Origin: Acetobacterales bacterium
Lineage (GTDB): Bacteria > Pseudomonadota > Alphaproteobacteria > Acetobacterales > Acetobacteraceae
Direction of reading: 5' to 3'
Length of the DNA: 50,337 nt
NCBI GenBank assembly: GCA_038229175.1
Contig: JBBROR010000001.1
Span: 1-50,337, forward strand
Shown: positions 1 through 50,337 of the stretch, piece by piece
Numbering within the stretch: the stretch's first letter is position 1
Layout of the letters: the number at the start of each line of letters is the position of its first letter
Notes under the pieces: generated by a model
Told to the model about the DNA's origin: nothing
Databases searched by the model: none
Seen by the model: the letters and a program-made list of their open reading frames with translations, nothing else
Program-made: the position numbers and the translations under genes

Positions 1-141
1 CGGTATTGAGCATGGATTCGGCCACCTGTTCGATGGTCATGGTCGGATCGCAGAAGAAGCTGACCAGGCCGCGCAAGGTCTTCGCGCCATCCCGGCCGGC
101 GTACAGGATATGCAGCAGCGCGGCCGACAGCAGTTCGTGGC
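1..141. repeat. Terminal overlap, copy 1: identical to 50197-50337, which shows a circular 50196-bp replicon
   Basis: Compared both window ends base by base: cggtattgagcatggattcggccacctgttcgatggtcat...cagcagttcgtggc is present at both ends. Confidence 0.95.
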
Positions 142-1027
142 CGGTCTTCGCCCAATGGTCCTCCATGCCCTTGCCGTCAGGGTCCACGATCATTTGCGCG
201 AGATTCTGCGCGTCCGCGACTTCCAGCATGGTCCCGATGCGAATCTCTTCCAGCGGGTTGAAGCGGACGGACGAGCCATCCATGGCCGAGGGCTGGAACT
301 TCAGCACCTTGTGGCCCTTGGCCTTGCGGAAGCCCGACGTGAGCGCCCAGGCTTCGCCCTTAATGTCGTGCACCAGGACCGAGGCCGGCCAGCTTAGGAG
401 CGTGGGCAAGACAAGCCCGACGCCCTTGCCGGACCTGGTAGGGGCGAACGCCAAAATATGCTCGGGGCCGTCGTGCGTGAGGTAGTGGTACTGCTTCGTG
501 TCGGGATCGACCCAGGCGCCAACGTAGCAGCCGGCCGCGCCTGGCGAGGACGGCTTGCCGCGAACCATGTTCCACAGCTTTTGCAGCAGCGACAGCGGCC
601 GGCGCAGCAGGGTCGCATTGAAAATGTCTTCCTTGTCCGCCCACCTGGCCGAGCCGTGCAGCGTGCTTTCCTTGCCGCTGAATTTCTTGGCGCGAGCGAC
701 GGCCATCCAGACGGCCGGCACAAACAGAAAGTGAAGACTGGCCAGTATCCACTCGCCACCCTTGAATGCGGCTTCCGTGCCTTCGACGTGCCCGAACTTC
801 AAAATCCAGATGAAGAAATCAAAGGGCATGTAGACCTTGACGCCATTGCCGAACGCATACAGCGGTTCGCCCAGGGACGGCTGAAAAGCAAGCTTCCAGC
901 CGGCGTATTGCGTCGCCGCCCAGCATGCCACGATGGTGATGCTGACCAGGACGAAAATGGTCTGCATCATCACCCCGGCGGCGCCAGGCTTTTTTTGGTC
1001 CTTGTACCCCAACTCATTAGCAGCCAT
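1..1027 (-). CDS. traG: Type IV coupling protein (TraG/VirD4 family), N-terminal part. It continues across the circular junction into 48764..50196, about 819 aa in total
   Basis: The minus-strand frame is open from ATG at 1027 to the window edge and is in frame with ORF 48764..50272 through the junction 50197=1. Translation starts MAANELGYKDQKKPGAAGVMMQTIFVLVSITIVACW, has N-terminal TM segments and a Walker A motif APTRSGKGVGLVLP. It is absent from the ORF track because it runs off the edge. Confidence 0.9.
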   Translation of the reverse strand, partial: MAANELGYKDQKKPGAAGVMMQTIFVLVSITIVACWAATQYAGWKLAFQPSLGEPLYAFGNGVKVYMPFDFFIWILKFGHVEGTEAAFKGGEWILASLHFLFVPAVWMAVARAKKFSGKESTLHGSARWADKEDIFNATLLRRPLSLLQKLWNMVRGKPSSPGAAGCYVGAWVDPDTKQYHYLTHDGPEHILAFAPTRSGKGVGLVLPTLLSWPASVLVHDIKGEAWALTSGFRKAKGHKVLKFQPSAMDGSSVRFNPLEEIRIGTMLEVADAQNLAQMIVDPDGKGMEDHWAKTGHELLSAALLHILYAGRDGAKTLRGLVSFFCDPTMTIEQVAESMLNT

Positions 1028-1062
1028 CAATACACCTCTTCCGATAAAAAAATGTGTTCACA

Positions 1063-1080
1063 GTATAGCACGAATTATAC
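1063..1080 (-). promoter_or_regulatory. Conserved 18-nt promoter/operator box, GTATAATTCGTGCTATAC in gene direction, upstream of traG
   Basis: Plus strand reads gtatagcacgaattatac. Its reverse complement is identical to the box at 34562-34579. It contains TATAAT and TATACT -10-like hexamers and GTATA/TATAC dyad ends, and lies 36 nt upstream of the traG ATG. Confidence 0.6.
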
Positions 1081-1095
1081 TTTTTACGGCTTGTT

Positions 1096-1114
1096 AAGGG
1101 GCTTCTAGCCCCTT
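1096..1114. terminator. GC stem-loop aaggggc-ttcta-gcccctt between the small-membrane-protein genes and the traG promoter box
   Basis: 7-bp perfect stem seen in the sequence. There is no clear U-tract in the minus direction, so terminator function is uncertain. Confidence 0.3.
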
Positions 1115-1152
1115 GATTTGATACGTTTTTACGCCAAAGAAGGGCGCCGAAT

Positions 1153-1170
1153 GTATAGCGCAAATCATAT
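1153..1170 (-). promoter_or_regulatory. Degenerate second copy of the 18-nt box (14/18 match)
   Basis: gtatagcgcaaatcatat compared with gtatagcacgaattatac. Confidence 0.3.
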
Positions 1171-1193
1171 CCACAGAATTGAAAAAACAACCA

Positions 1194-1469
1194 TCATTTC
1201 CGCTGCTCGAAATCGCACCCGATCCGCTTCAAACCACCGCGCACCAGGTCGCAGTAACTGTACGGCAGGCCTGGCCACATGCGGATCGCCAGGTAGAGCA
1301 GCCCGAACACCGCCGGCATGGTCAGATCGGCTTGCCACTTCTTGACGCCCAAGACCACCAGGATCGAGGGGAGCCAGTAGGTAGCCCACAACAGCCCCAG
1401 GAGCGTCAGGACGATCACCGCGAGCTGGAACGCTTTGTCACTCACCCGAATTCGCATTCGCGTCTCCAC
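1194..1469 (-). CDS. Small membrane protein, 91 aa, no family recognised
   Basis: ORF with two hydrophobic segments (LAVIVLTLLGLLWATYWLPSILVVLGV and MPAVFGLLYLAI), in an operon-like array. Confidence 0.5.
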   Translation of the reverse strand: METRMRIRVSDKAFQLAVIVLTLLGLLWATYWLPSILVVLGVKKWQADLTMPAVFGLLYLAIRMWPGLPYSYCDLVRGGLKRIGCDFEQRK

Positions 1470-1677
1470 GGCCTTCCAATGCCAAACGCTCGCTCTTCCG
1501 GCGCTTGAGCAGCCAGTAGATATTCGCGCCGGCGATCACCAGGCCGGCCAGCAGCAGGGCGAAGCCCTTCAGGGACGACGGGATGGCGATGATGATAATG
1601 ACGATGCCGGCGACCAGGCCCAGCACATTCAGCGCTTTCAACAGCAGTTCTTGCACGGTCGTTTTGTCTCGATTCAT
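1438..1677 (-). CDS. Small membrane protein, 79 aa
   Basis: Two TM segments (LGLVAGIVIIIIAIP and FALLLAGLVIAGANIYWLL) and a basic/acidic tail. Confidence 0.55.
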   Translation of the reverse strand: MNRDKTTVQELLLKALNVLGLVAGIVIIIIAIPSSLKGFALLLAGLVIAGANIYWLLKRRKSERLALEGRGDANANSGE

Positions 1678-1681
1678 GGAG

Positions 1682-2107
1682 TCAGTCTTTCGTAACTTTG
1701 TTATGGAAAAAGGCGTGGCGCGCCATCATGTCGCCGAACGCATTCACGGTGTCGGCCGCCCGCTGGCTCATGCCCAGCTCGGGAAGGCGCTTGCGCAGCT
1801 GGTACACAATGGCCTTCTGCATGCCAATGGCGATGCCGCTCAGGACGACGACGACGACGGGCGCCCAGCGCGTCACAAGGCCGGCGAACGTCTCGAAGGA
1901 CGACGGCGTTGTGGTGCCATCGTCCAGCAGGGACTTCGTGGCGAGGCTCGAAAGCAGCACCAGGAGCGCCCCCAGGATCGTATAGCGCTGATTGCGGGAG
2001 TGATGCACGCGCAAAGCGAAGTAGCGCTGTACCTGGTGCAGCTGCTGTTGTGTCAGGCCAAGGCCCTGCAGCGCTTCCGGCGCTTCATAGAATCTATTTT
2101 TTTTCAT
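1682..2107 (-). CDS. Membrane protein, 141 aa
   Basis: ORF with hydrophobic segments (ILGALLVLLSSLA and PVVVVVLSGIAIG), tightly packed with its neighbours. Confidence 0.55.
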   Translation of the reverse strand: MKKNRFYEAPEALQGLGLTQQQLHQVQRYFALRVHHSRNQRYTILGALLVLLSSLATKSLLDDGTTTPSSFETFAGLVTRWAPVVVVVLSGIAIGMQKAIVYQLRKRLPELGMSQRAADTVNAFGDMMARHAFFHNKVTKD

Positions 2108-2765
2108 CTTGCGCGCTCTCTAGTTTGTGTGCAGCCATTTCGGCCGTAACGTCACTCTCAAGTTTTTGCATGACCTTGACCAATTTTTCGCTGGTCCCTT
2201 CCTGGTATGCCGGCCAGGGAATGAATGGTTCGCCGAGTGGATTGCCAAACTGGTACGTGGTGGGGCAACGGTAATTGAAAGCCGCGCCTTCCTTTCTAAC
2301 GATGAGATACGAGGCCTTGCATTCGATACCGGCTTGTGTGGCCAACTCGGTCGCCATTATTCCGACCGATTCCTTGTCCCACCAAAAGGCGACGTGATTG
2401 GCGCCAGAATAAGCCAGATGCAAACCGGCTAATGCGCTCGCCACCCACGCGCCGCCGTAGGGCTTTTTGGCATTGCGAAAAAGCGCGTATACGCTGGCGA
2501 TGAAGATCACAACGCCGCCAATCAAGAACAGGATCGGTGAATAATTCTTGTCGTGCCCTGGGCGCCAGGATGCCGATGGCAAAACCCCTGTAAGGAAGCC
2601 CATGCAGACAAAGCCGCACCCGATGATGGCGAGCATAAGATACGGCGAAATGCCTGGTGTACTTTCCCCTCCCTGTTGGGTTGCATTCGCAATTTTCACA
2701 AACACCTTTACCGCGTAGTACGTTGGAATCATCGTCGCGAATATTACGGCGAGCATGAAGGTCAT
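2094..2765 (-). CDS. Polytopic membrane protein, 223 aa
   Basis: 4-5 predicted TM segments in the N-terminal two thirds and a soluble C-terminal tail. Start overlaps the upstream gene by 4 nt. Confidence 0.6.
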   Translation of the reverse strand: MTFMLAVIFATMIPTYYAVKVFVKIANATQQGGESTPGISPYLMLAIIGCGFVCMGFLTGVLPSASWRPGHDKNYSPILFLIGGVVIFIASVYALFRNAKKPYGGAWVASALAGLHLAYSGANHVAFWWDKESVGIMATELATQAGIECKASYLIVRKEGAAFNYRCPTTYQFGNPLGEPFIPWPAYQEGTSEKLVKVMQKLESDVTAEMAAHKLESAQDEKK

Positions 2766-3001
2766 GCCTTGCTCCTTTCTTTGCGTATCCGTTGAAGGGC
2801 TGTCTTGAAGCCCGTAAGCGACATGGTGAAGCCCTTTTCGTGCAGGGTGGCCAGCACCGCTTCGCGGCGCACGCCTTTTGCCAGCGTCGCCTCGACCTCA
2901 TCGAAAATGTCGCGCAAGCGCGCCGTTTCCGACCTGGCCGAGTCGTCCTTGGCCAGCGACCGCAGCGCCTCCCCTACGTCCTTCTCAGTAGCTTTACCCA
3001 T
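2762..3001 (-). CDS. Small DNA-binding protein, 79 aa from ATG 3001 (alternative TTG at 3046). Paralog of the N-terminal half of the StbA-like protein at 27205..27654
   Basis: AGGA sits 7 nt upstream of ATG 3001. The two proteins align almost without gaps: ...ALRSLA...RLRDIFDEVEATLAKGVRREAVLATLHEKGFTMSLTGFKTALQRIRKE against ...SLRALA...RIRELYPEIENAKKAGVSLEKILETLNEQGLDMKLASFKTMLHRVRKE. Confidence 0.6.
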   Translation of the reverse strand: MGKATEKDVGEALRSLAKDDSARSETARLRDIFDEVEATLAKGVRREAVLATLHEKGFTMSLTGFKTALQRIRKERSKA

Positions 3002-3049
3002 TGTCCAATCCTGTGAGTCGTCAAAAGACGCTATCTTAACAATCAATCA

Positions 3050-4036
3050 CTATTCCCCGGTAAAATCTGCTCCCCCCGCGCCGCTACACGGATCAGGCTG
3101 GCTATCGCCGGCCGAACCGCCTTGATTAGCCTCAATGAAGGTATTCGTTCCCAGGCTATCGTGCACCGGCTCGGCAGCACCGCAGGCGTGCGCAGCACCG
3201 AACAGCGACAGGACCAGCAGGGGATTGAACAAGTCGTCCGTGAGACTCGACGCCGGCGCCGGCACAGTCGCTTTGCTCGCGGTCGATGACGGGGCGGTTT
3301 CGACGGCCGGCGCCGGCGGCGCAAGCCGGCCAGACCGCGCCCCCACGGTCGCCAGCTGCTCGCCCACCGGCACCATGTCGGGAGGGCTGAAGTATGTCGC
3401 CCGAAACCGCAGCTCCTGGCAAATCTTCCCGTAAGCAGTATTTTGATCGCTGCTCATCGGCACGCCGCCGTGTACCTGGTCGAGCATCGGAATAAGCTTG
3501 TTGTTGATCGCCGCCAGGGACGATTGAATGTCCTGGGCGCGTTCAAACTCGCGTTTGGCGTCGCCGGTCAAACCATCGGCGCCCGCATCGACCACGGCAT
3601 TCCAATGCTGCAGCAGCTCATCGACCTGGCCGATGGTCGCCAACAACTTGCCCACGGCATCACGCACCTGATTGCTGCGCTCGGCCTTCTCCATGCGTGA
3701 CGCAATGGCGACGCCGACAACGGCCACGGCTACAACCACAGCGGCCGACACCATCCAATGCGCCGCGATCCAGCCGAAGACGCCCAGCTGGTGCAGGCCG
3801 TACAGCAAGCCGCCAACAATGGCGATTGCCGCGACCCCGCCCATTACAAGCACTTCGCTGCCTTCGCCGAAAGCCGTCCTGGCGCCGATGGCGAGGACCA
3901 GGACCATGAGCATGTACGGGGCGAAGCCCAGCACAGTATCGGCCAATGCTTCAATTTGCATCCCTGCCCCTGTCGCTGCCTGGGCAAAAGCGATTGAGGG
4001 CAGCAGCAGTGCCGCCAGCAATGAGAGCTTACGCAT
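3050..4036 (-). CDS. Signal-peptide-bearing polytopic membrane protein, 328 aa from MRKLSLLAALLLPSIAFAQA, translationally coupled to the PspA-like gene
   Basis: Signal peptide, then about four TM segments, a coiled/soluble middle and an Ala/Pro/Ser-rich tail. Start overlaps the upstream stop by 8 nt. Confidence 0.65.
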   Translation of the reverse strand: MRKLSLLAALLLPSIAFAQAATGAGMQIEALADTVLGFAPYMLMVLVLAIGARTAFGEGSEVLVMGGVAAIAIVGGLLYGLHQLGVFGWIAAHWMVSAAVVVAVAVVGVAIASRMEKAERSNQVRDAVGKLLATIGQVDELLQHWNAVVDAGADGLTGDAKREFERAQDIQSSLAAINNKLIPMLDQVHGGVPMSSDQNTAYGKICQELRFRATYFSPPDMVPVGEQLATVGARSGRLAPPAPAVETAPSSTASKATVPAPASSLTDDLFNPLLVLSLFGAAHACGAAEPVHDSLGTNTFIEANQGGSAGDSQPDPCSGAGGADFTGE

Positions 4037-4736
4037 GGTCGCCTCCCTGCGCGCAGATGGCGGCACCGCCCGCCGACACCAGGCCGAGGCCCTGCAGCTT
4101 CGCATTGACGGCATCGAGCCGCACGTAATCGCTCAGGCGCTTGTCCACATCGAGCGCGCTTTTGTCCTGGGCCATGTCGGCGAGCGAAGCGGCCTTGGCC
4201 TCTTTGCGGTCCACCTGTTCTTCCAGCTGATCGAAGTCGATACCAGGGCGATTGCCCACATTGCCGAGCGAGCGAGCGGCGCGTGTTTCGGCGTCCGCGA
4301 CCTTGCTACGGGCGCCGAGCAGGGCCGCCCTGTTCTCCTTGTCCTTCAAGTCCTTGCGCAGATCGGACAGGCGTATCTTGAGCTGGTCCAGCATCGGCGA
4401 CAGGCGGGCGATGTTGGCGCCGTAGCTGTGCGCCATTTCCTCGCTTCGCACCTGGTGGTGCACCGCCTCGACGGCCGCCGTCTTGTCGCCGGCAGCTGCT
4501 GCCTTTTCAGCCACGCGGCCCCACTTGTCCGCGTCCTCGGTGGCCTTGCTGCACTGGTGCTGCATCAAGCGCAGTTCGGCGGCCACGTCGGAGACGCTCT
4601 CTTCGGCCTGGCCGATCTGGCGCTGCAGCTCGCGCAGGCCATGGCGCGCCGAGCGGCCGGCGTCGCCGAACTTGTCGAGCAAGTCGTGCAGCGCACCGGA
4701 AATTTGAATCCAAGTCTTACGAAGCAAACTAAACAT
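4029..4736 (-). CDS. PspA/IM30 (phage shock protein A) family protein, 235 aa
   Basis: All-helical coiled-coil protein. It aligns by eye to E. coli PspA along its length: [22 protein letters not shown] against [36 protein letters not shown] against [40 protein letters not shown] against [40 protein letters not shown] against FESFERRIDQMEAEA. Confidence 0.7.
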   Translation of the reverse strand: [235 protein letters not shown]

Positions 4737-4790
4737 GGCGATTCTCCCAAAGGATTAAGTAGCGAAAGCGTGGCGCTGGTCTGCATCCAC

Positions 4791-4837
4791 AGTGAATCCA
4801 TTGTGAATCCAATGTGAATCCGCTGTCAAGCGGATTT
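4791..4837. promoter_or_regulatory. Three TGTGAATCC direct repeats at 11-bp spacing, followed by the inverted repeat GAATCCGC-tgtcaa-GCGGATTt, in the divergent pspA-like/resolvase promoter region
   Basis: agtgaatccat tgtgaatccaa tgtgaatccgc tgtcaagcgga tttcgc read directly from the sequence. Confidence 0.6.
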
Positions 4838-4872
4838 CGCAAAGAATCGGTATGTTTTGGGTATCCCCTTAT

Positions 4873-4930
4873 CAGACCTGTCCAATCTGGTACAGTATCG
4901 TTTCCATCGGGACTTAAAACAGACCGGTCC
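4873..4930. promoter_or_regulatory. Candidate res (multimer resolution) subsites upstream of the resolvase gene
   Basis: cagacctgtcc (4873-4883) and cagaccggtcc (4920-4930) are repeated, and ctgtccaatctggtacag is an imperfect dyad. Placement immediately 5' of a serine recombinase gene is typical for res. Confidence 0.3.
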
Positions 4931-4960
4931 CGCGAAACCATCCTAGTGAGACTTGACCAG

Positions 4961-5602
4961 ATGACGACCTTCATACGCGCCTACCTGCGCGCCTCGACCG
5001 ACGAGCAAGACGCGCAGCGCGCACGCGGACAGCTCGACACCTTCGCGGCCGAGCATGACGTGGTGATATGCACCTACTACGCCGAGAACGAGTCAGGCGC
5101 CCGCCTGGATCGGCCGGAGCTGTTCCGGCTCCTGGCGGACAGCCGGCCAGGCGACATACTGCTGGTCGAGGACGTGGACCGTCTCTCGCGCCTGAACAGC
5201 GAGGAATGGGACCGGCTCAAGCGCATGATCCGCGAGCGGGACGTGCGCGTGGTCGCCGTCAATGTGCCGACTACCTGGCAGCACCTGGCGCCGATCCGCA
5301 GCGACTTCGATGCGCGCATGTTCGGCGCCATCAATGACATGCTCATTGACATGCTGGCGGCGATTGCGCGGCGCGACTACGAGCAGCGGCGCGAACGTCA
5401 ATCGCAGGGGATCGCCAAGGCCAAGGCAACGGGCAAGTACAGCGGCCGCAGAAGCGACACGGCCCGCTACGACGCGATCAATCGACTACTCGCAAGCAAC
5501 AGCTCATGGAGCGAAGTGCAGCGGACCATCAGCTGCAGCCGCAGCACCATCAGCGCGGCGATTCGACACGCGAACAAGGCGAACCAGGTCACTCCAAAAT
5601 GA
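4961..5602 (+). CDS. Serine recombinase / resolvase, 213 aa from ATG 4961
   Basis: N-terminal catalytic motif MTTFIRAYLRASTDEQ (Ser in RAST), DRLSR motif and a C-terminal HTH (SWSEVQRTISCSRSTISAAI). Confidence 0.85.
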   Translation: MTTFIRAYLRASTDEQDAQRARGQLDTFAAEHDVVICTYYAENESGARLDRPELFRLLADSRPGDILLVEDVDRLSRLNSEEWDRLKRMIRERDVRVVAVNVPTTWQHLAPIRSDFDARMFGAINDMLIDMLAAIARRDYEQRRERQSQGIAKAKATGKYSGRRSDTARYDAINRLLASNSSWSEVQRTISCSRSTISAAIRHANKANQVTPK

Positions 5603-5640
5603 AGCCTTGAACACCAGACAGACCGTACCTATCAACTTTG

Positions 5641-5997
5641 CTAGGCATTGACCAGCTCGACATACCAGGACTGCGCCACCGACTTGCGCGTGAGCGCATC
5701 AGTTTCCAGGCCCGTCACCGTCATAGCGTCGCCACCGATCCACAGCACCACCGCATCGCGCAGCCGAGGCAGTACCTCGGCGCCGGTCGCCGGATCGCGC
5801 AGAAAGGCGCTGCGCACGCTCCTACGCAGTTCTCGATCATGTTCCTCCGATAGCGTGAAATCGCCGACGTGATCGGGCTGCAGCGTCACCGCACGATGAC
5901 GCGCCAACGGCCGACCGCCGCATTCGTAAAGCTGGGCCACCCTTGCCTTCATAGCTCGCCAATAGCTGTATAAAAACACAGTATATTCCATGTGCAT
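5641..5997 (-). CDS. Hypothetical protein, 118 aa
   Basis: ORF with codon third positions mostly G/C. No family recognised. Confidence 0.45.
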   Translation of the reverse strand: MHMEYTVFLYSYWRAMKARVAQLYECGGRPLARHRAVTLQPDHVGDFTLSEEHDRELRRSVRSAFLRDPATGAEVLPRLRDAVVLWIGGDAMTVTGLETDALTRKSVAQSWYVELVNA

Positions 5998-6100
5998 AAT
6001 TGTGATGACACAATCAACAAAAATAATTTAAATAAGTTGACGCAGTAAGCGATATTTAATGTAAAATGTCATTACTGAGTCGATTTCAAGGAGAGTGAAA

Positions 6101-6502
6101 ATGTTTAACGTTGTTCAAATGCCAGAAATTAACAGCCGCAAATTCCGCGTCATCAAGGGCCAGGTGTCCGCGTCCGGTCACACGGTCGGCGCCTTCGATC
6201 TGATCGCAAGCGACCTCGATATCGTGGAGGCCCGCAACATCAAGACCGAGCTGTGCCACGCCCACCACGCCGGCGCCGTGAGCCTGCAGGTACTGCCTTG
6301 CTTCGAGGACGAAGGCGAAATGATCCCCCAGCACTTCGGGCCGGACACGGACACCGAATTCTGGTGCGTGTACGAGTGCTACCAGGACGGCACCGTGAGC
6401 GTGGTTGACGACTTCGGCAGCGCAAGCGACGCCTACGACCGCGCCGAACTCCTGGCCAAGGGCCTGGGCATCGAGGTCGTTGCGGCCGAGTGGGTCGCCT
6501 AG
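6101..6502 (+). CDS. Hypothetical protein, 133 aa from ATG 6101; first gene of a 4-gene accessory operon
   Basis: AAGGAG 7 nt upstream of ATG and an AT-rich promoter-like region upstream. Its stop abuts the next start codon. Confidence 0.6.
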   Translation: MFNVVQMPEINSRKFRVIKGQVSASGHTVGAFDLIASDLDIVEARNIKTELCHAHHAGAVSLQVLPCFEDEGEMIPQHFGPDTDTEFWCVYECYQDGTVSVVDDFGSASDAYDRAELLAKGLGIEVVAAEWVA

Positions 6503-6943
6503 ATGAAAACCGCAGCGCCGAACCGGGTGTTTCTGGTGGCCTGCAGCGCCGGCAAGGTCGAGTCCGGGCCGGTGCCGGCCCGCGACTTGTATAACTCCCA
6601 GCTGTTCACCCTGGCGCGCAGGTACGCCGAGAAAAGCGGCGCTACCTGGTTCATCCTGTCGGCGAAATTCGGCCTACTCGATCCGGTGCAACTGGTGGCG
6701 CCATACGACGAAAGCCTGAACGCTAAGCGCGCCGTCGAGCGTGCGGCCTGGGGCCACCTGGTCGCTGCGCAGCTCAAGCAGCGGCAGCTGGGCAGCGCCG
6801 AGCTGGTCATCCTCGCCGGCCGCGCCTACCGCGATCCGCTGCAGCAGCTGCTGGAATCGCAAGGCCACATCATTACCGTGCCTATGAAGGGTATGGGCAT
6901 TGGCAAGCAGCTGCAATTTCTGTCTCGCGGCCTGGCCGCTTAA
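6503..6943 (+). CDS. Hypothetical protein, 146 aa. Resembles the DUF6884-type fold as I recall it (unverified)
   Basis: Motifs VFLVACSAGK, ARDLYNSQLF, WFILSAKFGLLDP...APYDESL, VILAGRAYR. Confidence 0.55.
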   Translation: MKTAAPNRVFLVACSAGKVESGPVPARDLYNSQLFTLARRYAEKSGATWFILSAKFGLLDPVQLVAPYDESLNAKRAVERAAWGHLVAAQLKQRQLGSAELVILAGRAYRDPLQQLLESQGHIITVPMKGMGIGKQLQFLSRGLAA

Positions 6944-6990
6944 ACGAAAATCATCAAAAACGCAGCACCCGACAACCAGGAGGGACCGCC

Positions 6991-7716
6991 ATGATTCACA
7001 CGTTGTTAGAGCCTCTTTTTCAGCCCATCATCGACCGTGATGGGAACGTCTACGCCTACGAGGCATTGATGCGGTTGCGCGGCGGGGCGGAAGTTAGCCC
7101 TGCCAGCATGGTGAAGCGCTGGGAGCAGACCGGCTTCATCAAAATGGCGGACCTCGCCATGCTGCGCCGGATTGCGGAGCAGCTGGCCGCCAGCGGGACC
7201 AGGCCGCGCATCGCGGTCAATGTCTCCATCGCCACCGTGGAGGCCGCCGGCGACGAGTACATGCAGGCCCTGATCGAGCTGGCCCCGCATGCGCGCCGCC
7301 TGATCGTGGAGCTGACAGAAACGGCCGCCGTCACGAACGCGGCAGCGCTGCGCAGCTTTCACCGCGCTTGCACCTTGAACCGCTTCATCGTCGCCCTGGA
7401 CGATTGCCGGCCAGGCCATCCCTACGGCACGCGGGCCTTCATCGACAACTTCCGTCCGCACCTTATCAAGATCGACGGCGAATACCTGCAGCAGTGCCAC
7501 CAGGACGGCCAGCTGGCCGCGATCCGCGAGCTGATCGAGGCGGCGCACCGCCGCGACGCCCGCGTGATCGCCGAGTACGTCAGCACATTGGAGCTGCAGG
7601 AGTTCGCTTTCTACCTCGGAGCCGATTACGTCCAGGGCTTCGTGCTGGGGCGGCCGGCGCCCTTGCTGTCACTTCATGGAAGCGTGTACACGCATCCGAT
7701 TGTCATCAACGTCTAA
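6991..7716 (+). CDS. Stand-alone EAL-domain protein (putative c-di-GMP phosphodiesterase), 241 aa
   Basis: EAL signature residues are present: FQPI, YEALMRL, AVNVS, VELTE, ALDDC, KIDG, AEYV, QGFVLGRP. Strong SD (CAGGAGG). Confidence 0.8.
   Translation: MIHTLLEPLFQPIIDRDGNVYAYEALMRLRGGAEVSPASMVKRWEQTGFIKMADLAMLRRIAEQLAASGTRPRIAVNVSIATVEAAGDEYMQALIELAPHARRLIVELTETAAVTNAAALRSFHRACTLNRFIVALDDCRPGHPYGTRAFIDNFRPHLIKIDGEYLQQCHQDGQLAAIRELIEAAHRRDARVIAEYVSTLELQEFAFYLGADYVQGFVLGRPAPLLSLHGSVYTHPIVINV
7682..7693. promoter_or_regulatory. GCGTGTACACGC palindrome, copy 1 of 3
   Basis: 12-bp perfect palindrome preceded by ATGGAA. It lies 40 nt upstream of ATG 7733. Confidence 0.5.
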
Positions 7717-7732
7717 CGCCAAGGAGCCACAC

Positions 7733-7927
7733 ATGGGACGCATCGCCACATTTGACGAACTCACCGACCAGGAAAAAGACCTGGTGTACTCGACCTTCGG
7801 AAAGCGCAGGAGCAACCAGCGGTATTTGTACGAACTCGACGGCACTGGCCAGCGCGTCCACCGCAACGCGGTGCCGGCGCTGGACCCCAGGAAGCCACGT
7901 TTCGAGAGCCAGCAAGGCGCCTATTAA
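7733..7927 (+). CDS. Hypothetical small protein, 64 aa
   Basis: AAGGAG 6 nt upstream of ATG 7733. Confidence 0.55.
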   Translation: MGRIATFDELTDQEKDLVYSTFGKRRSNQRYLYELDGTGQRVHRNAVPALDPRKPRFESQQGAY

Positions 7928-8066
7928 ATTCGCCGTTTTTTGATGAGCGATCAACTTAATTCGTGGTCGGCGTAATACACTATCGCTTTTCCACCAAACC
8001 GCGAATAGGGCCATTTATGCATGCTTTTCAAGTACCACCAGGCGCGCCCGGAAAGACGGGCGACCA

Positions 8067-8615
8067 ATGAAACGAAAGCTTATCCAGAACCTGCTGCAGA
8101 TCGAGGCGGACCAGCTGGCCGACGAAGCGCTGCGGCTGTTGCCAGGCACAGGCGAGGCCGATCCGCACGCGGCGGCCGCCAGGCTGGTCCTGAAGGACGC
8201 ATTGACCCAAAGCCGCCAGGCCGGCTTGCTCGATGCGCCCGAGTTCTTTTTTCGGACCTGCAGCAGCACGGCCGCGCAGCTGACGGCCTTCCTGCAAGGG
8301 ACCGAGGCCGGCAACCTGGGCAAGCGGGACATGGCGCGCAGCCAGGCGATGCTGACCGAGCTGCTGACCAGCAAAGCCGGCCGCAAGAAGACCAGCGAAC
8401 GCTCGCGGCAGGAGCAGCTGGCCGACGCGCAGCAGCGCCGGCGCGAGCGCAACCTGGAAGAGGGGCGCAAACGGCTCAATGTCTGGATCAGTCCCGAGGC
8501 GGCCGCTTACCTCGATGCGATCCAGGCGATTCACCACAAGGACAGCCAGGCGGCCGCGCTTGAGCTGGTCCTGGATGCCGCGATGAAGGGCGAAGCCCTG
8601 CAGCGGCGTATTTGA
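8067..8615 (+). CDS. Hypothetical protein with a C-terminal ribbon-helix-helix-like segment, 182 aa
   Basis: High GC3 frame. C-terminal part RLNVWISPEAAAYLDAIQAIHHKDSQAAALELVLDAAM looks CopG/RHH-like. Confidence 0.6.
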   Translation: MKRKLIQNLLQIEADQLADEALRLLPGTGEADPHAAAARLVLKDALTQSRQAGLLDAPEFFFRTCSSTAAQLTAFLQGTEAGNLGKRDMARSQAMLTELLTSKAGRKKTSERSRQEQLADAQQRRRERNLEEGRKRLNVWISPEAAAYLDAIQAIHHKDSQAAALELVLDAAMKGEALQRRI

Positions 8616-8887
8616 TGAACACAAAGACGAGGGACACGAACATGGCGAAATTTCCTGATACCGACGACACGCTGCAGCACATCCTGCGCATCGCACGGCA
8701 TGCGCGCAGCGAGGGCTACGGCGTGCTTTCCACCGGCGAGCGCCTGGGCGCCGCGCTGGCATTGAATCGCGCCGACTGGCTGGCCAGCATGGACTACACG
8801 ATGGCCGAGGCCATCGACCGGCTCGACGGTCCTTGGCTGGCCCGCATCCCCCAGGCTGCGCGCACCCTGAAGGACGACGAGCAATGA
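8612..8887 (+). CDS. Hypothetical protein, 91 aa
   Basis: ATGA start/stop overlap with the upstream gene. Confidence 0.55.
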   Translation: MMNTKTRDTNMAKFPDTDDTLQHILRIARHARSEGYGVLSTGERLGAALALNRADWLASMDYTMAEAIDRLDGPWLARIPQAARTLKDDEQ

Positions 8888-9225
8888 GCCGCGAGCCGAT
8901 CAAGGACGACAACCTGGTTATCGTGCGGTGCATCGACGCCCGTTGGTTCCAGGTCAGAAAAGGCAACCGCGCCATACCAGGCACGCAAGTGCCGCTGCCG
9001 GTGCCGGAATGGGAAGTGCGCGACGCGCTGGCCCGCCTCATCGTCGCCGCGACCTCGCTGGACTCCGCGCCCTACCTGACCAAGCTGTTCAAGCGGGAGC
9101 GCTACACGCAGGCGGTCGCGTTCCAGGCGCAAGCGAACAAGCACTACTGCCAGGTGGCCAATAAGTCAAAGGCGCACGCGGCGGCCGCCAACCAACTCGC
9201 CGGCCAGCTGGCCACCACGGAGTAG
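8884..9225 (+). CDS. Hypothetical protein, 113 aa from ATG 8884
   Basis: ATGA overlap with the upstream gene. Translation starts MSREPIKDDNLVIVRCIDARWFQV. Confidence 0.55.
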   Translation: MSREPIKDDNLVIVRCIDARWFQVRKGNRAIPGTQVPLPVPEWEVRDALARLIVAATSLDSAPYLTKLFKRERYTQAVAFQAQANKHYCQVANKSKAHAAAANQLAGQLATTE

Positions 9226-9228
9226 ACC

Positions 9229-10431
9229 ATGAAAAAAGACCCCATCATTGCGCAGTACGAGGACTGGACCTACCCGTTACCGATTACCGATCTGACGGCA
9301 TACGCGGCCGCTGGCGGGCACGATCTATCCGACCCGAGCCGGATCATGGCCAAGCTCTGGCCACGCCACGACGCACCCGAGACGCTGCGCATCCTGGTCG
9401 CCGGCTGCGGCGCCAACCAGGCGGCCGTCGTCGCGCATGCCAACCCCCAACACCACGTTACCGGCATCGACTTGTCCGGCCAGGCTATGGAACACCACGG
9501 CCGCCTCAAGGATCGCTTTGGCCTTTCCAATTTGGCGTTAAACCAGATCGCCGTGGAGGACGTTAAATCGCTGTCCCAGGACTACGACTACATCATTTGC
9601 ACCGGCGTGCTCCATCACCTGGTGGACCCGGCCGCCGGCCTGCAGGCGCTCGCCGGCGTTCTCAGCGCCGGCGGCGTCCTCAGTGCCATGGTCTACGGCC
9701 AGCATCACCGCGCCGGCGTCTACCAGGTCCAGGAGGCCTTGCGCGTCCTTGGCGCCGGCCGCAACCCCGCCGGCGTCGCCCTGGCCCGCGATACCGTCTC
9801 GCGCCTGCCCGAGGACCACCACGCCAGGCCCTACATGCGGGTGGCGCCCGATCTGTCCTACGAGGCCGGCTTTGTCGATACGTTCCTCAATGCGCGTGAC
9901 CGCGCCTACACCGTTCCCCAGGTGATCGACCTGGCGAACGGGAGCGGCCTGCTGTTCCAAGGCTGGCTCGACAATCTGTACTACAACCCGGCGGCCGTGT
10001 TCGCGGCCGATGCGAAAATTCAGGATCGCATTTACGACTTGCCGCTGGCCGAACAATGGAATGTGGTCGATCTCCTGGCCCAGCTGACCGGAACCCATCG
10101 GTTCCTGCTCAGCTGGGGCGGCGGCGACTACGACAGGCCGGGGGAGAGCATCCTGGATGCGATCCCGAGCAAGCATCCCGAACTGGTGATCGCCGACGCG
10201 GACGAGAACCAGGTACGGCGCGCCTTCCACCGCTTCACCGTGGACAAGCGCATGCTGGCCATCCTGAAACGCATCGATGGCCAGACGAGCATGCGCCAGC
10301 TGCTCGCCGGCATCACGCAGCCGGAAGAACACGAATTCGCCGTCCAGGTATTGATGCTGCTGATCGACATGGACCACCTGTTTTATCAACGCCCCGCCTC
10401 GAGCGCGACCGCCTCGAGCGCGGCCGTCTGA
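9229..10431 (+). CDS. Class I SAM-dependent methyltransferase, 400 aa, with a C-terminal PqqD/RRE-like segment
   Basis: Motif I ILVAGCGANQA, DYIICTGVLHHL and GGVLSAMVYG. The C-terminus LAILKRIDGQTSMRQLLAGITQPEEHEFAVQVLMLLIDMDHLFYQ resembles PqqD-type peptide-binding domains. No DNA-methylase DPPY/NPPY motif. Confidence 0.75.
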   Translation: MKKDPIIAQYEDWTYPLPITDLTAYAAAGGHDLSDPSRIMAKLWPRHDAPETLRILVAGCGANQAAVVAHANPQHHVTGIDLSGQAMEHHGRLKDRFGLSNLALNQIAVEDVKSLSQDYDYIICTGVLHHLVDPAAGLQALAGVLSAGGVLSAMVYGQHHRAGVYQVQEALRVLGAGRNPAGVALARDTVSRLPEDHHARPYMRVAPDLSYEAGFVDTFLNARDRAYTVPQVIDLANGSGLLFQGWLDNLYYNPAAVFAADAKIQDRIYDLPLAEQWNVVDLLAQLTGTHRFLLSWGGGDYDRPGESILDAIPSKHPELVIADADENQVRRAFHRFTVDKRMLAILKRIDGQTSMRQLLAGITQPEEHEFAVQVLMLLIDMDHLFYQRPASSATASSAAV

Positions 10432-10463
10432 CCCCACGAATCGCATTTAAGGAGAATTACCGT

Positions 10464-11363
10464 ATGAAACAGACCATCCTCGCCGGCGCCGTCGCCGCCG
10501 TCCTCGCCTGCAGCGTTTCCGGCTGCGGTTCCCTGCAGCCGGCCGCGACGCCGGCGATGCAGTTCAATTACGCCACAACCGACAGCGCAGCGACCGGCCT
10601 GGTGCGCGCTTTCGACATGAACGGCAATACCGTCTTGCAGTTCGTAGACCTGGCGCTGGCCAAGCCCAGCATCTACGAGCCTGGCAAGGCCGATCCCCTG
10701 CCCTTCGGCGTCATCGGCCAGTACGCGGTCCTGCAGGGCATCCATCCGGCGCTGCGCGTCCGGACGGCGGGAGGCGACGCCGCCGTGAGGCGCGCCGATC
10801 CGGCGCCGGCACCAGCTGGCCAAGCTGCAGCGCCCGACGCGCTGGCGACCACGCGCGCCGAGCTAGCCCAGGCACAAACCGAGCTTGCGGCCGTGAAGCG
10901 CGAGCTGGCCGCGCTGCAGGCGAATCCCTCGGCAACGGCGCAGGCGGTGCAAACGGCGGCGGCCGGCATCGACAACATCGAGCAGCGCCTGGCCAGCACC
11001 GCGAACGCCATCGTTCGCGTTAATTTCGACTTCGCCAGCACGGTATTCGAGCCGACGCCTGGCGCCAGCGCGAACCTGCTGGCCGGCGCGAAGATGGCAA
11101 CCAGGATCAACGTGCGCGGCCATACGGACAGCGCGACGGCCGACCAGGCGAATTACGCGGTCGCCCTTGGCCGCGCCCTCGCCACCAGGCAGTACCTGGT
11201 CAAGCACGGCGTCGATGGGCGGAAAATCAAGCTCTTCGCTTACCCGGCCGGCCGCTTCGTGGCCGAGAACAAAACCGCCGAAGGACGGCGACAAAATCGC
11301 CGCGTGGAAGTCGAACTAATGGGACAAACCGCGCCAATCGTCGCAGCCTCGGGAGCTAACTAA
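10464..11363 (+). CDS. OmpA-family peptidoglycan-binding lipoprotein, 299 aa
   Basis: GGAG SD. Signal peptide with lipobox (AVLACSVSGC), an N-terminal beta domain, an Ala-rich coiled linker and a C-terminal OmpA motif INVRGHTDS...ALGRALATRQYL...NRRVEVEL. Confidence 0.8.
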   Translation: MKQTILAGAVAAVLACSVSGCGSLQPAATPAMQFNYATTDSAATGLVRAFDMNGNTVLQFVDLALAKPSIYEPGKADPLPFGVIGQYAVLQGIHPALRVRTAGGDAAVRRADPAPAPAGQAAAPDALATTRAELAQAQTELAAVKRELAALQANPSATAQAVQTAAAGIDNIEQRLASTANAIVRVNFDFASTVFEPTPGASANLLAGAKMATRINVRGHTDSATADQANYAVALGRALATRQYLVKHGVDGRKIKLFAYPAGRFVAENKTAEGRRQNRRVEVELMGQTAPIVAASGAN

Positions 11364-11782
11364 TGACCAATCCTCGCTTAGTGAAGCATGTTCAAGCCGA
11401 AAACAAAATGTCATTTTGGGAGGATTGGGGGTCAGGTATAAAACTGACTGCCCTGATCGTTGTGGCGATCATCATGTTAGCGACCTATGCAGTCGATGCT
11501 TTTTTTGATGGAGACACGGCACTGATGCAGAAAAAGATTGACGATGCCACTATCGTGTCCGCAAGTGGAAAATTTGCTGTCGAGCAGTTTAGCGAGTGCA
11601 AAGCGACCAAGAACAAAGCAGAGGCGGAATGCATCGCCGCCGTGATCCAGGCGGCCGCCAGCCTCCACGGCGAGCCGTTCGGCCGGGAGGTGGCCAGGTC
11701 ATTAAGCGCCTGGTTGGACAGCTCGAAACACCTGGTCGAGGTCAGAGAAAAAGAGAAACACGCGAGAAAGATATTCGAATAA
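11363..11782 (+). CDS. Membrane-anchored hypothetical protein, 139 aa
   Basis: One TM segment (IKLTALIVVAIIMLATYAV). Start overlaps the upstream stop (TAATG). Locally lower GC. Confidence 0.55.
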   Translation: MTNPRLVKHVQAENKMSFWEDWGSGIKLTALIVVAIIMLATYAVDAFFDGDTALMQKKIDDATIVSASGKFAVEQFSECKATKNKAEAECIAAVIQAAASLHGEPFGREVARSLSAWLDSSKHLVEVREKEKHARKIFE

Positions 11783-11795
11783 AGGAGTGATAGCC

Positions 11796-12086
11796 ATGTC
11801 ATCGACCGAGGAAGAAGAAGCGATTGAACTTGAAGTGCGCCGGACACTGACGGCGTACAAGCTGGCACTCATCAACACGAACTATAGAAACTGGAATCAC
11901 CGCCTCATGCTGTGGCTCGGCGACGACGAGGCGGTGAAATTCGAGGCCGCCCTGGTTGAACTTGAGGCCATCGCCCGCAAGGTGGCCAACACTTCGGAAG
12001 CGCACAAACGCTATGTCCGCATCGTGTCAAGCCAGCAGCCGAGCTTCGTGCGCGACCGCGACCAGTTTCTTGCCCTTCTGGCGTAA
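11796..12086 (+). CDS. Hypothetical protein, 96 aa from ATG 11796
   Basis: AAAGGAG 8 nt upstream. Confidence 0.55.
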   Translation: MSSTEEEEAIELEVRRTLTAYKLALINTNYRNWNHRLMLWLGDDEAVKFEAALVELEAIARKVANTSEAHKRYVRIVSSQQPSFVRDRDQFLALLA

Positions 12087-12106
12087 TCCGATCCTGCTTT
12101 GCTTTT

Positions 12107-12130
12107 AATGGCCCGCTGTTGCGGGCCATT
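12107..12130. terminator. Bidirectional stem-loop terminator between convergent genes
   Basis: aatggcccgc-tgtt-gcgggccatt, a 10-bp perfect stem, flanked by ttttaa and ttcttc. Confidence 0.65.
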
Positions 12131-12148
12131 CTTCGCTCGCGCGGCGCC

Positions 12149-12859
12149 TCACGATAGCCGTCCTATACGATCCCTGAACGTCGGATGCGCGCTCAAAAGC
12201 GCCTGCCATCCTGGTGCGTCGCCCGTCGCCTCGGCGACATGAACCAGGGCCGCCCGTACCTCGGCCGCGCCGACGATCCCGGCCGCGTGACGGTCGGCCG
12301 CGTACTCCATTTGACGCATCGCCCACAGGGCGAAAAAGTTGGCCAACAAGACGACGAAAGGCGTGTTACTGGTCAAGATGGCCAGGGTCAGCAGCGAGCC
12401 ATATATGGCCAGGCGGACAAGCGAATGCCGCAGCCTGATATGGCCGAATTCATGCGCGAGTATGGCGCGCATCAAGCCCTCATCGAGGCGTGCAGCGCCG
12501 GCGCTCATCAAGACCGTCGTGCCTTGCGCCATGCCCGTCACCATCACGTCCAATTTGTCGCTCTCGTAGACGTAGAACCGTGGCGGTTGAATGCCGCTAT
12601 GGGCCGCAGCAAGCGCGCCTACATGCTCCACCCGCCGAATGCTCGCAACGTCCGGCTCCCGCCGGATCAGCAGAGCGGCGCGGACCATCGGTTCAAGCAG
12701 CAGCAGGGCATACACCGCACCGAAGCACGCCCACATCGTAGCCGCCACACCTACCCCACCGAATCCGGCAAGCGTTCGCGCAAGGTTATCGAGTAGGGCG
12801 ACCAGTATTAACAAACTGGCAAAAAACAGGGTAAATCGCGTGATTCGACGCATGGCCAT
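12149..12859 (-). CDS. M48-family (HtpX-like) membrane zinc metalloprotease, 236 aa
   Basis: HEXXH motif ILAHEFGHIRLRH, four hydrophobic segments and a downstream EYAAD motif. Confidence 0.75.
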   Translation of the reverse strand: MAMRRITRFTLFFASLLILVALLDNLARTLAGFGGVGVAATMWACFGAVYALLLLEPMVRAALLIRREPDVASIRRVEHVGALAAAHSGIQPPRFYVYESDKLDVMVTGMAQGTTVLMSAGAARLDEGLMRAILAHEFGHIRLRHSLVRLAIYGSLLTLAILTSNTPFVVLLANFFALWAMRQMEYAADRHAAGIVGAAEVRAALVHVAEATGDAPGWQALLSAHPTFRDRIGRLS

Positions 12860-13301
12860 GTTCCCTTGATAAGTACCGCCTCTATCTTGCCTGATAAGCG
12901 CGGCCGCCGCCGGTCATTTCCGCACCCACACCATGCGGCGCTTCGCTCTGGTACTGCCTGAACAGCGCCGCCTTGCGGCATGAAAGCGCACGGCCGAACG
13001 GCCGGCCCCGCGCTGCGGCGTTGCCGCCGTGGGCAAAACGTCATCGTGGCCATTCCTTTCCGCCTTGTCCTAAGCGCGTTGCATCAGCGCCCCGGTCCTG
13101 CCTTTTGTTCGACGCATAGCACGGTCCTGGCAGCGGTCAAGGGTTCGCTTCGCCGGCGCCTTCCCCCGTTCGGTCTTCGCCTGCGGCTCGATCCGCTGCG
13201 GCCTCAGTTCCCGCCCTTGACCGCCGCCAGGCCCGCGCTAACCCCGCGTCAAGGCAGAACCGAAGCGCCGATCCAACAGGACAAACCGAAAAGGAAAAAT
13301 C

Positions 13302-13481
13302 ATGGCCACGACGACAACCCACAACAGCAAAACCACAAACACCGTGGGCTTCCAGCCCGGTAAGGCACTCCAAGAAACAGTTTTCAAAGGCAAGATCAAG
13401 TACGTTGTTCTGAACGGCAGCAAAATCAAGATGGTGCACGACGGCCGCCAATGGTGGAACGTGGAAGTAACAGCAGCCTAA
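13302..13481 (+). CDS. Small ORF absent from the supplied track, 59 aa: MATTTTHNSKTTNTVGFQPGKALQETVFKGKIKYVVLNGSKIKMVHDGRQWWNVEVTAA
   Basis: Hand translation. AAGGA lies 7 nt upstream of ATG 13302. The ORF is just under the track length cut-off. Confidence 0.45.
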   Translation: MATTTTHNSKTTNTVGFQPGKALQETVFKGKIKYVVLNGSKIKMVHDGRQWWNVEVTAA

Positions 13482-13539
13482 TCCCGAAGGCTGGCGCTAC
13501 CGGCGCCGGCCACATTCAACAAACTTTGCGAGGTCTACC

Positions 13540-13740
13540 ATGCCAACATTCAACCAAGTTCAAAAGGCGCTCGATAACTGCATCAAGGCAGAGCCGACTA
13601 TCGACTTCCAACTGTCCAAGGATGCGAGCCAGCTGGGAACCGTCATCGGCCTGATGATCCACTTCAAGGAAGACGAGCGCGCCCTGGAAAACTTCACGTC
13701 CTCGCAGCAAGCCGTGTACAAGCGCTGGGAGTCGCAATAA
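13540..13740 (+). CDS. Hypothetical protein, 66 aa
   Basis: GAGG upstream. Its stop overlaps the next start (TAATG). Confidence 0.5.
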   Translation: MPTFNQVQKALDNCIKAEPTIDFQLSKDASQLGTVIGLMIHFKEDERALENFTSSQQAVYKRWESQ

Positions 13741-14162
13741 TGCCGGTCGCCGATCTGTTCCCCGAAACCCTCGGGGAGCTGGGGCCAATCGTCGCCTACG
13801 AGAGCAAGGACTTTTGCGACCAGTACGGCAATCCTCGGATTGTCGTTCGGCTGGTGCCGAAGTGGGACGACAAAGCCGGCTTGTGGACGGTCGGCTGGTT
13901 CTGTAATGTCGAGAACGCCGTAGACGAGTGGTTCCCAGGTGCTGGCACGCCGGCAAATTATCCCTGGTATCGCACCCAGGACCAGCCGGCCGCGAAGCAG
14001 CTGGCCGTCGCCTGCGCCACGGCCGCACGCGCCGTCAAATTCGTCTTGCTGCAGATGCTCGCGTATACCGACTCGGCCGAGGTCGGGGCCAATACGCGGC
14101 GCATCGAGGCGCAGCTGGAAGACCAGGCGCGTCGCTGGTTCCTCGGCGAAGACACGATTTGA
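13740..14162 (+). CDS. Hypothetical protein, 140 aa
   Basis: Translationally coupled to the upstream ORF. Trp-rich. No family recognised. Confidence 0.55.
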   Translation: MPVADLFPETLGELGPIVAYESKDFCDQYGNPRIVVRLVPKWDDKAGLWTVGWFCNVENAVDEWFPGAGTPANYPWYRTQDQPAAKQLAVACATAARAVKFVLLQMLAYTDSAEVGANTRRIEAQLEDQARRWFLGEDTI

Positions 14163-14176
14163 CCTTTGAGAAAAGG

Positions 14177-14201
14177 AAAGGCCCGCTACTCGCGGGCCTT
14201 T
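14177..14201. terminator. Stem-loop terminator
   Basis: aaaggcccgc-tactc-gcgggccttt, a 10-bp stem followed by T residues. Confidence 0.65.
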
Positions 14202-14292
14202 CTACGTCAACAGCTGCCACGCCCTACGCCGAACAAGCCCCGGCCGATCAACCTGGCCCGCCCTTGCCCTCCGGGTTGCCTGCGGCAATTCT

Positions 14293-14373
14293 CTGTCCCG
14301 CCGCCCCGCGTTGTTTGTATGTGAAAACACATACACGCGAGGGGCAGACAAACAAACACGGCCCCGGCCGGCG
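14293..14373 (+). repeat. Structured intergenic repeat, copy A of 3
   Basis: ctgtcccgcc..gcgTTGTTTGTaTGTGAAAACACATACACgcgaggggcagACAAACAAACAcggccccggccggcg. Nearly identical to copy C at 41988-42065. Confidence 0.85.
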
Positions 14374-14384
14374 CGCCGACAGCC

Positions 14385-14645
14385 CTAATGCGGCAGCTTG
14401 AACGCGGTAACGCTATGACAAAATGCCAGCTGCGCGCTATCGGCATTCGTCAAGCGGGCCTTGACCTCGACCGCCACGCCGGACTTGCGCAGGGTCGCAA
14501 TGGCCAGCCTGGTCGGCTCATCGGGCGCACCGACAACAAGGATTGACTCGGCCGCGTAGCGGGCCGCAGCGTGCAGAACGATCCGCCCGCTGTAGCTCGC
14601 TCGGCCGGCCTGGTCCAGGTAAATGAGTGACAGCCTCTTTCCCAT
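14385..14645 (-). CDS. Hypothetical protein, 86 aa; last gene of the relaxase-primase operon
   Basis: ORF starts 10 nt after the primase stop. Confidence 0.5.
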   Translation of the reverse strand: MGKRLSLIYLDQAGRASYSGRIVLHAAARYAAESILVVGAPDEPTRLAIATLRKSGVAVEVKARLTNADSAQLAFCHSVTAFKLPH

Positions 14646-14655
14646 GCCTGGCGCC

Positions 14656-17600
14656 TCAGCGTGACAGCTGCTTTTGCTTCTGCTGCTCGGCTTCCTTGTC
14701 GGCGACCTGGCCGCGACCGTTCTTGTATTGAACGGTCACCACCTGGCCAGGCGTCGGCACCTTTTCAAGGTCGCGCACCTGGTGCACCACGGCCGCCCGC
14801 TTGCTGGTCGCTTGCGTCGCGTGGTAGCCCTCTACCCCCAACACCTCCCCGGTATGCCTGGTATTGGGGCCTGGTTGCTTTACTTCCGCGCCCTCCCCCA
14901 GCTGCTGGCGGGCGACGCCGGTGGCACGCTCGCGGCTTTGCTCGACCGCCTGGCCGAGCGCCTTCTCGACCTGGGCCTTGACCGCCGGCAGGCCCTCATG
15001 CACATGCAAGTCGTTGAAATCGGAGAGCTTGCCCGCCACCTTGAACTCCGGGAAGGCGACGCCTACCTGGTGTTTTTGGGCGGCGGCCGTCGCCTTCTCG
15101 ACCCCGACGTTCTGCTGCGCGTGCTTGTCGTTGTCGCCCATGATGAAAATCGGGCTGGTCGGATGGCGCGCCTTGATGGCGCCCACGACCGCATCGAGGT
15201 TGCCAGAGTCGAACGCCACGGCGACCGCCTTGCCGGTCGCCTGGTGCAAGCTGGCGCCGGTCGCGTAACCTTCCGCCACCAGAACCTCGGCGCCTGGCTT
15301 GATTTCGCCGATCAAGTGCATGTTCCCCGACTTGCGGCCGCCCTTCTCGAACATCTTGGCCGCGCCCTCGGCCGGCGGGATCGACTGCACCGACCACAGC
15401 TTGCCGTCCACGTCGCGCACCGGCACGACCAGCTTTTCGCCGTCGAACTTGACGCCGTGGGCCGCTACCTGTTTGCGCGCCAGGTAGGCATTTTCACCAG
15501 CTGGCGGCGCGTCAGGCAAGCGGTCGAACTTCGCGGTCGCCTTCGTGCTGGCCTTCGCATGCTGCTCGGACAGCTCGGCCGCCCGCTGCTGCTTGACGAT
15601 CTGCGCCTGGGCGGCCAGCTGCGCCTGCTCTTCCTGGGACAGCTGCGCCCCGCTCATGGTCCAGTTCTCCTTCGAGCCACTTGCGAAGTTCTGGATATGG
15701 CCGCTCGGCTTGCCATCGAGGTAGCCGACATACGCGCCGTCGCGGTTGCCCGCCTTGCCTTTGGCCACCGGCACGCGCTGCAGCTTACCGTCCATCACCG
15801 GCTCATCCTTCAATTCCAGGCCGGCGGCCTTCAGCGCCTTGGCGAATTCCACTTTCGGATCGAGGTTCTGTTTAAGCTCGGCGTCCTGGGCGACTTCGCG
15901 CTTTGGTAGCCACTTGTCCAGCTTGGCCAGGTCCGCGCCTGGCGGTGCGTACCAGGTCTTCGCCCCCTTGTCCCATTTGGCGCCGGCGTCGCTCGCCTCG
16001 TTCTTGTCGCGGAACGGCACGGCAAGCACGGTGCGCTCGCCGGACTTGTCCGGCGCCGGCCGCTCATCGACCGACCGCACCGGCGCCGGCGCCGGCCGCT
16101 CCTGGTCGGGCTTGGGCAACCACTTGGCCAGCGGCGCCAGGTCGGTCCCAGGCGGCACAAACCACTCCTTGGCCTCCTTGTCCCACTTCGCACCGTGTAC
16201 CTTGGCCGCTTCCTTTTCCTTGAAAGGCACGTCCAGGACGGTCCTGGCGGTCGCCAGGGCGCGATCCGGCTCGACCAGGCTAATCGGCCTGCCCTTGCTC
16301 GGATCGTCGCTCAGAGGGCCGCCGGCTACGACTTCCTGGCCAACGGCCGGCAGCTGGCGGAAATCCATCTTGTGAAGGGCCACGGCCTCTTTCTCGCCGG
16401 TCTGGACGACGAAGTGGTGTTTCGATTCCGCGATCACCACCCCGCGCGCCGGCTGATCGCCATCGACTACGGCGAATCGCTCCACTTCGCCAAGCTTCGC
16501 TTTCACGCGGCCCGCAAGCTGGCTAAAGTCAGGACTACTGAATGCATCGACGCTTTCTCGCACCAGAGCGCCGAATTCCGGCGTATTTCGGTCTGGTACG
16601 TCGTTCGGCCGCAGTGCCGATTCCGGGGCTGTCCTGGCGGTCGCCAGGGCGCGATCCGGCTCGACCAGGCTGATCGGCCTGCCCTTGCTCGGATCGTCGC
16701 TCAGAGGGCCGCCAACGACTATTTCCTGGCCAACGGCGGGCAGCTGGCGGAAATCGAGCTTGTGGAGGGCCACGGCCTCCTTTTCGCCGGTCTGCAGCAC
16801 GAAACTATGCTTTGACTCGGCGATGACAACGCCGCGCACCGGCTCTTCGCTGGCCAGCATGCCGAAGCGGGCGCCCTCGCCCAGCTTCTGCTTCACCTGG
16901 CCTTCGAGCTGGTGATAGTCGCCGCTGTCGTTGCGCTCGGCGATGCTTTGCCGAACCAGGGCGCCGTATGCCGGCGTCCCACGGTCTGGAATGTCGTGCG
17001 GCCGCAGACCCTGGGCGAGCGCCGGCGCCTGGTCCACGTCCCGCGTGCGGTCGCGGTCCAGCTGCAGCACGTAGTCGGTGATCTTTTCCGCGTCCCTGGC
17101 GGCCCGGAAAATCTCGTTCTTGTCCTCTTTGAGGACGCTTACCCAGGATTTGACATACGCGGCATGCTGGCCGGGATCGTGCGGGATGCCCAGCTTGTCG
17201 GCCATGAAGTAGCTCGACAGCTCGGCCCGCAGCTCTTCCTTGGCATATTCGGCGCTACCGAACCCACCACCGAATTCGCGCTTGAGGCGCGATTCGTGGC
17301 CGGTCCAGTGGCCCAGCTCGTGCAACGCGGTCGAGTAGTAGGCCGCCTGGTCGGGAAACTGACCCTTGGGCGGCAAATGGATTTCGTCCCGCGATGGGCT
17401 GTAGAACGCACGATCGTTCTGATCGTGGTGGATTTTGGCGCCGGACGAATCAAGAATTCTTTCGGCGCGCTCGACCGGATTCCAGTCGTGCTTCCTGGGC
17501 GCCTTGTCCAGCTCGGGCACTCCATCCATTTGCTGCGCATTGAAGACAACGGCGCGGAATACTTCCGGCCGCTCAAGCCGGACATTGACCGTCTTCTGCT

Positions 17601-17940
17601 TGCCGTCGTCGCCCAGGATCGGGCGGCCCTTGTCGTCCACCGCAGGCCGCTCTTCGGCCATCTTCCAGTATTCGATGAGCGTGCCCTTCTCACCTTTGCG
17701 CACTTGCCAGCCCTCGGCCGCCGCCTGCTTGTACGTCGCCCATCGAGGATCATTTTTGCCCTGCATGGCCAGGTACAGGGAATTAGCGCCCCGATACTCC
17801 TTTTCCGTGGTCGGATTGTATGGCAAGCGGCCAATCCCTTGCGCTGCATCCCACGGTTTTTGCCAGGGCGCCGTCCCGGCTTCCAGCTGCTCTATCAGCT
17901 TGTCGGTTAGCGCCTGGCGGTAATCGTTTCCTTCGGCCAT
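14656..17940 (-). CDS. Multidomain ArdC-like antirestriction/ssDNA-binding plus zincin domain, two tandem 130-aa repeats, two DUF5710-like repeats, Toprim DNA primase and a C-terminal beta module; 1094 aa
   Basis: AGGAGG SD. ArdC-N motif LIEQLEAGTAPWQKPW. Metalloprotease motif ALHELGHWTGH. Repeats VPFKEKEAAKVHGAKWDKEAKEWFVPPG and VPFRDKNEASDAGAKWDKGAKTWYAPPG. Toprim block VLVAEGYATGASL...IFIMGDNDKH. Confidence 0.85.
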   Translation of the reverse strand: MAEGNDYRQALTDKLIEQLEAGTAPWQKPWDAAQGIGRLPYNPTTEKEYRGANSLYLAMQGKNDPRWATYKQAAAEGWQVRKGEKGTLIEYWKMAEERPAVDDKGRPILGDDGKQKTVNVRLERPEVFRAVVFNAQQMDGVPELDKAPRKHDWNPVERAERILDSSGAKIHHDQNDRAFYSPSRDEIHLPPKGQFPDQAAYYSTALHELGHWTGHESRLKREFGGGFGSAEYAKEELRAELSSYFMADKLGIPHDPGQHAAYVKSWVSVLKEDKNEIFRAARDAEKITDYVLQLDRDRTRDVDQAPALAQGLRPHDIPDRGTPAYGALVRQSIAERNDSGDYHQLEGQVKQKLGEGARFGMLASEEPVRGVVIAESKHSFVLQTGEKEAVALHKLDFRQLPAVGQEIVVGGPLSDDPSKGRPISLVEPDRALATARTAPESALRPNDVPDRNTPEFGALVRESVDAFSSPDFSQLAGRVKAKLGEVERFAVVDGDQPARGVVIAESKHHFVVQTGEKEAVALHKMDFRQLPAVGQEVVAGGPLSDDPSKGRPISLVEPDRALATARTVLDVPFKEKEAAKVHGAKWDKEAKEWFVPPGTDLAPLAKWLPKPDQERPAPAPVRSVDERPAPDKSGERTVLAVPFRDKNEASDAGAKWDKGAKTWYAPPGADLAKLDKWLPKREVAQDAELKQNLDPKVEFAKALKAAGLELKDEPVMDGKLQRVPVAKGKAGNRDGAYVGYLDGKPSGHIQNFASGSKENWTMSGAQLSQEEQAQLAAQAQIVKQQRAAELSEQHAKASTKATAKFDRLPDAPPAGENAYLARKQVAAHGVKFDGEKLVVPVRDVDGKLWSVQSIPPAEGAAKMFEKGGRKSGNMHLIGEIKPGAEVLVAEGYATGASLHQATGKAVAVAFDSGNLDAVVGAIKARHPTSPIFIMGDNDKHAQQNVGVEKATAAAQKHQVGVAFPEFKVAGKLSDFNDLHVHEGLPAVKAQVEKALGQAVEQSRERATGVARQQLGEGAEVKQPGPNTRHTGEVLGVEGYHATQATSKRAAVVHQVRDLEKVPTPGQVVTVQYKNGRGQVADKEAEQQKQKQLSR
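16241..17020. repeat. Intragenic tandem duplication, 2 x 390 bp (130 codons each), inside the primase gene
   Basis: 16241-16323 and 16631-16713 differ at about one base. The remainder of each unit is clearly homologous but diverged. Confidence 0.85.
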
Positions 17941-17949
17941 ACATGCCTC

Positions 17950-18135
17950 CTATTTTTTGGGGAACGTGGACTTGCCGGCCGGCGGGTTCAGCGCCTCGGC
18001 CGGCGTCAAGGCATCGTCGCCCACCGAGGCAAGCGCGTCAGCTTCGGAAAGGGCGTCCTCAACGAACGCCCCCGCCAGCTCGGCCTCGGCCGGCGACAGC
18101 TTGCCGGCCACTTCATCGTCGTCATTGATTTTCAT
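17950..18135 (-). CDS. Small acidic protein, 61 aa
   Basis: AGGAG 7 nt upstream. Asp/Glu/Ala-rich. Confidence 0.55.
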   Translation of the reverse strand: MKINDDDEVAGKLSPAEAELAGAFVEDALSEADALASVGDDALTPAEALNPPAGKSTFPKK

Positions 18136-18147
18136 CGCGTCATGCTC

Positions 18148-18768
18148 CTATTGAACTTGCTGGCCGTCGGTCGGTGGCGGCAGCGGATTGCAGTCGATAT
18201 ACGGAATGCTCACGAGCGCGCCGTACTTGCTGTTATCGACCATATCCTTTTGAATCAGCGACCAGATGAATTGATCGTCATTGTCGTACTCAGCCTTCCA
18301 GGTGCCGAGCGCGACGCGCTTGGGCTTCATGCCGTCCAGTCCAGCGCGACGGGTAGCGACCGTTTGCATCGCGGCGCTTGTGTAGGCCCCATGGCCGGCA
18401 TAGATGCTATAGCCAACGTATGAGCCGGTGGTGCCGTCATTGCTTGGAAACGGCAAGCTGAATGTGATCGAGCCAGGCAGGCCGCCGTCGTAGCGGGCCT
18501 GGAACGGATAGAGGCCGCCCTGGTATGTCGCCCAGCCCGAGGGCGTCATTACCGCCCCGCTCTTCTGATCGGCCGACAGCACGCCAAGCCAGAACAGGCC
18601 AGGCTTGCCGGCGTCGCCGCCAGGTCCATAGCTGATGTTCAGCACCGGCGAATCGCCCGTGTTGTACACGCCTTCGGCCGCACCGCCGCACGACACCCAG
18701 GCATATCCGCCCGCCTGCGCTGCAGCCGTAGCCGCAACCAACAAAACACCCAAGATCATTTTCTTCAT
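18148..18768 (-). CDS. Secreted protein of unknown function, 206 aa from ATG 18768
   Basis: AAGGAG 6 nt upstream. Signal peptide MKKMILGVLLVAATAAAQAGG. Gly/Tyr/Ser-rich and beta-looking. Confidence 0.65.
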   Translation of the reverse strand: MKKMILGVLLVAATAAAQAGGYAWVSCGGAAEGVYNTGDSPVLNISYGPGGDAGKPGLFWLGVLSADQKSGAVMTPSGWATYQGGLYPFQARYDGGLPGSITFSLPFPSNDGTTGSYVGYSIYAGHGAYTSAAMQTVATRRAGLDGMKPKRVALGTWKAEYDNDDQFIWSLIQKDMVDNSKYGALVSIPYIDCNPLPPPTDGQQVQ

Positions 18769-18804
18769 CAAATACTCCTTCAAGTTATGGGAACAACTAG
18801 ACCA

Positions 18805-21800
18805 CTAAAACGCCTTATCCGCCTTGCCTTTTTGGCGTGCTTGTTCGCGCTCCAAATCAGCAAAGCGCCAAGTCGCAAGGCGGCGCTGATTAACATCATC
18901 GTTGTTCTTTTCCACCTTCGCCCGCATGCGGTCGCCGGCTTTCAGAGCAACGTCGTTCGGTGCGGGCTGACGAATGCTTGTCAGCTCGCGCCCGGTATCG
19001 ACAACCACCGTCGTGTAGTTGTCTTCCTTCTTCACCAGCAGGACGCGCCCGCTGATCTGGCGGCCTGGCTGCGCGTCCAGATGGCGCACCGGCTTGCCCA
19101 ATTCCCTCGATAGATCGTCAAGCACTTGATCGACTCCTTTCTGTTGTGCTGCTTCCTGCAGCTCGATACCCTTACGCCAAACATTGGCCCTGACCGTAAA
19201 GCTCGGGTCTTTCGGATCGAGGCCGCGCTGTTGCCATACCTGGGCGCGTTCCTGCAGCGCCGCCTGCAGCGGCGCCGACGTGGCCAGCTGCTCCTGCTGC
19301 AGCATCCAGTCGAGCCGGTTCAATTGCCGCGTCTTGATAGCATTGGCTATGTCCTCGCCCGACTCTGCCCACTCCACATTTTTCCGCCAGACCGTGGCCG
19401 CCTTGCCGAAGTCCGGCGCCTGCACATCGACCCCGCGCTGCTTCCAGACCTCGGCGCGCTCCTGGATGGCCAGCGTGACCGGATGGCCAGGCGGCAGCTG
19501 GATCGGCTTGAGCTGCTGCGCCATCAGGTCCAAACGGTTCGGCCGGGGATCGGCGACCATCGCCGGCAGCTGCTCGGGCTTGACGACCGCCGCCATCGCC
19601 TTCCCCTTGGCGTCAACACCGACGAACAGGCTTGCCTGTTCGGCGACGTACTTGTGCTGCAGGCCCAGCGCTTCGAGCTGCAGCGCCGTCAGCTGCTGCT
19701 TGCGGCCGTAGGTTGGAGCGACCGCAATGCTCTCGCGGCCCTTGGCCAGCACGGTCGCCAGCATCGAGCCTTTGCCGTCGAATTCGACAGTCTTCACGCC
19801 GGCGTCCTCGAAATTGAGCCGGTCGTGCGCGACCGCCGATTTCGGCCGCACCAGGGCGCCTTCGACTTCAACAGCGCCGGCGGCCTGCAGGCGGCCAAGG
19901 CGCGCCGCTGCAGCATCGCGGAACGCGCCGGCTACCGTCTTTTTCAATTCCGCCGGCACGACGACCTTGCCGCCTTTGAGCAGTTCGGCATCGAGCAACG
20001 CGGGCGACAGTGCGCGGCCGTACTGTTCGACCCGTTGCGTGGTGCCGAGAACCTTTCCGTCGCGGTCCTTGCGCTCGACCACTTCCAGGGCGACGTATTC
20101 GCCGGCCTTCAGGCCGCCCTCGCCCCGCAGCTTCTGGACCTTCGGCGACTGGTTCAGGTAATGCACCTTCCCGTCGAGGCCTTCGACCATGATGTAAGGC
20201 CGATTCGTCGCCTCATTAAGGCCGGTCCCGACAACCTTGCCGGCGACGCGCTGGCCCAATTCTTTCAGCTCAGTGACGACAAGCGGCGCGCTCGGATCGG
20301 AAATCATTTCCCGATGCGCGAACTTGGTCTTGAGGCGATCCTGGGATACCTGCATTTGGCGCAGCGCCGTTTCGAGCGCCGGCGACAGGCGCCACGACTT
20401 ATTCCCGGTCTTCTCGGCCAGGCCCATGTCGGACAGCTGCACCAGGCGCCGAATCTGGCGAAGCCTGGTATCGCGGGCCTTCTCGCTACCTGGCGGCTCG
20501 CCCTCGAAGCTCACTTCATTGTTCACGGCCCGCTTCTTCAATGAGCGATCAATCTCGGTGAATCGCTGCTGCGCCACTTGCCGATCCAACGACTCGGCCA
20601 CGTCGCGCTCGGAGCGGTAGCCCAGCTCCTTCGTGGCCAGCTCCTGGGCACGAATGCGCGAACCCTCGGCGATGTATTCCGGCGAGATTTCAAGGCTCTT
20701 GCCCTTGTCGTCCATCCCACGGATGGCGACGTGGGCGTGCGGGTGATCGGTGTTGTAGTGATTGGCCGCGACCCACTCCAACTTCGTGCCCAGGTCTTTC
20801 TCCATTTGCTTCATCAGGTCGCCGACGTGCTTGCGCAAGTCCATGCGGTCGCCGAACTCGGGACTGATAATCAGCTTGAACATACGTTCGTCGCCGCCCT
20901 TCTGCCATGCGTTCAGCGTGGCCGAAATCGCCACGCTATGCCCGCCGCTGCCGTACCCGACGCCGCCGGCGTCTAGTCCGCCAACAGCAACGCGATCCGT
21001 TCCAGGTTTGCCGCCACTTCCCCGTCGCACGCGGTCAGCGTCTTGGGTTCCTCGCTGGACCACGATTTCAGATGCATCACCCTGCAGTAGCAATTCACTC
21101 CGTCCGGCCCGCTGAACCATACCGACGCTGGACAGGCTTCGCAGATCGTTGATGGACTTGGCCGAAGGCGGGCTGCCAACCGCTGCAGCGTAGGACTGAC
21201 GTAAGGCGGAAACTCGCCCTCGGTCGTTGAGGTCGGGAGCGGCGCCGTATCGGTCGGCGATGCTATCGCCGGCGCCGGTGCCGGTGTCGCGGTCGCCGGC
21301 GGTGTATCGGTCGGGTTCAGCAATGTCGGATCGCTCATGGTCAATATCCTTTCTCTGTGATTTGATAGACGGGTCGGCCAGCTCGCGGCCGACCTCAATT
21401 TCTGCAAGCAGTTCGGGGCGCTTGTTCAGCTCTTTTTCCTGGGACGATTCGCGCTCGATGTACTTGCCGTGCGCGCCCCACTGGCCATCCCCTTGATTCT
21501 TCGAGTACACCCAGCGGACAGAAACGCGCTGCAGCGGCTTGGCCGCAGTCGCGCCGGCGCCACGCACCCCGCCGGTATTGCCGAGGCGGCCAGCCGCCGA
21601 TCCGGCGGCCGAGCTGCCCCGCTGGCGACTGGACACGCCAGTGCGCCCGCCGCCCCCACCGGACGACGAGCGCAGCATTTGCTTGACCTTCTTGAACGCC
21701 GTGGAAATTTGCTTATCTTTCAAGCTTCCACGGCCGGGGAGTTTCAGCGCGAGGCGAATGTCTTCGCTCTCACGCTCGCCCCCCTTCCCTTTGCCGAATA

Positions 21801-21807
21801 TTCCCAT
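18805..21807 (-). CDS. Conjugative relaxase, VirD2/MOBP-like, 1000 aa
   Basis: Motif I region RVSVRWVYSKNQGDGQWGAHGKYIERE. Motif III HYNTDHPHAHVAIRG preceded by DERMFKLIISPE. Long C-terminal extension. Confidence 0.9.
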   Translation of the reverse strand: MGIFGKGKGGERESEDIRLALKLPGRGSLKDKQISTAFKKVKQMLRSSSGGGGGRTGVSSRQRGSSAAGSAAGRLGNTGGVRGAGATAAKPLQRVSVRWVYSKNQGDGQWGAHGKYIERESSQEKELNKRPELLAEIEVGRELADPSIKSQRKDIDHERSDIAEPDRYTAGDRDTGTGAGDSIADRYGAAPDLNDRGRVSALRQSYAAAVGSPPSAKSINDLRSLSSVGMVQRAGRSELLLQGDASEIVVQRGTQDADRVRRGSGGKPGTDRVAVGGLDAGGVGYGSGGHSVAISATLNAWQKGGDERMFKLIISPEFGDRMDLRKHVGDLMKQMEKDLGTKLEWVAANHYNTDHPHAHVAIRGMDDKGKSLEISPEYIAEGSRIRAQELATKELGYRSERDVAESLDRQVAQQRFTEIDRSLKKRAVNNEVSFEGEPPGSEKARDTRLRQIRRLVQLSDMGLAEKTGNKSWRLSPALETALRQMQVSQDRLKTKFAHREMISDPSAPLVVTELKELGQRVAGKVVGTGLNEATNRPYIMVEGLDGKVHYLNQSPKVQKLRGEGGLKAGEYVALEVVERKDRDGKVLGTTQRVEQYGRALSPALLDAELLKGGKVVVPAELKKTVAGAFRDAAAARLGRLQAAGAVEVEGALVRPKSAVAHDRLNFEDAGVKTVEFDGKGSMLATVLAKGRESIAVAPTYGRKQQLTALQLEALGLQHKYVAEQASLFVGVDAKGKAMAAVVKPEQLPAMVADPRPNRLDLMAQQLKPIQLPPGHPVTLAIQERAEVWKQRGVDVQAPDFGKAATVWRKNVEWAESGEDIANAIKTRQLNRLDWMLQQEQLATSAPLQAALQERAQVWQQRGLDPKDPSFTVRANVWRKGIELQEAAQQKGVDQVLDDLSRELGKPVRHLDAQPGRQISGRVLLVKKEDNYTTVVVDTGRELTSIRQPAPNDVALKAGDRMRAKVEKNNDDVNQRRLATWRFADLEREQARQKGKADKAF
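20973..21338 (-). CDS. Candidate overlapping gene nested in an alternative frame of the relaxase gene; 121 aa, Pro/Thr-rich N half and Cys-rich C half
   Basis: AAGGA 8 nt upstream of ATG 21338. Third-position G/C is higher in this frame than in the relaxase frame over the same nucleotides (hand count). Motif ICEACPASVWFSGPDGVNCYCRVMHLKSW...TACDG. Confidence 0.45.
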   Translation of the reverse strand: MSDPTLLNPTDTPPATATPAPAPAIASPTDTAPLPTSTTEGEFPPYVSPTLQRLAARLRPSPSTICEACPASVWFSGPDGVNCYCRVMHLKSWSSEEPKTLTACDGEVAANLERIALLLAD

Positions 21808-21982
21808 GCACTCACCCCGATGTATTGCGTAAATTATACTCCAAGAAAGACGATTAAAAGCGCTATTTCATAGTGCGTTGCCATGCAATTGATGGGCGTC
21901 GAGGTCGCTAAAAAAAGCAATTTGCGTCATCCTGAAACATGATATATTGAGCGCCTGAATCACCAACTAAGGAGTATCCGCA
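21808..21982 (+). other. Candidate oriT region, with an ATCCTG nic-core-like hexamer at 21929-21934, in the divergent intergenic region next to the relaxase gene
   Basis: gcgtcATCCTGaaac resembles the IncP/Ti-border nick core YATCCTG|Y. AT-rich context. Position immediately upstream of the relaxase operon. Confidence 0.4.
21822..21839 (-). promoter_or_regulatory. 18-nt box variant (GTATAATTTACGCAATAC in gene direction) 14 nt upstream of the relaxase ATG
   Basis: 14/18 match to the traG and trbK-position boxes, in the same orientation relative to the gene. Confidence 0.45.
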
Positions 21983-22249
21983 ATGAGCAGTATCAAGCAT
22001 GACCAGCTGAAAATGCTGGCCGCGAACAGCGGCGTCAAAGGGGTAACGATAGTCGGCGATCCTTCCGGTTTCTGTGTCAATGTTACAACATTGAGCGGCG
22101 ATAAACTGTTATTTACCAAGACTGGCCAGGCGCGCTTCTTCAAGAAAATGGAAACGCTCCTTGACTACCTCAAGAACGAAATTGGTATTGGCAAGGCGAC
22201 GATCCAGTTCGACCGCTGGAACCCTGCACAGCAAGTTCTCAAACACTGA
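21983..22249 (+). CDS. Hypothetical protein, 88 aa; first gene downstream of the putative nic site and upstream of repA
   Basis: Strong SD (TAAGGAG). Lower GC than the backbone. Confidence 0.65.
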   Translation: MSSIKHDQLKMLAANSGVKGVTIVGDPSGFCVNVTTLSGDKLLFTKTGQARFFKKMETLLDYLKNEIGIGKATIQFDRWNPAQQVLKH

Positions 22250-22262
22250 GAGGAAACAAGGC

Positions 22263-23333
22263 ATGAGCGAAGGTCAAACTCCTAACGTGGCAGCAGCTGT
22301 ATCGAAGAAGCTGGACGCGGTAAATGCGAAACTGAAGGTGCGAACGGCCGAAGCGGCAATTCGCAAGTACGTGCCCGAACAATTGCAGTTCTGGCCGGAC
22401 GACAGGCGCGCTATTGCGAACGAATTGGCCAGGTGCGCCCTCTTCCAATGCCGCAACGATAACGAGGCCCGCGAATACCTTGATAACGTCGAGCTGTACG
22501 TGCTGGGCGAAGGCTCGATGACCTACAAGGGCGAGGAACTGCGGACCAAGGACGAAGACCTGTTCGTCACGCTCGCGCACTGTGCCCGCGATCTACCGTC
22601 CGGGAAAATGGTGGTGCGTATCACGAGCAGCGAAATCTGCCGCATGAACGGATGGCGCCAGTCGCAGCAATACTTCAACCTGATCTTTCAATCTGTTCAG
22701 CGCATGAAGGGCGGCGTCATCACCGTGTTTTCGCGGCGCCTGGCCAAGGCACTGAAATGCCAGCGTGCGCTCGATGCCGGCGCATCGGACACCGAACTGG
22801 CGCAGTTGTACGACGAACTCGAAGCCTTCGAGAACGCCGAACGGTCGTTATTGACCTTAGAAGAAAAAGGCGAGGAAGTGGGCGGCATCATGGTTTCGCT
22901 CATCAGCGGCGATCCAACGTTCACCGGCGGCAAGTGCGTTAAAGACGGCATCCCACAGGGCAGTCTGAGCTGGGAAATCACCCTCGACAAAAAGCTTGTA
23001 TCGCTGTTCGCCAGGCCCTACCTGACGCTTGTTGACTTCCAGACGCGCAAGGAGCTGTCAGGAACCGGCAAGCGCCTGCAAGCCTACTACTTGAGCCACA
23101 AGAAGCCGCTCGACGTGAAGCTGCGCAATCTTGAGAAGATGCTAGGCCGCAAAAACAAGTCGCTGGCCGCGCTGAAATTCCAGATCGGCGAAGAGCTGGA
23201 AATTCTGAAGGCCAAGGGCGACATTGAAGAATTCAGCTTCAAGAAATCCGCAGACGGCACGGACTGGCTTGTGTGCGTCAGCCGCGAGAAGAAGGAGCCG
23301 AAGAAGGACCCGAAAAAAGATCCTCCAAAATAA
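22263..23333 (+). CDS. Plasmid replication initiator (RepA/TrfA-like, iteron-binding), 356 aa from ATG 22263
   Basis: GAGAGGA SD. Position immediately 5' of the iteron cluster. Lys/Pro-rich tail. The family call is partly contextual. Confidence 0.7.
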   Translation: MSEGQTPNVAAAVSKKLDAVNAKLKVRTAEAAIRKYVPEQLQFWPDDRRAIANELARCALFQCRNDNEAREYLDNVELYVLGEGSMTYKGEELRTKDEDLFVTLAHCARDLPSGKMVVRITSSEICRMNGWRQSQQYFNLIFQSVQRMKGGVITVFSRRLAKALKCQRALDAGASDTELAQLYDELEAFENAERSLLTLEEKGEEVGGIMVSLISGDPTFTGGKCVKDGIPQGSLSWEITLDKKLVSLFARPYLTLVDFQTRKELSGTGKRLQAYYLSHKKPLDVKLRNLEKMLGRKNKSLAALKFQIGEELEILKAKGDIEEFSFKKSADGTDWLVCVSREKKEPKKDPKKDPPK

Positions 23334-23392
23334 GCAAATCACGCGCACCAGGCGGCACCAGGACTAAGCTGGCCAGCGAACGCGGCCGGCTA

Positions 23393-23798
23393 GTCATTTT
23401 GAAGAATCGCCCCGCCCCCGGCTGCTCATAATGGAGAATTTTCGCGGCGTAGTTCGCGCCCAGGGCGATGCCCACAAACAAAGGTTTCTATATGCACAAT
23501 GAATTGCGGCCGTGGTTTGTTGTTGGCACTTCAACAAAGCCAATCGCGGACCCAATCCGAGGGCCTGCAAGCGGAATTGATGAGGCCGGCAGACTGGAAA
23601 TATTGCCATGACAGCACTCATAATGGGGGAATCTCTCAAAAGAGCATGGCCAAAGCTTCGACCGCTCATAATGGAAAATCGGCCGCTCATAATGGCGAAT
23701 TGGCTAAAGGCAATTTACTCATAATGAAGAATTTTCTACTCACAAAAAGTTGCTATTGCTCATTATGAGTAATTTTTTCGCTCATTATGAAGAATTTT
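23393..23798 (+). repeat. oriV iterons: about eight direct copies of CTCATAATGRARAAT
   Basis: tcat cores at 23394 (degenerate), 23426, 23618, 23666, 23687, 23719, 23760 and 23782. Several spacings are 21-22 bp. Confidence 0.85.
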
Positions 23799-23890
23799 AA
23801 CAATTGAAAATATTGTTTAAAAACATGCACTTACGGTTGTTTTTGGAGTGACTGAACTGTTTTTGAACTACTTTTAACACTTCTTTTAGG
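23799..23890. other. AT-rich stretch flanking the iterons (probable DNA-unwinding element)
   Basis: caattgaaaatattgtttaaaaacatgcac...ctgtttttgaactacttttaacacttcttttagg in an otherwise GC-rich replicon. Confidence 0.55.
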
Positions 23891-24270
23891 CCGCCGACTA
23901 CGGCCGCGCCCTGGCCTGCATGAGCTGGTTAACCCCACCCCCGGCGCAAGCGCCTCCACCGTGAGGAAATTCTAGGCCCCGAGGGGCCAGACGCCGGCAT
24001 AGCCGGCTTGTTGGCCCCCAGGTACTACACTCCAGGCCCGCAAGCGGGCAAAACAAGCAAAATCAGGGAAGAACAAGATCAAAAGAGGGCGCTACGCGCT
24101 GGGCTTCGCCCTGATTACTCCAAAAGGAGGGCCTGGGAGGCCCCTGCAAGGCGTTTGCAGCTCATACAGGCTACCGCCAGCCGTCCGTGCGCTGGAAAAC
24201 GGCGCCAAGGCCCGCTTATGCGATTTCATGGAAGAGGCACACGAAGGCCGGCGCTTTTGATAAAATGGAG

Positions 24271-24282
24271 GCGTGTACACGC
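24271..24282. promoter_or_regulatory. GCGTGTACACGC palindrome, copy 2 of 3
   Basis: Preceded by ATGGAG. Lies 19 nt upstream of the ATG of the SprT-like gene. Confidence 0.5.
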
Positions 24283-24300
24283 TCTCCTTTGAGGAATGAA

Positions 24301-24960
24301 ATGGCCAAAACTCTGCACGACAACCGCGAAGCCTGGTTGAACCATGTCGCCCGCCAGATGGCGCCCATGTTTGCGAAGCTCGACGCACCGCTGCCCGACC
24401 AGGTGCGGATCGCCATCGGGTTCACGTCCACCGGCAAACGCGGCAAGCGGATCGGCGAATGCTGGGATAACCGTTGCAGCGAAGACGGGCACTTTGAAAT
24501 TTTCATCGTGCCCAACCTGGCCGAGGCGCCGAACATGATGCCGATGCAGGTTGCCGCGATCCTGGCGCACGAGCTGGTGCACGCAGCGGTCGGCATCCCA
24601 GCCGGCCACGGCCCGCTGTTCCGCCGCGTCGCCAAGGGAATCGGCCTTACGGGAAAAATGACCGCGACCGTCGCCGGACCTCAATTCGAGGCGGCCGTGA
24701 AACCGATCCTGGCGCTTGCCGGCCCGTTGCCGCATGGCCGTTTGAACACCGGCGCGCTGCCTGGTGACGAAGAGGGCGAGCCGAAAACCACAGGCCCGAA
24801 GAAGCAGACCAAGCGGCACATCAAATGCAAATGCGAGCGGTGCGGCTACACGGCGCGCACAAGCCGCAAGTGGCTCGACAAAGTGGGGCCGCCGTACTGC
24901 CCGACGCACGGCGAAATGAAAGTGATCGAGGACGAGTCGAACGAGGTGGAGGAAGATTGA
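24301..24960 (+). CDS. SprT-like zinc metalloprotease with a C-terminal zinc ribbon, 219 aa from ATG 24301
   Basis: GAGGA SD. HEXXH motif ILAHELVHAAVG. C-terminal CKCERCGY...YCPTHG. Confidence 0.7.
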   Translation: MAKTLHDNREAWLNHVARQMAPMFAKLDAPLPDQVRIAIGFTSTGKRGKRIGECWDNRCSEDGHFEIFIVPNLAEAPNMMPMQVAAILAHELVHAAVGIPAGHGPLFRRVAKGIGLTGKMTATVAGPQFEAAVKPILALAGPLPHGRLNTGALPGDEEGEPKTTGPKKQTKRHIKCKCERCGYTARTSRKWLDKVGPPYCPTHGEMKVIEDESNEVEED

Positions 24961-24996
24961 TAGGGCAGGGCGGCGAGCTGGCGAGGTCCACCAGTT

Positions 24997-25060
24997 CGCC
25001 GGCCGGTGCCGTGTTTGTTTGTCTTGAATCGCCTGTATGTGTTTTCACAAACAAACAGGC
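24997..25060 (-). repeat. Structured intergenic repeat, copy B of 3 (inverted orientation, diverged loop)
   Basis: The reverse complement reads cctgTTTGTTTGTGAAAACACATACAggcgattcaagACAAACAAACAcggcaccggccggcg. Confidence 0.8.
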
Positions 25061-25075
25061 TGCAGCTACTCGCGA

Positions 25076-25666
25076 TTAGCGCTTGCAATCCAACTTTGTT
25101 ACCAGCCAGCGCTTAGGGTCCGGTGAAGTGTCATTTGCAACTTCGATGACGCACTTTTTCCCAGCGATCAAAGCCTTGTACGTCATTTTGTCTTGCGCCA
25201 TCGAGGTAGGTTTAAGGTCGATGAACATAGCCGCAAGCGCATTCAGCGCAACTTGCTTGCCTGCCTCTTCGTCAATTCGCGCCAGGTCAACCTTGCCCGT
25301 CTCAAGGTTCACCTTGCCGCTATAGCGCACCTCTGTGATCTGGATTGGGCCGTAAGCCCTTACGCCTTCCATCACCTTAGCTGAAACAACACAAGCGGCC
25401 GAGCGTTCATCCTTCGTATGAACGACCGACGCATTCAGAACCTCGATTCGCTTGGTAGCAGTTTCCTCGCGCTGTACGGCCTGAACACAGACACCACGCA
25501 CAAGGTCAGGATTCACAGTCCTTGCCGTCAGCGGCGGCAACTGCGGCAGCGACTTGGCATCAACCGTGATTGGTTGCGCCGCTGCGGACAAGGTGACACC
25601 AAACACGACCGCCGACAACCAAGCGAATTTCAAATTCTTCCTTTGCGTATTCTTCGGGGCGATCAT
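25076..25666 (-). CDS. Secreted protein, 196 aa from ATG 25666 (alternative start at 25720)
   Basis: Signal peptide LKFAWLSAVVFGVTLSAAAQP. Confidence 0.55.
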   Translation of the reverse strand: MIAPKNTQRKNLKFAWLSAVVFGVTLSAAAQPITVDAKSLPQLPPLTARTVNPDLVRGVCVQAVQREETATKRIEVLNASVVHTKDERSAACVVSAKVMEGVRAYGPIQITEVRYSGKVNLETGKVDLARIDEEAGKQVALNALAAMFIDLKPTSMAQDKMTYKALIAGKKCVIEVANDTSPDPKRWLVTKLDCKR

Positions 25667-25679
25667 GTCAATTTTCCGA

Positions 25680-25973
25680 TCATGAAATGCGCAGCGCGAA
25701 ACCATCTTCGCCAACGACAAAAAGGTTCACATCGGCGAGACGGTACTGGCCACCAGGACCGCCTTCTACGACATACTCGCCGCGATGGGCCACGATGTAG
25801 ACCTGAAACAGATCGTCCTTGCCGGCCTGGCCGAAGTATTTGCTGGATCGCTTGATCTTCGCGTAAAGCTGTTGCCCTGCGCTGATCCTGGTCGCACGCT
25901 CCCGCTCATACTCGGCCAGTGCGGAGCGCCCAGCCTCAGTAGTCGTGTTGTAAACCACCATTTCGTTTTGCAT
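25680..25973 (-). CDS. Hypothetical protein, 97 aa
   Basis: ORF in the operon array downstream of the ParA-like gene. Confidence 0.5.
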   Translation of the reverse strand: MQNEMVVYNTTTEAGRSALAEYERERATRISAGQQLYAKIKRSSKYFGQAGKDDLFQVYIVAHRGEYVVEGGPGGQYRLADVNLFVVGEDGFALRIS

Positions 25974-25985
25974 GATCTTCTCCTT

Positions 25986-26501
25986 TCACTGATGGTTTTT
26001 TTGGATGGCGCGCACAACCTTGTCCCTGGTCGGCGCATCGAGCTGCGGCAGCACCTGGATGAAGTCGCGGCCGGCGGCCAGCTGCTTCGCCTCTTCGTCC
26101 GTGATCGCCCGAGCCTTGCCGAACCAGGCGGCACCGACGATCCCGCCGGCCAGGCCGCCCAGGAGCAACACGCCGACAACGGCCAGGGCGATCTTGACCT
26201 TCCAGCCGTGGGGCGCGTCGGCCCTGGATTCCTTGCGGACTTGCTTCAGCACTTCCTCGGCGATCCGGCCGACCTCGGCCTGGATGCGCGCAACCTCGGC
26301 GTCGGCCGTGGCCTGGTTCAAGTTCGTGACAGCCTTGGCCACCGCCGCCGCGATGGTTTGCGCAGCTTCGCGGCCGGCCCCCCGCAGCGTCTCGGACACC
26401 TGGGGCAGGGCGTCATCCAAGGCTTTCACCTTGTCATGCAGCACGCCCACGTCGCCCAGGAGTTCGGCAGTCAAGGCTTCCAGTACGGTACTTTCAGCCA
26501 T
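25986..26501 (-). CDS. Coiled-coil protein with one TM segment, 171 aa
   Basis: Helical N half and TM segment IALAVVGVLLLGGLAGGIVGAAWF. Confidence 0.55.
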   Translation of the reverse strand: MAESTVLEALTAELLGDVGVLHDKVKALDDALPQVSETLRGAGREAAQTIAAAVAKAVTNLNQATADAEVARIQAEVGRIAEEVLKQVRKESRADAPHGWKVKIALAVVGVLLLGGLAGGIVGAAWFGKARAITDEEAKQLAAGRDFIQVLPQLDAPTRDKVVRAIQKNHQ

Positions 26502-26512
26502 GAGATTCCCCT

Positions 26513-27208
26513 TTACTTGACCAGGACTTTGTACACGGAATCCAGCTCATCGGTCACGCCGGCGGCCAGACGTTTAATCCCGATCAAGCGGCTGATCCGC
26601 ATTTTCTCATCCGAATCTTTCGCGGCCTTGAGCTGTTCTTTCAAGTCGGTCGGATCATTGAGAATCTGCGCAATGGTGCGATCCGAGCCATTCAATTTGG
26701 CGTAAATGTCGTTGACGTGAATTACCGCCTTCGGGTTCAGCGTGAAATTCTTGGCCGAATTGTGATATTCAAACAGGCCGGAGAAAATGCGCTCGGGCGT
26801 TTCGTCCAATTCCACCATATTAAACACCAGGCGGATTTTCTTCGCCGGGATGCCGATTTCGGAAAGCGCGTCGATAGTCGAAATCGTGTCGCGTTGTTGC
26901 TTGAGCTTCGAGACGGTTGGCACGATAAACAAATCGAAATCTTCGTGACTGCCACGATACAGTTTCATTTGATTTACCAGGTCTTCAACATTCGAGGCGC
27001 CGATATCCACCACCGCATCGTCCATCAAAGCCAATGCTTCCATCAAATCGCCGAATTGCTTGCCCTGCACGGTTTGATCGTCGGTCCCATCCGAATTGAT
27101 ACTTTCGACAGGGATAACCTGCGCATCGTGAAGGCGAGGGGCCAACAGATGGCGCGCTACCGTGGATTTGCCGACGTTGCCCGAAAAGTTAATAACGGCG
27201 ATCTTCAT
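26513..27208 (-). CDS. ParA/StbB-like P-loop partition ATPase, 231 aa
   Basis: N-terminal deviant Walker A motif MKIAVINFSGNVGKST. Size and position downstream of a DNA-binding gene that has upstream repeats. Confidence 0.75.
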   Translation of the reverse strand: MKIAVINFSGNVGKSTVARHLLAPRLHDAQVIPVESINSDGTDDQTVQGKQFGDLMEALALMDDAVVDIGASNVEDLVNQMKLYRGSHEDFDLFIVPTVSKLKQQRDTISTIDALSEIGIPAKKIRLVFNMVELDETPERIFSGLFEYHNSAKNFTLNPKAVIHVNDIYAKLNGSDRTIAQILNDPTDLKEQLKAAKDSDEKMRISRLIGIKRLAAGVTDELDSVYKVLVK

Positions 27209-27654
27209 TGTTTCTTCTCCTTAATATGTTTCAGTAATGGATTGGTTGATACTGGTTTAATAAACTGATCGGCGCGCTTTTCTCGCCTTTGTTTTGCAGA
27301 TAAGCCTTCCAAATCATCATTGGAAACACTATCCGCACCCACCACTTCATTTTCCGGCACCTGGGAAAAATCGTCTTTCCTTGGCGTAAAACTGGCCGGC
27401 TGGGGTATCGCCGGCATTGCTTTTTTATCTACTACGATTTCCTTTCTCACCCGGTGAAGCATGGTCTTGAATGAAGCGAGCTTCATGTCCAGGCCCTGCT
27501 CATTTAGCGTCTCAAGAATTTTTTCTAAGCTCACGCCAGCCTTTTTTGCGTTCTCGATTTCAGGGTACAGCTCCCGAATTCGGCCAATTTTTGAACGGCC
27601 CTGGTTGGCTGTTGCCAGGGCACGAAGGCTTGCTGCTACTGCATTATTTTCCAT
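27205..27654 (-). CDS. StbA-like / centromere-binding DNA-binding protein, 149 aa from ATG 27654 (alternative start 27720)
   Basis: GAGG 5 nt upstream of ATG 27654. Overlaps the ParA-like start by 4 nt. N-terminal half is paralogous to 2762..3001. Confidence 0.6.
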   Translation of the reverse strand: MENNAVAASLRALATANQGRSKIGRIRELYPEIENAKKAGVSLEKILETLNEQGLDMKLASFKTMLHRVRKEIVVDKKAMPAIPQPASFTPRKDDFSQVPENEVVGADSVSNDDLEGLSAKQRREKRADQFIKPVSTNPLLKHIKEKKQ

Positions 27655-27722
27655 GCCTGCCTCTGTTGTTATGTCTGACAGGCCCATTTTGTAACCATTC
27701 TGAAATCGTGTCAACAACATTT

Positions 27723-27805
27723 TGTAATCCGCTTGTAATCTCGTGTGATTTTACTGTAACTTTGTTGTTTTCTCGATGTAATCTCAATGTAACCTTATTG
27801 TATCC
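27723..27805. repeat. Eight TGTAAYC-type direct repeats with 11-bp phasing (centromere/operator array)
   Basis: tgtaatc 27723, tgtaatc 27734, tgtgatt 27744, tgtaac 27755, tgtt 27766, tgtaatc 27777, tgtaacc 27788, tgtatcc 27799. Confidence 0.75.
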
Positions 27806-27834
27806 CATTTCTGCGCCTGGTGGTGAAATGGTGA

Positions 27835-27844
27835 CGTGTACACG
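27835..27844. promoter_or_regulatory. CGTGTACACG palindrome, copy 3 of 3
   Basis: ATGGTGACGTGTACACGCtttcgtttg has the same flank pattern (ATGG...TTG) as the other two copies. Confidence 0.45.
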
Positions 27845-28063
27845 CTTTCGTTTGGCTCAAAACGTCTACCAGGCTGTTGACGTGCATGGGGTCGGTTCAT
27901 CGGAAACCCTGGCGCTTGCGCCAGCCGAGGCCGTGGACGAGGGGCGGAAATTTGTTGCTCCAACGAAAACAGCGAAAAACCAACGTCTTACCCCGGAAAT
28001 CTATTCTTAGTGGAACATAAAGAAGTGCTGCCGCTGGTGGTGTTTTTTTGGTTGTTTTGCCTG

Positions 28064-28092
28064 TTGACACAGGGTTTTAAGTGGCAGACAAT
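28064..28092 (+). promoter_or_regulatory. Sigma70-like promoter for the RHH-ssb-trb transcription unit
   Basis: TTGACA (28064-28069), 17-nt spacer, GACAAT (28087-28092). The -35 is embedded in the small dyad cctgt-tgac-acagg. Confidence 0.4.
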
Positions 28093-28147
28093 GAGGCAAG
28101 AATTGATGAATTTGGCAGCTTAAAAGCCGCCAACGAAAAGGGCATAG

Positions 28148-28603
28148 ATGAGAGAAGAAAAGACCGCCCGCAAGGCAGACCGCAAGACCGTGCGGTTCAA
28201 CGACGAAATGCTGGTGGAGCTGGAAGCACTTGCGGACGCTCGCCGCATGCCCGTGGCGGCCGTGGTCCGCACGGCCTGCGAGGTGTACTTGCAACGGGAA
28301 GAGTTTGCCGTGGCCCTGGGCGACGTTGAGGCGCGCATGGCGGCCTCGCTGAACAACAACCGGAAGGACACGGCCAGGGTGGCGGAAGACGTACAGTTGC
28401 TGATTGCCATTGTTGACCAGCTGGCGAAGTTCATAATGATGACCACGCCCGAGCTGATCGACAAGGAGGGCGGTGTGGCCCTGGGCAACCGCCGGCATGC
28501 CGGCTTCATTGCCGAGCTGCACAACGCATTCAGCAGCCGCCGTAAAAAGGCGACCCTAACGCAGGAGCTGGACAAAATGGACGGTGAGGATAGCGATGGC
28601 TGA
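28148..28603 (+). CDS. Ribbon-helix-helix (CopG/MetJ-type) regulator, 151 aa
   Basis: N-terminal KTVRFNDEMLVELEALADARRMPVAAVVRTACEVYL is a typical RHH segment. Confidence 0.65.
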   Translation: MREEKTARKADRKTVRFNDEMLVELEALADARRMPVAAVVRTACEVYLQREEFAVALGDVEARMAASLNNNRKDTARVAEDVQLLIAIVDQLAKFIMMTTPELIDKEGGVALGNRRHAGFIAELHNAFSSRRKKATLTQELDKMDGEDSDG

Positions 28604-29030
28604 TTATTTGAATCGGGTAATTCTGAAAGGGCGACTTGGAAAAGACCCCGAGATTCGCTATTTGCCGAGCGGCGATGCGGTCGCCAATTTCAATATTGCG
28701 ACGAAAAAAGGAACGCATGTCGAGTGGCACCGTATCGTCGCTTATAAAAAGCTCGCGGATCGCGCAAAAGCCGAATTCGCACAAGGCGACCTTATCTATT
28801 TCGAGGGCGAGATTGTCACCCGCGAAATGATTAGCGCAGCCGACCAGGCAAAACAATTAAAGCCGCGCAAGATAACCGAATTGATCGCCGACGATTTGCG
28901 CCTTGTCGAGAAAAAACGTGTAACACCCGGCGACGCCGACGACATTATTCCAAAACAGGATAATGACGCCGGTTCTCATTCCGAAAACAATCCAGCGGAT
29001 TCGGCCGGTGCGGTCCCGCGCTATATATAA
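28596..29030 (+). CDS. Single-stranded DNA-binding protein, 144 aa from ATG 28596
   Basis: GAGGA SD. OB-fold motifs NRVILKGRLGKDPEIRYLPSGDAVANFNIAT...VEWHRIVAY...GDLIYFEGEI. The C-terminal tail is non-canonical (..AVPRYI). Confidence 0.85.
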   Translation: MADYLNRVILKGRLGKDPEIRYLPSGDAVANFNIATKKGTHVEWHRIVAYKKLADRAKAEFAQGDLIYFEGEIVTREMISAADQAKQLKPRKITELIADDLRLVEKKRVTPGDADDIIPKQDNDAGSHSENNPADSAGAVPRYI

Positions 29031-29040
29031 GGAGCAAGAC

Positions 29041-29358
29041 ATGAAAAACATTCCAAAGCGTATTGCGGTAATTACCATTGGCGCCCTGGTGCTGATGGTT
29101 GCCGGCTGCTATAAACGCGACGATACGCCGCCGCCAACCGTTTATGACAAACCGGCGACACCAACGCCAATCGAGAAGCCTTCGACCTCAAAAACCGAGC
29201 GCAAGTATTACAGCGAACACCTGGACGAGGCATTAACGACCTGGAAGGGCTGTAAAGAAACATTCAAAACCTTGCCCGAGGCCGAGCGCGCCGATTGTTT
29301 CGCTGCGCGTGACGCCTGGGTTAATCAGCCGTATGTACCGAAAGCAAAAGCACCATGA
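29041..29358 (+). CDS. Small lipoprotein, 105 aa (VirB7/TrbH-like or entry-exclusion candidate)
   Basis: AAGGAG SD. Lipobox LMVAGC. Pro/Thr-rich linker. Confidence 0.65.
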   Translation: MKNIPKRIAVITIGALVLMVAGCYKRDDTPPPTVYDKPATPTPIEKPSTSKTERKYYSEHLDEALTTWKGCKETFKTLPEAERADCFAARDAWVNQPYVPKAKAP

Positions 29359-29608
29359 ACACTAAACCGCACAAAAATGCCAAGGAGCGCGAACTGGCCC
29401 AGCAGCTGGGCGCCGTGATCCTTGCCGCACTCGCCGATCCCGACGTGATCGAGATCATGCTGAACCCGCCGTATGTGCCGAAAGCGAAAGCACCATGAAC
29501 GCTAAACACCGCGACGGACCGCACAACGAAGCCAGGTCACGCCTGGAAGGGAAGCTGGCCCGCGAGCTGGGCGACGTGATCCTGGCCGCCCTCGCCGACC
29601 CGGAGGTG
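29329..29608 (+). repeat. Diverged tandem duplication, 2 x 140 bp, spanning the lipoprotein-3'/trbB-5' junction
   Basis: ccgtatgtaccgaaagcaaaagcaccatgaac (29329) and ccgtatgtgccgaaagcgaaagcaccatgaac (29469). The following trbB-like 5' codons are homologous but diverged. Confidence 0.85.
29355..29498 (+). pseudogene. Chimeric 47-codon remnant: a trbB-like N-terminus fused to the last 10 codons of the lipoprotein gene
   Basis: MNTKPHKNAKERELAQQLGAVILAALADPDVIEIMLN + PPYVPKAKAP. Compare TrbB ...LARELGDVILAALADPEVVEIMLN and the lipoprotein end NQPYVPKAKAP. Confidence 0.6.
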
Positions 29609-30454
29609 GTCGAGATTATGCTGAACCAGGACGGCTTCCTTTGGGAAGATCGCCACGGCGCCGGCATGACCAAGATCGGGGAAATGTCGGCCACCCGCGC
29701 CGAAAACCTGATCGGCACCATCGCCAACGATCTAGGGGTGGACGCGAGCCGCGACCTGATCGTGGAAGGCGAGCTGTCACTGGATGGGAGCCGTTTCGAG
29801 GGCATCTTGCCGCCACTCGTTGAGCGGCCCATTTTCGCGCTTCGCAAGAAGGCGGTTCTGATCTACACCTTCGCCGACTACGTGCGCGACGGGATCATGA
29901 CCGAGGCCCAGCGCCAGGTGCTGATCGGCCACATCAAACTGAAACACAATATCCTGGTCGTCGGGGGCACTGGTTCCGGGAAGACCACCCTATGCAACGC
30001 GATACTTCAAATGATCGCCGAACTGTTTCCAAACACGCGCATGGCCATCATCGAGGACACCCGCGAGCTGCAGTGTCCCATTGAAAACAAGTTCAATCTG
30101 CGCACCAGCAAGACCGTTGACTATACGGAGCTGCTGCGCGTGTGCATGCGCCTGCGACCTGACAGCATCACAGTCGGCGAGGTGCGCGACAAGGCCGCGC
30201 TGGCGCTCATCAAGGCATGGAACACCGGCCACGGCGGCGGCACCGGCACCACCCATGCGAACGACGCCCAGGCAGGCTTGACCCGGATTGAGCAACTGAT
30301 CCAGGAGGCCAATGTGCCGCCTATCAAAGCTGTGATCGCGGACGCCATCCACTGCGTTGTCAGCATCCAGAAAACCGCCGAAGGGCGCCGCATCAACCAG
30401 ATTTGCACCGTTAAAGGAGGGTCACCCGATGGCTACGACTTAGAGTTTCATTAA
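29495..30454 (+). CDS. trbB: VirB11/TrbB-family secretion ATPase, 319 aa
   Basis: Walker A VVGGTGSGKTT, Asp box AIIEDTRE, His box GHGGGTGTTHAN. Confidence 0.9.
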   Translation: MNAKHRDGPHNEARSRLEGKLARELGDVILAALADPEVVEIMLNQDGFLWEDRHGAGMTKIGEMSATRAENLIGTIANDLGVDASRDLIVEGELSLDGSRFEGILPPLVERPIFALRKKAVLIYTFADYVRDGIMTEAQRQVLIGHIKLKHNILVVGGTGSGKTTLCNAILQMIAELFPNTRMAIIEDTRELQCPIENKFNLRTSKTVDYTELLRVCMRLRPDSITVGEVRDKAALALIKAWNTGHGGGTGTTHANDAQAGLTRIEQLIQEANVPPIKAVIADAIHCVVSIQKTAEGRRINQICTVKGGSPDGYDLEFH

Positions 30455-30490
30455 TGGCATCAATTATAATATTTGCGTAGCGACAAGAAA

Positions 30491-30507
30491 TATAATTGGT
30501 GCTATAC
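30491..30507 (+). promoter_or_regulatory. 18-nt box variant (aTATAATTGGTGCTATAC) upstream of the pilin gene
   Basis: 16/18 match to the traG box. Lies 50 nt upstream of ATG 30558. Confidence 0.5.
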
Positions 30508-30557
30508 TCAGAAGGCAGTAAAACCTTAATTTCTTCATAACTTAAAGGACTTGAAGC

Positions 30558-30929
30558 ATGAATCAACTCAAAAACCTGGGCGCCCAAGTACAAGCTCGTA
30601 TGGCCGCTCTCAAGAACTTGCAATACAAGGGCACGCAGGCTGTAACTGGCCTGCTGATCGCCGCACTCAGCTCGCCGGCTTTCGCTGGCTCGCCATCTTC
30701 GACGGGTTCGAGCATGCCGTGGGAAGCGCCGCTGGACACCATCCTGACCTCGATCCAGGGTCCGGTCGCTCGCGTGTTCATCCTGATTTCGATCATCGTC
30801 TGCGGCCTCGGCATGGCCTTCGGCGAACATGGCGGCGGTTTCAAAAAGGTGATGGGCATTGCATTCGGTGGCGCTATCGTCATCGGCGCGGTGTCCTTCG
30901 TGTCCACCCTGTTCGGCGCATCGTTCTAA
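30558..30929 (+). CDS. trbC: VirB2/TrbC-type pilin precursor, 123 aa
   Basis: Long leader ending SSPAFAG, two hydrophobic helices and the position after trbB. Confidence 0.8.
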   Translation: MNQLKNLGAQVQARMAALKNLQYKGTQAVTGLLIAALSSPAFAGSPSSTGSSMPWEAPLDTILTSIQGPVARVFILISIIVCGLGMAFGEHGGGFKKVMGIAFGGAIVIGAVSFVSTLFGASF

Positions 30930-30943
30930 GGGTAGGGCGGATC

Positions 30944-31255
30944 ATGAGCGAACTTCGCAAAGTCGTACTGCACCAGTCGCTGATCCGCCCCATTCTTTTG
31001 GGCGGCGCAGAACGGACCTTGGCGCTTTTGAATGGTGTGATCGCGGCCGGTTTGATCTTCGGCATCGGCAGCTGGCAGGCCGGCGCGCTCGGTTTTGTCT
31101 TCGCCATCGGCGTGCATTGGGGCTTGGTCGAGCTGGCCAAGAAGGACACCCAATTCTTCGACATTTACAAGCGACACATCACGTACCAAGACTACTACCC
31201 TGCGCAGGCGGCTAACTCCGCGCCCGCGCCTATCATTAAATATTTCCACGTTTAA
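30944..31255 (+). CDS. trbD: VirB3/TrbD-like protein, 103 aa
   Basis: LHQSLIRPILLGGAERTLALLNG plus two TM segments. Only the 3' third of track ORF 30551..31255 is used. Confidence 0.8.
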   Translation: MSELRKVVLHQSLIRPILLGGAERTLALLNGVIAAGLIFGIGSWQAGALGFVFAIGVHWGLVELAKKDTQFFDIYKRHITYQDYYPAQAANSAPAPIIKYFHV

Positions 31256-31268
31256 AGAGGAAAAACCA

Positions 31269-33761
31269 ATGCTGGCACTAAAGGAATTTCGGTCCCGCTT
31301 GAAGGGACTGCCCGACCTGCTGAATTGGGGCGCGATGATTGATCCAGGGGTTATGCTCAACAAAGACGGCAGTTTCACGACTGCCTTCTACTTTCGCGGG
31401 CAAGACCTTTCTTCATCAACTAACGAAGAGCTTGCCGCTCTATCGGCGCACGCGAACGCGGCGCTGATTAAGCTGGGAACCGGCTGGATGATCCATACGG
31501 ACAGCACCCGGATCAAGGCGACAAGTTACCCTGCGGAGAACCGCAGCTTCTTCCCCGACCCCACCACCAGATTGATTGAAGCCGAGCGCCGCGCCCAGCA
31601 CGAAACCGAGGGCGCGCACTTCGACAACATCTACACCATGGCGCTGACCTACCTGGTCCCGCCTGAACTGCAAAGCCGCCTCACCGCCCTGTTCGTGGAC
31701 GACGACGCGGCCGACGCTCGGCAAAGCAAGGCGACCAACTACACGGCGCTCCTGACCCGCTTCAAGGGCATGGTTGACGACGTGATGGGCGCATTCGCCG
31801 CCGGCCTGCAGATGCGAAAAATGAGCAGCGACGAGCTGCTGACCTACCTGCACAACTGCCTCACAGGATTGACGCACCAGGTCAAGACGCCAGCGGTCCC
31901 GATGTACCTGGACGCGATCCTGGGCAGCAAGGATTTTTACACCGGCCTGGCCCCGCGCATCGGCAAGAAGCATATCCGCGTCATTACCTTGTTCGGCTTC
32001 CCAGGTGAGAGCGCACCGGGCATTCTCGACTCACTGAGTCGCCTTGCGTTTGAATACCGCTGGTCCACGCGCTTTATTCCGCTCGACCAACGCGACGCCG
32101 AAAAGCGGCTCAACGTCTTTCGCCGCAACTGGTTCCAGAAGCGTCACGGCTTGATGGGCCTGGTCAAAGCAGCTGCAGGGCAGGGCGAACAAACCTTCCA
32201 GAACGGCGACGCCGTTCGCATGGCGGTCGATGCCGACAACGCCGTGAATGAGAACAGCGAGGGCGCCGTGCGCTACGGCTTCTATACCGGCGTCCTGCTC
32301 ATCATGGACGAGGACGCGACGATTGCGGACGAACGCGCCGCAGAGGTGGCCAAGATGCTCGGCAATTCGGGTTTCCCGAGCTTTGTCGAAGACATCAATG
32401 CGGTCGAAGCTTACCTGGGGAGCCTGCCCGCCCACGGCTTCCAGAACGTGCGCCGTCCACTGATCCACACGCTGAACTTGTCCGACCTCCTGCCGCTGAC
32501 GGCTATCTGGTCCGGTCCCGAAGTGCATCCGGCGCCGGCCGACTTCTACCCGGCAGGAAGCCCGCCGTTGCTGTACGCGGCGACCACTGGCGCGACGCCG
32601 TTCCGGCTTTCGTTGCACGTCGGCGACCTCGGAAACTTCTGTGTCCTCGGCCCACCAGGCGCCGGCAAATCGACGCTGCTATGTCTGCTCATCGCGCAGC
32701 ACTTCCGCTATCAGAATGCGCAGGCGTTTTGCTTCGACTACGGCTATTCGATGGTCACGCTTTGCGAAGCTTCGCGTGGCTACCATTGCGACATTGGCGC
32801 CGAGGGATCGAATGTCGGCTTCTGCCCGCTGGCAAACATCGACACCGACGCGGATCGCTTTTGGGCGGCCGACTACATCGAACTGCTGGTCACGCTGCGC
32901 CTGCCGAAAGACGAATCGCTCTCGCTCGATGAGAAGAACGAGATTACGCGGGCCATCTACAAGCTCGCCGAGGACACCACGGAGTCGCATCACCGGACAC
33001 TGACGCACTTGATGGGCACCATCCAAAACAAGCGCATCAAGTCGGCACTGATCTACTACACATGCGACGAGTCCCACGGCAAGCTCGGGCACCTTCTCGA
33101 TGCGGAGGTGGACAGCCTCACGACCAATAACTTCATGGTCTTCGAGACGATGCACCTGATGAACATGGGCGAAGCGGCGATCATCCCGGTCCTGATGTAC
33201 CTGTTCCGCCAGATCGAGAAGCGCGTCAAGAAGTCCATACCTACGATGGTTCCGATTGATGAAGGCTTCCGCAGCTTCGGGCACCCGCTCGCAATCGCCC
33301 GCTTGGGAGCATGGCTTGAGACGATGCGCAAGGAAAATGCCGCCGTTGGTTTTGCTACGCAAAATCCTGGCAGCTTGTTGAACACCTTGATCGGCCAGAT
33401 CATCATTCAGACAACGGCAACGAAATTCATGCTGCCGAATCCTGAAGCGACGACGCCGCAGATCATGCCGATCTACGAGGCGTTCGGCTTGAATAATCGT
33501 CAGATTCAAAACATCGCTTTCGCAACAAAGAAGCGTGACTACTACGTGATGAATTCGGATGGCCGGCGCATGTTCGAGCTTGGCCTTGGGAAGGTCGCAC
33601 TTGCCTTTGTCGGCGCATCAGGCAAAGAGCATGCAATCCGCGTGCAGAAGATGAAAGCCCAGCACGGCGACGAATGGGTGTATCGCTATCTCCAGGAGCA
33701 AGGCTTACCGCCCGACTGGAGCAACTACTGGCATCGTTTAAACAAGGAGATGACGCAATGA
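31269..33761 (+). CDS. trbE: VirB4/TrbE ATPase, 830 aa from ATG 31269
   Basis: AGAGGA SD. Walker A GPPGAGKST. Walker B-like region IPTMVPIDEGF. Confidence 0.9.
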   Translation: MLALKEFRSRLKGLPDLLNWGAMIDPGVMLNKDGSFTTAFYFRGQDLSSSTNEELAALSAHANAALIKLGTGWMIHTDSTRIKATSYPAENRSFFPDPTTRLIEAERRAQHETEGAHFDNIYTMALTYLVPPELQSRLTALFVDDDAADARQSKATNYTALLTRFKGMVDDVMGAFAAGLQMRKMSSDELLTYLHNCLTGLTHQVKTPAVPMYLDAILGSKDFYTGLAPRIGKKHIRVITLFGFPGESAPGILDSLSRLAFEYRWSTRFIPLDQRDAEKRLNVFRRNWFQKRHGLMGLVKAAAGQGEQTFQNGDAVRMAVDADNAVNENSEGAVRYGFYTGVLLIMDEDATIADERAAEVAKMLGNSGFPSFVEDINAVEAYLGSLPAHGFQNVRRPLIHTLNLSDLLPLTAIWSGPEVHPAPADFYPAGSPPLLYAATTGATPFRLSLHVGDLGNFCVLGPPGAGKSTLLCLLIAQHFRYQNAQAFCFDYGYSMVTLCEASRGYHCDIGAEGSNVGFCPLANIDTDADRFWAADYIELLVTLRLPKDESLSLDEKNEITRAIYKLAEDTTESHHRTLTHLMGTIQNKRIKSALIYYTCDESHGKLGHLLDAEVDSLTTNNFMVFETMHLMNMGEAAIIPVLMYLFRQIEKRVKKSIPTMVPIDEGFRSFGHPLAIARLGAWLETMRKENAAVGFATQNPGSLLNTLIGQIIIQTTATKFMLPNPEATTPQIMPIYEAFGLNNRQIQNIAFATKKRDYYVMNSDGRRMFELGLGKVALAFVGASGKEHAIRVQKMKAQHGDEWVYRYLQEQGLPPDWSNYWHRLNKEMTQ

Positions 33762-34507
33762 TGAACAAGACTTTACGCAAGGCCGTTGTCGTCGCGCTGG
33801 CCGGCTCGATGGTGGTGTCGGCGAACGCCGGCACCGTCGCGGGCAATGGCGGCTCGACCGAGATAACGCAGATTCTCAACAACTTCGAGCTGCTGACCCA
33901 ATCGGCGCAAATGTACGAGGAAGTGCAGAACACCATCCAGCAAGTGACGATGATGCAGGCGCAGCTGAAAAACCTGATCGCGGCGCCGCAGATGGTATGG
34001 GGCCAGGCGCAAGCCGATCTGCAGGCGCTCACGCAGCTGGTCGCCAAGGGGCAAGCGCTTGGCTACGCCCTCGGCAACATTGACCAGGTGTTCGCGCAAA
34101 AATACCCAGGCTATAACGGCGTCGCCAAAAAAGGAAATTACCAGGCAGCGGCGAAAGAATGGATCGCAACTGGCCTCGACAGCCTGAACTCGGCAATGTC
34201 GCAGGCGGGCCTGCAGTCCAATCAGTTCGCCACCGAGCAGTCGGCAATGGACAACATTCAGAACATCGCCGCAGGTTCGCCTGGCTCGCTGCAAGTGGCC
34301 CAGGCCGGCGTGATGGTGGCCGGCCAACAGGTTCAGCAACTGCAGAAGCTGCGGCAGCTGTTCATGGCGCAGATGCAGGCCCAAAACGCCTACCTGGCAG
34401 GGGAACAGCAGGGCAAGGCGAACGCGCACAACACGAACGAATACCACTTCGTGCCCTATACACCGCCATCAGGTACGGTATTTAGCAGCAGCGGCGGCAA
34501 GAATTGA
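33758..34507 (+). CDS. trbJ: VirB5/TrbJ-like periplasmic protein, 249 aa
   Basis: Signal peptide MMNKTLRKAVVVALAGSMVVSANA, helical and Gln-rich. Start overlaps the trbE stop. Confidence 0.75.
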   Translation: MMNKTLRKAVVVALAGSMVVSANAGTVAGNGGSTEITQILNNFELLTQSAQMYEEVQNTIQQVTMMQAQLKNLIAAPQMVWGQAQADLQALTQLVAKGQALGYALGNIDQVFAQKYPGYNGVAKKGNYQAAAKEWIATGLDSLNSAMSQAGLQSNQFATEQSAMDNIQNIAAGSPGSLQVAQAGVMVAGQQVQQLQKLRQLFMAQMQAQNAYLAGEQQGKANAHNTNEYHFVPYTPPSGTVFSSSGGKN

Positions 34508-34561
34508 TCGTTTTTGAATGCGTAACTCCTTGATTTTTCAGGGAGTTATTATTCTTCAACT

Positions 34562-34579
34562 GTATAATTCGTGCTATAC
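34562..34579 (+). promoter_or_regulatory. 18-nt box GTATAATTCGTGCTATAC upstream of the trbK-position gene and trbL
   Basis: Identical over 19 nt to the reverse complement of 1062-1080. Confidence 0.6.
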
Positions 34580-34615
34580 TTATGGCGTGTAAATCCACCT
34601 TCAGGAGGCGCAAAA

Positions 34616-34900
34616 ATGATGATGATTTTCGGCTTCGGTTCACCGCTGGTCGAGCTGCTTGTGCGCCTGGTGATCTGGCTTTACATGCCCGCTCTGATCT
34701 GCATCCTGATCGGCTTCAGATTTATGAGGGACTGCCTCCTGGCCCTCACCAATCGACGGGATATGCCGGCACCAGATCGCTACCAGCTGGCGCGACACCT
34801 GGCCTTCCAAGGCGTGCAAGGCCTGGGCGTCGGCGTAGTGATTTTCTTTGTTATCTATTTCCGAAAGGAGCTGTACCAATGCGTTACCGGCCTATTCTGA
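34616..34900 (+). CDS. Small membrane protein, 94 aa, in the TrbK (entry exclusion) position
   Basis: AGGAGG SD. Three hydrophobic segments. No lipobox, so the assignment rests on position only. Confidence 0.55.
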   Translation: MMMIFGFGSPLVELLVRLVIWLYMPALICILIGFRFMRDCLLALTNRRDMPAPDRYQLARHLAFQGVQGLGVGVVIFFVIYFRKELYQCVTGLF

Positions 34901-36909
34901 AACCGGCGGTCTGGTTCGGCCTCACCATGGCGCTGTTTGCGATCATGATGATGCCGGCATCCGCTCAAAACATTCTCGACACCGTTGGCACCCAGTACAA
35001 GGCCGCCAGCGGCACCTGGGAAGCCATCCTGGTCCCAATCGCCAAGGCCCTATTCCTCAAGCTCGCCTTGATCGAACTGCTTTGGTCGTCCATCTGGTGG
35101 GTCATCGAGCGCGACGACCCCAATCAGATACTCGTGTCACTGCTCCGCAAGATCATGCCGCTGATGTTCTTTTGGGCGATCCTGCTGAACTTCGGCACCT
35201 GGATACCCGCGATCATCAACGGCTTCGTTGAGGCGGGCAAGTCGGCCGGCGCAACGGGCGACCTGACGCCATCGAGCGTGCTGGATCGCGGCCTGGAAAT
35301 CGCCACGAAGATTTGCGACGCCGCGAACAAAATGGGCCTGTTCGACAACATCAGCCAGTACATTCTCGCCGGCCTGTCCGCGATCTGTATCCTGCTGGCG
35401 TTCGCCGTCATCGCCGGACAGATGCTCGTTACGCTGGTCGAGAGCTACATCGTAGTTTCGGGCGGCGTCATCTTCCTGGGATTCGCCGGTAGCCGCTGGA
35501 CCGCGACGTTCTCGGAAAAGTACATCAGCTACGCCGTCAGCGTTGGCGTGAAATTGTTCGTGACGTACCTGATTATCGGCGCAGGACAGCACCTATCCGA
35601 TACCTGGGCCGCGATGATTACCACGGACATGAAGGTATCCGACTACCTGACGATCCTGGCCGGCTCGCTGGTCTATATGTTCCTCGCCTGGCAAATTCCT
35701 GGCATAGCGGCCTCGATGTTGACCGGAGCGGTCAGCATGACACTCGGCAGCGCCATGGCCACGGTGGGCACCATGGCGGCGGGGATGGCCGGCGCAGCTG
35801 GCGCGGCGCAAGCGGCAGTCGGCGGCGCTGCCAACGGCGTCGCCGGCGCCGTCAAGGCAGGCAATTCCGCGATGAACCAGGCCAAGGAGAAGGGCGCAAC
35901 AAATTTCGGCGGCATGGTAGCGGGAACGACGAGCGCACTTGCCGGCGGCATGATGGATTCGGCGAAGGACACCATCAAGGGCTTCGGCGCCGGTTCCTCG
36001 GGCGGCAACCTGGCCAACCGGATCGATAACAAAACCGCCTCGATCCGCGAAAGCAATGCGGCCGGCGCGCCCGCCGCATCGGTCCCAGGCGGCCAGCCAT
36101 CGGCACCAGCTGCGCCAGCTGGTCCGGCGGCAGAGAAACCACCTGGCGGCGGCGATCAAACGCCACCGAAGCCGGACACCACGCCGAACGTCCCGACCCG
36201 GCCAACCCCGCCGGCGCCGACAGGCGGCGCGGCCGCGCCGACCGGACCGGCCGCGCCGGGATCGGGAAGCACGGCCGGCGCAGCAGCTGCAGGCGGGGCC
36301 GCGACACCGGCACCAGGAACAGCCGGCGCCGGCTCGGCAAGCACCGGCTCGGCCAGCGCAACCGGGCCAGCTGCGCCGGGATCGGCCAGCGCAGACAGCG
36401 CGACGGCCGGCGCCGAATCGCCCCAACCCGAGGCGCCGACAAGCAGCGTGATTGACACCAGCGGCGACGTGGGGCAGGCACTGGCGGCCCGCGACAGCGG
36501 CGCCAGCGCACCGCCGGCACCAGCAGCGGCGCCAGTGGCAACTGCGCCAGCACCGGCCAGCACATCGAGCGCGGGCGCAGCGACGCCGGCGGCCGGCGCT
36601 GCAGGTAGTTCGACAGCTGCAGGTAGCTCGACACCAGCGGCCAGTGCACCAGGTGCGGCCGCCGGTCCGACCTCGGGCGCCCCGGCCGGCACCGATTCAT
36701 CGACCAGCAGCGCAGCGGGATCGCCGGCAGGCGCGCCAGCCGCACCACAACCACCGGCATCGCCGCCTCCCCAAAACGAATTGCCAAAGGATGAAAAAGA
36801 CAAACAGAACGCGATGCAAAAATTTGCCGATGTAGCGGCCGCGCTGGGCAGCGTACCGAACGACGCCGCCGGCGGCGCCGGCGTCCAGATCAATCTGAAA
36901 CACGACTAA
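34879..36909 (+). CDS. trbL: VirB6/TrbL, 676 aa, with a roughly 300-aa Ala/Pro/Gly/Ser-rich C-terminal extension
   Basis: AAAGGAG SD. Signal peptide, then 6-7 TM segments, then a low-complexity tail. Confidence 0.85.
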   Translation: MRYRPILKPAVWFGLTMALFAIMMMPASAQNILDTVGTQYKAASGTWEAILVPIAKALFLKLALIELLWSSIWWVIERDDPNQILVSLLRKIMPLMFFWAILLNFGTWIPAIINGFVEAGKSAGATGDLTPSSVLDRGLEIATKICDAANKMGLFDNISQYILAGLSAICILLAFAVIAGQMLVTLVESYIVVSGGVIFLGFAGSRWTATFSEKYISYAVSVGVKLFVTYLIIGAGQHLSDTWAAMITTDMKVSDYLTILAGSLVYMFLAWQIPGIAASMLTGAVSMTLGSAMATVGTMAAGMAGAAGAAQAAVGGAANGVAGAVKAGNSAMNQAKEKGATNFGGMVAGTTSALAGGMMDSAKDTIKGFGAGSSGGNLANRIDNKTASIRESNAAGAPAASVPGGQPSAPAAPAGPAAEKPPGGGDQTPPKPDTTPNVPTRPTPPAPTGGAAAPTGPAAPGSGSTAGAAAAGGAATPAPGTAGAGSASTGSASATGPAAPGSASADSATAGAESPQPEAPTSSVIDTSGDVGQALAARDSGASAPPAPAAAPVATAPAPASTSSAGAATPAAGAAGSSTAAGSSTPAASAPGAAAGPTSGAPAGTDSSTSSAAGSPAGAPAAPQPPASPPPQNELPKDEKDKQNAMQKFADVAAALGSVPNDAAGGAGVQINLKHD

Positions 36910-36933
36910 CAACGACTGAAAGGATTTCCCAAA

Positions 36934-37686
36934 ATGAGCAATATGATTACGGATTTTTTGAACGGCAAACAAGCAGGCCGGCGCGCCGACGACCGACGCG
37001 GCCCCCAGGTCGAGCCGGTCACAGGGCAGCGCGTGGATCGTCCCATGGAGTCGCCGTATGTAAGCGCCCGCCGCGAATGGAACGAGCGTTACGGCAGCTA
37101 CATCGCCCGCGCCCGTACCTGGCAAATGGTCGCGCTGGCCTCCATGGGACTGTCGGCCATCCTCGGGCTGTGCCTGGTCAAGATCGCCAGCCAGTCGAAG
37201 GTGCAGCCGTTCATCGTTGAAGTGACCAAGCTGGGCGAGTCCGTGGGCGTCAAGATGGCCGACGCAGCCGCCGGTATGCCGGACCAGAAAATCATGCGCT
37301 ACCAGCTGGCGAACTTCATCACCAACGCCAGGAGCGTTACCCCCGACCCCATCGTGCAAAAGCGCTGGCTCGATAGCGTCTATGCCGTTTCCACATCGAG
37401 CGCGGCGAACTTCCTGAACGAGTATTACCGCAAGGCCGACCCGTTCCAACGTGGCCGGACGAACATGGTGGCCGTCGAAATTGCGACCGCGCTCCCATTG
37501 AGCAAGGGCAGCTGGCAAGTCGAATGGACCGAGACGACGCGGGGCATGAATGGCCTGACCGAGGGCACGACCCGCTGGCAAGCCATCTTGACCATCAATT
37601 TCTATCCAGGGACGACGCCGCAGCAGATCATCGCCAACCCGACCGGCATCGTGATCGAGACGATCAACTGGACCCAAAAGCTGTAA
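36934..37686 (+). CDS. trbF: VirB8/TrbF, 250 aa
   Basis: Single TM segment (MVALASMGLSAILGLCLV) and an NTF2-like C-terminal domain with SWQVEWTETT. Confidence 0.85.
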   Translation: MSNMITDFLNGKQAGRRADDRRGPQVEPVTGQRVDRPMESPYVSARREWNERYGSYIARARTWQMVALASMGLSAILGLCLVKIASQSKVQPFIVEVTKLGESVGVKMADAAAGMPDQKIMRYQLANFITNARSVTPDPIVQKRWLDSVYAVSTSSAANFLNEYYRKADPFQRGRTNMVAVEIATALPLSKGSWQVEWTETTRGMNGLTEGTTRWQAILTINFYPGTTPQQIIANPTGIVIETINWTQKL

Positions 37687-37726
37687 ATCGCTGACCCACA
37701 CTTTTCGATTAGGACACTAGCCCATC

Positions 37727-39133
37727 ATGGACAAAACTTTCACCACCACCGCCGTTTCCGCCGCCCTCGCCATGGCGTTTACCTCGTTCGCATACGCCGC
37801 CGACACGCCGGCGCCGGTAGCGACAGCAAAAGCGCCTGGCACCGTTGCCGCGCCAGCGCCGGCAACGCTGTCGTACATGCCCGCAGCGGCCGCCGCGACC
37901 GCGCCAGCCGTGAAGACGGCCGACAGCAAGACCGTCGCCGCAGCTTGCCAGGCCACGACCCCGGCGTGCGCGACCGCGCCGGCCGTGGCCGAGGCCAAGC
38001 CTGTCGTAAAGCACCACTACAAGCCACGGCCGAAGCCGGCCGAACCGAACCATATCGCGCCCGCCACCTTCGACTTCAATTTCCGGGGCGATATCTGGAA
38101 CGCGCTGCAGGCCCTGAATGACAAACAGCCGCAGCTGCAGATCGGCAAGGCCGGCACGCCGACCACGATCCCGGTGCGCCTGGAACTGCGCGGCGTGAGC
38201 CTGGTTGACGCCCTGCGCGCCCTGGGCGAGCAGGGCGGCAACGCCGCCGATGTGGTCTACAACAGCACGACGAACACGGCCCGTCTCGTATACCGCGAAA
38301 AGCAGGACGTGGGCGCGAACACCGTGGCCGAGTCCAAGAACTGGCAACACGGCGGGACGGCGCGCCCGATCATGGGCGCTGACGGCCTGCTGCAGTTCCC
38401 ATTCGGCCAGTACCAGCCGACCCTGACGTGCCAGCCGCTGCGCGCCTGCGACATTCAGCTGCAGGAAGGCGAGCTGATTAACAATGTGATCCTGGGCGAC
38501 ACCGTGCGCTGGATCGTGGCGCCAGCGACAACCGGCAACGGCGCATCGGCAACGCCGCACGTCATCATCAAGCCGCGTGAAGTGGCGCTGAACACGAACC
38601 TGGTCATCACCACCAACCGCCGGACCTACATGCTCACGCTCCTGTCGAGCGAAGTGCAATACGTCTCGCGTGTCGGGTTCTACTACCCGAACGACATGGT
38701 GCAGGATTGGAACGGCCAGGCCGAAGATGCGCGCCGCAAAGCGGAGCAAGAGGCAAGCCGCAAAATCTCGGACATGCCCATCGCCAGCATCGAGCAGCTG
38801 AACCTGGACAGCTACCGCGTGAAGGGCGACAAGTCGCTGCCCTGGTATCCGGTTCGCGTCTTCGATGAAGGCACGCACGTCTGGATTCAAATGCCCGCCA
38901 GCATCAAGGCGAGCGAAGCGCCCGCCCTGGTCCTGATCGGCAAGGACGGCGCCTCGGAGCTGGTCAACTACCGCGTCAAGGAAGCCGACCAGGGCGGCGC
39001 CAAAGTGACGTACTACATCGTGGACAAGCTGTTCGCAAAGGCCGCGCTCATCATCGGCGTAGGTGGCGACCAGCAAAAGATTGAAATCGTCAAACACGAC
39101 AAGAACACCAGCTGGTTTTCCGGCAACAACTAA
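37727..39133 (+). CDS. trbG: VirB9/TrbG, 468 aa, with an Ala/Pro-rich N-terminal extension
   Basis: Signal peptide. CQPLRACDIQLQEGELINNVILGDTVRWIVAP...NLVITTNRRTYMLTL. Confidence 0.85.
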   Translation: MDKTFTTTAVSAALAMAFTSFAYAADTPAPVATAKAPGTVAAPAPATLSYMPAAAAATAPAVKTADSKTVAAACQATTPACATAPAVAEAKPVVKHHYKPRPKPAEPNHIAPATFDFNFRGDIWNALQALNDKQPQLQIGKAGTPTTIPVRLELRGVSLVDALRALGEQGGNAADVVYNSTTNTARLVYREKQDVGANTVAESKNWQHGGTARPIMGADGLLQFPFGQYQPTLTCQPLRACDIQLQEGELINNVILGDTVRWIVAPATTGNGASATPHVIIKPREVALNTNLVITTNRRTYMLTLLSSEVQYVSRVGFYYPNDMVQDWNGQAEDARRKAEQEASRKISDMPIASIEQLNLDSYRVKGDKSLPWYPVRVFDEGTHVWIQMPASIKASEAPALVLIGKDGASELVNYRVKEADQGGAKVTYYIVDKLFAKAALIIGVGGDQQKIEIVKHDKNTSWFSGNN

Positions 39134-39147
39134 TCAAGGGGCGCGCA

Positions 39148-40587
39148 ATGAGCGACGAGAATCAAAGAATCGACCCTGCCTTGCTGGGCGACGCGAACCC
39201 GGCCGGCTTGAATCCCAATGACGCCGTTAACGGCGGCATGGAGATTTCGGGACGGCCACGCGGCATCAAGAAAATCAACAAGAAGGGCATCATCATCGGC
39301 GCGGCCATCATCGGCGCCGCCGCCATCGTGGCCACGACGACCTTCAACGGCACCAGCGGCGCCGCTGCCGACGCGGCGCGGGCAGCTGCCACCGGCCAGA
39401 GCAAATCCAAGCCGACCGACGTAAGCAAGGGGGCGCTGTGGTACGCCAACATGCCCGACAAGGTGGTGGCAGCGGACCAGGCGCCGGATGCGCCGGCGCC
39501 GAACGGACCAAACACCGCCGGCACCGTCGCGGCGCCAGGCCTGCCAGGCGACCCTGCAGTGCCGGACCTGACCGGCAAGGCGGTCAATCCGATGATGGCG
39601 GCCACGGCCGGCAAAACCAGCGCCGTCGCGTATCGACCAGGAGCGGCCGGCGCAGCTGGCGCCGCACCTGGCGCCGCGCCAGCGCCGCCGCCGACACCGG
39701 CGGAACAGCAAGCCGCGATGCTGGAAAAGCAGAGGCAGCAGGACATGGACTCGGCCATGAAGTCCACGCTGGCCGCACCAGGTTTCGGGGAGAAGAACCA
39801 GAACCAGCCGCAGCCGAACCCAACAGCGGCCGCCCTGGCAGCACTCGGGGCACGCGCCGGCGGTTCGCCCGTCCCATTCGGCATGCCGGCGCCGAGGGAG
39901 GACGACCCGAACAAGCAGGAGCGTAAAGACAGCTTCCTGAAGGGACAGCGCGACGCCACCGACACCGACTACAGCCCGAGCGCGAAGAACGCGGCACGCT
40001 CGCAGTACGAGGTCAAGGCCGGCAGCATCATCCCGGCCGTAATGATCGGTGGCATCAACAGCGATCTACCTGGCCAGGTCATCGCCCAGGTCAAGGATAA
40101 CGTCTACGACAGCAAAACCGGCCAGTATTTGCTGATACCGCAAGGTTCGCGCCTGGTCGGTCTGTACGATTCGCATGTGGCATACGGACAACGCCGCATC
40201 TTGCTTGCCTGGAACAGGATCATCTATCCCGATGGGTCCAGTTTCAATTTAAAGGGCATGCCTGGTGCGGATAAGTCCGGTTATGCTGGATTTTCTGACC
40301 AAGTGGACAACCACTACCTTAGAATATTCGGATCGGCGGCCCTGATGAGTTTAATTAGCGCCGGCGTACAGCTGTCGCAGCCGGCCAATAGTGGCAGCGG
40401 CAATAATTCAAACACTCCGAGCGTGAGCCAGACAGTCGGCGCGGCGCTCGGCCAGCAGATTGGACAAACCGCCATGAGCATCACGCAAAAGAACCTTGCA
40501 ATTCAACCAACCCTGGAAGTTCGCCCCGGCTATCTATTCAATGTCATGGTCACTGCCGACATGATCTTGCCGCCGGCAAGCAAATGA
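39148..40587 (+). CDS. trbI: VirB10/TrbI, 479 aa
   Basis: TM segment, Pro/Ala-rich linker and a conserved C-terminal block GSIIPAVMIGGINSDLPGQVIAQV...LLAWNRIIYPDGSSFNL. Confidence 0.9.
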   Translation: MSDENQRIDPALLGDANPAGLNPNDAVNGGMEISGRPRGIKKINKKGIIIGAAIIGAAAIVATTTFNGTSGAAADAARAAATGQSKSKPTDVSKGALWYANMPDKVVAADQAPDAPAPNGPNTAGTVAAPGLPGDPAVPDLTGKAVNPMMAATAGKTSAVAYRPGAAGAAGAAPGAAPAPPPTPAEQQAAMLEKQRQQDMDSAMKSTLAAPGFGEKNQNQPQPNPTAAALAALGARAGGSPVPFGMPAPREDDPNKQERKDSFLKGQRDATDTDYSPSAKNAARSQYEVKAGSIIPAVMIGGINSDLPGQVIAQVKDNVYDSKTGQYLLIPQGSRLVGLYDSHVAYGQRRILLAWNRIIYPDGSSFNLKGMPGADKSGYAGFSDQVDNHYLRIFGSAALMSLISAGVQLSQPANSGSGNNSNTPSVSQTVGAALGQQIGQTAMSITQKNLAIQPTLEVRPGYLFNVMVTADMILPPASK

Positions 40588-41003
40588 AATACGTTTTCAG
40601 GATAACAACAGACGTAAAGGCAAAGCTCGATGCGGTAGCGCCCCCAAAGGCGCATCGCCGTTCGGGCTTTGTCCGGGAAGCACTTGTAAGTTTTCTCAGC
40701 AAGCCAAAACAGCCGCTTGTTGACCGGCCGCACCTACGCGGCCGGAAGAAAACTTACATCGAGGTCTGTGCCATCCTGAACCAGGACGAATTGCAAGCTA
40801 TAAAGGCGGTGTACTCGGATGTTTCGGTTTCTGTAGTCATTCAAGCGGCTGTTGCTTCCGAGCTAAGGAAGGCTCGGTATAAAATGGTCGGTTTGCAAGA
40901 TACGAAACCGGACGATACCGATGCCACCGAAAAGAACACCGATGCTAACCAGAGTTCCAGACGCGATGCGCGAGAGTTTAAAGCTTCTAGCTGTCAACCC
41001 TGA
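40584..41003 (+). CDS. Tandem ribbon-helix-helix-like protein, 139 aa
   Basis: ATGA overlap with trbI. FRITTDVKAKLDAVA...GFVREALVSFL plus a second RHH-like segment. Locally lower GC. Confidence 0.5.
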   Translation: MKYVFRITTDVKAKLDAVAPPKAHRRSGFVREALVSFLSKPKQPLVDRPHLRGRKKTYIEVCAILNQDELQAIKAVYSDVSVSVVIQAAVASELRKARYKMVGLQDTKPDDTDATEKNTDANQSSRRDAREFKASSCQP

Positions 41004-41271
41004 GCATGGAAATCTTCGCATCATGTGCGAGCACCTTTTAGAGCGATTTATCACGGAAAAGCCCTATCGACATAGGGCTTTTTCTTGGCACCAGCCGGCG
41101 CCACGCGGGACACCACACTGGAAAGCCTACAACGTGGTAGTCAGCGATGAGCTGTCGGAGCGCGTCAAGGCAGAAGCAGCGCGCCATGACGTGAGCCTGA
41201 CGAATCTGCTGTATACGGCCCTCATGTGGTGGGCGGACCTGCACAGGACGACCCAAGACCCTACAGATTGA
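40921..41271 (+). CDS. Tandem ribbon-helix-helix protein, 116 aa (start uncertain; overlaps the preceding ORF in another frame)
   Basis: TRVPDAMRESLKLLAV...MCEHLLERFI and YNVVVSDELSERVKAEAARHDVSLTNLLYTALMWW. Confidence 0.55.
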   Translation: MPPKRTPMLTRVPDAMRESLKLLAVNPEHGNLRIMCEHLLERFITEKPYRHRAFSWHQPAPRGTPHWKAYNVVVSDELSERVKAEAARHDVSLTNLLYTALMWWADLHRTTQDPTD

Positions 41272-41282
41272 GAGACAAGAAC

Positions 41283-41987
41283 ATGCTTCCTGACCTGACT
41301 GCGATGCTGCAGCAATGCGCCCCGAATGTGGGGCCGGTAACAATGATGGCCATCATCAAAACGGAATCCGCCGGCCATCCGTTCATCCTGGCCGACGCCG
41401 GCCCAGGGAAATTGCCGTGGAGCGAACGCAAACACCTGGTGCGAACCCTGCGCCCGCAAAGCGCCGCCGCAGCCGCCGCCATGGTCAAAGACCTGGTAAG
41501 CGACGGCCACATTGTGGCCATTGGCCTTACTCAGGTGAACGTGCGCAACCTCCCGGCCCTGGGCCTGACGGTCGAGCAGGTTCTGGACCCCTGCACGAAC
41601 ATTGCCACCGGCGCCCGAATACTGACGGACTTCTACAGCAGCGCCTTGAAGACCCTGGGCACCAGCGACAAGCAGGCCGCGCTGCAGGCCGCCTTGTCTG
41701 CCTACTGGTCCGGCGACTTCCGGCGCGGCTTCGAGGGCGGCTACGTCGAACAGGTCATCAAGAACGCCGGTCTGGCCGTCGAGCTGAAAGTACCCAGCCT
41801 GGCGGTCGGGACCGTCCTGCGCACGCCCACCGGGCGTATCAAGGTCGGCCGGGAGTACCAGCTGACCGCCTACGCATCGGCGCTCGATGTCAGGCACAGC
41901 GGCGCACAAGCTGGTTCGCTCCAAAAAGTATCATTCGACCCCCGATCCGCGCCACTGGCAGCGGCCGGATTCGGCCCAGGCGAATAA
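41283..41987 (+). CDS. VirB1-like lytic transglycosylase (SLT domain), 234 aa
   Basis: Catalytic-Glu motif MMAIIKTESAGHPF, followed by GLTQVN and YWSG. Confidence 0.8.
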   Translation: MLPDLTAMLQQCAPNVGPVTMMAIIKTESAGHPFILADAGPGKLPWSERKHLVRTLRPQSAAAAAAMVKDLVSDGHIVAIGLTQVNVRNLPALGLTVEQVLDPCTNIATGARILTDFYSSALKTLGTSDKQAALQAALSAYWSGDFRRGFEGGYVEQVIKNAGLAVELKVPSLAVGTVLRTPTGRIKVGREYQLTAYASALDVRHSGAQAGSLQKVSFDPRSAPLAAAGFGPGE

Positions 41988-42065
41988 CTGTCCCGCCCAG
42001 CGTTGTTTGTTTGTGAAAACACATACACGCGAGGGGCAGACAAACAAACACGGCCCCGGCCGGCG
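41988..42065 (+). repeat. Structured intergenic repeat, copy C of 3
   Basis: ctgtcccgcccagcgTTGTTTGTTTGTGAAAACACATACACgcgaggggcagACAAACAAACAcggccccggccggcg. It starts at the base after the transglycosylase stop codon. Confidence 0.85.
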
Positions 42066-42149
42066 AGGGCAACCAGGTCGAGCCGGTACTGTTGCAGATC
42101 GAGCAGCTTCAGGAGGATCGGCCTATAATTGAAATAAAGGAGAAATTCC

Positions 42150-42350
42150 ATGAAGAATTTAGAAAATCTGATACTCGGCGCCGACTTCCGCCAGGGCGCG
42201 AAAGACGCAGTACAAGAGGCCGTCAATGCGGCCAATGCGAAGGGCTTGCCCAAAGCTTACGAGCCGGATTTCTCCCAGGCTAAAGCCCAAGCCGTTGACG
42301 CTCCCCAGGCAGGAACCGCCCAGGAAAAAAAGCCGATGCGCGCAGCATGA
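42150..42350 (+). CDS. Small protein, 66 aa, translationally coupled to the zeta-like kinase (putative antitoxin/partner)
   Basis: AAGGAG SD. ATGA overlap with the downstream gene. No family recognised. Confidence 0.5.
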   Translation: MKNLENLILGADFRQGAKDAVQEAVNAANAKGLPKAYEPDFSQAKAQAVDAPQAGTAQEKKPMRAA

Positions 42351-43273
42351 CGCAAGAGGTCGATGCGCGCGACGCTCCCAGCGTTATTGTTTTTGCAGGC
42401 CCCAACGGTTCCGGTAAATCTACCATTACCAAAGCACTGACCAGGACAGACTTCAAAGGCGAGTACATCAACGCCGACGACATAGCGAAGTCCCTCGAAT
42501 CCCAAATTCCCGATTACCTGCAGCGCAACCTGGCCGCCGCCACCATGGCGGAACAGCGCCGCATTGCCGCCATGAAGGAGGGCAAGGCCTTCGCCTTTGA
42601 AACGGTCATGTCCACGCCCGAGAAGGTGGCGATCATGACCCAGGCCAAGGCCGCCGGCTACGGCGTCGCCCTGGTATTCGTCACCACCGGCGATCCCGAC
42701 ATAAACATTCAGCGCGTATCAAACCGCGTCGCCCTGGGCGGGCACGACGTGGACCCTGTAAAGATTCGGGAACGCTATCACGGCACCATGGGATTGCTGC
42801 CGGCCGCAGTCGAGCATGCCGACGTGGCCACGATCTACGACAACACGCGAGAAATGCCCCTGCAGGTGGCGATCAAGCGCGACAACCAGCTGCAGCTGCA
42901 CAACGACGCGGCCCGCACGCCCTGGGTCGCCGAAAAGCTGGTAAAGCCCTACGTCGAGCGCATGGCGTCGCGCCGTGAGCTTGAAAAGACCTTCGACACC
43001 CTGGCGCTCACCAACCCGTCATCGCTGCCCTCGGTCCTGCGCGACGCGGACGCCAGCCACGGCAAGCAGTACGGCGGCCAGATCGTCGGGCTGACCGACA
43101 AGCACGCGCTGCAGAAAGTGGGCGCAAACGTCTTCGTGCTGCACGACCGTTCCCTGATGGCGCCGAAGGAGCTGCAGGTAGGGAAGCAGGCCACGATCCA
43201 GTATGCCTACTCGAAGGGCAAGATCATCGACCCCGCCCTGGTCAAGCAGCCGACCCGTGGCATCGAGCGCTAA
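42347..43273 (+). CDS. Zeta-toxin-like / COG4185-type P-loop kinase with a C-terminal beta module, 308 aa
   Basis: VIVFAGPNGSGKSTI...INADDIA, FETVMST, RVALGGHDV. The C-terminal GGQIVGLTDKHALQKVGANVFVLHDRSLM...VGKQATIQY is similar to modules in the primase and relaxase. Confidence 0.7.
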   Translation: MTQEVDARDAPSVIVFAGPNGSGKSTITKALTRTDFKGEYINADDIAKSLESQIPDYLQRNLAAATMAEQRRIAAMKEGKAFAFETVMSTPEKVAIMTQAKAAGYGVALVFVTTGDPDINIQRVSNRVALGGHDVDPVKIRERYHGTMGLLPAAVEHADVATIYDNTREMPLQVAIKRDNQLQLHNDAARTPWVAEKLVKPYVERMASRRELEKTFDTLALTNPSSLPSVLRDADASHGKQYGGQIVGLTDKHALQKVGANVFVLHDRSLMAPKELQVGKQATIQYAYSKGKIIDPALVKQPTRGIER

Positions 43274-43376
43274 CCGCGCTCCCGCCTCACCCTTGGCGTA
43301 AATCGGCGCTGTGACGCGCCAGGAGGCACCGCCAGGGCGCCCGCGCAAACCGGACGTGCAAACACCCCCGCCCAAA

Positions 43377-43402
43377 GAAAAAGGCCCCTCGGGGCCTTTT
43401 TC
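43377..43402. terminator. Bidirectional intrinsic terminator
   Basis: gaaaaaggcccc-tc-ggggcctttttc: GC stem flanked by an A-run and a T-run, between convergent genes. Confidence 0.75.
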
Positions 43403-43423
43403 ACTGACTGGCGGATGCCAGGT

Positions 43424-43846
43424 TCATACGTCGCCGGGGAATTTGTCTCGGAAGTCGATCAGCCCCACGATCAAACCGTGTTCCTTCTCGAAAGAATTGA
43501 TGCTGGCCAGCGTCTCCCGGCGTCCCTCGCGGGCCTGGGTGACGCCGGCAACCTGTTCGGCCGCCGCCTCGGCCCCGTACAGCTTCACCCTGGCGTCGTA
43601 CCCCTCGACTTGCACCGGCGTTGATTCCGTCAGCGCCTTTTGCGCCGCATCGAGCGCCGCGTAGGCGGCATGATCCGCCGCCCTCAGCTCCTGGTACTTG
43701 GCCACCAGCTGGCCGCGCTCTTCCTTGGTGTAAAACTCATCAGCCAGAGCCAGCAGCGCCAAGATCGAGAGCGGGGAGCTGATCTTCTTGGCGGCCTCGG
43801 TCACGGCTTTTTGCAACGCATCGAGCGCTCTTTCATCCATGCCCAT
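43424..43846 (-). CDS. Hypothetical helical protein, 140 aa
   Basis: ORF at the end of the traG operon. Confidence 0.5.
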   Translation of the reverse strand: MGMDERALDALQKAVTEAAKKISSPLSILALLALADEFYTKEERGQLVAKYQELRAADHAAYAALDAAQKALTESTPVQVEGYDARVKLYGAEAAAEQVAGVTQAREGRRETLASINSFEKEHGLIVGLIDFRDKFPGDV

Positions 43847-43850
43847 CCCC

Positions 43851-44378
43851 TTAGTGGCTTTCCAGGGCGACGAGCGCCTGGTAGTCTTTGATCGAGACGC
43901 GCTGACCGCCCGTTTTGCCCTGGGTGAAGCTGTCGTACTTGCAGTTATTGGTCCCCATCTTTACCTGCATTTGGTAATTGCTTTCGAGGGGCAGGGCGGC
44001 GGTACTGATGAGCTTGTTTTTGAACAGCTGGGCATTGGCCTGCAGGCGGGCATCTTTCGGATTGCTCTGCGCGGCCAGGCGATGCATCAAGGCCCGATCC
44101 CGGACCTGTTGATTCCAGCCGGTGATGTAGCCGACCTTCACCCCGTCATTGAAGGCGATCATGTCGCACAGGCCCGCCGGCGTCTCCACCATGATCGTCG
44201 GCTGGTAGCCGGTGTCATCGCCCAGCTTCATCGAGGCCGAGCTGGTCGACGAGCTGGCGACCGATCCCCGGCCGGCCAGCGCGCCGTTTGCCTGGCGCAG
44301 CGAGTCGTTAATGTTTCGTAAATCCGACGCGCAGCCGGACAGCGCAGCAACCATACCAATCAAAATCAACTTCCGCAT
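43851..44378 (-). CDS. Lipoprotein, 175 aa
   Basis: MRKLILIGMVAALSGCAS lipobox. Confidence 0.65.
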   Translation of the reverse strand: MRKLILIGMVAALSGCASDLRNINDSLRQANGALAGRGSVASSSTSSASMKLGDDTGYQPTIMVETPAGLCDMIAFNDGVKVGYITGWNQQVRDRALMHRLAAQSNPKDARLQANAQLFKNKLISTAALPLESNYQMQVKMGTNNCKYDSFTQGKTGGQRVSIKDYQALVALESH

Positions 44379-44428
44379 GCCTCACTCCTTCAAAAAGCGA
44401 CGCTGCCGGCACAAGCGCCGGCAGACCG

Positions 44429-45610
44429 TCAAAGATTCGCTGCCCGCACGACGGGCACCGCAAACAATCGCCCCCACGCATCCAGGGATTGCCCCTGGAT
44501 CGCGGGGATACTCGTATTGCGCGCCCACCAGCCGTTAGCCGCCCCCACGATGACTTCGGGCGACTGCAGCATGCTCGCCATCATCGGCCAGACCAGCAGC
44601 TGCTCGTAGCAGACGCTGTATGCTACCCGGCGGCCGGCCACTTGGGCGACACCGCTGCCCAGCAGATCGACCGCGAAAGTGTCGTCCCGCCACGGCTTCC
44701 ACATACCGATCGGCACCGGAATGCGCTGGACCAGCTCCACCCTTTGGCCGGCGCCAAGCACCACCAGGGCGTTTTTCAGACGCTGGCCAGGCGTGTGCAG
44801 CTCGGCGCCCACCACAATCGTGCTGCGCTTGCGCGCCAGGACGTTCGCGGCATCGTCCAGCATCGAGGCGGTGAACGTGTTGGCCGCGCTCAGCTGGGGA
44901 AGCACAGTTTCGGGCAGCACCAGGACGTGCCCAGGTTTGACCTGGCCGGCCAGGTGCAGCACTTGCATGACGCGCTGGCCCTCCCCGAAGATATCGAGAT
45001 TGGCCGTTTGGAGCCTCGGAAAGTGGGTATCCTGCCCGGTCCAGGCGGTCGCCCATGCCGGCGCATTCTTTGGCCAGAAAGCCGCACTGGCGTTCGCCAC
45101 GAGCGCGGCGCCGGCGAACATAGCCACAGCCGGCCAGCGGCCGCGCATCGAGGCGGCCATCAGGCCGACCAGGAAGGCCAGGCCGATGAAGCCCATGCCA
45201 GGGTAGAAAATGCCCGCCGCATTGAGCGGGCTAGTCCACCCGATTATGCCGATTGGAGGCACCGCGGTTAAGACCAGGATCGCCGGCATGAGCCAAATAC
45301 GGCGGCCGGCGTCCCTGTTCCACAGCGCGCACCAGAGCGCGGCATTGGCCAGGCCGCACGCGACCCACAGCGCCCAGCCGTACCAGGTGGGCGCGCTGGC
45401 CTCGAAGAAGATACCGAACCCGAACGGCATGCCCCGGCTGGTGGCCAGGTAATAGGCCAGGACGACGGCGCCCGCCGTCCACCTGTTGCCGGCCCGATGC
45501 CAGAGCAGGGGCACCACGACGGCCAGGCCCATGAGCCAGGGGGCGCCCTCATGGCCCCATGCGAGGCCGCACAAAGCGGCCGCGCCGATCAGCACCAGGT
45601 CAAGCCTCAT
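44429..45610 (-). CDS. traB: TraB-like polytopic membrane protein with an Lnt/carbon-nitrogen-hydrolase-like C-terminal domain, 393 aa from ATG 45610
   Basis: ATGA overlap with the topoisomerase stop. 6-7 TM segments, then VLVLPE...VVGA...AYSVCYEQLL (nitrilase-superfamily CYE motif). The track ORF extension to 45925 was rejected. Confidence 0.65.
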   Translation of the reverse strand: MRLDLVLIGAAALCGLAWGHEGAPWLMGLAVVVPLLWHRAGNRWTAGAVVLAYYLATSRGMPFGFGIFFEASAPTWYGWALWVACGLANAALWCALWNRDAGRRIWLMPAILVLTAVPPIGIIGWTSPLNAAGIFYPGMGFIGLAFLVGLMAASMRGRWPAVAMFAGAALVANASAAFWPKNAPAWATAWTGQDTHFPRLQTANLDIFGEGQRVMQVLHLAGQVKPGHVLVLPETVLPQLSAANTFTASMLDDAANVLARKRSTIVVGAELHTPGQRLKNALVVLGAGQRVELVQRIPVPIGMWKPWRDDTFAVDLLGSGVAQVAGRRVAYSVCYEQLLVWPMMASMLQSPEVIVGAANGWWARNTSIPAIQGQSLDAWGRLFAVPVVRAANL

Positions 45611-48186
45611 CGCTTCCCCTTCTTCGCCGCTGGGTTGAAGTTGGGCCGGCCGGCCTGGTCCGGGAACGTCGCCGCGCACTTGGCTTCCTCGTTCTTGAAG
45701 TTGGAGCAGGACCAAAAGTGCTTGTCGCCATGCGCGATCCGGCGCAGCGATCCGGTTTTGCAAACCGGGCACCCGACCGCCTCGGGCAAGACCAGCTGCG
45801 GCTTGCCGTCTTGATCCTTGAAACGCGCTTCGCACTTCGGATCGGCATTCCATCGGGCGCAGAACCAGTACGGCCCCTTCGCGCCGATCTTGCGGCGCAG
45901 CTTGCCCAGCTTGCAGGTAGGGCAATCCACATCGAGGGGAGGGGTCAGGTCGGGCGCGCCTTTATCGTCCTGGAATTTCGCCTGGCACAGGATCGACTCG
46001 ACGCCCCAATTCGAGCAGTACCAGTACGCGCCGTGGTCGTTGGTCTTGCGGCGTAGTTTGCCGGTGCTGCAGGTCGGGCAGCTGATCGTCGGCGCCACGG
46101 ACTTGTCCGGCGCGCCGTCCTTGTCCGGGAACGTCACATCGCACTTCGGCTCGGCGTTCCAGCGCGAACAGAACCAGAACCAGCCCTTTGTACCCTCCTT
46201 GCGCTTGAGGCGGCCGGCCTCGCACTTCGGGCACGGCTCGCCAGGCGCCGCCGGCAGCGTCATCGGCATTGTCGCCGCCAGCCCCACGATTTCCGTCACC
46301 CAGGCCTCCGTTTCGGCCATGAATGCCTGAAACGCCGCATCGCCTTCCTTGGCGACGCGATCCAGCTTGGCCTTGAACACGCCGGCCGTGGTAGGGTCTT
46401 TCACATCGAGGGGCAGGGCGTCGATCAGCGCCCGCGCAGCTGGTGACGTCATCAGCTTGGGCGAACCTTCCTTGAGGGGCACGATCAGGGCGCGCTCTTT
46501 CAGGTCCGCCACAATGGCGGATCGCGTCGCGCTGGTCCCGATGCCGCTGGTCCCGTCCTCCTGCTTTTTGAGGCGATTGCGCGCCTTTTCGTCCGTGACG
46601 AATTTGTATACGTCGCGCAGGGCCTCGGAAATCATGCCGTCATCGAAACGCTTCGGCGGCGATGTTTTCTTGCTCTTCTGCTCGCACTTCTCGCACAGCG
46701 CATCGTCGCCCTTGGCCATCATCGGCAGGGTCTGGCCCTTGCCTTCTTCGTCGTCGTCGGGCTTCTCTTCGGCCTCGACCTCGGCGTAGATCGCTTTCCA
46801 GCCCTGGGCGACGGGCGTGGCGCCCTTGGCGGTGAACTTCTCGCCGTCCACCATGACCTCGATGCCGGTGGCCAGGTATTCATACGGCTTGGCGAACTGC
46901 GCCAGGTAGGAGCGCACCACCAGCTCGTACACATTGCGCTCGACCTCGGACCAGGCGGCCGGATTGACGGCCGACTCGGGAATGGAGGGCACGATGCCAT
47001 GGTGCGGCGTCCCTTCGACCTTCTTATCATTGAAGGCCTCGGACTTGCGCGACACGTCCAGCTCGGCCGCCAGGCCGGCCAGATCGGGGCGCACCTTGAA
47101 CACGGCCGCCATCACGTCCGCCGCGCCGGCGTGCTGGGCCTCGCTCAAATAGCGGATTGTCGAACGCGGGTAGGACATGACTTTATAGACCTCGTACAGC
47201 GTCTGGCCGGCCGCCAGGACCGCCGCGCCGTCGTAGCCGTACTTCTTGAATGCGTCGATTTGAAGCTCATCCATACCCAACGGCAGCGGCACCTTCTGTT
47301 CCTTCGCCGTCTTGGAGTAGCCCGTAATCTTGGCCGGCTTGCCGGTCAAACGCTTCACCAGGTCGCCGGCCACGGCCGCGTCCACCAGCTTGTTCGCGTC
47401 GTTGAGGCCCAGCTGGTCCTCCTTCGCCTGCCAGTTCGCATTGAAAGTGCCATTGGCATGCTGCACCTTGGCCGATATGGTGAAGTACGGGACGGCCTTG
47501 AATTCCTCAATGGCGCGATCCCGCTCGCGCATGATGTACAGCAGAGGCGTCTGCACGCTACCGACCGACAGCACGCCGCCGTCATAGCCAAGCTCGCGGC
47601 CGCGCAGCGTCATCGCCCGCGTGCCGTTCAGGCCCAGCAGCCAGTCGTACCGACTGCGCGCCGTGCCCCACTTGTGCCAGCCACGGAACAGGGGTTCGCT
47701 GTTGTCGCGGATTCCCGCCAGCGACTGCTTCACCTTCGACTCGTTGTAGTCGTTCACGCACACGCGCTTGACCGGGCCGGTGTAGCCGTAATACTGCAGC
47801 GCTTCATCGACCAGCACCTGGCCCTCTTCGTCGGGGTCGCCCAGGTGATGGACCACGGCGCACGTCTTCAGCAGCTCTTCGAGCTTGTCCAGGCGGCGCT
47901 GCTTGGCCGCCTTCGGGAAAATCACCCATTCCTTCGGAATGATCGGCAAATCGGATTGACGCCAGACCTTATTGCCTTTGCCGGTCTTCGGCACGTCATC
48001 GGGCAAATAGTGGTCCGGCATGGCTTGCTCGAATGCGTGACCATCGAGCCAGATAAACACGTCATTGCCGACGCTGTTATGCGACAGGCCCTTTTGATCC
48101 CAGGCCGATTCCGGTTTGCCAGGTAAGACCTTGGCCACCGCTTCGGCCAAGGATTTTTTTTCAGCGACCCACAATGTCATTGCCAT
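45607..48186 (-). CDS. Type IA DNA topoisomerase (topoisomerase III / TraE-like), 859 aa, with four C-terminal zinc ribbons
   Basis: Toprim MTLWVAEKKSLA...GDPDEEGQ. Active-site region SYPRSTIRYL. Four repeats of CPxCxxGxLxRK...W(F/Y)C(S/A)xW...C. Confidence 0.9.
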   Translation of the reverse strand: MAMTLWVAEKKSLAEAVAKVLPGKPESAWDQKGLSHNSVGNDVFIWLDGHAFEQAMPDHYLPDDVPKTGKGNKVWRQSDLPIIPKEWVIFPKAAKQRRLDKLEELLKTCAVVHHLGDPDEEGQVLVDEALQYYGYTGPVKRVCVNDYNESKVKQSLAGIRDNSEPLFRGWHKWGTARSRYDWLLGLNGTRAMTLRGRELGYDGGVLSVGSVQTPLLYIMRERDRAIEEFKAVPYFTISAKVQHANGTFNANWQAKEDQLGLNDANKLVDAAVAGDLVKRLTGKPAKITGYSKTAKEQKVPLPLGMDELQIDAFKKYGYDGAAVLAAGQTLYEVYKVMSYPRSTIRYLSEAQHAGAADVMAAVFKVRPDLAGLAAELDVSRKSEAFNDKKVEGTPHHGIVPSIPESAVNPAAWSEVERNVYELVVRSYLAQFAKPYEYLATGIEVMVDGEKFTAKGATPVAQGWKAIYAEVEAEEKPDDDEEGKGQTLPMMAKGDDALCEKCEQKSKKTSPPKRFDDGMISEALRDVYKFVTDEKARNRLKKQEDGTSGIGTSATRSAIVADLKERALIVPLKEGSPKLMTSPAARALIDALPLDVKDPTTAGVFKAKLDRVAKEGDAAFQAFMAETEAWVTEIVGLAATMPMTLPAAPGEPCPKCEAGRLKRKEGTKGWFWFCSRWNAEPKCDVTFPDKDGAPDKSVAPTISCPTCSTGKLRRKTNDHGAYWYCSNWGVESILCQAKFQDDKGAPDLTPPLDVDCPTCKLGKLRRKIGAKGPYWFCARWNADPKCEARFKDQDGKPQLVLPEAVGCPVCKTGSLRRIAHGDKHFWSCSNFKNEEAKCAATFPDQAGRPNFNPAAKKGKR

Positions 48187-48197
48187 GGCCAGCTCCT

Positions 48198-48755
48198 TCA
48201 GAACGTAATGAGGGGATAGGCGCGGCTTTGCAGATCGGCGCGGCGCACGGTCCCGTAATAGCGGCTATCCAGCGAGCGCTCGATGTGATTGGCCAGCATG
48301 AAATACTCGCCGCTCTCCATCGTCTTCTTCCAGCCCATCGGCAAGTGCTGGATCGGGCGGCCCTGCGAGTCGGTGTCGAACAGGCGCGAATTGGCCAGCA
48401 ACTGGCCATTGACCCATGTTCCCTTGTCGTCAATGCGTACTTCGTCGCCTGGTATCGCGGCGACCGGCTTGATGACCGGCGCCAGGCCGGCGCCGCAGCG
48501 CGAGCTGGCGGGCAGGTAGCCGCGATCCCGGTAGACGTTCGCCTGGTCCTGGTTCGGGATGCACACGCCCACGACCTCGGCGCGCTTGACCTGATCGAGC
48601 GGGCCGACCAGGTAGACGCCGCGAGGCATCGAGGCGGTCGTATTGACCGCCACGGCGTACCCGGAGGCCCACAGGCCGGCGAAGGCGGCCGACACGACCA
48701 GGACGGCCGCTACCGCGAATTTGCGCTTCTTATCCATTTTCATATTCATGTTCAT
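48198..48755 (-). CDS. traF: Conjugative signal peptidase TraF (S26 family), 185 aa
   Basis: TM anchor, then NTTASMPRGVY (catalytic Ser motif), and YFMLANHIERSLDSRYYG. Confidence 0.85.
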   Translation of the reverse strand: MNMNMKMDKKRKFAVAAVLVVSAAFAGLWASGYAVAVNTTASMPRGVYLVGPLDQVKRAEVVGVCIPNQDQANVYRDRGYLPASSRCGAGLAPVIKPVAAIPGDEVRIDDKGTWVNGQLLANSRLFDTDSQGRPIQHLPMGWKKTMESGEYFMLANHIERSLDSRYYGTVRRADLQSRAYPLITF

Positions 48756-48763
48756 GTCCTCTA

Positions 48764-50337
48764 TCAGTCTTCAGGTGGGGAATCTTCAGGGCCGGCCATG
48801 TCTGGCGGCCCGTCGTCGGGTCCATCGTCATCGTCCAGGCCGGCACTCTCGGCCCTCATTGCGGCTTCTACGCCGGCATCGCCTTCGACCGCTTCGTGGC
48901 CATCGGCTTCGGCCTCGGCGTCGAGCGTGGCCAGCTCTTCGTCCGTGTACGTCACCGGCGCTGGCGCCGATGCAGCGACGGCCGGCGCAGCGACGACGGC
49001 AGCGACGGCCGCAACCACGGCCGCCGGCACGACGGGCGCAGCCGGCGCTGCAGGAGCGGGGGAGGGAGGCGCAGCGACAACAGCGGCCGCCGGCACCACG
49101 GCTGCAGCTGCAGGCGTCGCCTCAGCCGCCGGCGACACCACTTCGCCGTCCGGCCGCAAGAACTGATCGGACTGGCCATCGACCGTTACAAAGCCATCGA
49201 CTTCGGCTTTCGGCCTAGCCGCGACCGCGACCTTCGCCAGGGCGGGGTCGCATGGGATCGGCTTTGGCTTCCCGTCGCCGCGCTGGTACAGACGATCCGA
49301 ATTGCGGGGCGGCTTAATTTTCGAGCGGCCGTCAAAAACAGGGTCTTTGAAATACAGGATTTGCTTGCCGTAGATCGGATTAGCGCCGGCGGGCAAAATG
49401 AGCATGTCGCCAGGCCCGAGAATATTCTTGCCGTCCTCGCTTTTCATCGGCGCCGGAATCCGCAGGCACTCGCTGGGATCGAGCAGCGGGCGGCCCATCA
49501 GCTGCTCATTGGCCATCACATGCATCAAGAGCGGATTCAAGCGGCCGCCCGAGTAGCTGCGCGTGTCGTTGCTGACCGTGGCCGTCCCGGTGTACTTCGA
49601 CAGCAGCTCGGCCGTCTCGAATTTATTGGGCGCGTAGGCAATGCGAATATGCGCGTTCGAGATAATGCTTTCGTCCTTGGTGTAGGCCTTGTAAAGCTGG
49701 GTCAGGTCCTGGGTGATGAGGAAGCATTTCAGGCCGTAGCCGGCAATGAAGGCCAGCGCGGTCTCCATCACTTCGAGCTTCCCGAGCGCCGGGAATTCAT
49801 CGAGCATCAGCAGCATGCGATGCTTGTAGCCGGCGACGCTGCGCCCGTCCTGGAAGTCCATGCTTTCCGTGCGCTGGCGAATGATCTGATTGATGAGCAG
49901 CCGAATCAGCGGGCGCAATCGGGCAATCTCGCCTGGCGGAATGACCAGGTACAACGCGACCGGCGTTTCGTAGTTCATCAGATCATTGATGCGGAATTCG
50001 GACACGGCCGTGTTCATCGCCACGATGGGATCGCGGTACAGCGACAGGAACGACATGGCCGTGGACTGCACGCCCGAGCGCTCGTTTTCGCTCTTGTTGA
50101 GGAACGACCTGGCGGACTCCGCAATGACAGGGTGAACCTTCGTCAGGGCGCCGGTAATGGGATCTTCCCATTTGAACTTGCCGGCCGGGTCATGCTCGGT
50201 ATTGAGCATGGATTCGGCCACCTGTTCGATGGTCATGGTCGGATCGCAGAAGAAGCTGACCAGGCCGCGCAAGGTCTTCGCGCCATCCCGGCCGGCGTAC
50301 AGGATATGCAGCAGCGCGGCCGACAGCAGTTCGTGGC
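48764..50337 (-). CDS. traG: Type IV coupling protein, C-terminal part (continues from 1..1027 through the circular junction)
   Basis: Conserved T4CP blocks LMLDEFPALGKLE and LITQDLTQL. Long Ala/Pro/Val-rich region and an acidic tail. The ORF runs off the right edge, and 50197-50337 duplicates 1-141. Confidence 0.9.
   Translation of the reverse strand, partial: HELLSAALLHILYAGRDGAKTLRGLVSFFCDPTMTIEQVAESMLNTEHDPAGKFKWEDPITGALTKVHPVIAESARSFLNKSENERSGVQSTAMSFLSLYRDPIVAMNTAVSEFRINDLMNYETPVALYLVIPPGEIARLRPLIRLLINQIIRQRTESMDFQDGRSVAGYKHRMLLMLDEFPALGKLEVMETALAFIAGYGLKCFLITQDLTQLYKAYTKDESIISNAHIRIAYAPNKFETAELLSKYTGTATVSNDTRSYSGGRLNPLLMHVMANEQLMGRPLLDPSECLRIPAPMKSEDGKNILGPGDMLILPAGANPIYGKQILYFKDPVFDGRSKIKPPRNSDRLYQRGDGKPKPIPCDPALAKVAVAARPKAEVDGFVTVDGQSDQFLRPDGEVVSPAAEATPAAAAVVPAAAVVAAPPSPAPAAPAAPVVPAAVVAAVAAVVAAPAVAASAPAPVTYTDEELATLDAEAEADGHEAVEGDAGVEAAMRAESAGLDDDDGPDDGPPDMAGPEDSPPED
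50197..50337. repeat. Terminal overlap, copy 2 (identical to 1-141)
   Basis: Direct comparison of both window ends. Confidence 0.95.

Follow-up and report, generated by a model that had tools for sequence, protein, structure and literature searches.

A palindromic repeat at operon ends in a lineage of IncP-like plasmids, possibly a REP/MITE-like hairpin or weak terminator module

REPs are mobilized by RAYT Y1 transposases and can act as mRNA 3′ stabilizers, terminators or protein-binding sites. They are chromosomal, occur in tens to hundreds of copies, carry a 5′ GTAG-type tetranucleotide beside a 20-40-nt imperfect palindrome, and co-occur with a RAYT gene. MITEs, such as the Correia/CREE elements of Neisseria and ERIC/IRU, have TIRs, TSDs and a related IS. 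Palindromic sites that recur around conjugative or low-copy replicons include the KorB OB of IncP-1, the dispersed centromeres of N15 and the parS site of P1, whereas the pdif sites of Acinetobacter plasmids are Xer sites that flank exchangeable modules. The ssi signals of RSF1010 (ssiA and ssiB) and of the G4 type consist of a hairpin with a loop and a tail. Here we describe a repeat that shares features with these systems and is carried by an IncP-like plasmid of an Acetobacterales bacterium.

The window that we analysed is a stretch of 50,337 nucleotides corresponding to a whole contig, and the rest of the 3.78-Mb genome bin (91% complete) was used for comparison. Positions 1-141 and 50197-50337 are identical over 141 nt and a T4CP (TraG-like) gene spans the junction, so the window represents a plasmid that is circular and complete at 50,196 bp. 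This plasmid is conjugative and IncP-like, with a TrfA/iteron oriV, an ATCCTG oriT, an ArdC-primase and a Trb/VirB T4SS, located as follows.

14656-17940, minus strand: ArdC-zincin-Toprim-KfrB primase (Pfam)
18805-21807, minus strand: VirD2/DUF3363 relaxase (Pfam)
near 21.93 kb (21920-21940): likely oriT, between the relaxase gene and trfA, with the nick-type motif TCATCCTGA and the IncP-type nick region GCGTCATCCTGAAAC
22161-23333: TrfA (Pfam)
23400-23900: iteron-type oriV directly 3′ of trfA, with ~7 copies of CTCATAATGRARAAT, some of them inverted, followed by an AT-rich stretch
~29.5-42 kb: Trb/VirB T4SS, with a VirB1-like transglycosylase as the last gene (Pfam)
42347-43273, plus strand: zeta-like kinase fused to KfrB (Pfam)

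Because the likely oriT is situated between the relaxase gene and trfA, trfA and oriV fall within the leading region. Further genes recognized with Pfam encode TopoIII, a TraF peptidase, the T4CP, ParA, SSB, a serine recombinase and PspA, and no transposase was detected among the ~50 window ORFs that were scanned. The small proteins of the plasmid include 171-aa and 97-aa products encoded 3′ of parA, RHH-like products at 40.6-41.3 kb and the 66-aa antitoxin. At the head of the T4SS region, a 45-nt direct repeat (29323-29367 and 29463-29507; 89% identical, 140 nt apart, with ATGAAC.CTAAAC in each) looks like the duplicated 5′ ends of two adjacent small genes.

Three copies of the repeat are present in the window.

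14293-14373, plus strand: copy A, whole repeat, including a left extension that begins CTGTCCCGCC
41988-42065, plus strand: copy B, whole repeat, whose first base directly follows the TAA of the VirB1-like transglycosylase gene
24997-25060, minus strand: copy C, inverted, core only

These are the copies that a sequence-only reading of the same DNA had proposed, and their existence is borne out by sub-patterns 24 and 28 nt long, both of which match exactly three times in the window and never in 100 dinucleotide-preserving shuffles; the chance expectation for repeat copies is 0. Core identity (62 nt) is 98.4% between A and B, and 87-89% between C and either of these. Units of ~80 nt are formed in A and B, which alone share the left extension of ~19 nt. 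A covariance model (R1) scores the copies at 98.5 bits (A), 97.6 bits (B) and 89.3 bits (C). A BLAST search with the repeat against the whole 3.78-Mb bin returned no copy besides these three, and the sub-motifs of the repeat, the GC dyad included, are not enriched in the chromosome or the rest of the bin.

None of the copies overlaps a credible CDS according to GC3-based gene calling and Pfam, which agrees with the intergenic location claimed earlier. All of them lie at operon 3′ ends or module borders. Copy A is found 11 nt past the stop codon of an 86-codon gene, the last of the relaxase/ArdC-primase operon (minus strand), and 130 nt past a plus-strand gene (13740-14162), in a convergent gap; the plus-strand gene has a canonical hairpin terminator of its own at 14176-14202. 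Copy B ends ~63 nt 5′ of the -10 box in the promoter of the antitoxin/zeta-KfrB operon. The 115-nt convergent gap between an SprT-like gene (stop at 24960, plus strand) and the parA operon, whose last gene stops at 25076 on the minus strand, is largely taken up by copy C, the sole structured element there. With two copies in convergent gaps and orientations mixed, the orientation of the copies relative to oriV, oriT or upstream genes is uninformative. The ArdC-primase and the zeta-like kinase both end in a fused KfrB domain, and genes of this kind adjoin two of the three copies as well as the copy on a related plasmid (L068, see below), although this could be a coincidence. Separately, the gene next to copy C has a 69% homologue on a Photorhabdus contig.

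The 62-nt core is organized as an 11-nt arm TGTTTGTNTGT, a 25-nt spacer, a matching arm ACAAACAAACA, 1-2 nt, and a GC dyad GCNCCGGCCGGNGC. Its parts are distributed over the three copies as follows.

14312-14322, plus strand: copy A left arm, TGTTTGTATGT, with one A.A mismatch against the right arm
14323-14347, plus strand: copy A spacer, 25 nt (alignment A4)
14348-14358, plus strand: copy A right arm, ACAAACAAACA
14360-14374, plus strand: copy A GC dyad, GGCCCCGGCCGGCGC, followed on the minus strand by GUGUUUGUUUGU
42004-42014, plus strand: copy B left arm, TGTTTGTTTGT, a perfect 11-bp complement of 42040-42050
42040-42050, plus strand: copy B right arm, ACAAACAAACA
42052-42066, plus strand: copy B GC dyad, with a terminator-like flag on the minus strand (42070 to 42053, tail CGTGTTTGTT)
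25047-25057, minus strand: copy C left arm, TGTTTGTTTGT
25012-25022, minus strand: copy C right arm, ACAAACAAACA
24996-25010, minus strand: copy C GC dyad, which on the plus strand joins a flank-derived 10-bp hairpin (z = -2.6) followed by GUGUUUGUUUGU

The sequence-only reading had described an 11-12-bp stem around a 25-nt loop, with a GGCC-rich dyad after the stem. The dyad is present, the spacer measures 25 nt, and the outer arms are perfect 11-bp complements in copies B and C; the stem holds less well in copy A, where the A.A mismatch interrupts it, and it shows no covariation. The mismatched A instead perfects an alternative inner helix, TGTATGTG/CACATACA. All copies conserve the 5′ half of the spacer (GAAAACACATACACGCGA), and variation falls in its 3′ half (alignment A4).

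Three mutually exclusive helices are possible because the arms consist of (TTTG)n and (CAAA)n. One is the outer stem of the sequence-only reading, another uses the same left arm and pairs it four bases further in (GCAGACAAAC), and the last is an inner hairpin, TGT(A/T)TGTG-AAAA-CACATACA. The inner hairpin shares bases with the outer arm, such that both helices cannot form together. A TGTG-AAAA-CACA hairpin had also been noted in the loop; it is indeed there, with 8 bp in copy A, but it is not conserved in the L068 and L086 copies and it competes with the outer stem. In the five-sequence alignment, pairing is maintained at 92.6%, 96.3% and 85% for the three helices in the order given. Compensatory double changes number zero for all three helices (five sequences, three independent lineages), and therefore no fold is established by covariation. 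The covariance-model check proposed with the earlier reading accordingly favors no particular fold on these five sequences. Column 19 of alignment A4 (window positions 14319, 42011 and 25050) is the lone polymorphic base of the left arm and can be A, T or C; the inner hairpin, the outer stem and its shifted form are each perfected by a different one of these variants. Folding z-scores of single sequences range from -0.4 to -2.2 on the forward strand and from -0.4 to -3.3 on the reverse strand, values that are unremarkable for most copies and strands.

The claim that the repeat is not a classical terminator stands for the forward orientation, which has no U-tract, but needs qualification for the reverse strand. 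There, the GC dyad is followed by (G)UGUUUGUUUGU, and a simple consensus terminator scan flags copy B alone. At all four loci the reverse-strand hairpin has a predicted stability of -15 to -29 kcal/mol and ends 0-7 nt before UGUUUGUUUGU, with locus-specific flanks contributing to the hairpin at several of them. When the flank-assisted hairpins are compared with those from shuffled flanks, copy C alone performs better (z = -2.6) and the L068 copy is marginal (z = -1.6), while those of A (z = +1.2) and B (z = +0.2) are no better than shuffled flanks. As in an intrinsic terminator, the reverse strand presents a G+C hairpin and then a U-rich run, with an A-rich run on the other side, right after stop codons. 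However, the U-tract is interrupted (GUGUUUGUUUGU), the stem comprises 4-9 bp in A and B, and the repeat contains ~45 further conserved nucleotides that termination does not need. The other terminators of the plasmid, for example that at 14176-14202, are canonical and in this respect unlike the repeat.

Related plasmids were reached through protein homologues and their contigs, and five repeat sequences are now known from three independent lineages (A, B and the L086 copy; C; and the L068 copy). The close relative L086 (SRR22388261; ~97% DNA identity) has kept copy B with three substitutions, all at positions that vary among the other copies. Conversely, site B is empty in L066/L067 (transglycosylase 85% identical at the amino acid level; L066 is from JGI 3300055082) and in L068 (69%; GCA_040384025.1), despite the same gene order and a conserved zeta-operon promoter in all three. 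L066 carries a 38-codon hydrophobic ORF (MARKKATRILVGLCFLL...) at 2290-2410, exactly at the position of copy B, which identifies the interval from the transglycosylase gene to the zeta operon as a variable hot spot; in L068 this site spans 67 nt only. Site C is empty in L079/L080, where the syntenic gap is 60 nt. A candidate degenerate remnant at this empty site in L079 was discarded as not significant (p = 0.2). The more distant L069, L070 and L082-L085 (~120 kb, including the region 3′ of the ArdC-primase gene) contain no element.

A single diverged copy occurs elsewhere on L068, inverted and 3′ of the zeta-KfrB gene, with 84% identity over the core. This copy has a left arm that pairs perfectly in the shifted register and no longer has the inner hairpin; its GC dyad forms a perfect 16-bp palindrome. 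The L068 contig (6.1 kb) ends 37 nt beyond this copy (6100-6136), which hints at an assembly break at the repeat and at several copies on the L068 plasmid.

The repeat is thus confined to a narrow plasmid lineage in which its positions are not conserved and in which it has been gained, moved or lost. The sequence-only reading would have taken as counter-evidence a complete absence from related plasmids combined with no binding and no transcription; as to the first of these, L086 keeps copy B and L068 has one copy, site B is empty in L066-L068, and site C is empty in L079/L080. The conserved plasmid operator that this reading implied is weakened by the empty syntenic sites in close relatives and by the different location of the L068 copy.

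Copies A and B have been homogenized. These paralogues are closer to each other than the B copy of the window is to its L086 orthologue (95.2% identical), showing that copying or gene conversion has recently taken place within the plasmid. Divergence of the window from L086 amounts to 3.8% in the element, 3.7% in neighboring CDS and 4.7-7.1% in flanking intergenic DNA, which gives no indication of unusually strong constraint on the element over this short time. Of the 62 core columns, 48 show the same base in all three independent lineages. The remaining 14 cluster, six of them in consecutive columns of the spacer's 3′ half (permutation p = 0.0025), and both arms and the 5′ half of the spacer are invariant in all five sequences apart from the column 19 base of the left arm. 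This clustering reflects either sequence constraint on the arms, the 5′ spacer and the dyad, or the youth of the copies.

Searches beyond the plasmid lineage returned no recognized family, in keeping with the earlier remark that the repeat was not recognized as a known plasmid operator, IS end or REP family. Rfam gives no matches at the gathering threshold over the whole window and none on the element at E <= 1. The BLASTN comparison with plasmid and genome databases that had been recommended yields no PLSDB match with either copy A or the L068 variant, and in the bin it recovers A, B and C alone. A pattern scan of IMG/VR gave no true match, and the matches from two scans of GTDB species genomes and one JGI metagenome scan were, on inspection, of low complexity or due to chance. 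A covariance-model search of 864 genomes of the same family and order found no copy. Matches of 24-28 bits on chromosomes of the family were rejected, being GC-rich and inside coding regions (for example, a PEP-carboxykinase-like ORF), as was the Herbaspirillum plasmid NZ_CP103873 (TrfA-related), which has trfA alone in common, a different backbone and no element.

The repeat resembles REPs and BIMEs in being a short, imperfect and non-coding palindrome that occupies 3′ intergenic gaps, often convergent ones, in both orientations, and TIRs and TSDs are absent from REPs as they are from this repeat. It differs in its number of copies, three, all of which are on the plasmid. No GTAG was found next to either palindrome in alignment A4, and a search of the bin for Y1_Tnp (PF01797, Y1/RAYT) gave no match, although control genomes do match; with the bin 91% complete, such a gene may have been missed. 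Two REP-based candidates were consequently dropped, a host REP built from the GC dyad, whose motif is not enriched in the chromosome, and a RAYT-driven REP, which lacks its Y1_Tnp gene. The likeness to MITEs lies in a small, non-autonomous, intergenic and foldable element with possible terminator or promoter signals, and extends to presence and absence at orthologous sites: the window and L086 have a copy at site B that L066-L068 lack, and L079/L080 lack one at site C. Unlike MITEs, the repeat has a very low copy number and no TIRs or TSDs, and no related IS came to light in the Pfam scans of the ~50 window ORFs. Its inverted repeats are the internal 11-nt arms only, the ends of the core (TGTTTGT... 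and ...GGCCGGCG) not being complementary, and comparison of filled with empty sites reveals no direct repeat flanking A, B, C or the L068 copy. Having no TIRs or TSDs, no transposase found on the plasmid, no Y1/RAYT gene found in the genome, few copies and none on the chromosome, the repeat is described as working like these elements and is not filed as a member of either class.

Similarities to plasmid-borne sites are also apparent. In common with the KorB OB, the N15 centromeres and P1 parS, the repeat is a palindromic site in several copies around a conjugative or low-copy replicon, with some copies far from promoters and one just 3′ of the par operon. Nonetheless, its sequence is unrelated to the OB palindrome TTTAGCSGCTAAA, its unit of 62 nt contrasts with the 13-16 bp of that site, and close relatives do not have it at the same positions. 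A direct reading of the element finds neither the IncP-1 OB nor the OA (GTTTAGCTAAAC) palindrome, and Pfam detects no KorB/ParB-HTH protein on the plasmid. Like pdif sites, the copies are short, alternate in orientation and sit at module borders, but they do not have the 11-6-11 architecture of XerC/XerD sites and there is no evidence of exchange. Comparison by eye with CRP, DnaA-box, IHF, Tus-ter, chromosomal parS, attC and Xer/dif sites gave a half-site at most, which is not conserved in L068, and these candidates were set aside. Another palindrome of the plasmid, GCGTGTACACGC, is perfect and occurs three times with conserved asymmetric flanks (7669-7702, 24258-24291 and 27821-27854), once at the start of the SprT-like gene and once in the divergent region 5′ of the ssb and parA operons; it looks like a better candidate for a global operator than does the hairpin repeat.

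While granting that this explanation might well be wrong, we tentatively prefer to regard the repeat as a palindromic, REP/MITE-like module that sits at the ends of operons and functions as a hairpin or a weak terminator. The occurrence on plasmids only, the empty syntenic sites and the moved L068 copy together argue for a lineage-restricted repeat that is gained and lost. Such a non-coding module would have been gained, copied and lost at permissive operon-end sites within one small IncP-like plasmid lineage, and would behave like a plasmid-borne REP/MITE-like repeat rather than a conserved backbone cis-site. From anatomy and position, we infer that its hairpins most likely act at the level of RNA or transcription. 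On the reverse strand, the GC dyad might form a short G+C hairpin followed by (G)UGUUUGUUUGU and thereby serve as a weak factor-independent terminator or insulator. In this orientation, copy A would face the relaxase/ArdC-primase operon, copy C the trfA-oriV-SprT-like unit, and the L068 copy the zeta-KfrB operon, whereas copy B would face read-through from the T4CP operon back toward the T4SS operon. With the repeat read forward, transcripts of the T4SS and parA operons would end in the 11-bp arm hairpin as a 3′ cap.

Several observations sit uneasily with this explanation. Three plasmid-borne copies are unlike the abundant REPs and MITEs of chromosomes. The terminator role in particular is weakened by the G that interrupts the U-tract, by hairpins in A and B that do not surpass shuffled flanks, by the canonical, bidirectional-looking terminator that already exists 90 nt from copy A, and by the lack of a gene immediately upstream of copy B in terminator orientation. 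Moreover, invariant blocks around a six-column variable patch are a pattern expected more of a specifically recognized sequence than of a simple hairpin.

For these reasons of conservation, and because the repeat is restricted to plasmids and copy C follows the par operon, a cis-acting DNA site bound by a plasmid-encoded protein, either a dispersed operator or a centromere-like site, stays a serious if somewhat unlikely rival. The 14-16-bp GC dyad could bind a dimer, with the 11-bp arms and 25-bp spacer forming a second, bent module, a geometry that might recall P1 parS or the dispersed centromeres of N15. Three copies spaced around the circle, and the conservation of sequence beyond what pairing demands (invariant columns in three lineages, with variation confined to a patch), would suit such a site, as would the perfect palindrome of the L068 dyad, the classical centromere position of copy C directly 3′ of the parA operon, and a level of conservation between the window and L068 similar to that of the functional promoter and RBS beside site B. 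Yet the syntenic sites are empty in close relatives that share the backbone genes, the copies mark 3′ ends and not promoters, near-identical plasmids drift at the background rate in the element, and no candidate binding protein is tied to it; the role of global operator, furthermore, already appears to be taken by GCGTGTACACGC. We consider it unlikely, in a related formulation, that the repeat is an undescribed plasmid-specific cis-site for a plasmid-encoded protein, being either a dispersed centromere or insulator site, or an alternating recombination site at module borders that would permit module swaps in the manner of pdif with an unrelated site. In that case, the conserved arms, spacer and GC dyad would serve recognition and would not be relics of an insertion.

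Readings based on recombination, single-stranded DNA priming or a small RNA are less likely than a protein-binding cis-site. A site for site-specific recombination or module exchange, pdif-like in its logic, seems rather improbable. The copies do mark the end of Tra1 (A), the border between Rep/oriV and par (C) and the end of the T4SS (B), and the zeta-KfrB module is flanked on the left in the window and L086 and on the right, in inverted orientation, in L068, such that adding a copy of the L068 type would give orientations alternating as + - + - around the circle. This four-site alternation has a one-in-eight probability by chance, however, and the zeta module of L066 has no flanking copy at all; judged by sequence, the architecture is unlike Xer/dif, res or attC, and the serine recombinase of the plasmid also occurs in relatives that lack the element. 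It is distinctly improbable that the repeat is a hairpin signal in single-stranded DNA, namely an ssi priming site for the ArdC-primase or a loading site for SSB or a helicase after conjugative entry. The plasmid encodes a TraC-like Toprim primase and SSB, a hairpin with a conserved loop and a conserved 3′ tail would match the architecture of known ssi signals, and A and B share the orientation of the strand with the ATCCTG nick motif, but copy C lies on the opposite strand and relatives with the same primase lack the element. Unremarkable folding z-scores on both strands also speak against this function, and similarity is seen neither to the described ssi that could be tested nor to any Rfam family. 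A small RNA gene or cis-regulatory RNA, whether an antisense RNA or an attenuator that exploits the three exclusive helices, is very unlikely. Alternative helices that use the same left arm, and an arm base whose A, T or C state perfects a different one in different copies, speak for this reading; set against it are the absence of a promoter-like site and of a forward U-tract, the missing Rfam match, the lack of covariation, and the absence of the repeat from close relatives. A search for a trans RNA target of the conserved loop found no complementary sequence elsewhere on the plasmid.

If the preferred REP/MITE-like module is only a hitch-hiking palindrome, it would be a minor curiosity, a repeat of this kind found solely on a plasmid lineage and without the usual hallmarks. 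Such a repeat would also be likely to break the assembly of metagenomic plasmids; the L068 contig ends shortly beyond its copy. If a plasmid protein binds the repeat, it would constitute a new dispersed cis-site in an environmental IncP-like clade that is without experimental study. If the module acts as a terminator or insulator cassette, it would show how portable boundaries between backbone modules are acquired by plasmids.

Follow-up and report, generated by a model that had tools for sequence, protein, structure and literature searches.

A reading frame nested within a relaxase gene, between catalytic motifs I and II

The window (the whole stretch of DNA analysed, 50,337 nt in length) contains on its minus strand a 1000-codon ORF coding for an RlxS/VirD2-like relaxase (18805..21807), inside which a shorter ORF is present in another frame. 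Pfam profiles placed a Relaxase domain at residues 296-377 of the relaxase and a DUF3363 domain at residues 452-556. The NCBIfam RlxS profile matched residues 303-552 through its positions 129-378 only, with a score of 228.9 bits for a cut-off of 850; judging from this low score and partial match, the protein is a relative and not an RlxS equivalog.

Insertion-bearing and insertion-less DUF3363 relaxases were aligned together. Motif I (GQWGAHGKYIERE; 21448..21486, minus strand) showed H113, Y116 and R119 to be invariant; Tyr116 is the putative catalytic tyrosine, which we assume by analogy with Y29 of VirD2. In the motif II region (DERMFKLIISPE; 20857..20892, minus strand), residues D306, F310, I313 and S315 were invariant, as were H350, T353, P356, H357 and H359 in motif III, which holds the His triad (HYNTDHPHAHV; 20728..20760, minus strand). 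Motifs I and II of the window protein are separated by an insertion of about 173 residues (residues ~121-293; 20929..21447, minus strand) that is missing from the insertion-less DUF3363 relaxases L030 and L032. The first-pass annotation of this DNA had described a shorter gap between these motifs in VirD2-like relaxases and had proposed that the nested ORF sits in an inserted module; the alignment of homologues bears out both points. Only three of the 342 plasmid matches covered the insertion. In the relaxase frame it reads as a G/S/D/R-rich linker (fraction of these four residues 0.45, vs 0.29 in the catalytic part), and it accommodates a Shine-Dalgarno-like motif, the nested ORF and short flanks. 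The conserved motif I lies in the relaxase gene 5′ of the nested ORF, and a relaxase that includes it has to be translated through the insertion.

The nested ORF (20973..21338, minus strand) consists of 121 codons and a stop codon, with its ATG at 21338 and its TAG at 20975-20973. It overlaps relaxase codons 157-278 at an offset of +1. The motif AAGGA (21347..21351, minus strand) lies 8 nt before the ATG, within relaxase codons that specify ..RKDIDHE... The product is a small acidic protein of 121 aa with a net charge of -6. Its N-terminal half (residues 1-44; 21207..21338, minus strand) is rich in Pro and Thr, varies in sequence and length among homologues, and received low pLDDT values in a model of the full-length protein; it is probably disordered. 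The remainder (residues 45-121; 20976..21206, minus strand) corresponds to a conserved, compact globular domain of ~77 residues with invariant residues C66, C69, W74, C85 and C104.

Third positions were G or C in 90 of 122 codons in the nested frame and in 75 of 122 in the relaxase frame, exactly as counted by hand in the first-pass annotation, whose description of the ORF, its start codon and its AAGGA motif was reproduced in each detail. The codon bias it had pointed out in the relaxase frame was also found: GC3 was 0.61 across the overlap vs 0.77-0.82 elsewhere in the relaxase, and CGA, GGA, CTA and AGT made up 12 of 78 overlap codons vs 5 of the 705 other relaxase codons. The length of the ORF, on the other hand, is no better than chance, since the same 3.7 kb contains 23 ORFs of at least 60 aa, one of them antisense and 472 aa long. 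This is what would be expected if the nested ORF had arisen fortuitously in DNA with 62% GC, its Cys-rich peptide being a by-product of the relaxase sequence. As ORF length is uninformative in GC-rich DNA, the significance of the nested ORF comes only from comparative evidence.

The nested ORF is a homologue of traH

BLASTP searches with the nested product identified TraH of RP1/RP4 (54% identity over 67 aa, E 1e-25, with the 119-aa TraH ORF of RP1) and the annotated TraH of pKJK5 (47% identity over 102 aa, E 8e-27). Homology to an experimentally characterised protein argues against a fortuitous ORF. Judged by sequence, what lies nested here is a traH gene, homologous to that of the relaxosome accessory protein of IncP-1 plasmids (RP4/RK2). 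According to earlier reports (PMC7314908, citing Pansegrau 1990; PMC3614916; PMC4175270), TraH is an acidic protein that is encoded within traI in another frame and makes the interaction of TraJ with TraI at oriT more stable. RP4 traH had been cited in the first-pass annotation as a precedent for the arrangement. The arrangement does correspond, but RP4 traH is a sequence homologue (E 1e-25) rather than a mere precedent, which makes the module less novel than it had seemed; its position and the type of relaxase that hosts it are what is unusual. This kind of gene was already known from IncP-1 plasmids, while its context and position in a relaxase of this type are new. No description of TraH homologues outside IncP-1, or of a variable position of the gene, was found in the literature searched, although one may have been published.

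The nested peptide, whose conservation had been left to be checked, proved to have homologues in 882 plasmids (tblastn). At each of the matches listed, the annotated feature, if there was one, was a relaxase gene or a ‘hypothetical protein’; where traH itself was annotated, as in pKJK5, the match coincided with it. A megablast search of the region against plasmids gave no match, so that there is no near-identical reference. Resistance plasmids from Neisseria, Campylobacter, Pseudomonas and Enterobacteriaceae are among those that carry traH. The family comprises 593 clusters at 50% identity, with a median length of 114 aa and a median net charge of -6; 94% of its proteins are net acidic. A CxxC-x13-17-C-x15-22-C pattern was present in 156 of the 164 family proteins retrieved. 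The 61-aa core could be aligned almost without gaps and, in a 150-sequence alignment, four Cys and one Trp (core positions C27, C30, W35, C46 and C65) were invariant. All invariant residues of the core signature, SPTL..RP..T.CE.CP.S.W...C.CR.MH..W....P.....CDG, are present in the window product.

Scans of the nested product against Pfam and NCBIfam returned nothing meaningful (TIGR04061 was sub-threshold, with 17 bits for a cut-off of 124), and a sequence-profile search of the PDB gave nothing at E <= 1. TraH thus lacks a Pfam or NCBIfam model despite its 593 sequence clusters and its presence in 882 plasmids. Annotation pipelines missed traH in most of the records examined, including the RP1 record and every close relative of the window plasmid. 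What looked like a curiosity is now a correctly named gene.

Selection acts mainly on the nested frame

Thirty-nine loci, spanning 31-84% identity in the core, were inspected. In all of them the TraH frame was open, lay at +1 to the relaxase frame and was enclosed by the relaxase ORF; free-standing traH genes were sought and none was found among the 39. A ‘hypothetical protein’ of P. aeruginosa plasmid pHPA0118-2 is likewise nested at +1, in a 1277-codon ORF. Stops or frameshifts of the nested frame in homologues with an intact relaxase, which would have spoken against a genuine coding module, were thus absent from all 39 loci, and none of the refuting outcomes named in the first-pass annotation was encountered.

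Amino acid identity between pairs of loci averaged 55% when read in the nested frame, as against 37% for the relaxase frame. Pairwise differences at nested codon positions 1, 2 and 3 amounted to 0.33, 0.29 and 0.51 over all loci and to 0.25, 0.25 and 0.48 over the RlxS-type loci; the catalytic block of the same RlxS-type relaxases gave 0.40, 0.31 and 0.59. In the relaxase frame of the overlap this codon-position signature was inverted. When the window was compared with its closest relative (L036), the nested frame showed 19 synonymous and 10 non-synonymous codon differences and the relaxase frame 5 and 29; in a second comparison between close relatives, the counts were 15 and 7 for the nested frame and 1 and 23 for the relaxase frame. 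These patterns agree with the earlier proposal of a segment that is constrained chiefly through its nested frame, the relaxase simply reading through it. As far as substitution patterns can tell, purifying selection within the overlap falls mainly on the nested frame. Relaxase-frame identity (0.37) was nevertheless higher than the 0.29 expected from synonymous shuffling, as was nested third-position identity (0.49, vs 0.40 expected). This excess may reflect phylogenetic inertia or a degree of constraint on the relaxase frame. In addition, only about 11% of synonymous recodings of the core were free of stop codons in the relaxase frame, which indicates that the openness of this frame is itself being selected.

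An in-frame ATG preceded by a Shine-Dalgarno-like motif was present in 26 of 30 homologous loci, whereas 4.9 would be expected from the background rate of 5.4% per ATG. The conserved start signal, third-position variation and synonymous excess in the nested frame, 39 of 39 open frames at such divergence, and the homology to TraH are not what a fortuitous ORF would show, and this origin can be ruled out.

Could the Cys4 domain instead belong to the relaxase polypeptide itself, translated after a programmed frameshift to +1, or seemingly out of frame only through assembly indels? Three of the 164 retrieved proteins are indeed fusions: in P0073 and P0141 the relaxase N-terminus runs into the TraH frame, and in P0110 the TraH frame runs into that of the relaxase. 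The other 161, however, are not relaxase fusions, 160 being separate proteins of 68-185 aa and one (P0061) a protein of 302 aa. Further, TraH has a stop codon of its own and the relaxase frame is unbroken in all 39 loci, the domain is preceded by a Shine-Dalgarno motif and an ATG, and in the window a shift into the TraH frame would terminate translation ahead of motifs II and III, yielding a product that is not a relaxase. We give this possibility hardly any credence.

The gene calls for three close relatives (loci L036, L037 and L038) suggest another arrangement, with three separate genes: a short N-terminal ORF, traH, and a relaxase of about 715 aa that starts after traH. In these calls, TraH is followed by a 715-aa relaxase starting 39 nt past the traH stop. 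Yet these three loci, like all those of RlxS type, have a relaxase frame that stays open from an upstream ATG through traH, an openness that the scarcity of stop-free recodings shows to be selected. The 715-aa product would also lack motif I (H113, Y116, R119), which is conserved and common to insertion-less relaxases. A division into three genes is therefore very unlikely, if slightly less so than a frameshift or indel origin. Gene callers that do detect traH truncate the relaxase, with loss of what is, by analogy, its putative catalytic tyrosine. Taken together, the sequence comparisons point to a real traH homologue, of the expressed type, nested in a relaxase that is read through; we put the probability of this reading at about 0.85.

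The TraH domain is predicted to adopt a compact Cys4 fold

A first AlphaFold run based on 18 sequences (pLDDT 59.7) was set aside in favour of one based on the 150-sequence alignment. The AlphaFold2 model of the TraH domain obtained from the latter had a pLDDT of 95.6 and a pTM of 0.84, a confidence that again would not be expected of a fortuitous peptide; the predicted fold combines three strands with two short helices and a further helix at the C-terminus. A Foldseek search with this model against the PDB and BFVD gave nothing at E <= 0.001 (best E 0.43, TM 0.28). Weak Foldseek matches to a WW domain, eIF2-beta and zinc ribbons were not counted as evidence, none of them reaching that threshold. 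The four invariant Cys suggest that the domain may bind a metal, probably zinc. In zinc-ribbon and treble-clef domains, a known zinc-binding fold unites four metal ligands; for TraH, what bears on such a comparison is the set of four invariant Cys, the confident model and the lack of a significant Foldseek match.

traH is nested in different types of relaxase genes

In RP1 TraI, traH lies between the LPD7 and TraI-like_C domains (codons ~514-633). This linker position is absent from the window and is not universal in the TraH family. Other sites were found between Relaxase and TraI_middle, between TraI_middle and LPD7, between TrwC and the helicase, and in linkers that follow MobA_MobL. Some of the hosts have very different accessory proteins, namely MOBF TrwC-type, MOBQ MobA_MobL and Campylobacter MobP1 relaxases. 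From the alignments, the unusual trait of the window is that traH is placed between catalytic motifs I and II, in an RlxS/DUF3363-type relaxase.

A neighbour-joining tree of the 61-aa core broadly tracked relaxase type, with some mixing, although a tree so short and unsupported cannot prove transfer of a cassette. With roughly six contexts, the probability that the +1 register is constant by chance is about 0.03-0.08, which is only modestly significant. The dual-coding segment may have been inherited, and probably exchanged, as a unit, which would explain why the register is constant despite the different linkers and relaxase families.

A broader reading can be put forward tentatively, at slightly less than even odds when taken as a whole. 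According to it, traH would be not a peculiarity of IncP-1 but a widespread, unannotated dual-coding cassette, never free-standing and always at +1, carried or exchanged among at least five architectures (RlxS-type, three TraI/MobA(P) linkers, MOBF TrwC-helicase, MOBQ MobA_MobL and Campylobacter MobP1). In the window, this cassette would have lodged in the catalytic domain, a disordered linker of about 170 residues tethering the Tyr-bearing motif I to the remaining active site, and its product would represent a Cys4 fold not classified before and act as a general relaxase partner.

Possible expression and function of the window TraH

The Shine-Dalgarno motif and ATG within the relaxase coding sequence could allow ribosomes to initiate TraH internally on the relaxase mRNA, in which case TraH and the relaxase would be co-expressed, the relaxase frame being kept open and read through as a G/S/D/R-rich linker. 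TraH would then bind the relaxase and its oriT-bound partners and stabilise the relaxosome, as reported for RP4 TraH. We lean towards this function, which is deduced wholly from in vitro work with RP4 TraH, a protein about 54% identical in the core only. A genuine TraH-family protein might instead have another main role: it could act as an adaptor that links the relaxase to the coupling protein, regulate tra expression or the translation of the relaxase, or be an effector that is itself transferred. No traJ-like gene was found directly upstream of the relaxase in the window, nor was a TraJ counterpart identified there; no structural relative points to DNA binding, and the relaxases that host the family differ greatly in their accessory proteins, all of which would fit such a role. 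Nevertheless, the only experimental data found in the literature searched assign TraH to relaxosome stabilisation, and its obligatory linkage to relaxase genes accords with a role directed at the relaxase. These other roles, taken jointly, are thus unlikely, though they weigh far more than any of the alternatives to a real traH considered above, and relaxosome stabilisation is the preferred function. Obligatory nesting at +1 in unrelated relaxase families makes traH a clean natural system for studying how overlapping genes are kept and moved, and what TraH does in conjugation.

Comparison with known systems

TraH of IncP-1 plasmids (RP4/RK2/RP1, R751 and pKJK5) is the closest known counterpart. 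Besides the sequence homology (54% core identity), the proteins share the CxxC...C...C plus Trp signature, a similar acidity and a similar size (119-121 aa, ~13 kDa class), and their genes lie wholly within a relaxase gene in the +1 register; in pKJK5, as in the window, the internal start is AAGGA-N8-ATG. They differ in the host, which is an RlxS/DUF3363-type relaxase in the window and TraI/MobA(P) in IncP-1, and in the site, between motifs I and II in the window and between LPD7 and TraI-like_C in RP1. Further, the window product continues past the CDG motif into an additional C-terminal helix that IncP-1 TraH lacks, and no traJ adjoins its gene.

The host protein aligns with the RlxS/DUF3363 relaxases of Tn4371-type ICEs and of Xanthomonas and Pseudomonas plasmids at the motif I Tyr, motif II, the His-triad motif III and DUF3363. 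In ordinary members (L030-L032), however, motifs I and II are about 35 residues apart and a TraH-like frame is absent, and the window protein differs from RlxS proper in its score (229 bits vs the 850 cut-off). Other accessory genes nested in relaxase genes are mbeB and mbeD of ColE1, which lie inside mbeA. In RSF1010, the accessory mobilisation gene mobB is encoded in another frame inside mobA/repB (PMC2200642), an arrangement to which that of the window traH would be analogous only.

Identification of the nested gene as traH

The minus strand of the window contains an open reading frame of 121 aa, running from an ATG at 21338 to a TAG at 20973-20975, that lies in the +1 register within the 1000-codon relaxase ORF (18805..21807, minus strand) and overlaps relaxase codons 157-278. 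The ATG is directly preceded by AGAGAAAGGATATTGACC. Since the 3.7-kb region holds 23 ORFs of at least 60 aa, including an antisense one of 472 aa, the length of the nested ORF is no evidence by itself. The 472-codon frame, antisense to the relaxase gene (19126-20544, plus strand), was treated as a GC-rich artefact. The peptide proposed in the first-pass annotation matches the translation exactly, and its hand counts of G/C at third positions across the overlap (90/122 for the nested frame and 75/122 for that of the relaxase) were exact on recount. Relaxase GC3 was 0.61 in the overlap vs 0.77-0.82 elsewhere in the gene, and the codons CGA, GGA, CTA and AGT occurred 12 times in 78 overlap codons, as against five times in the other 705.

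Pfam and NCBIfam scans did not recognise the nested product. A tblastn search against plasmids matched 882 records, and every match listed coincided with a relaxase gene, a 'hypothetical protein' or a stretch for which no feature is given; in IncP-1 records with an annotated traH, the match lay inside traH. In pKJK5 it was in frame with the annotated traH, itself inside traI (47% identity over 102 aa, E 8e-27, BLASTP). Identity to the 119-aa TraH ORF of RP1 (the RP4/RK2 plasmid) was 54% over the conserved core (E 1e-25). The RP4 traH gene had been cited earlier as a precedent; the arrangement is indeed the same, but the term is too weak, since the matches to RP1 and pKJK5 TraH make RP4 traH a homologue. 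PLSDB gene tables list no traH for RP1 (L039, CP152306.1, frame 2348-2707) or for the five best plasmid matches (L002-L006); the gene is annotated only in some older, manually annotated IncP-1 records.

Conservation of the nested frame

Thirty-nine loci were compared; besides the window, they came from plasmid records, 23 genome contigs and three metagenomic contigs. In every one the TraH frame was open over the core and was enclosed, in the +1 register, by a long relaxase ORF; none of the 39 had a free-standing TraH frame. The 61-aa core alignment was essentially gap-free. Mean pairwise differences at nested codon positions 1/2/3 were 0.33/0.29/0.51 over all loci; read in the relaxase frame, position 1 was the most variable and position 3 the least, the inverse of a coding signature. 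Among loci with RlxS-type relaxases, the type found in the window, the nested positions of the core differed by 0.25/0.25/0.48, while the relaxase catalytic block showed a normal pattern in its own frame (0.40/0.31/0.59); amino-acid identity was higher in the TraH core (61%) than in that block (50%). Across 66 core codons, synonymous differences between the window and its closest relative, L036, numbered 19 in the nested frame and 5 in the relaxase frame, and non-synonymous ones 10 and 29, respectively; between L036 and L037, another close relative, there were 15 and 1 synonymous and 7 and 23 non-synonymous differences. An in-frame ATG following a Shine-Dalgarno (SD)-like motif was present in 26 of 30 loci (4.9 expected); the window has a single candidate nested ATG, with such a motif. 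The consistently open frame, the homology to TraH and the synonymous excess support the initial interpretation. The nested gene is real, and it belongs to the known TraH family.

Among 1.84 billion cluster representatives, a profile search retrieved 593 clusters at E <= 0.001, of which 285 reached E <= 1e-10. TraH proteins have a median length of 114 aa, and 94% carry a net negative charge. The pattern CxxC-x13-17-C-x15-22-C was found in 156 of 164 retrieved family proteins, the four Cys and one Trp being the only invariant residues in a 150-sequence alignment. With this alignment, AlphaFold2 modelled residues 40-121 (pLDDT 95.6, pTM 0.84) as two short helices, one bearing the CxxC, a three-stranded sheet and a C-terminal helix. 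Foldseek found no match to the model in the PDB or BFVD at E <= 0.001, and a PDB sequence search with the product gave none. The conserved cysteines suggest a putative metal site, probably for zinc, in a treble-clef-like arrangement.

The relaxase frame across traH

Ordinary DUF3363 relaxases, encoded on Pseudomonas pBYT5-1 and on a plasmid from Bradyrhizobium, were aligned with the window relaxase. They lack window residues ~121-293, directly after motif I, which bears out the insertion suspected in the first-pass annotation. The insertion comprises the SD sequence, traH and short flanks, and is rich in G/S/D/R (0.45 vs 0.29). Of 342 plasmids encoding a related relaxase, only 3 cover it. Three insertion-less loci had no TraH-like frame.

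When each TraH core was recoded with random synonymous codons, the predicted relaxase-frame identity was 0.29 (observed, 0.37) and that of third positions 0.40 (observed, 0.49). Most of the apparent conservation of the relaxase frame (LR.LS..GVV......E.LLPGDAP..) is therefore forced by TraH, and the relaxase mostly just reads through the segment; the modest excess may reflect shared ancestry or weak constraint. Only ~11% of recodings were stop-free in the relaxase frame, indicating that its openness is itself selected. This fits the location of motif I (GAHGKYIERE; its H113, Y116 and R119 are invariant, also in relatives that lack the insertion) upstream of traH and of motifs II and III downstream.

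Gene calls in the close relatives L036 (4001-6531), L037 (4001-6603) and L038 (308-2910) consist of TraH plus a 715-aa relaxase beginning past traH. These calls lack the motif I tyrosine, yet the relaxase frame stays open over ~1000 codons, including the upstream part; we regard them as a systematic annotation artefact due to the nested gene. Among the family proteins, P0073 and P0141 are TraI N-termini ending in a TraH domain, and in P0110 a TraH domain runs on into TraI. Nothing else hinted at possible frame-switching products, and these three are probably indels or assembly errors.

Plasmid backbone and possible function

The window is an IncP-like conjugative plasmid backbone, with TrfA, a Trb type IV secretion system, a TraG coupling protein, a TraE-like topoisomerase III and an ArdC-primase-KfrB fusion. 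The last, a 1094-aa protein (14656-17940, minus strand) with ArdC-N, zincin metallopeptidase, two DUF5710, Toprim and KfrB domains, resembles a TraC-type primase joined to an anti-restriction-like module. Directly downstream of the relaxase lies a 211-aa ORF (18148-18783, minus strand) whose N-terminus resembles a signal peptide (MKKMILGVLLVAATAAAQA) and which matched nothing in Pfam; in L002 (11893-12483), L004 (5456-6064) and L036 (6567-7172) a hypothetical gene of ~200 aa is found at the equivalent position. Upstream, a 175-nt gap, which presumably holds oriT and the promoter, separates the relaxase start (21807) from a divergent 88-aa ORF (21983-22249, plus strand) with a weak, sub-threshold ParC-like match, which overlaps the start of a TrfA-like ORF (22161-23333, plus strand). 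This layout is the same in L036 and L037.

RP4 TraH, an acidic protein whose gene lies within traI in another frame, stabilises the TraJ-TraI interaction at oriT (PMC7314908). Solely by analogy with RP4, the TraH of the window may stabilise the relaxosome by binding the relaxase; the stretch just upstream of the relaxase start (21808-22249) contains no traJ-like gene, which calls for caution.

Distribution of traH over relaxase types

Mapping of host relaxases by Pfam domains placed the traH module between Relaxase and TraI_middle (L012, L027), between TraI_middle and LPD7 (L003), between LPD7 and TraI-like_C (RP1, pKJK5 and relatives), in MOBF relaxases between the TrwC relaxase domain and the helicase (L041 from Moraxella bovis, 2031-5360; L022), after MobA_MobL (MOBQ; L033, 2624-4447), at the C-terminus of a Campylobacter MobP1 relaxase (L034), and, in the RlxS-type relaxases of the window and 12 other loci, between motifs I and II. 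In P. aeruginosa plasmids, a TraH-like frame was nested +1 in a 1277-codon LPD7-containing ORF (L040, 1932-5765). The register was +1 at every mapped position. Since the two alternative frames are about equally easily kept open (11% vs 7% of recodings), this suggests that the dual-coding segment is passed on or exchanged as a unit, although with about six contexts the coincidence is only modestly significant. In a core tree built from a short alignment and without branch support, core similarity broadly tracked relaxase type with some mixing: the core of L012, a TraI-type locus, was 69% identical to that of the window, above most RlxS-type loci.

An accessory gene nested in a relaxase gene has been known for RP4 since 1990 (PMC7314908), and mobB of RSF1010 is likewise nested (PMC2200642). 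A literature search found no paper on TraH distribution across relaxase types. What is new here is the type of host relaxase and the insertion site inside its catalytic domain, the breadth of the TraH family with its varying position and constant +1 register, and a confidently predicted, unclassified Cys4 fold. TraH is known from MOBP/IncP-1 systems, whereas the MOBF, MOBQ and L040 nestings lie well outside that context.
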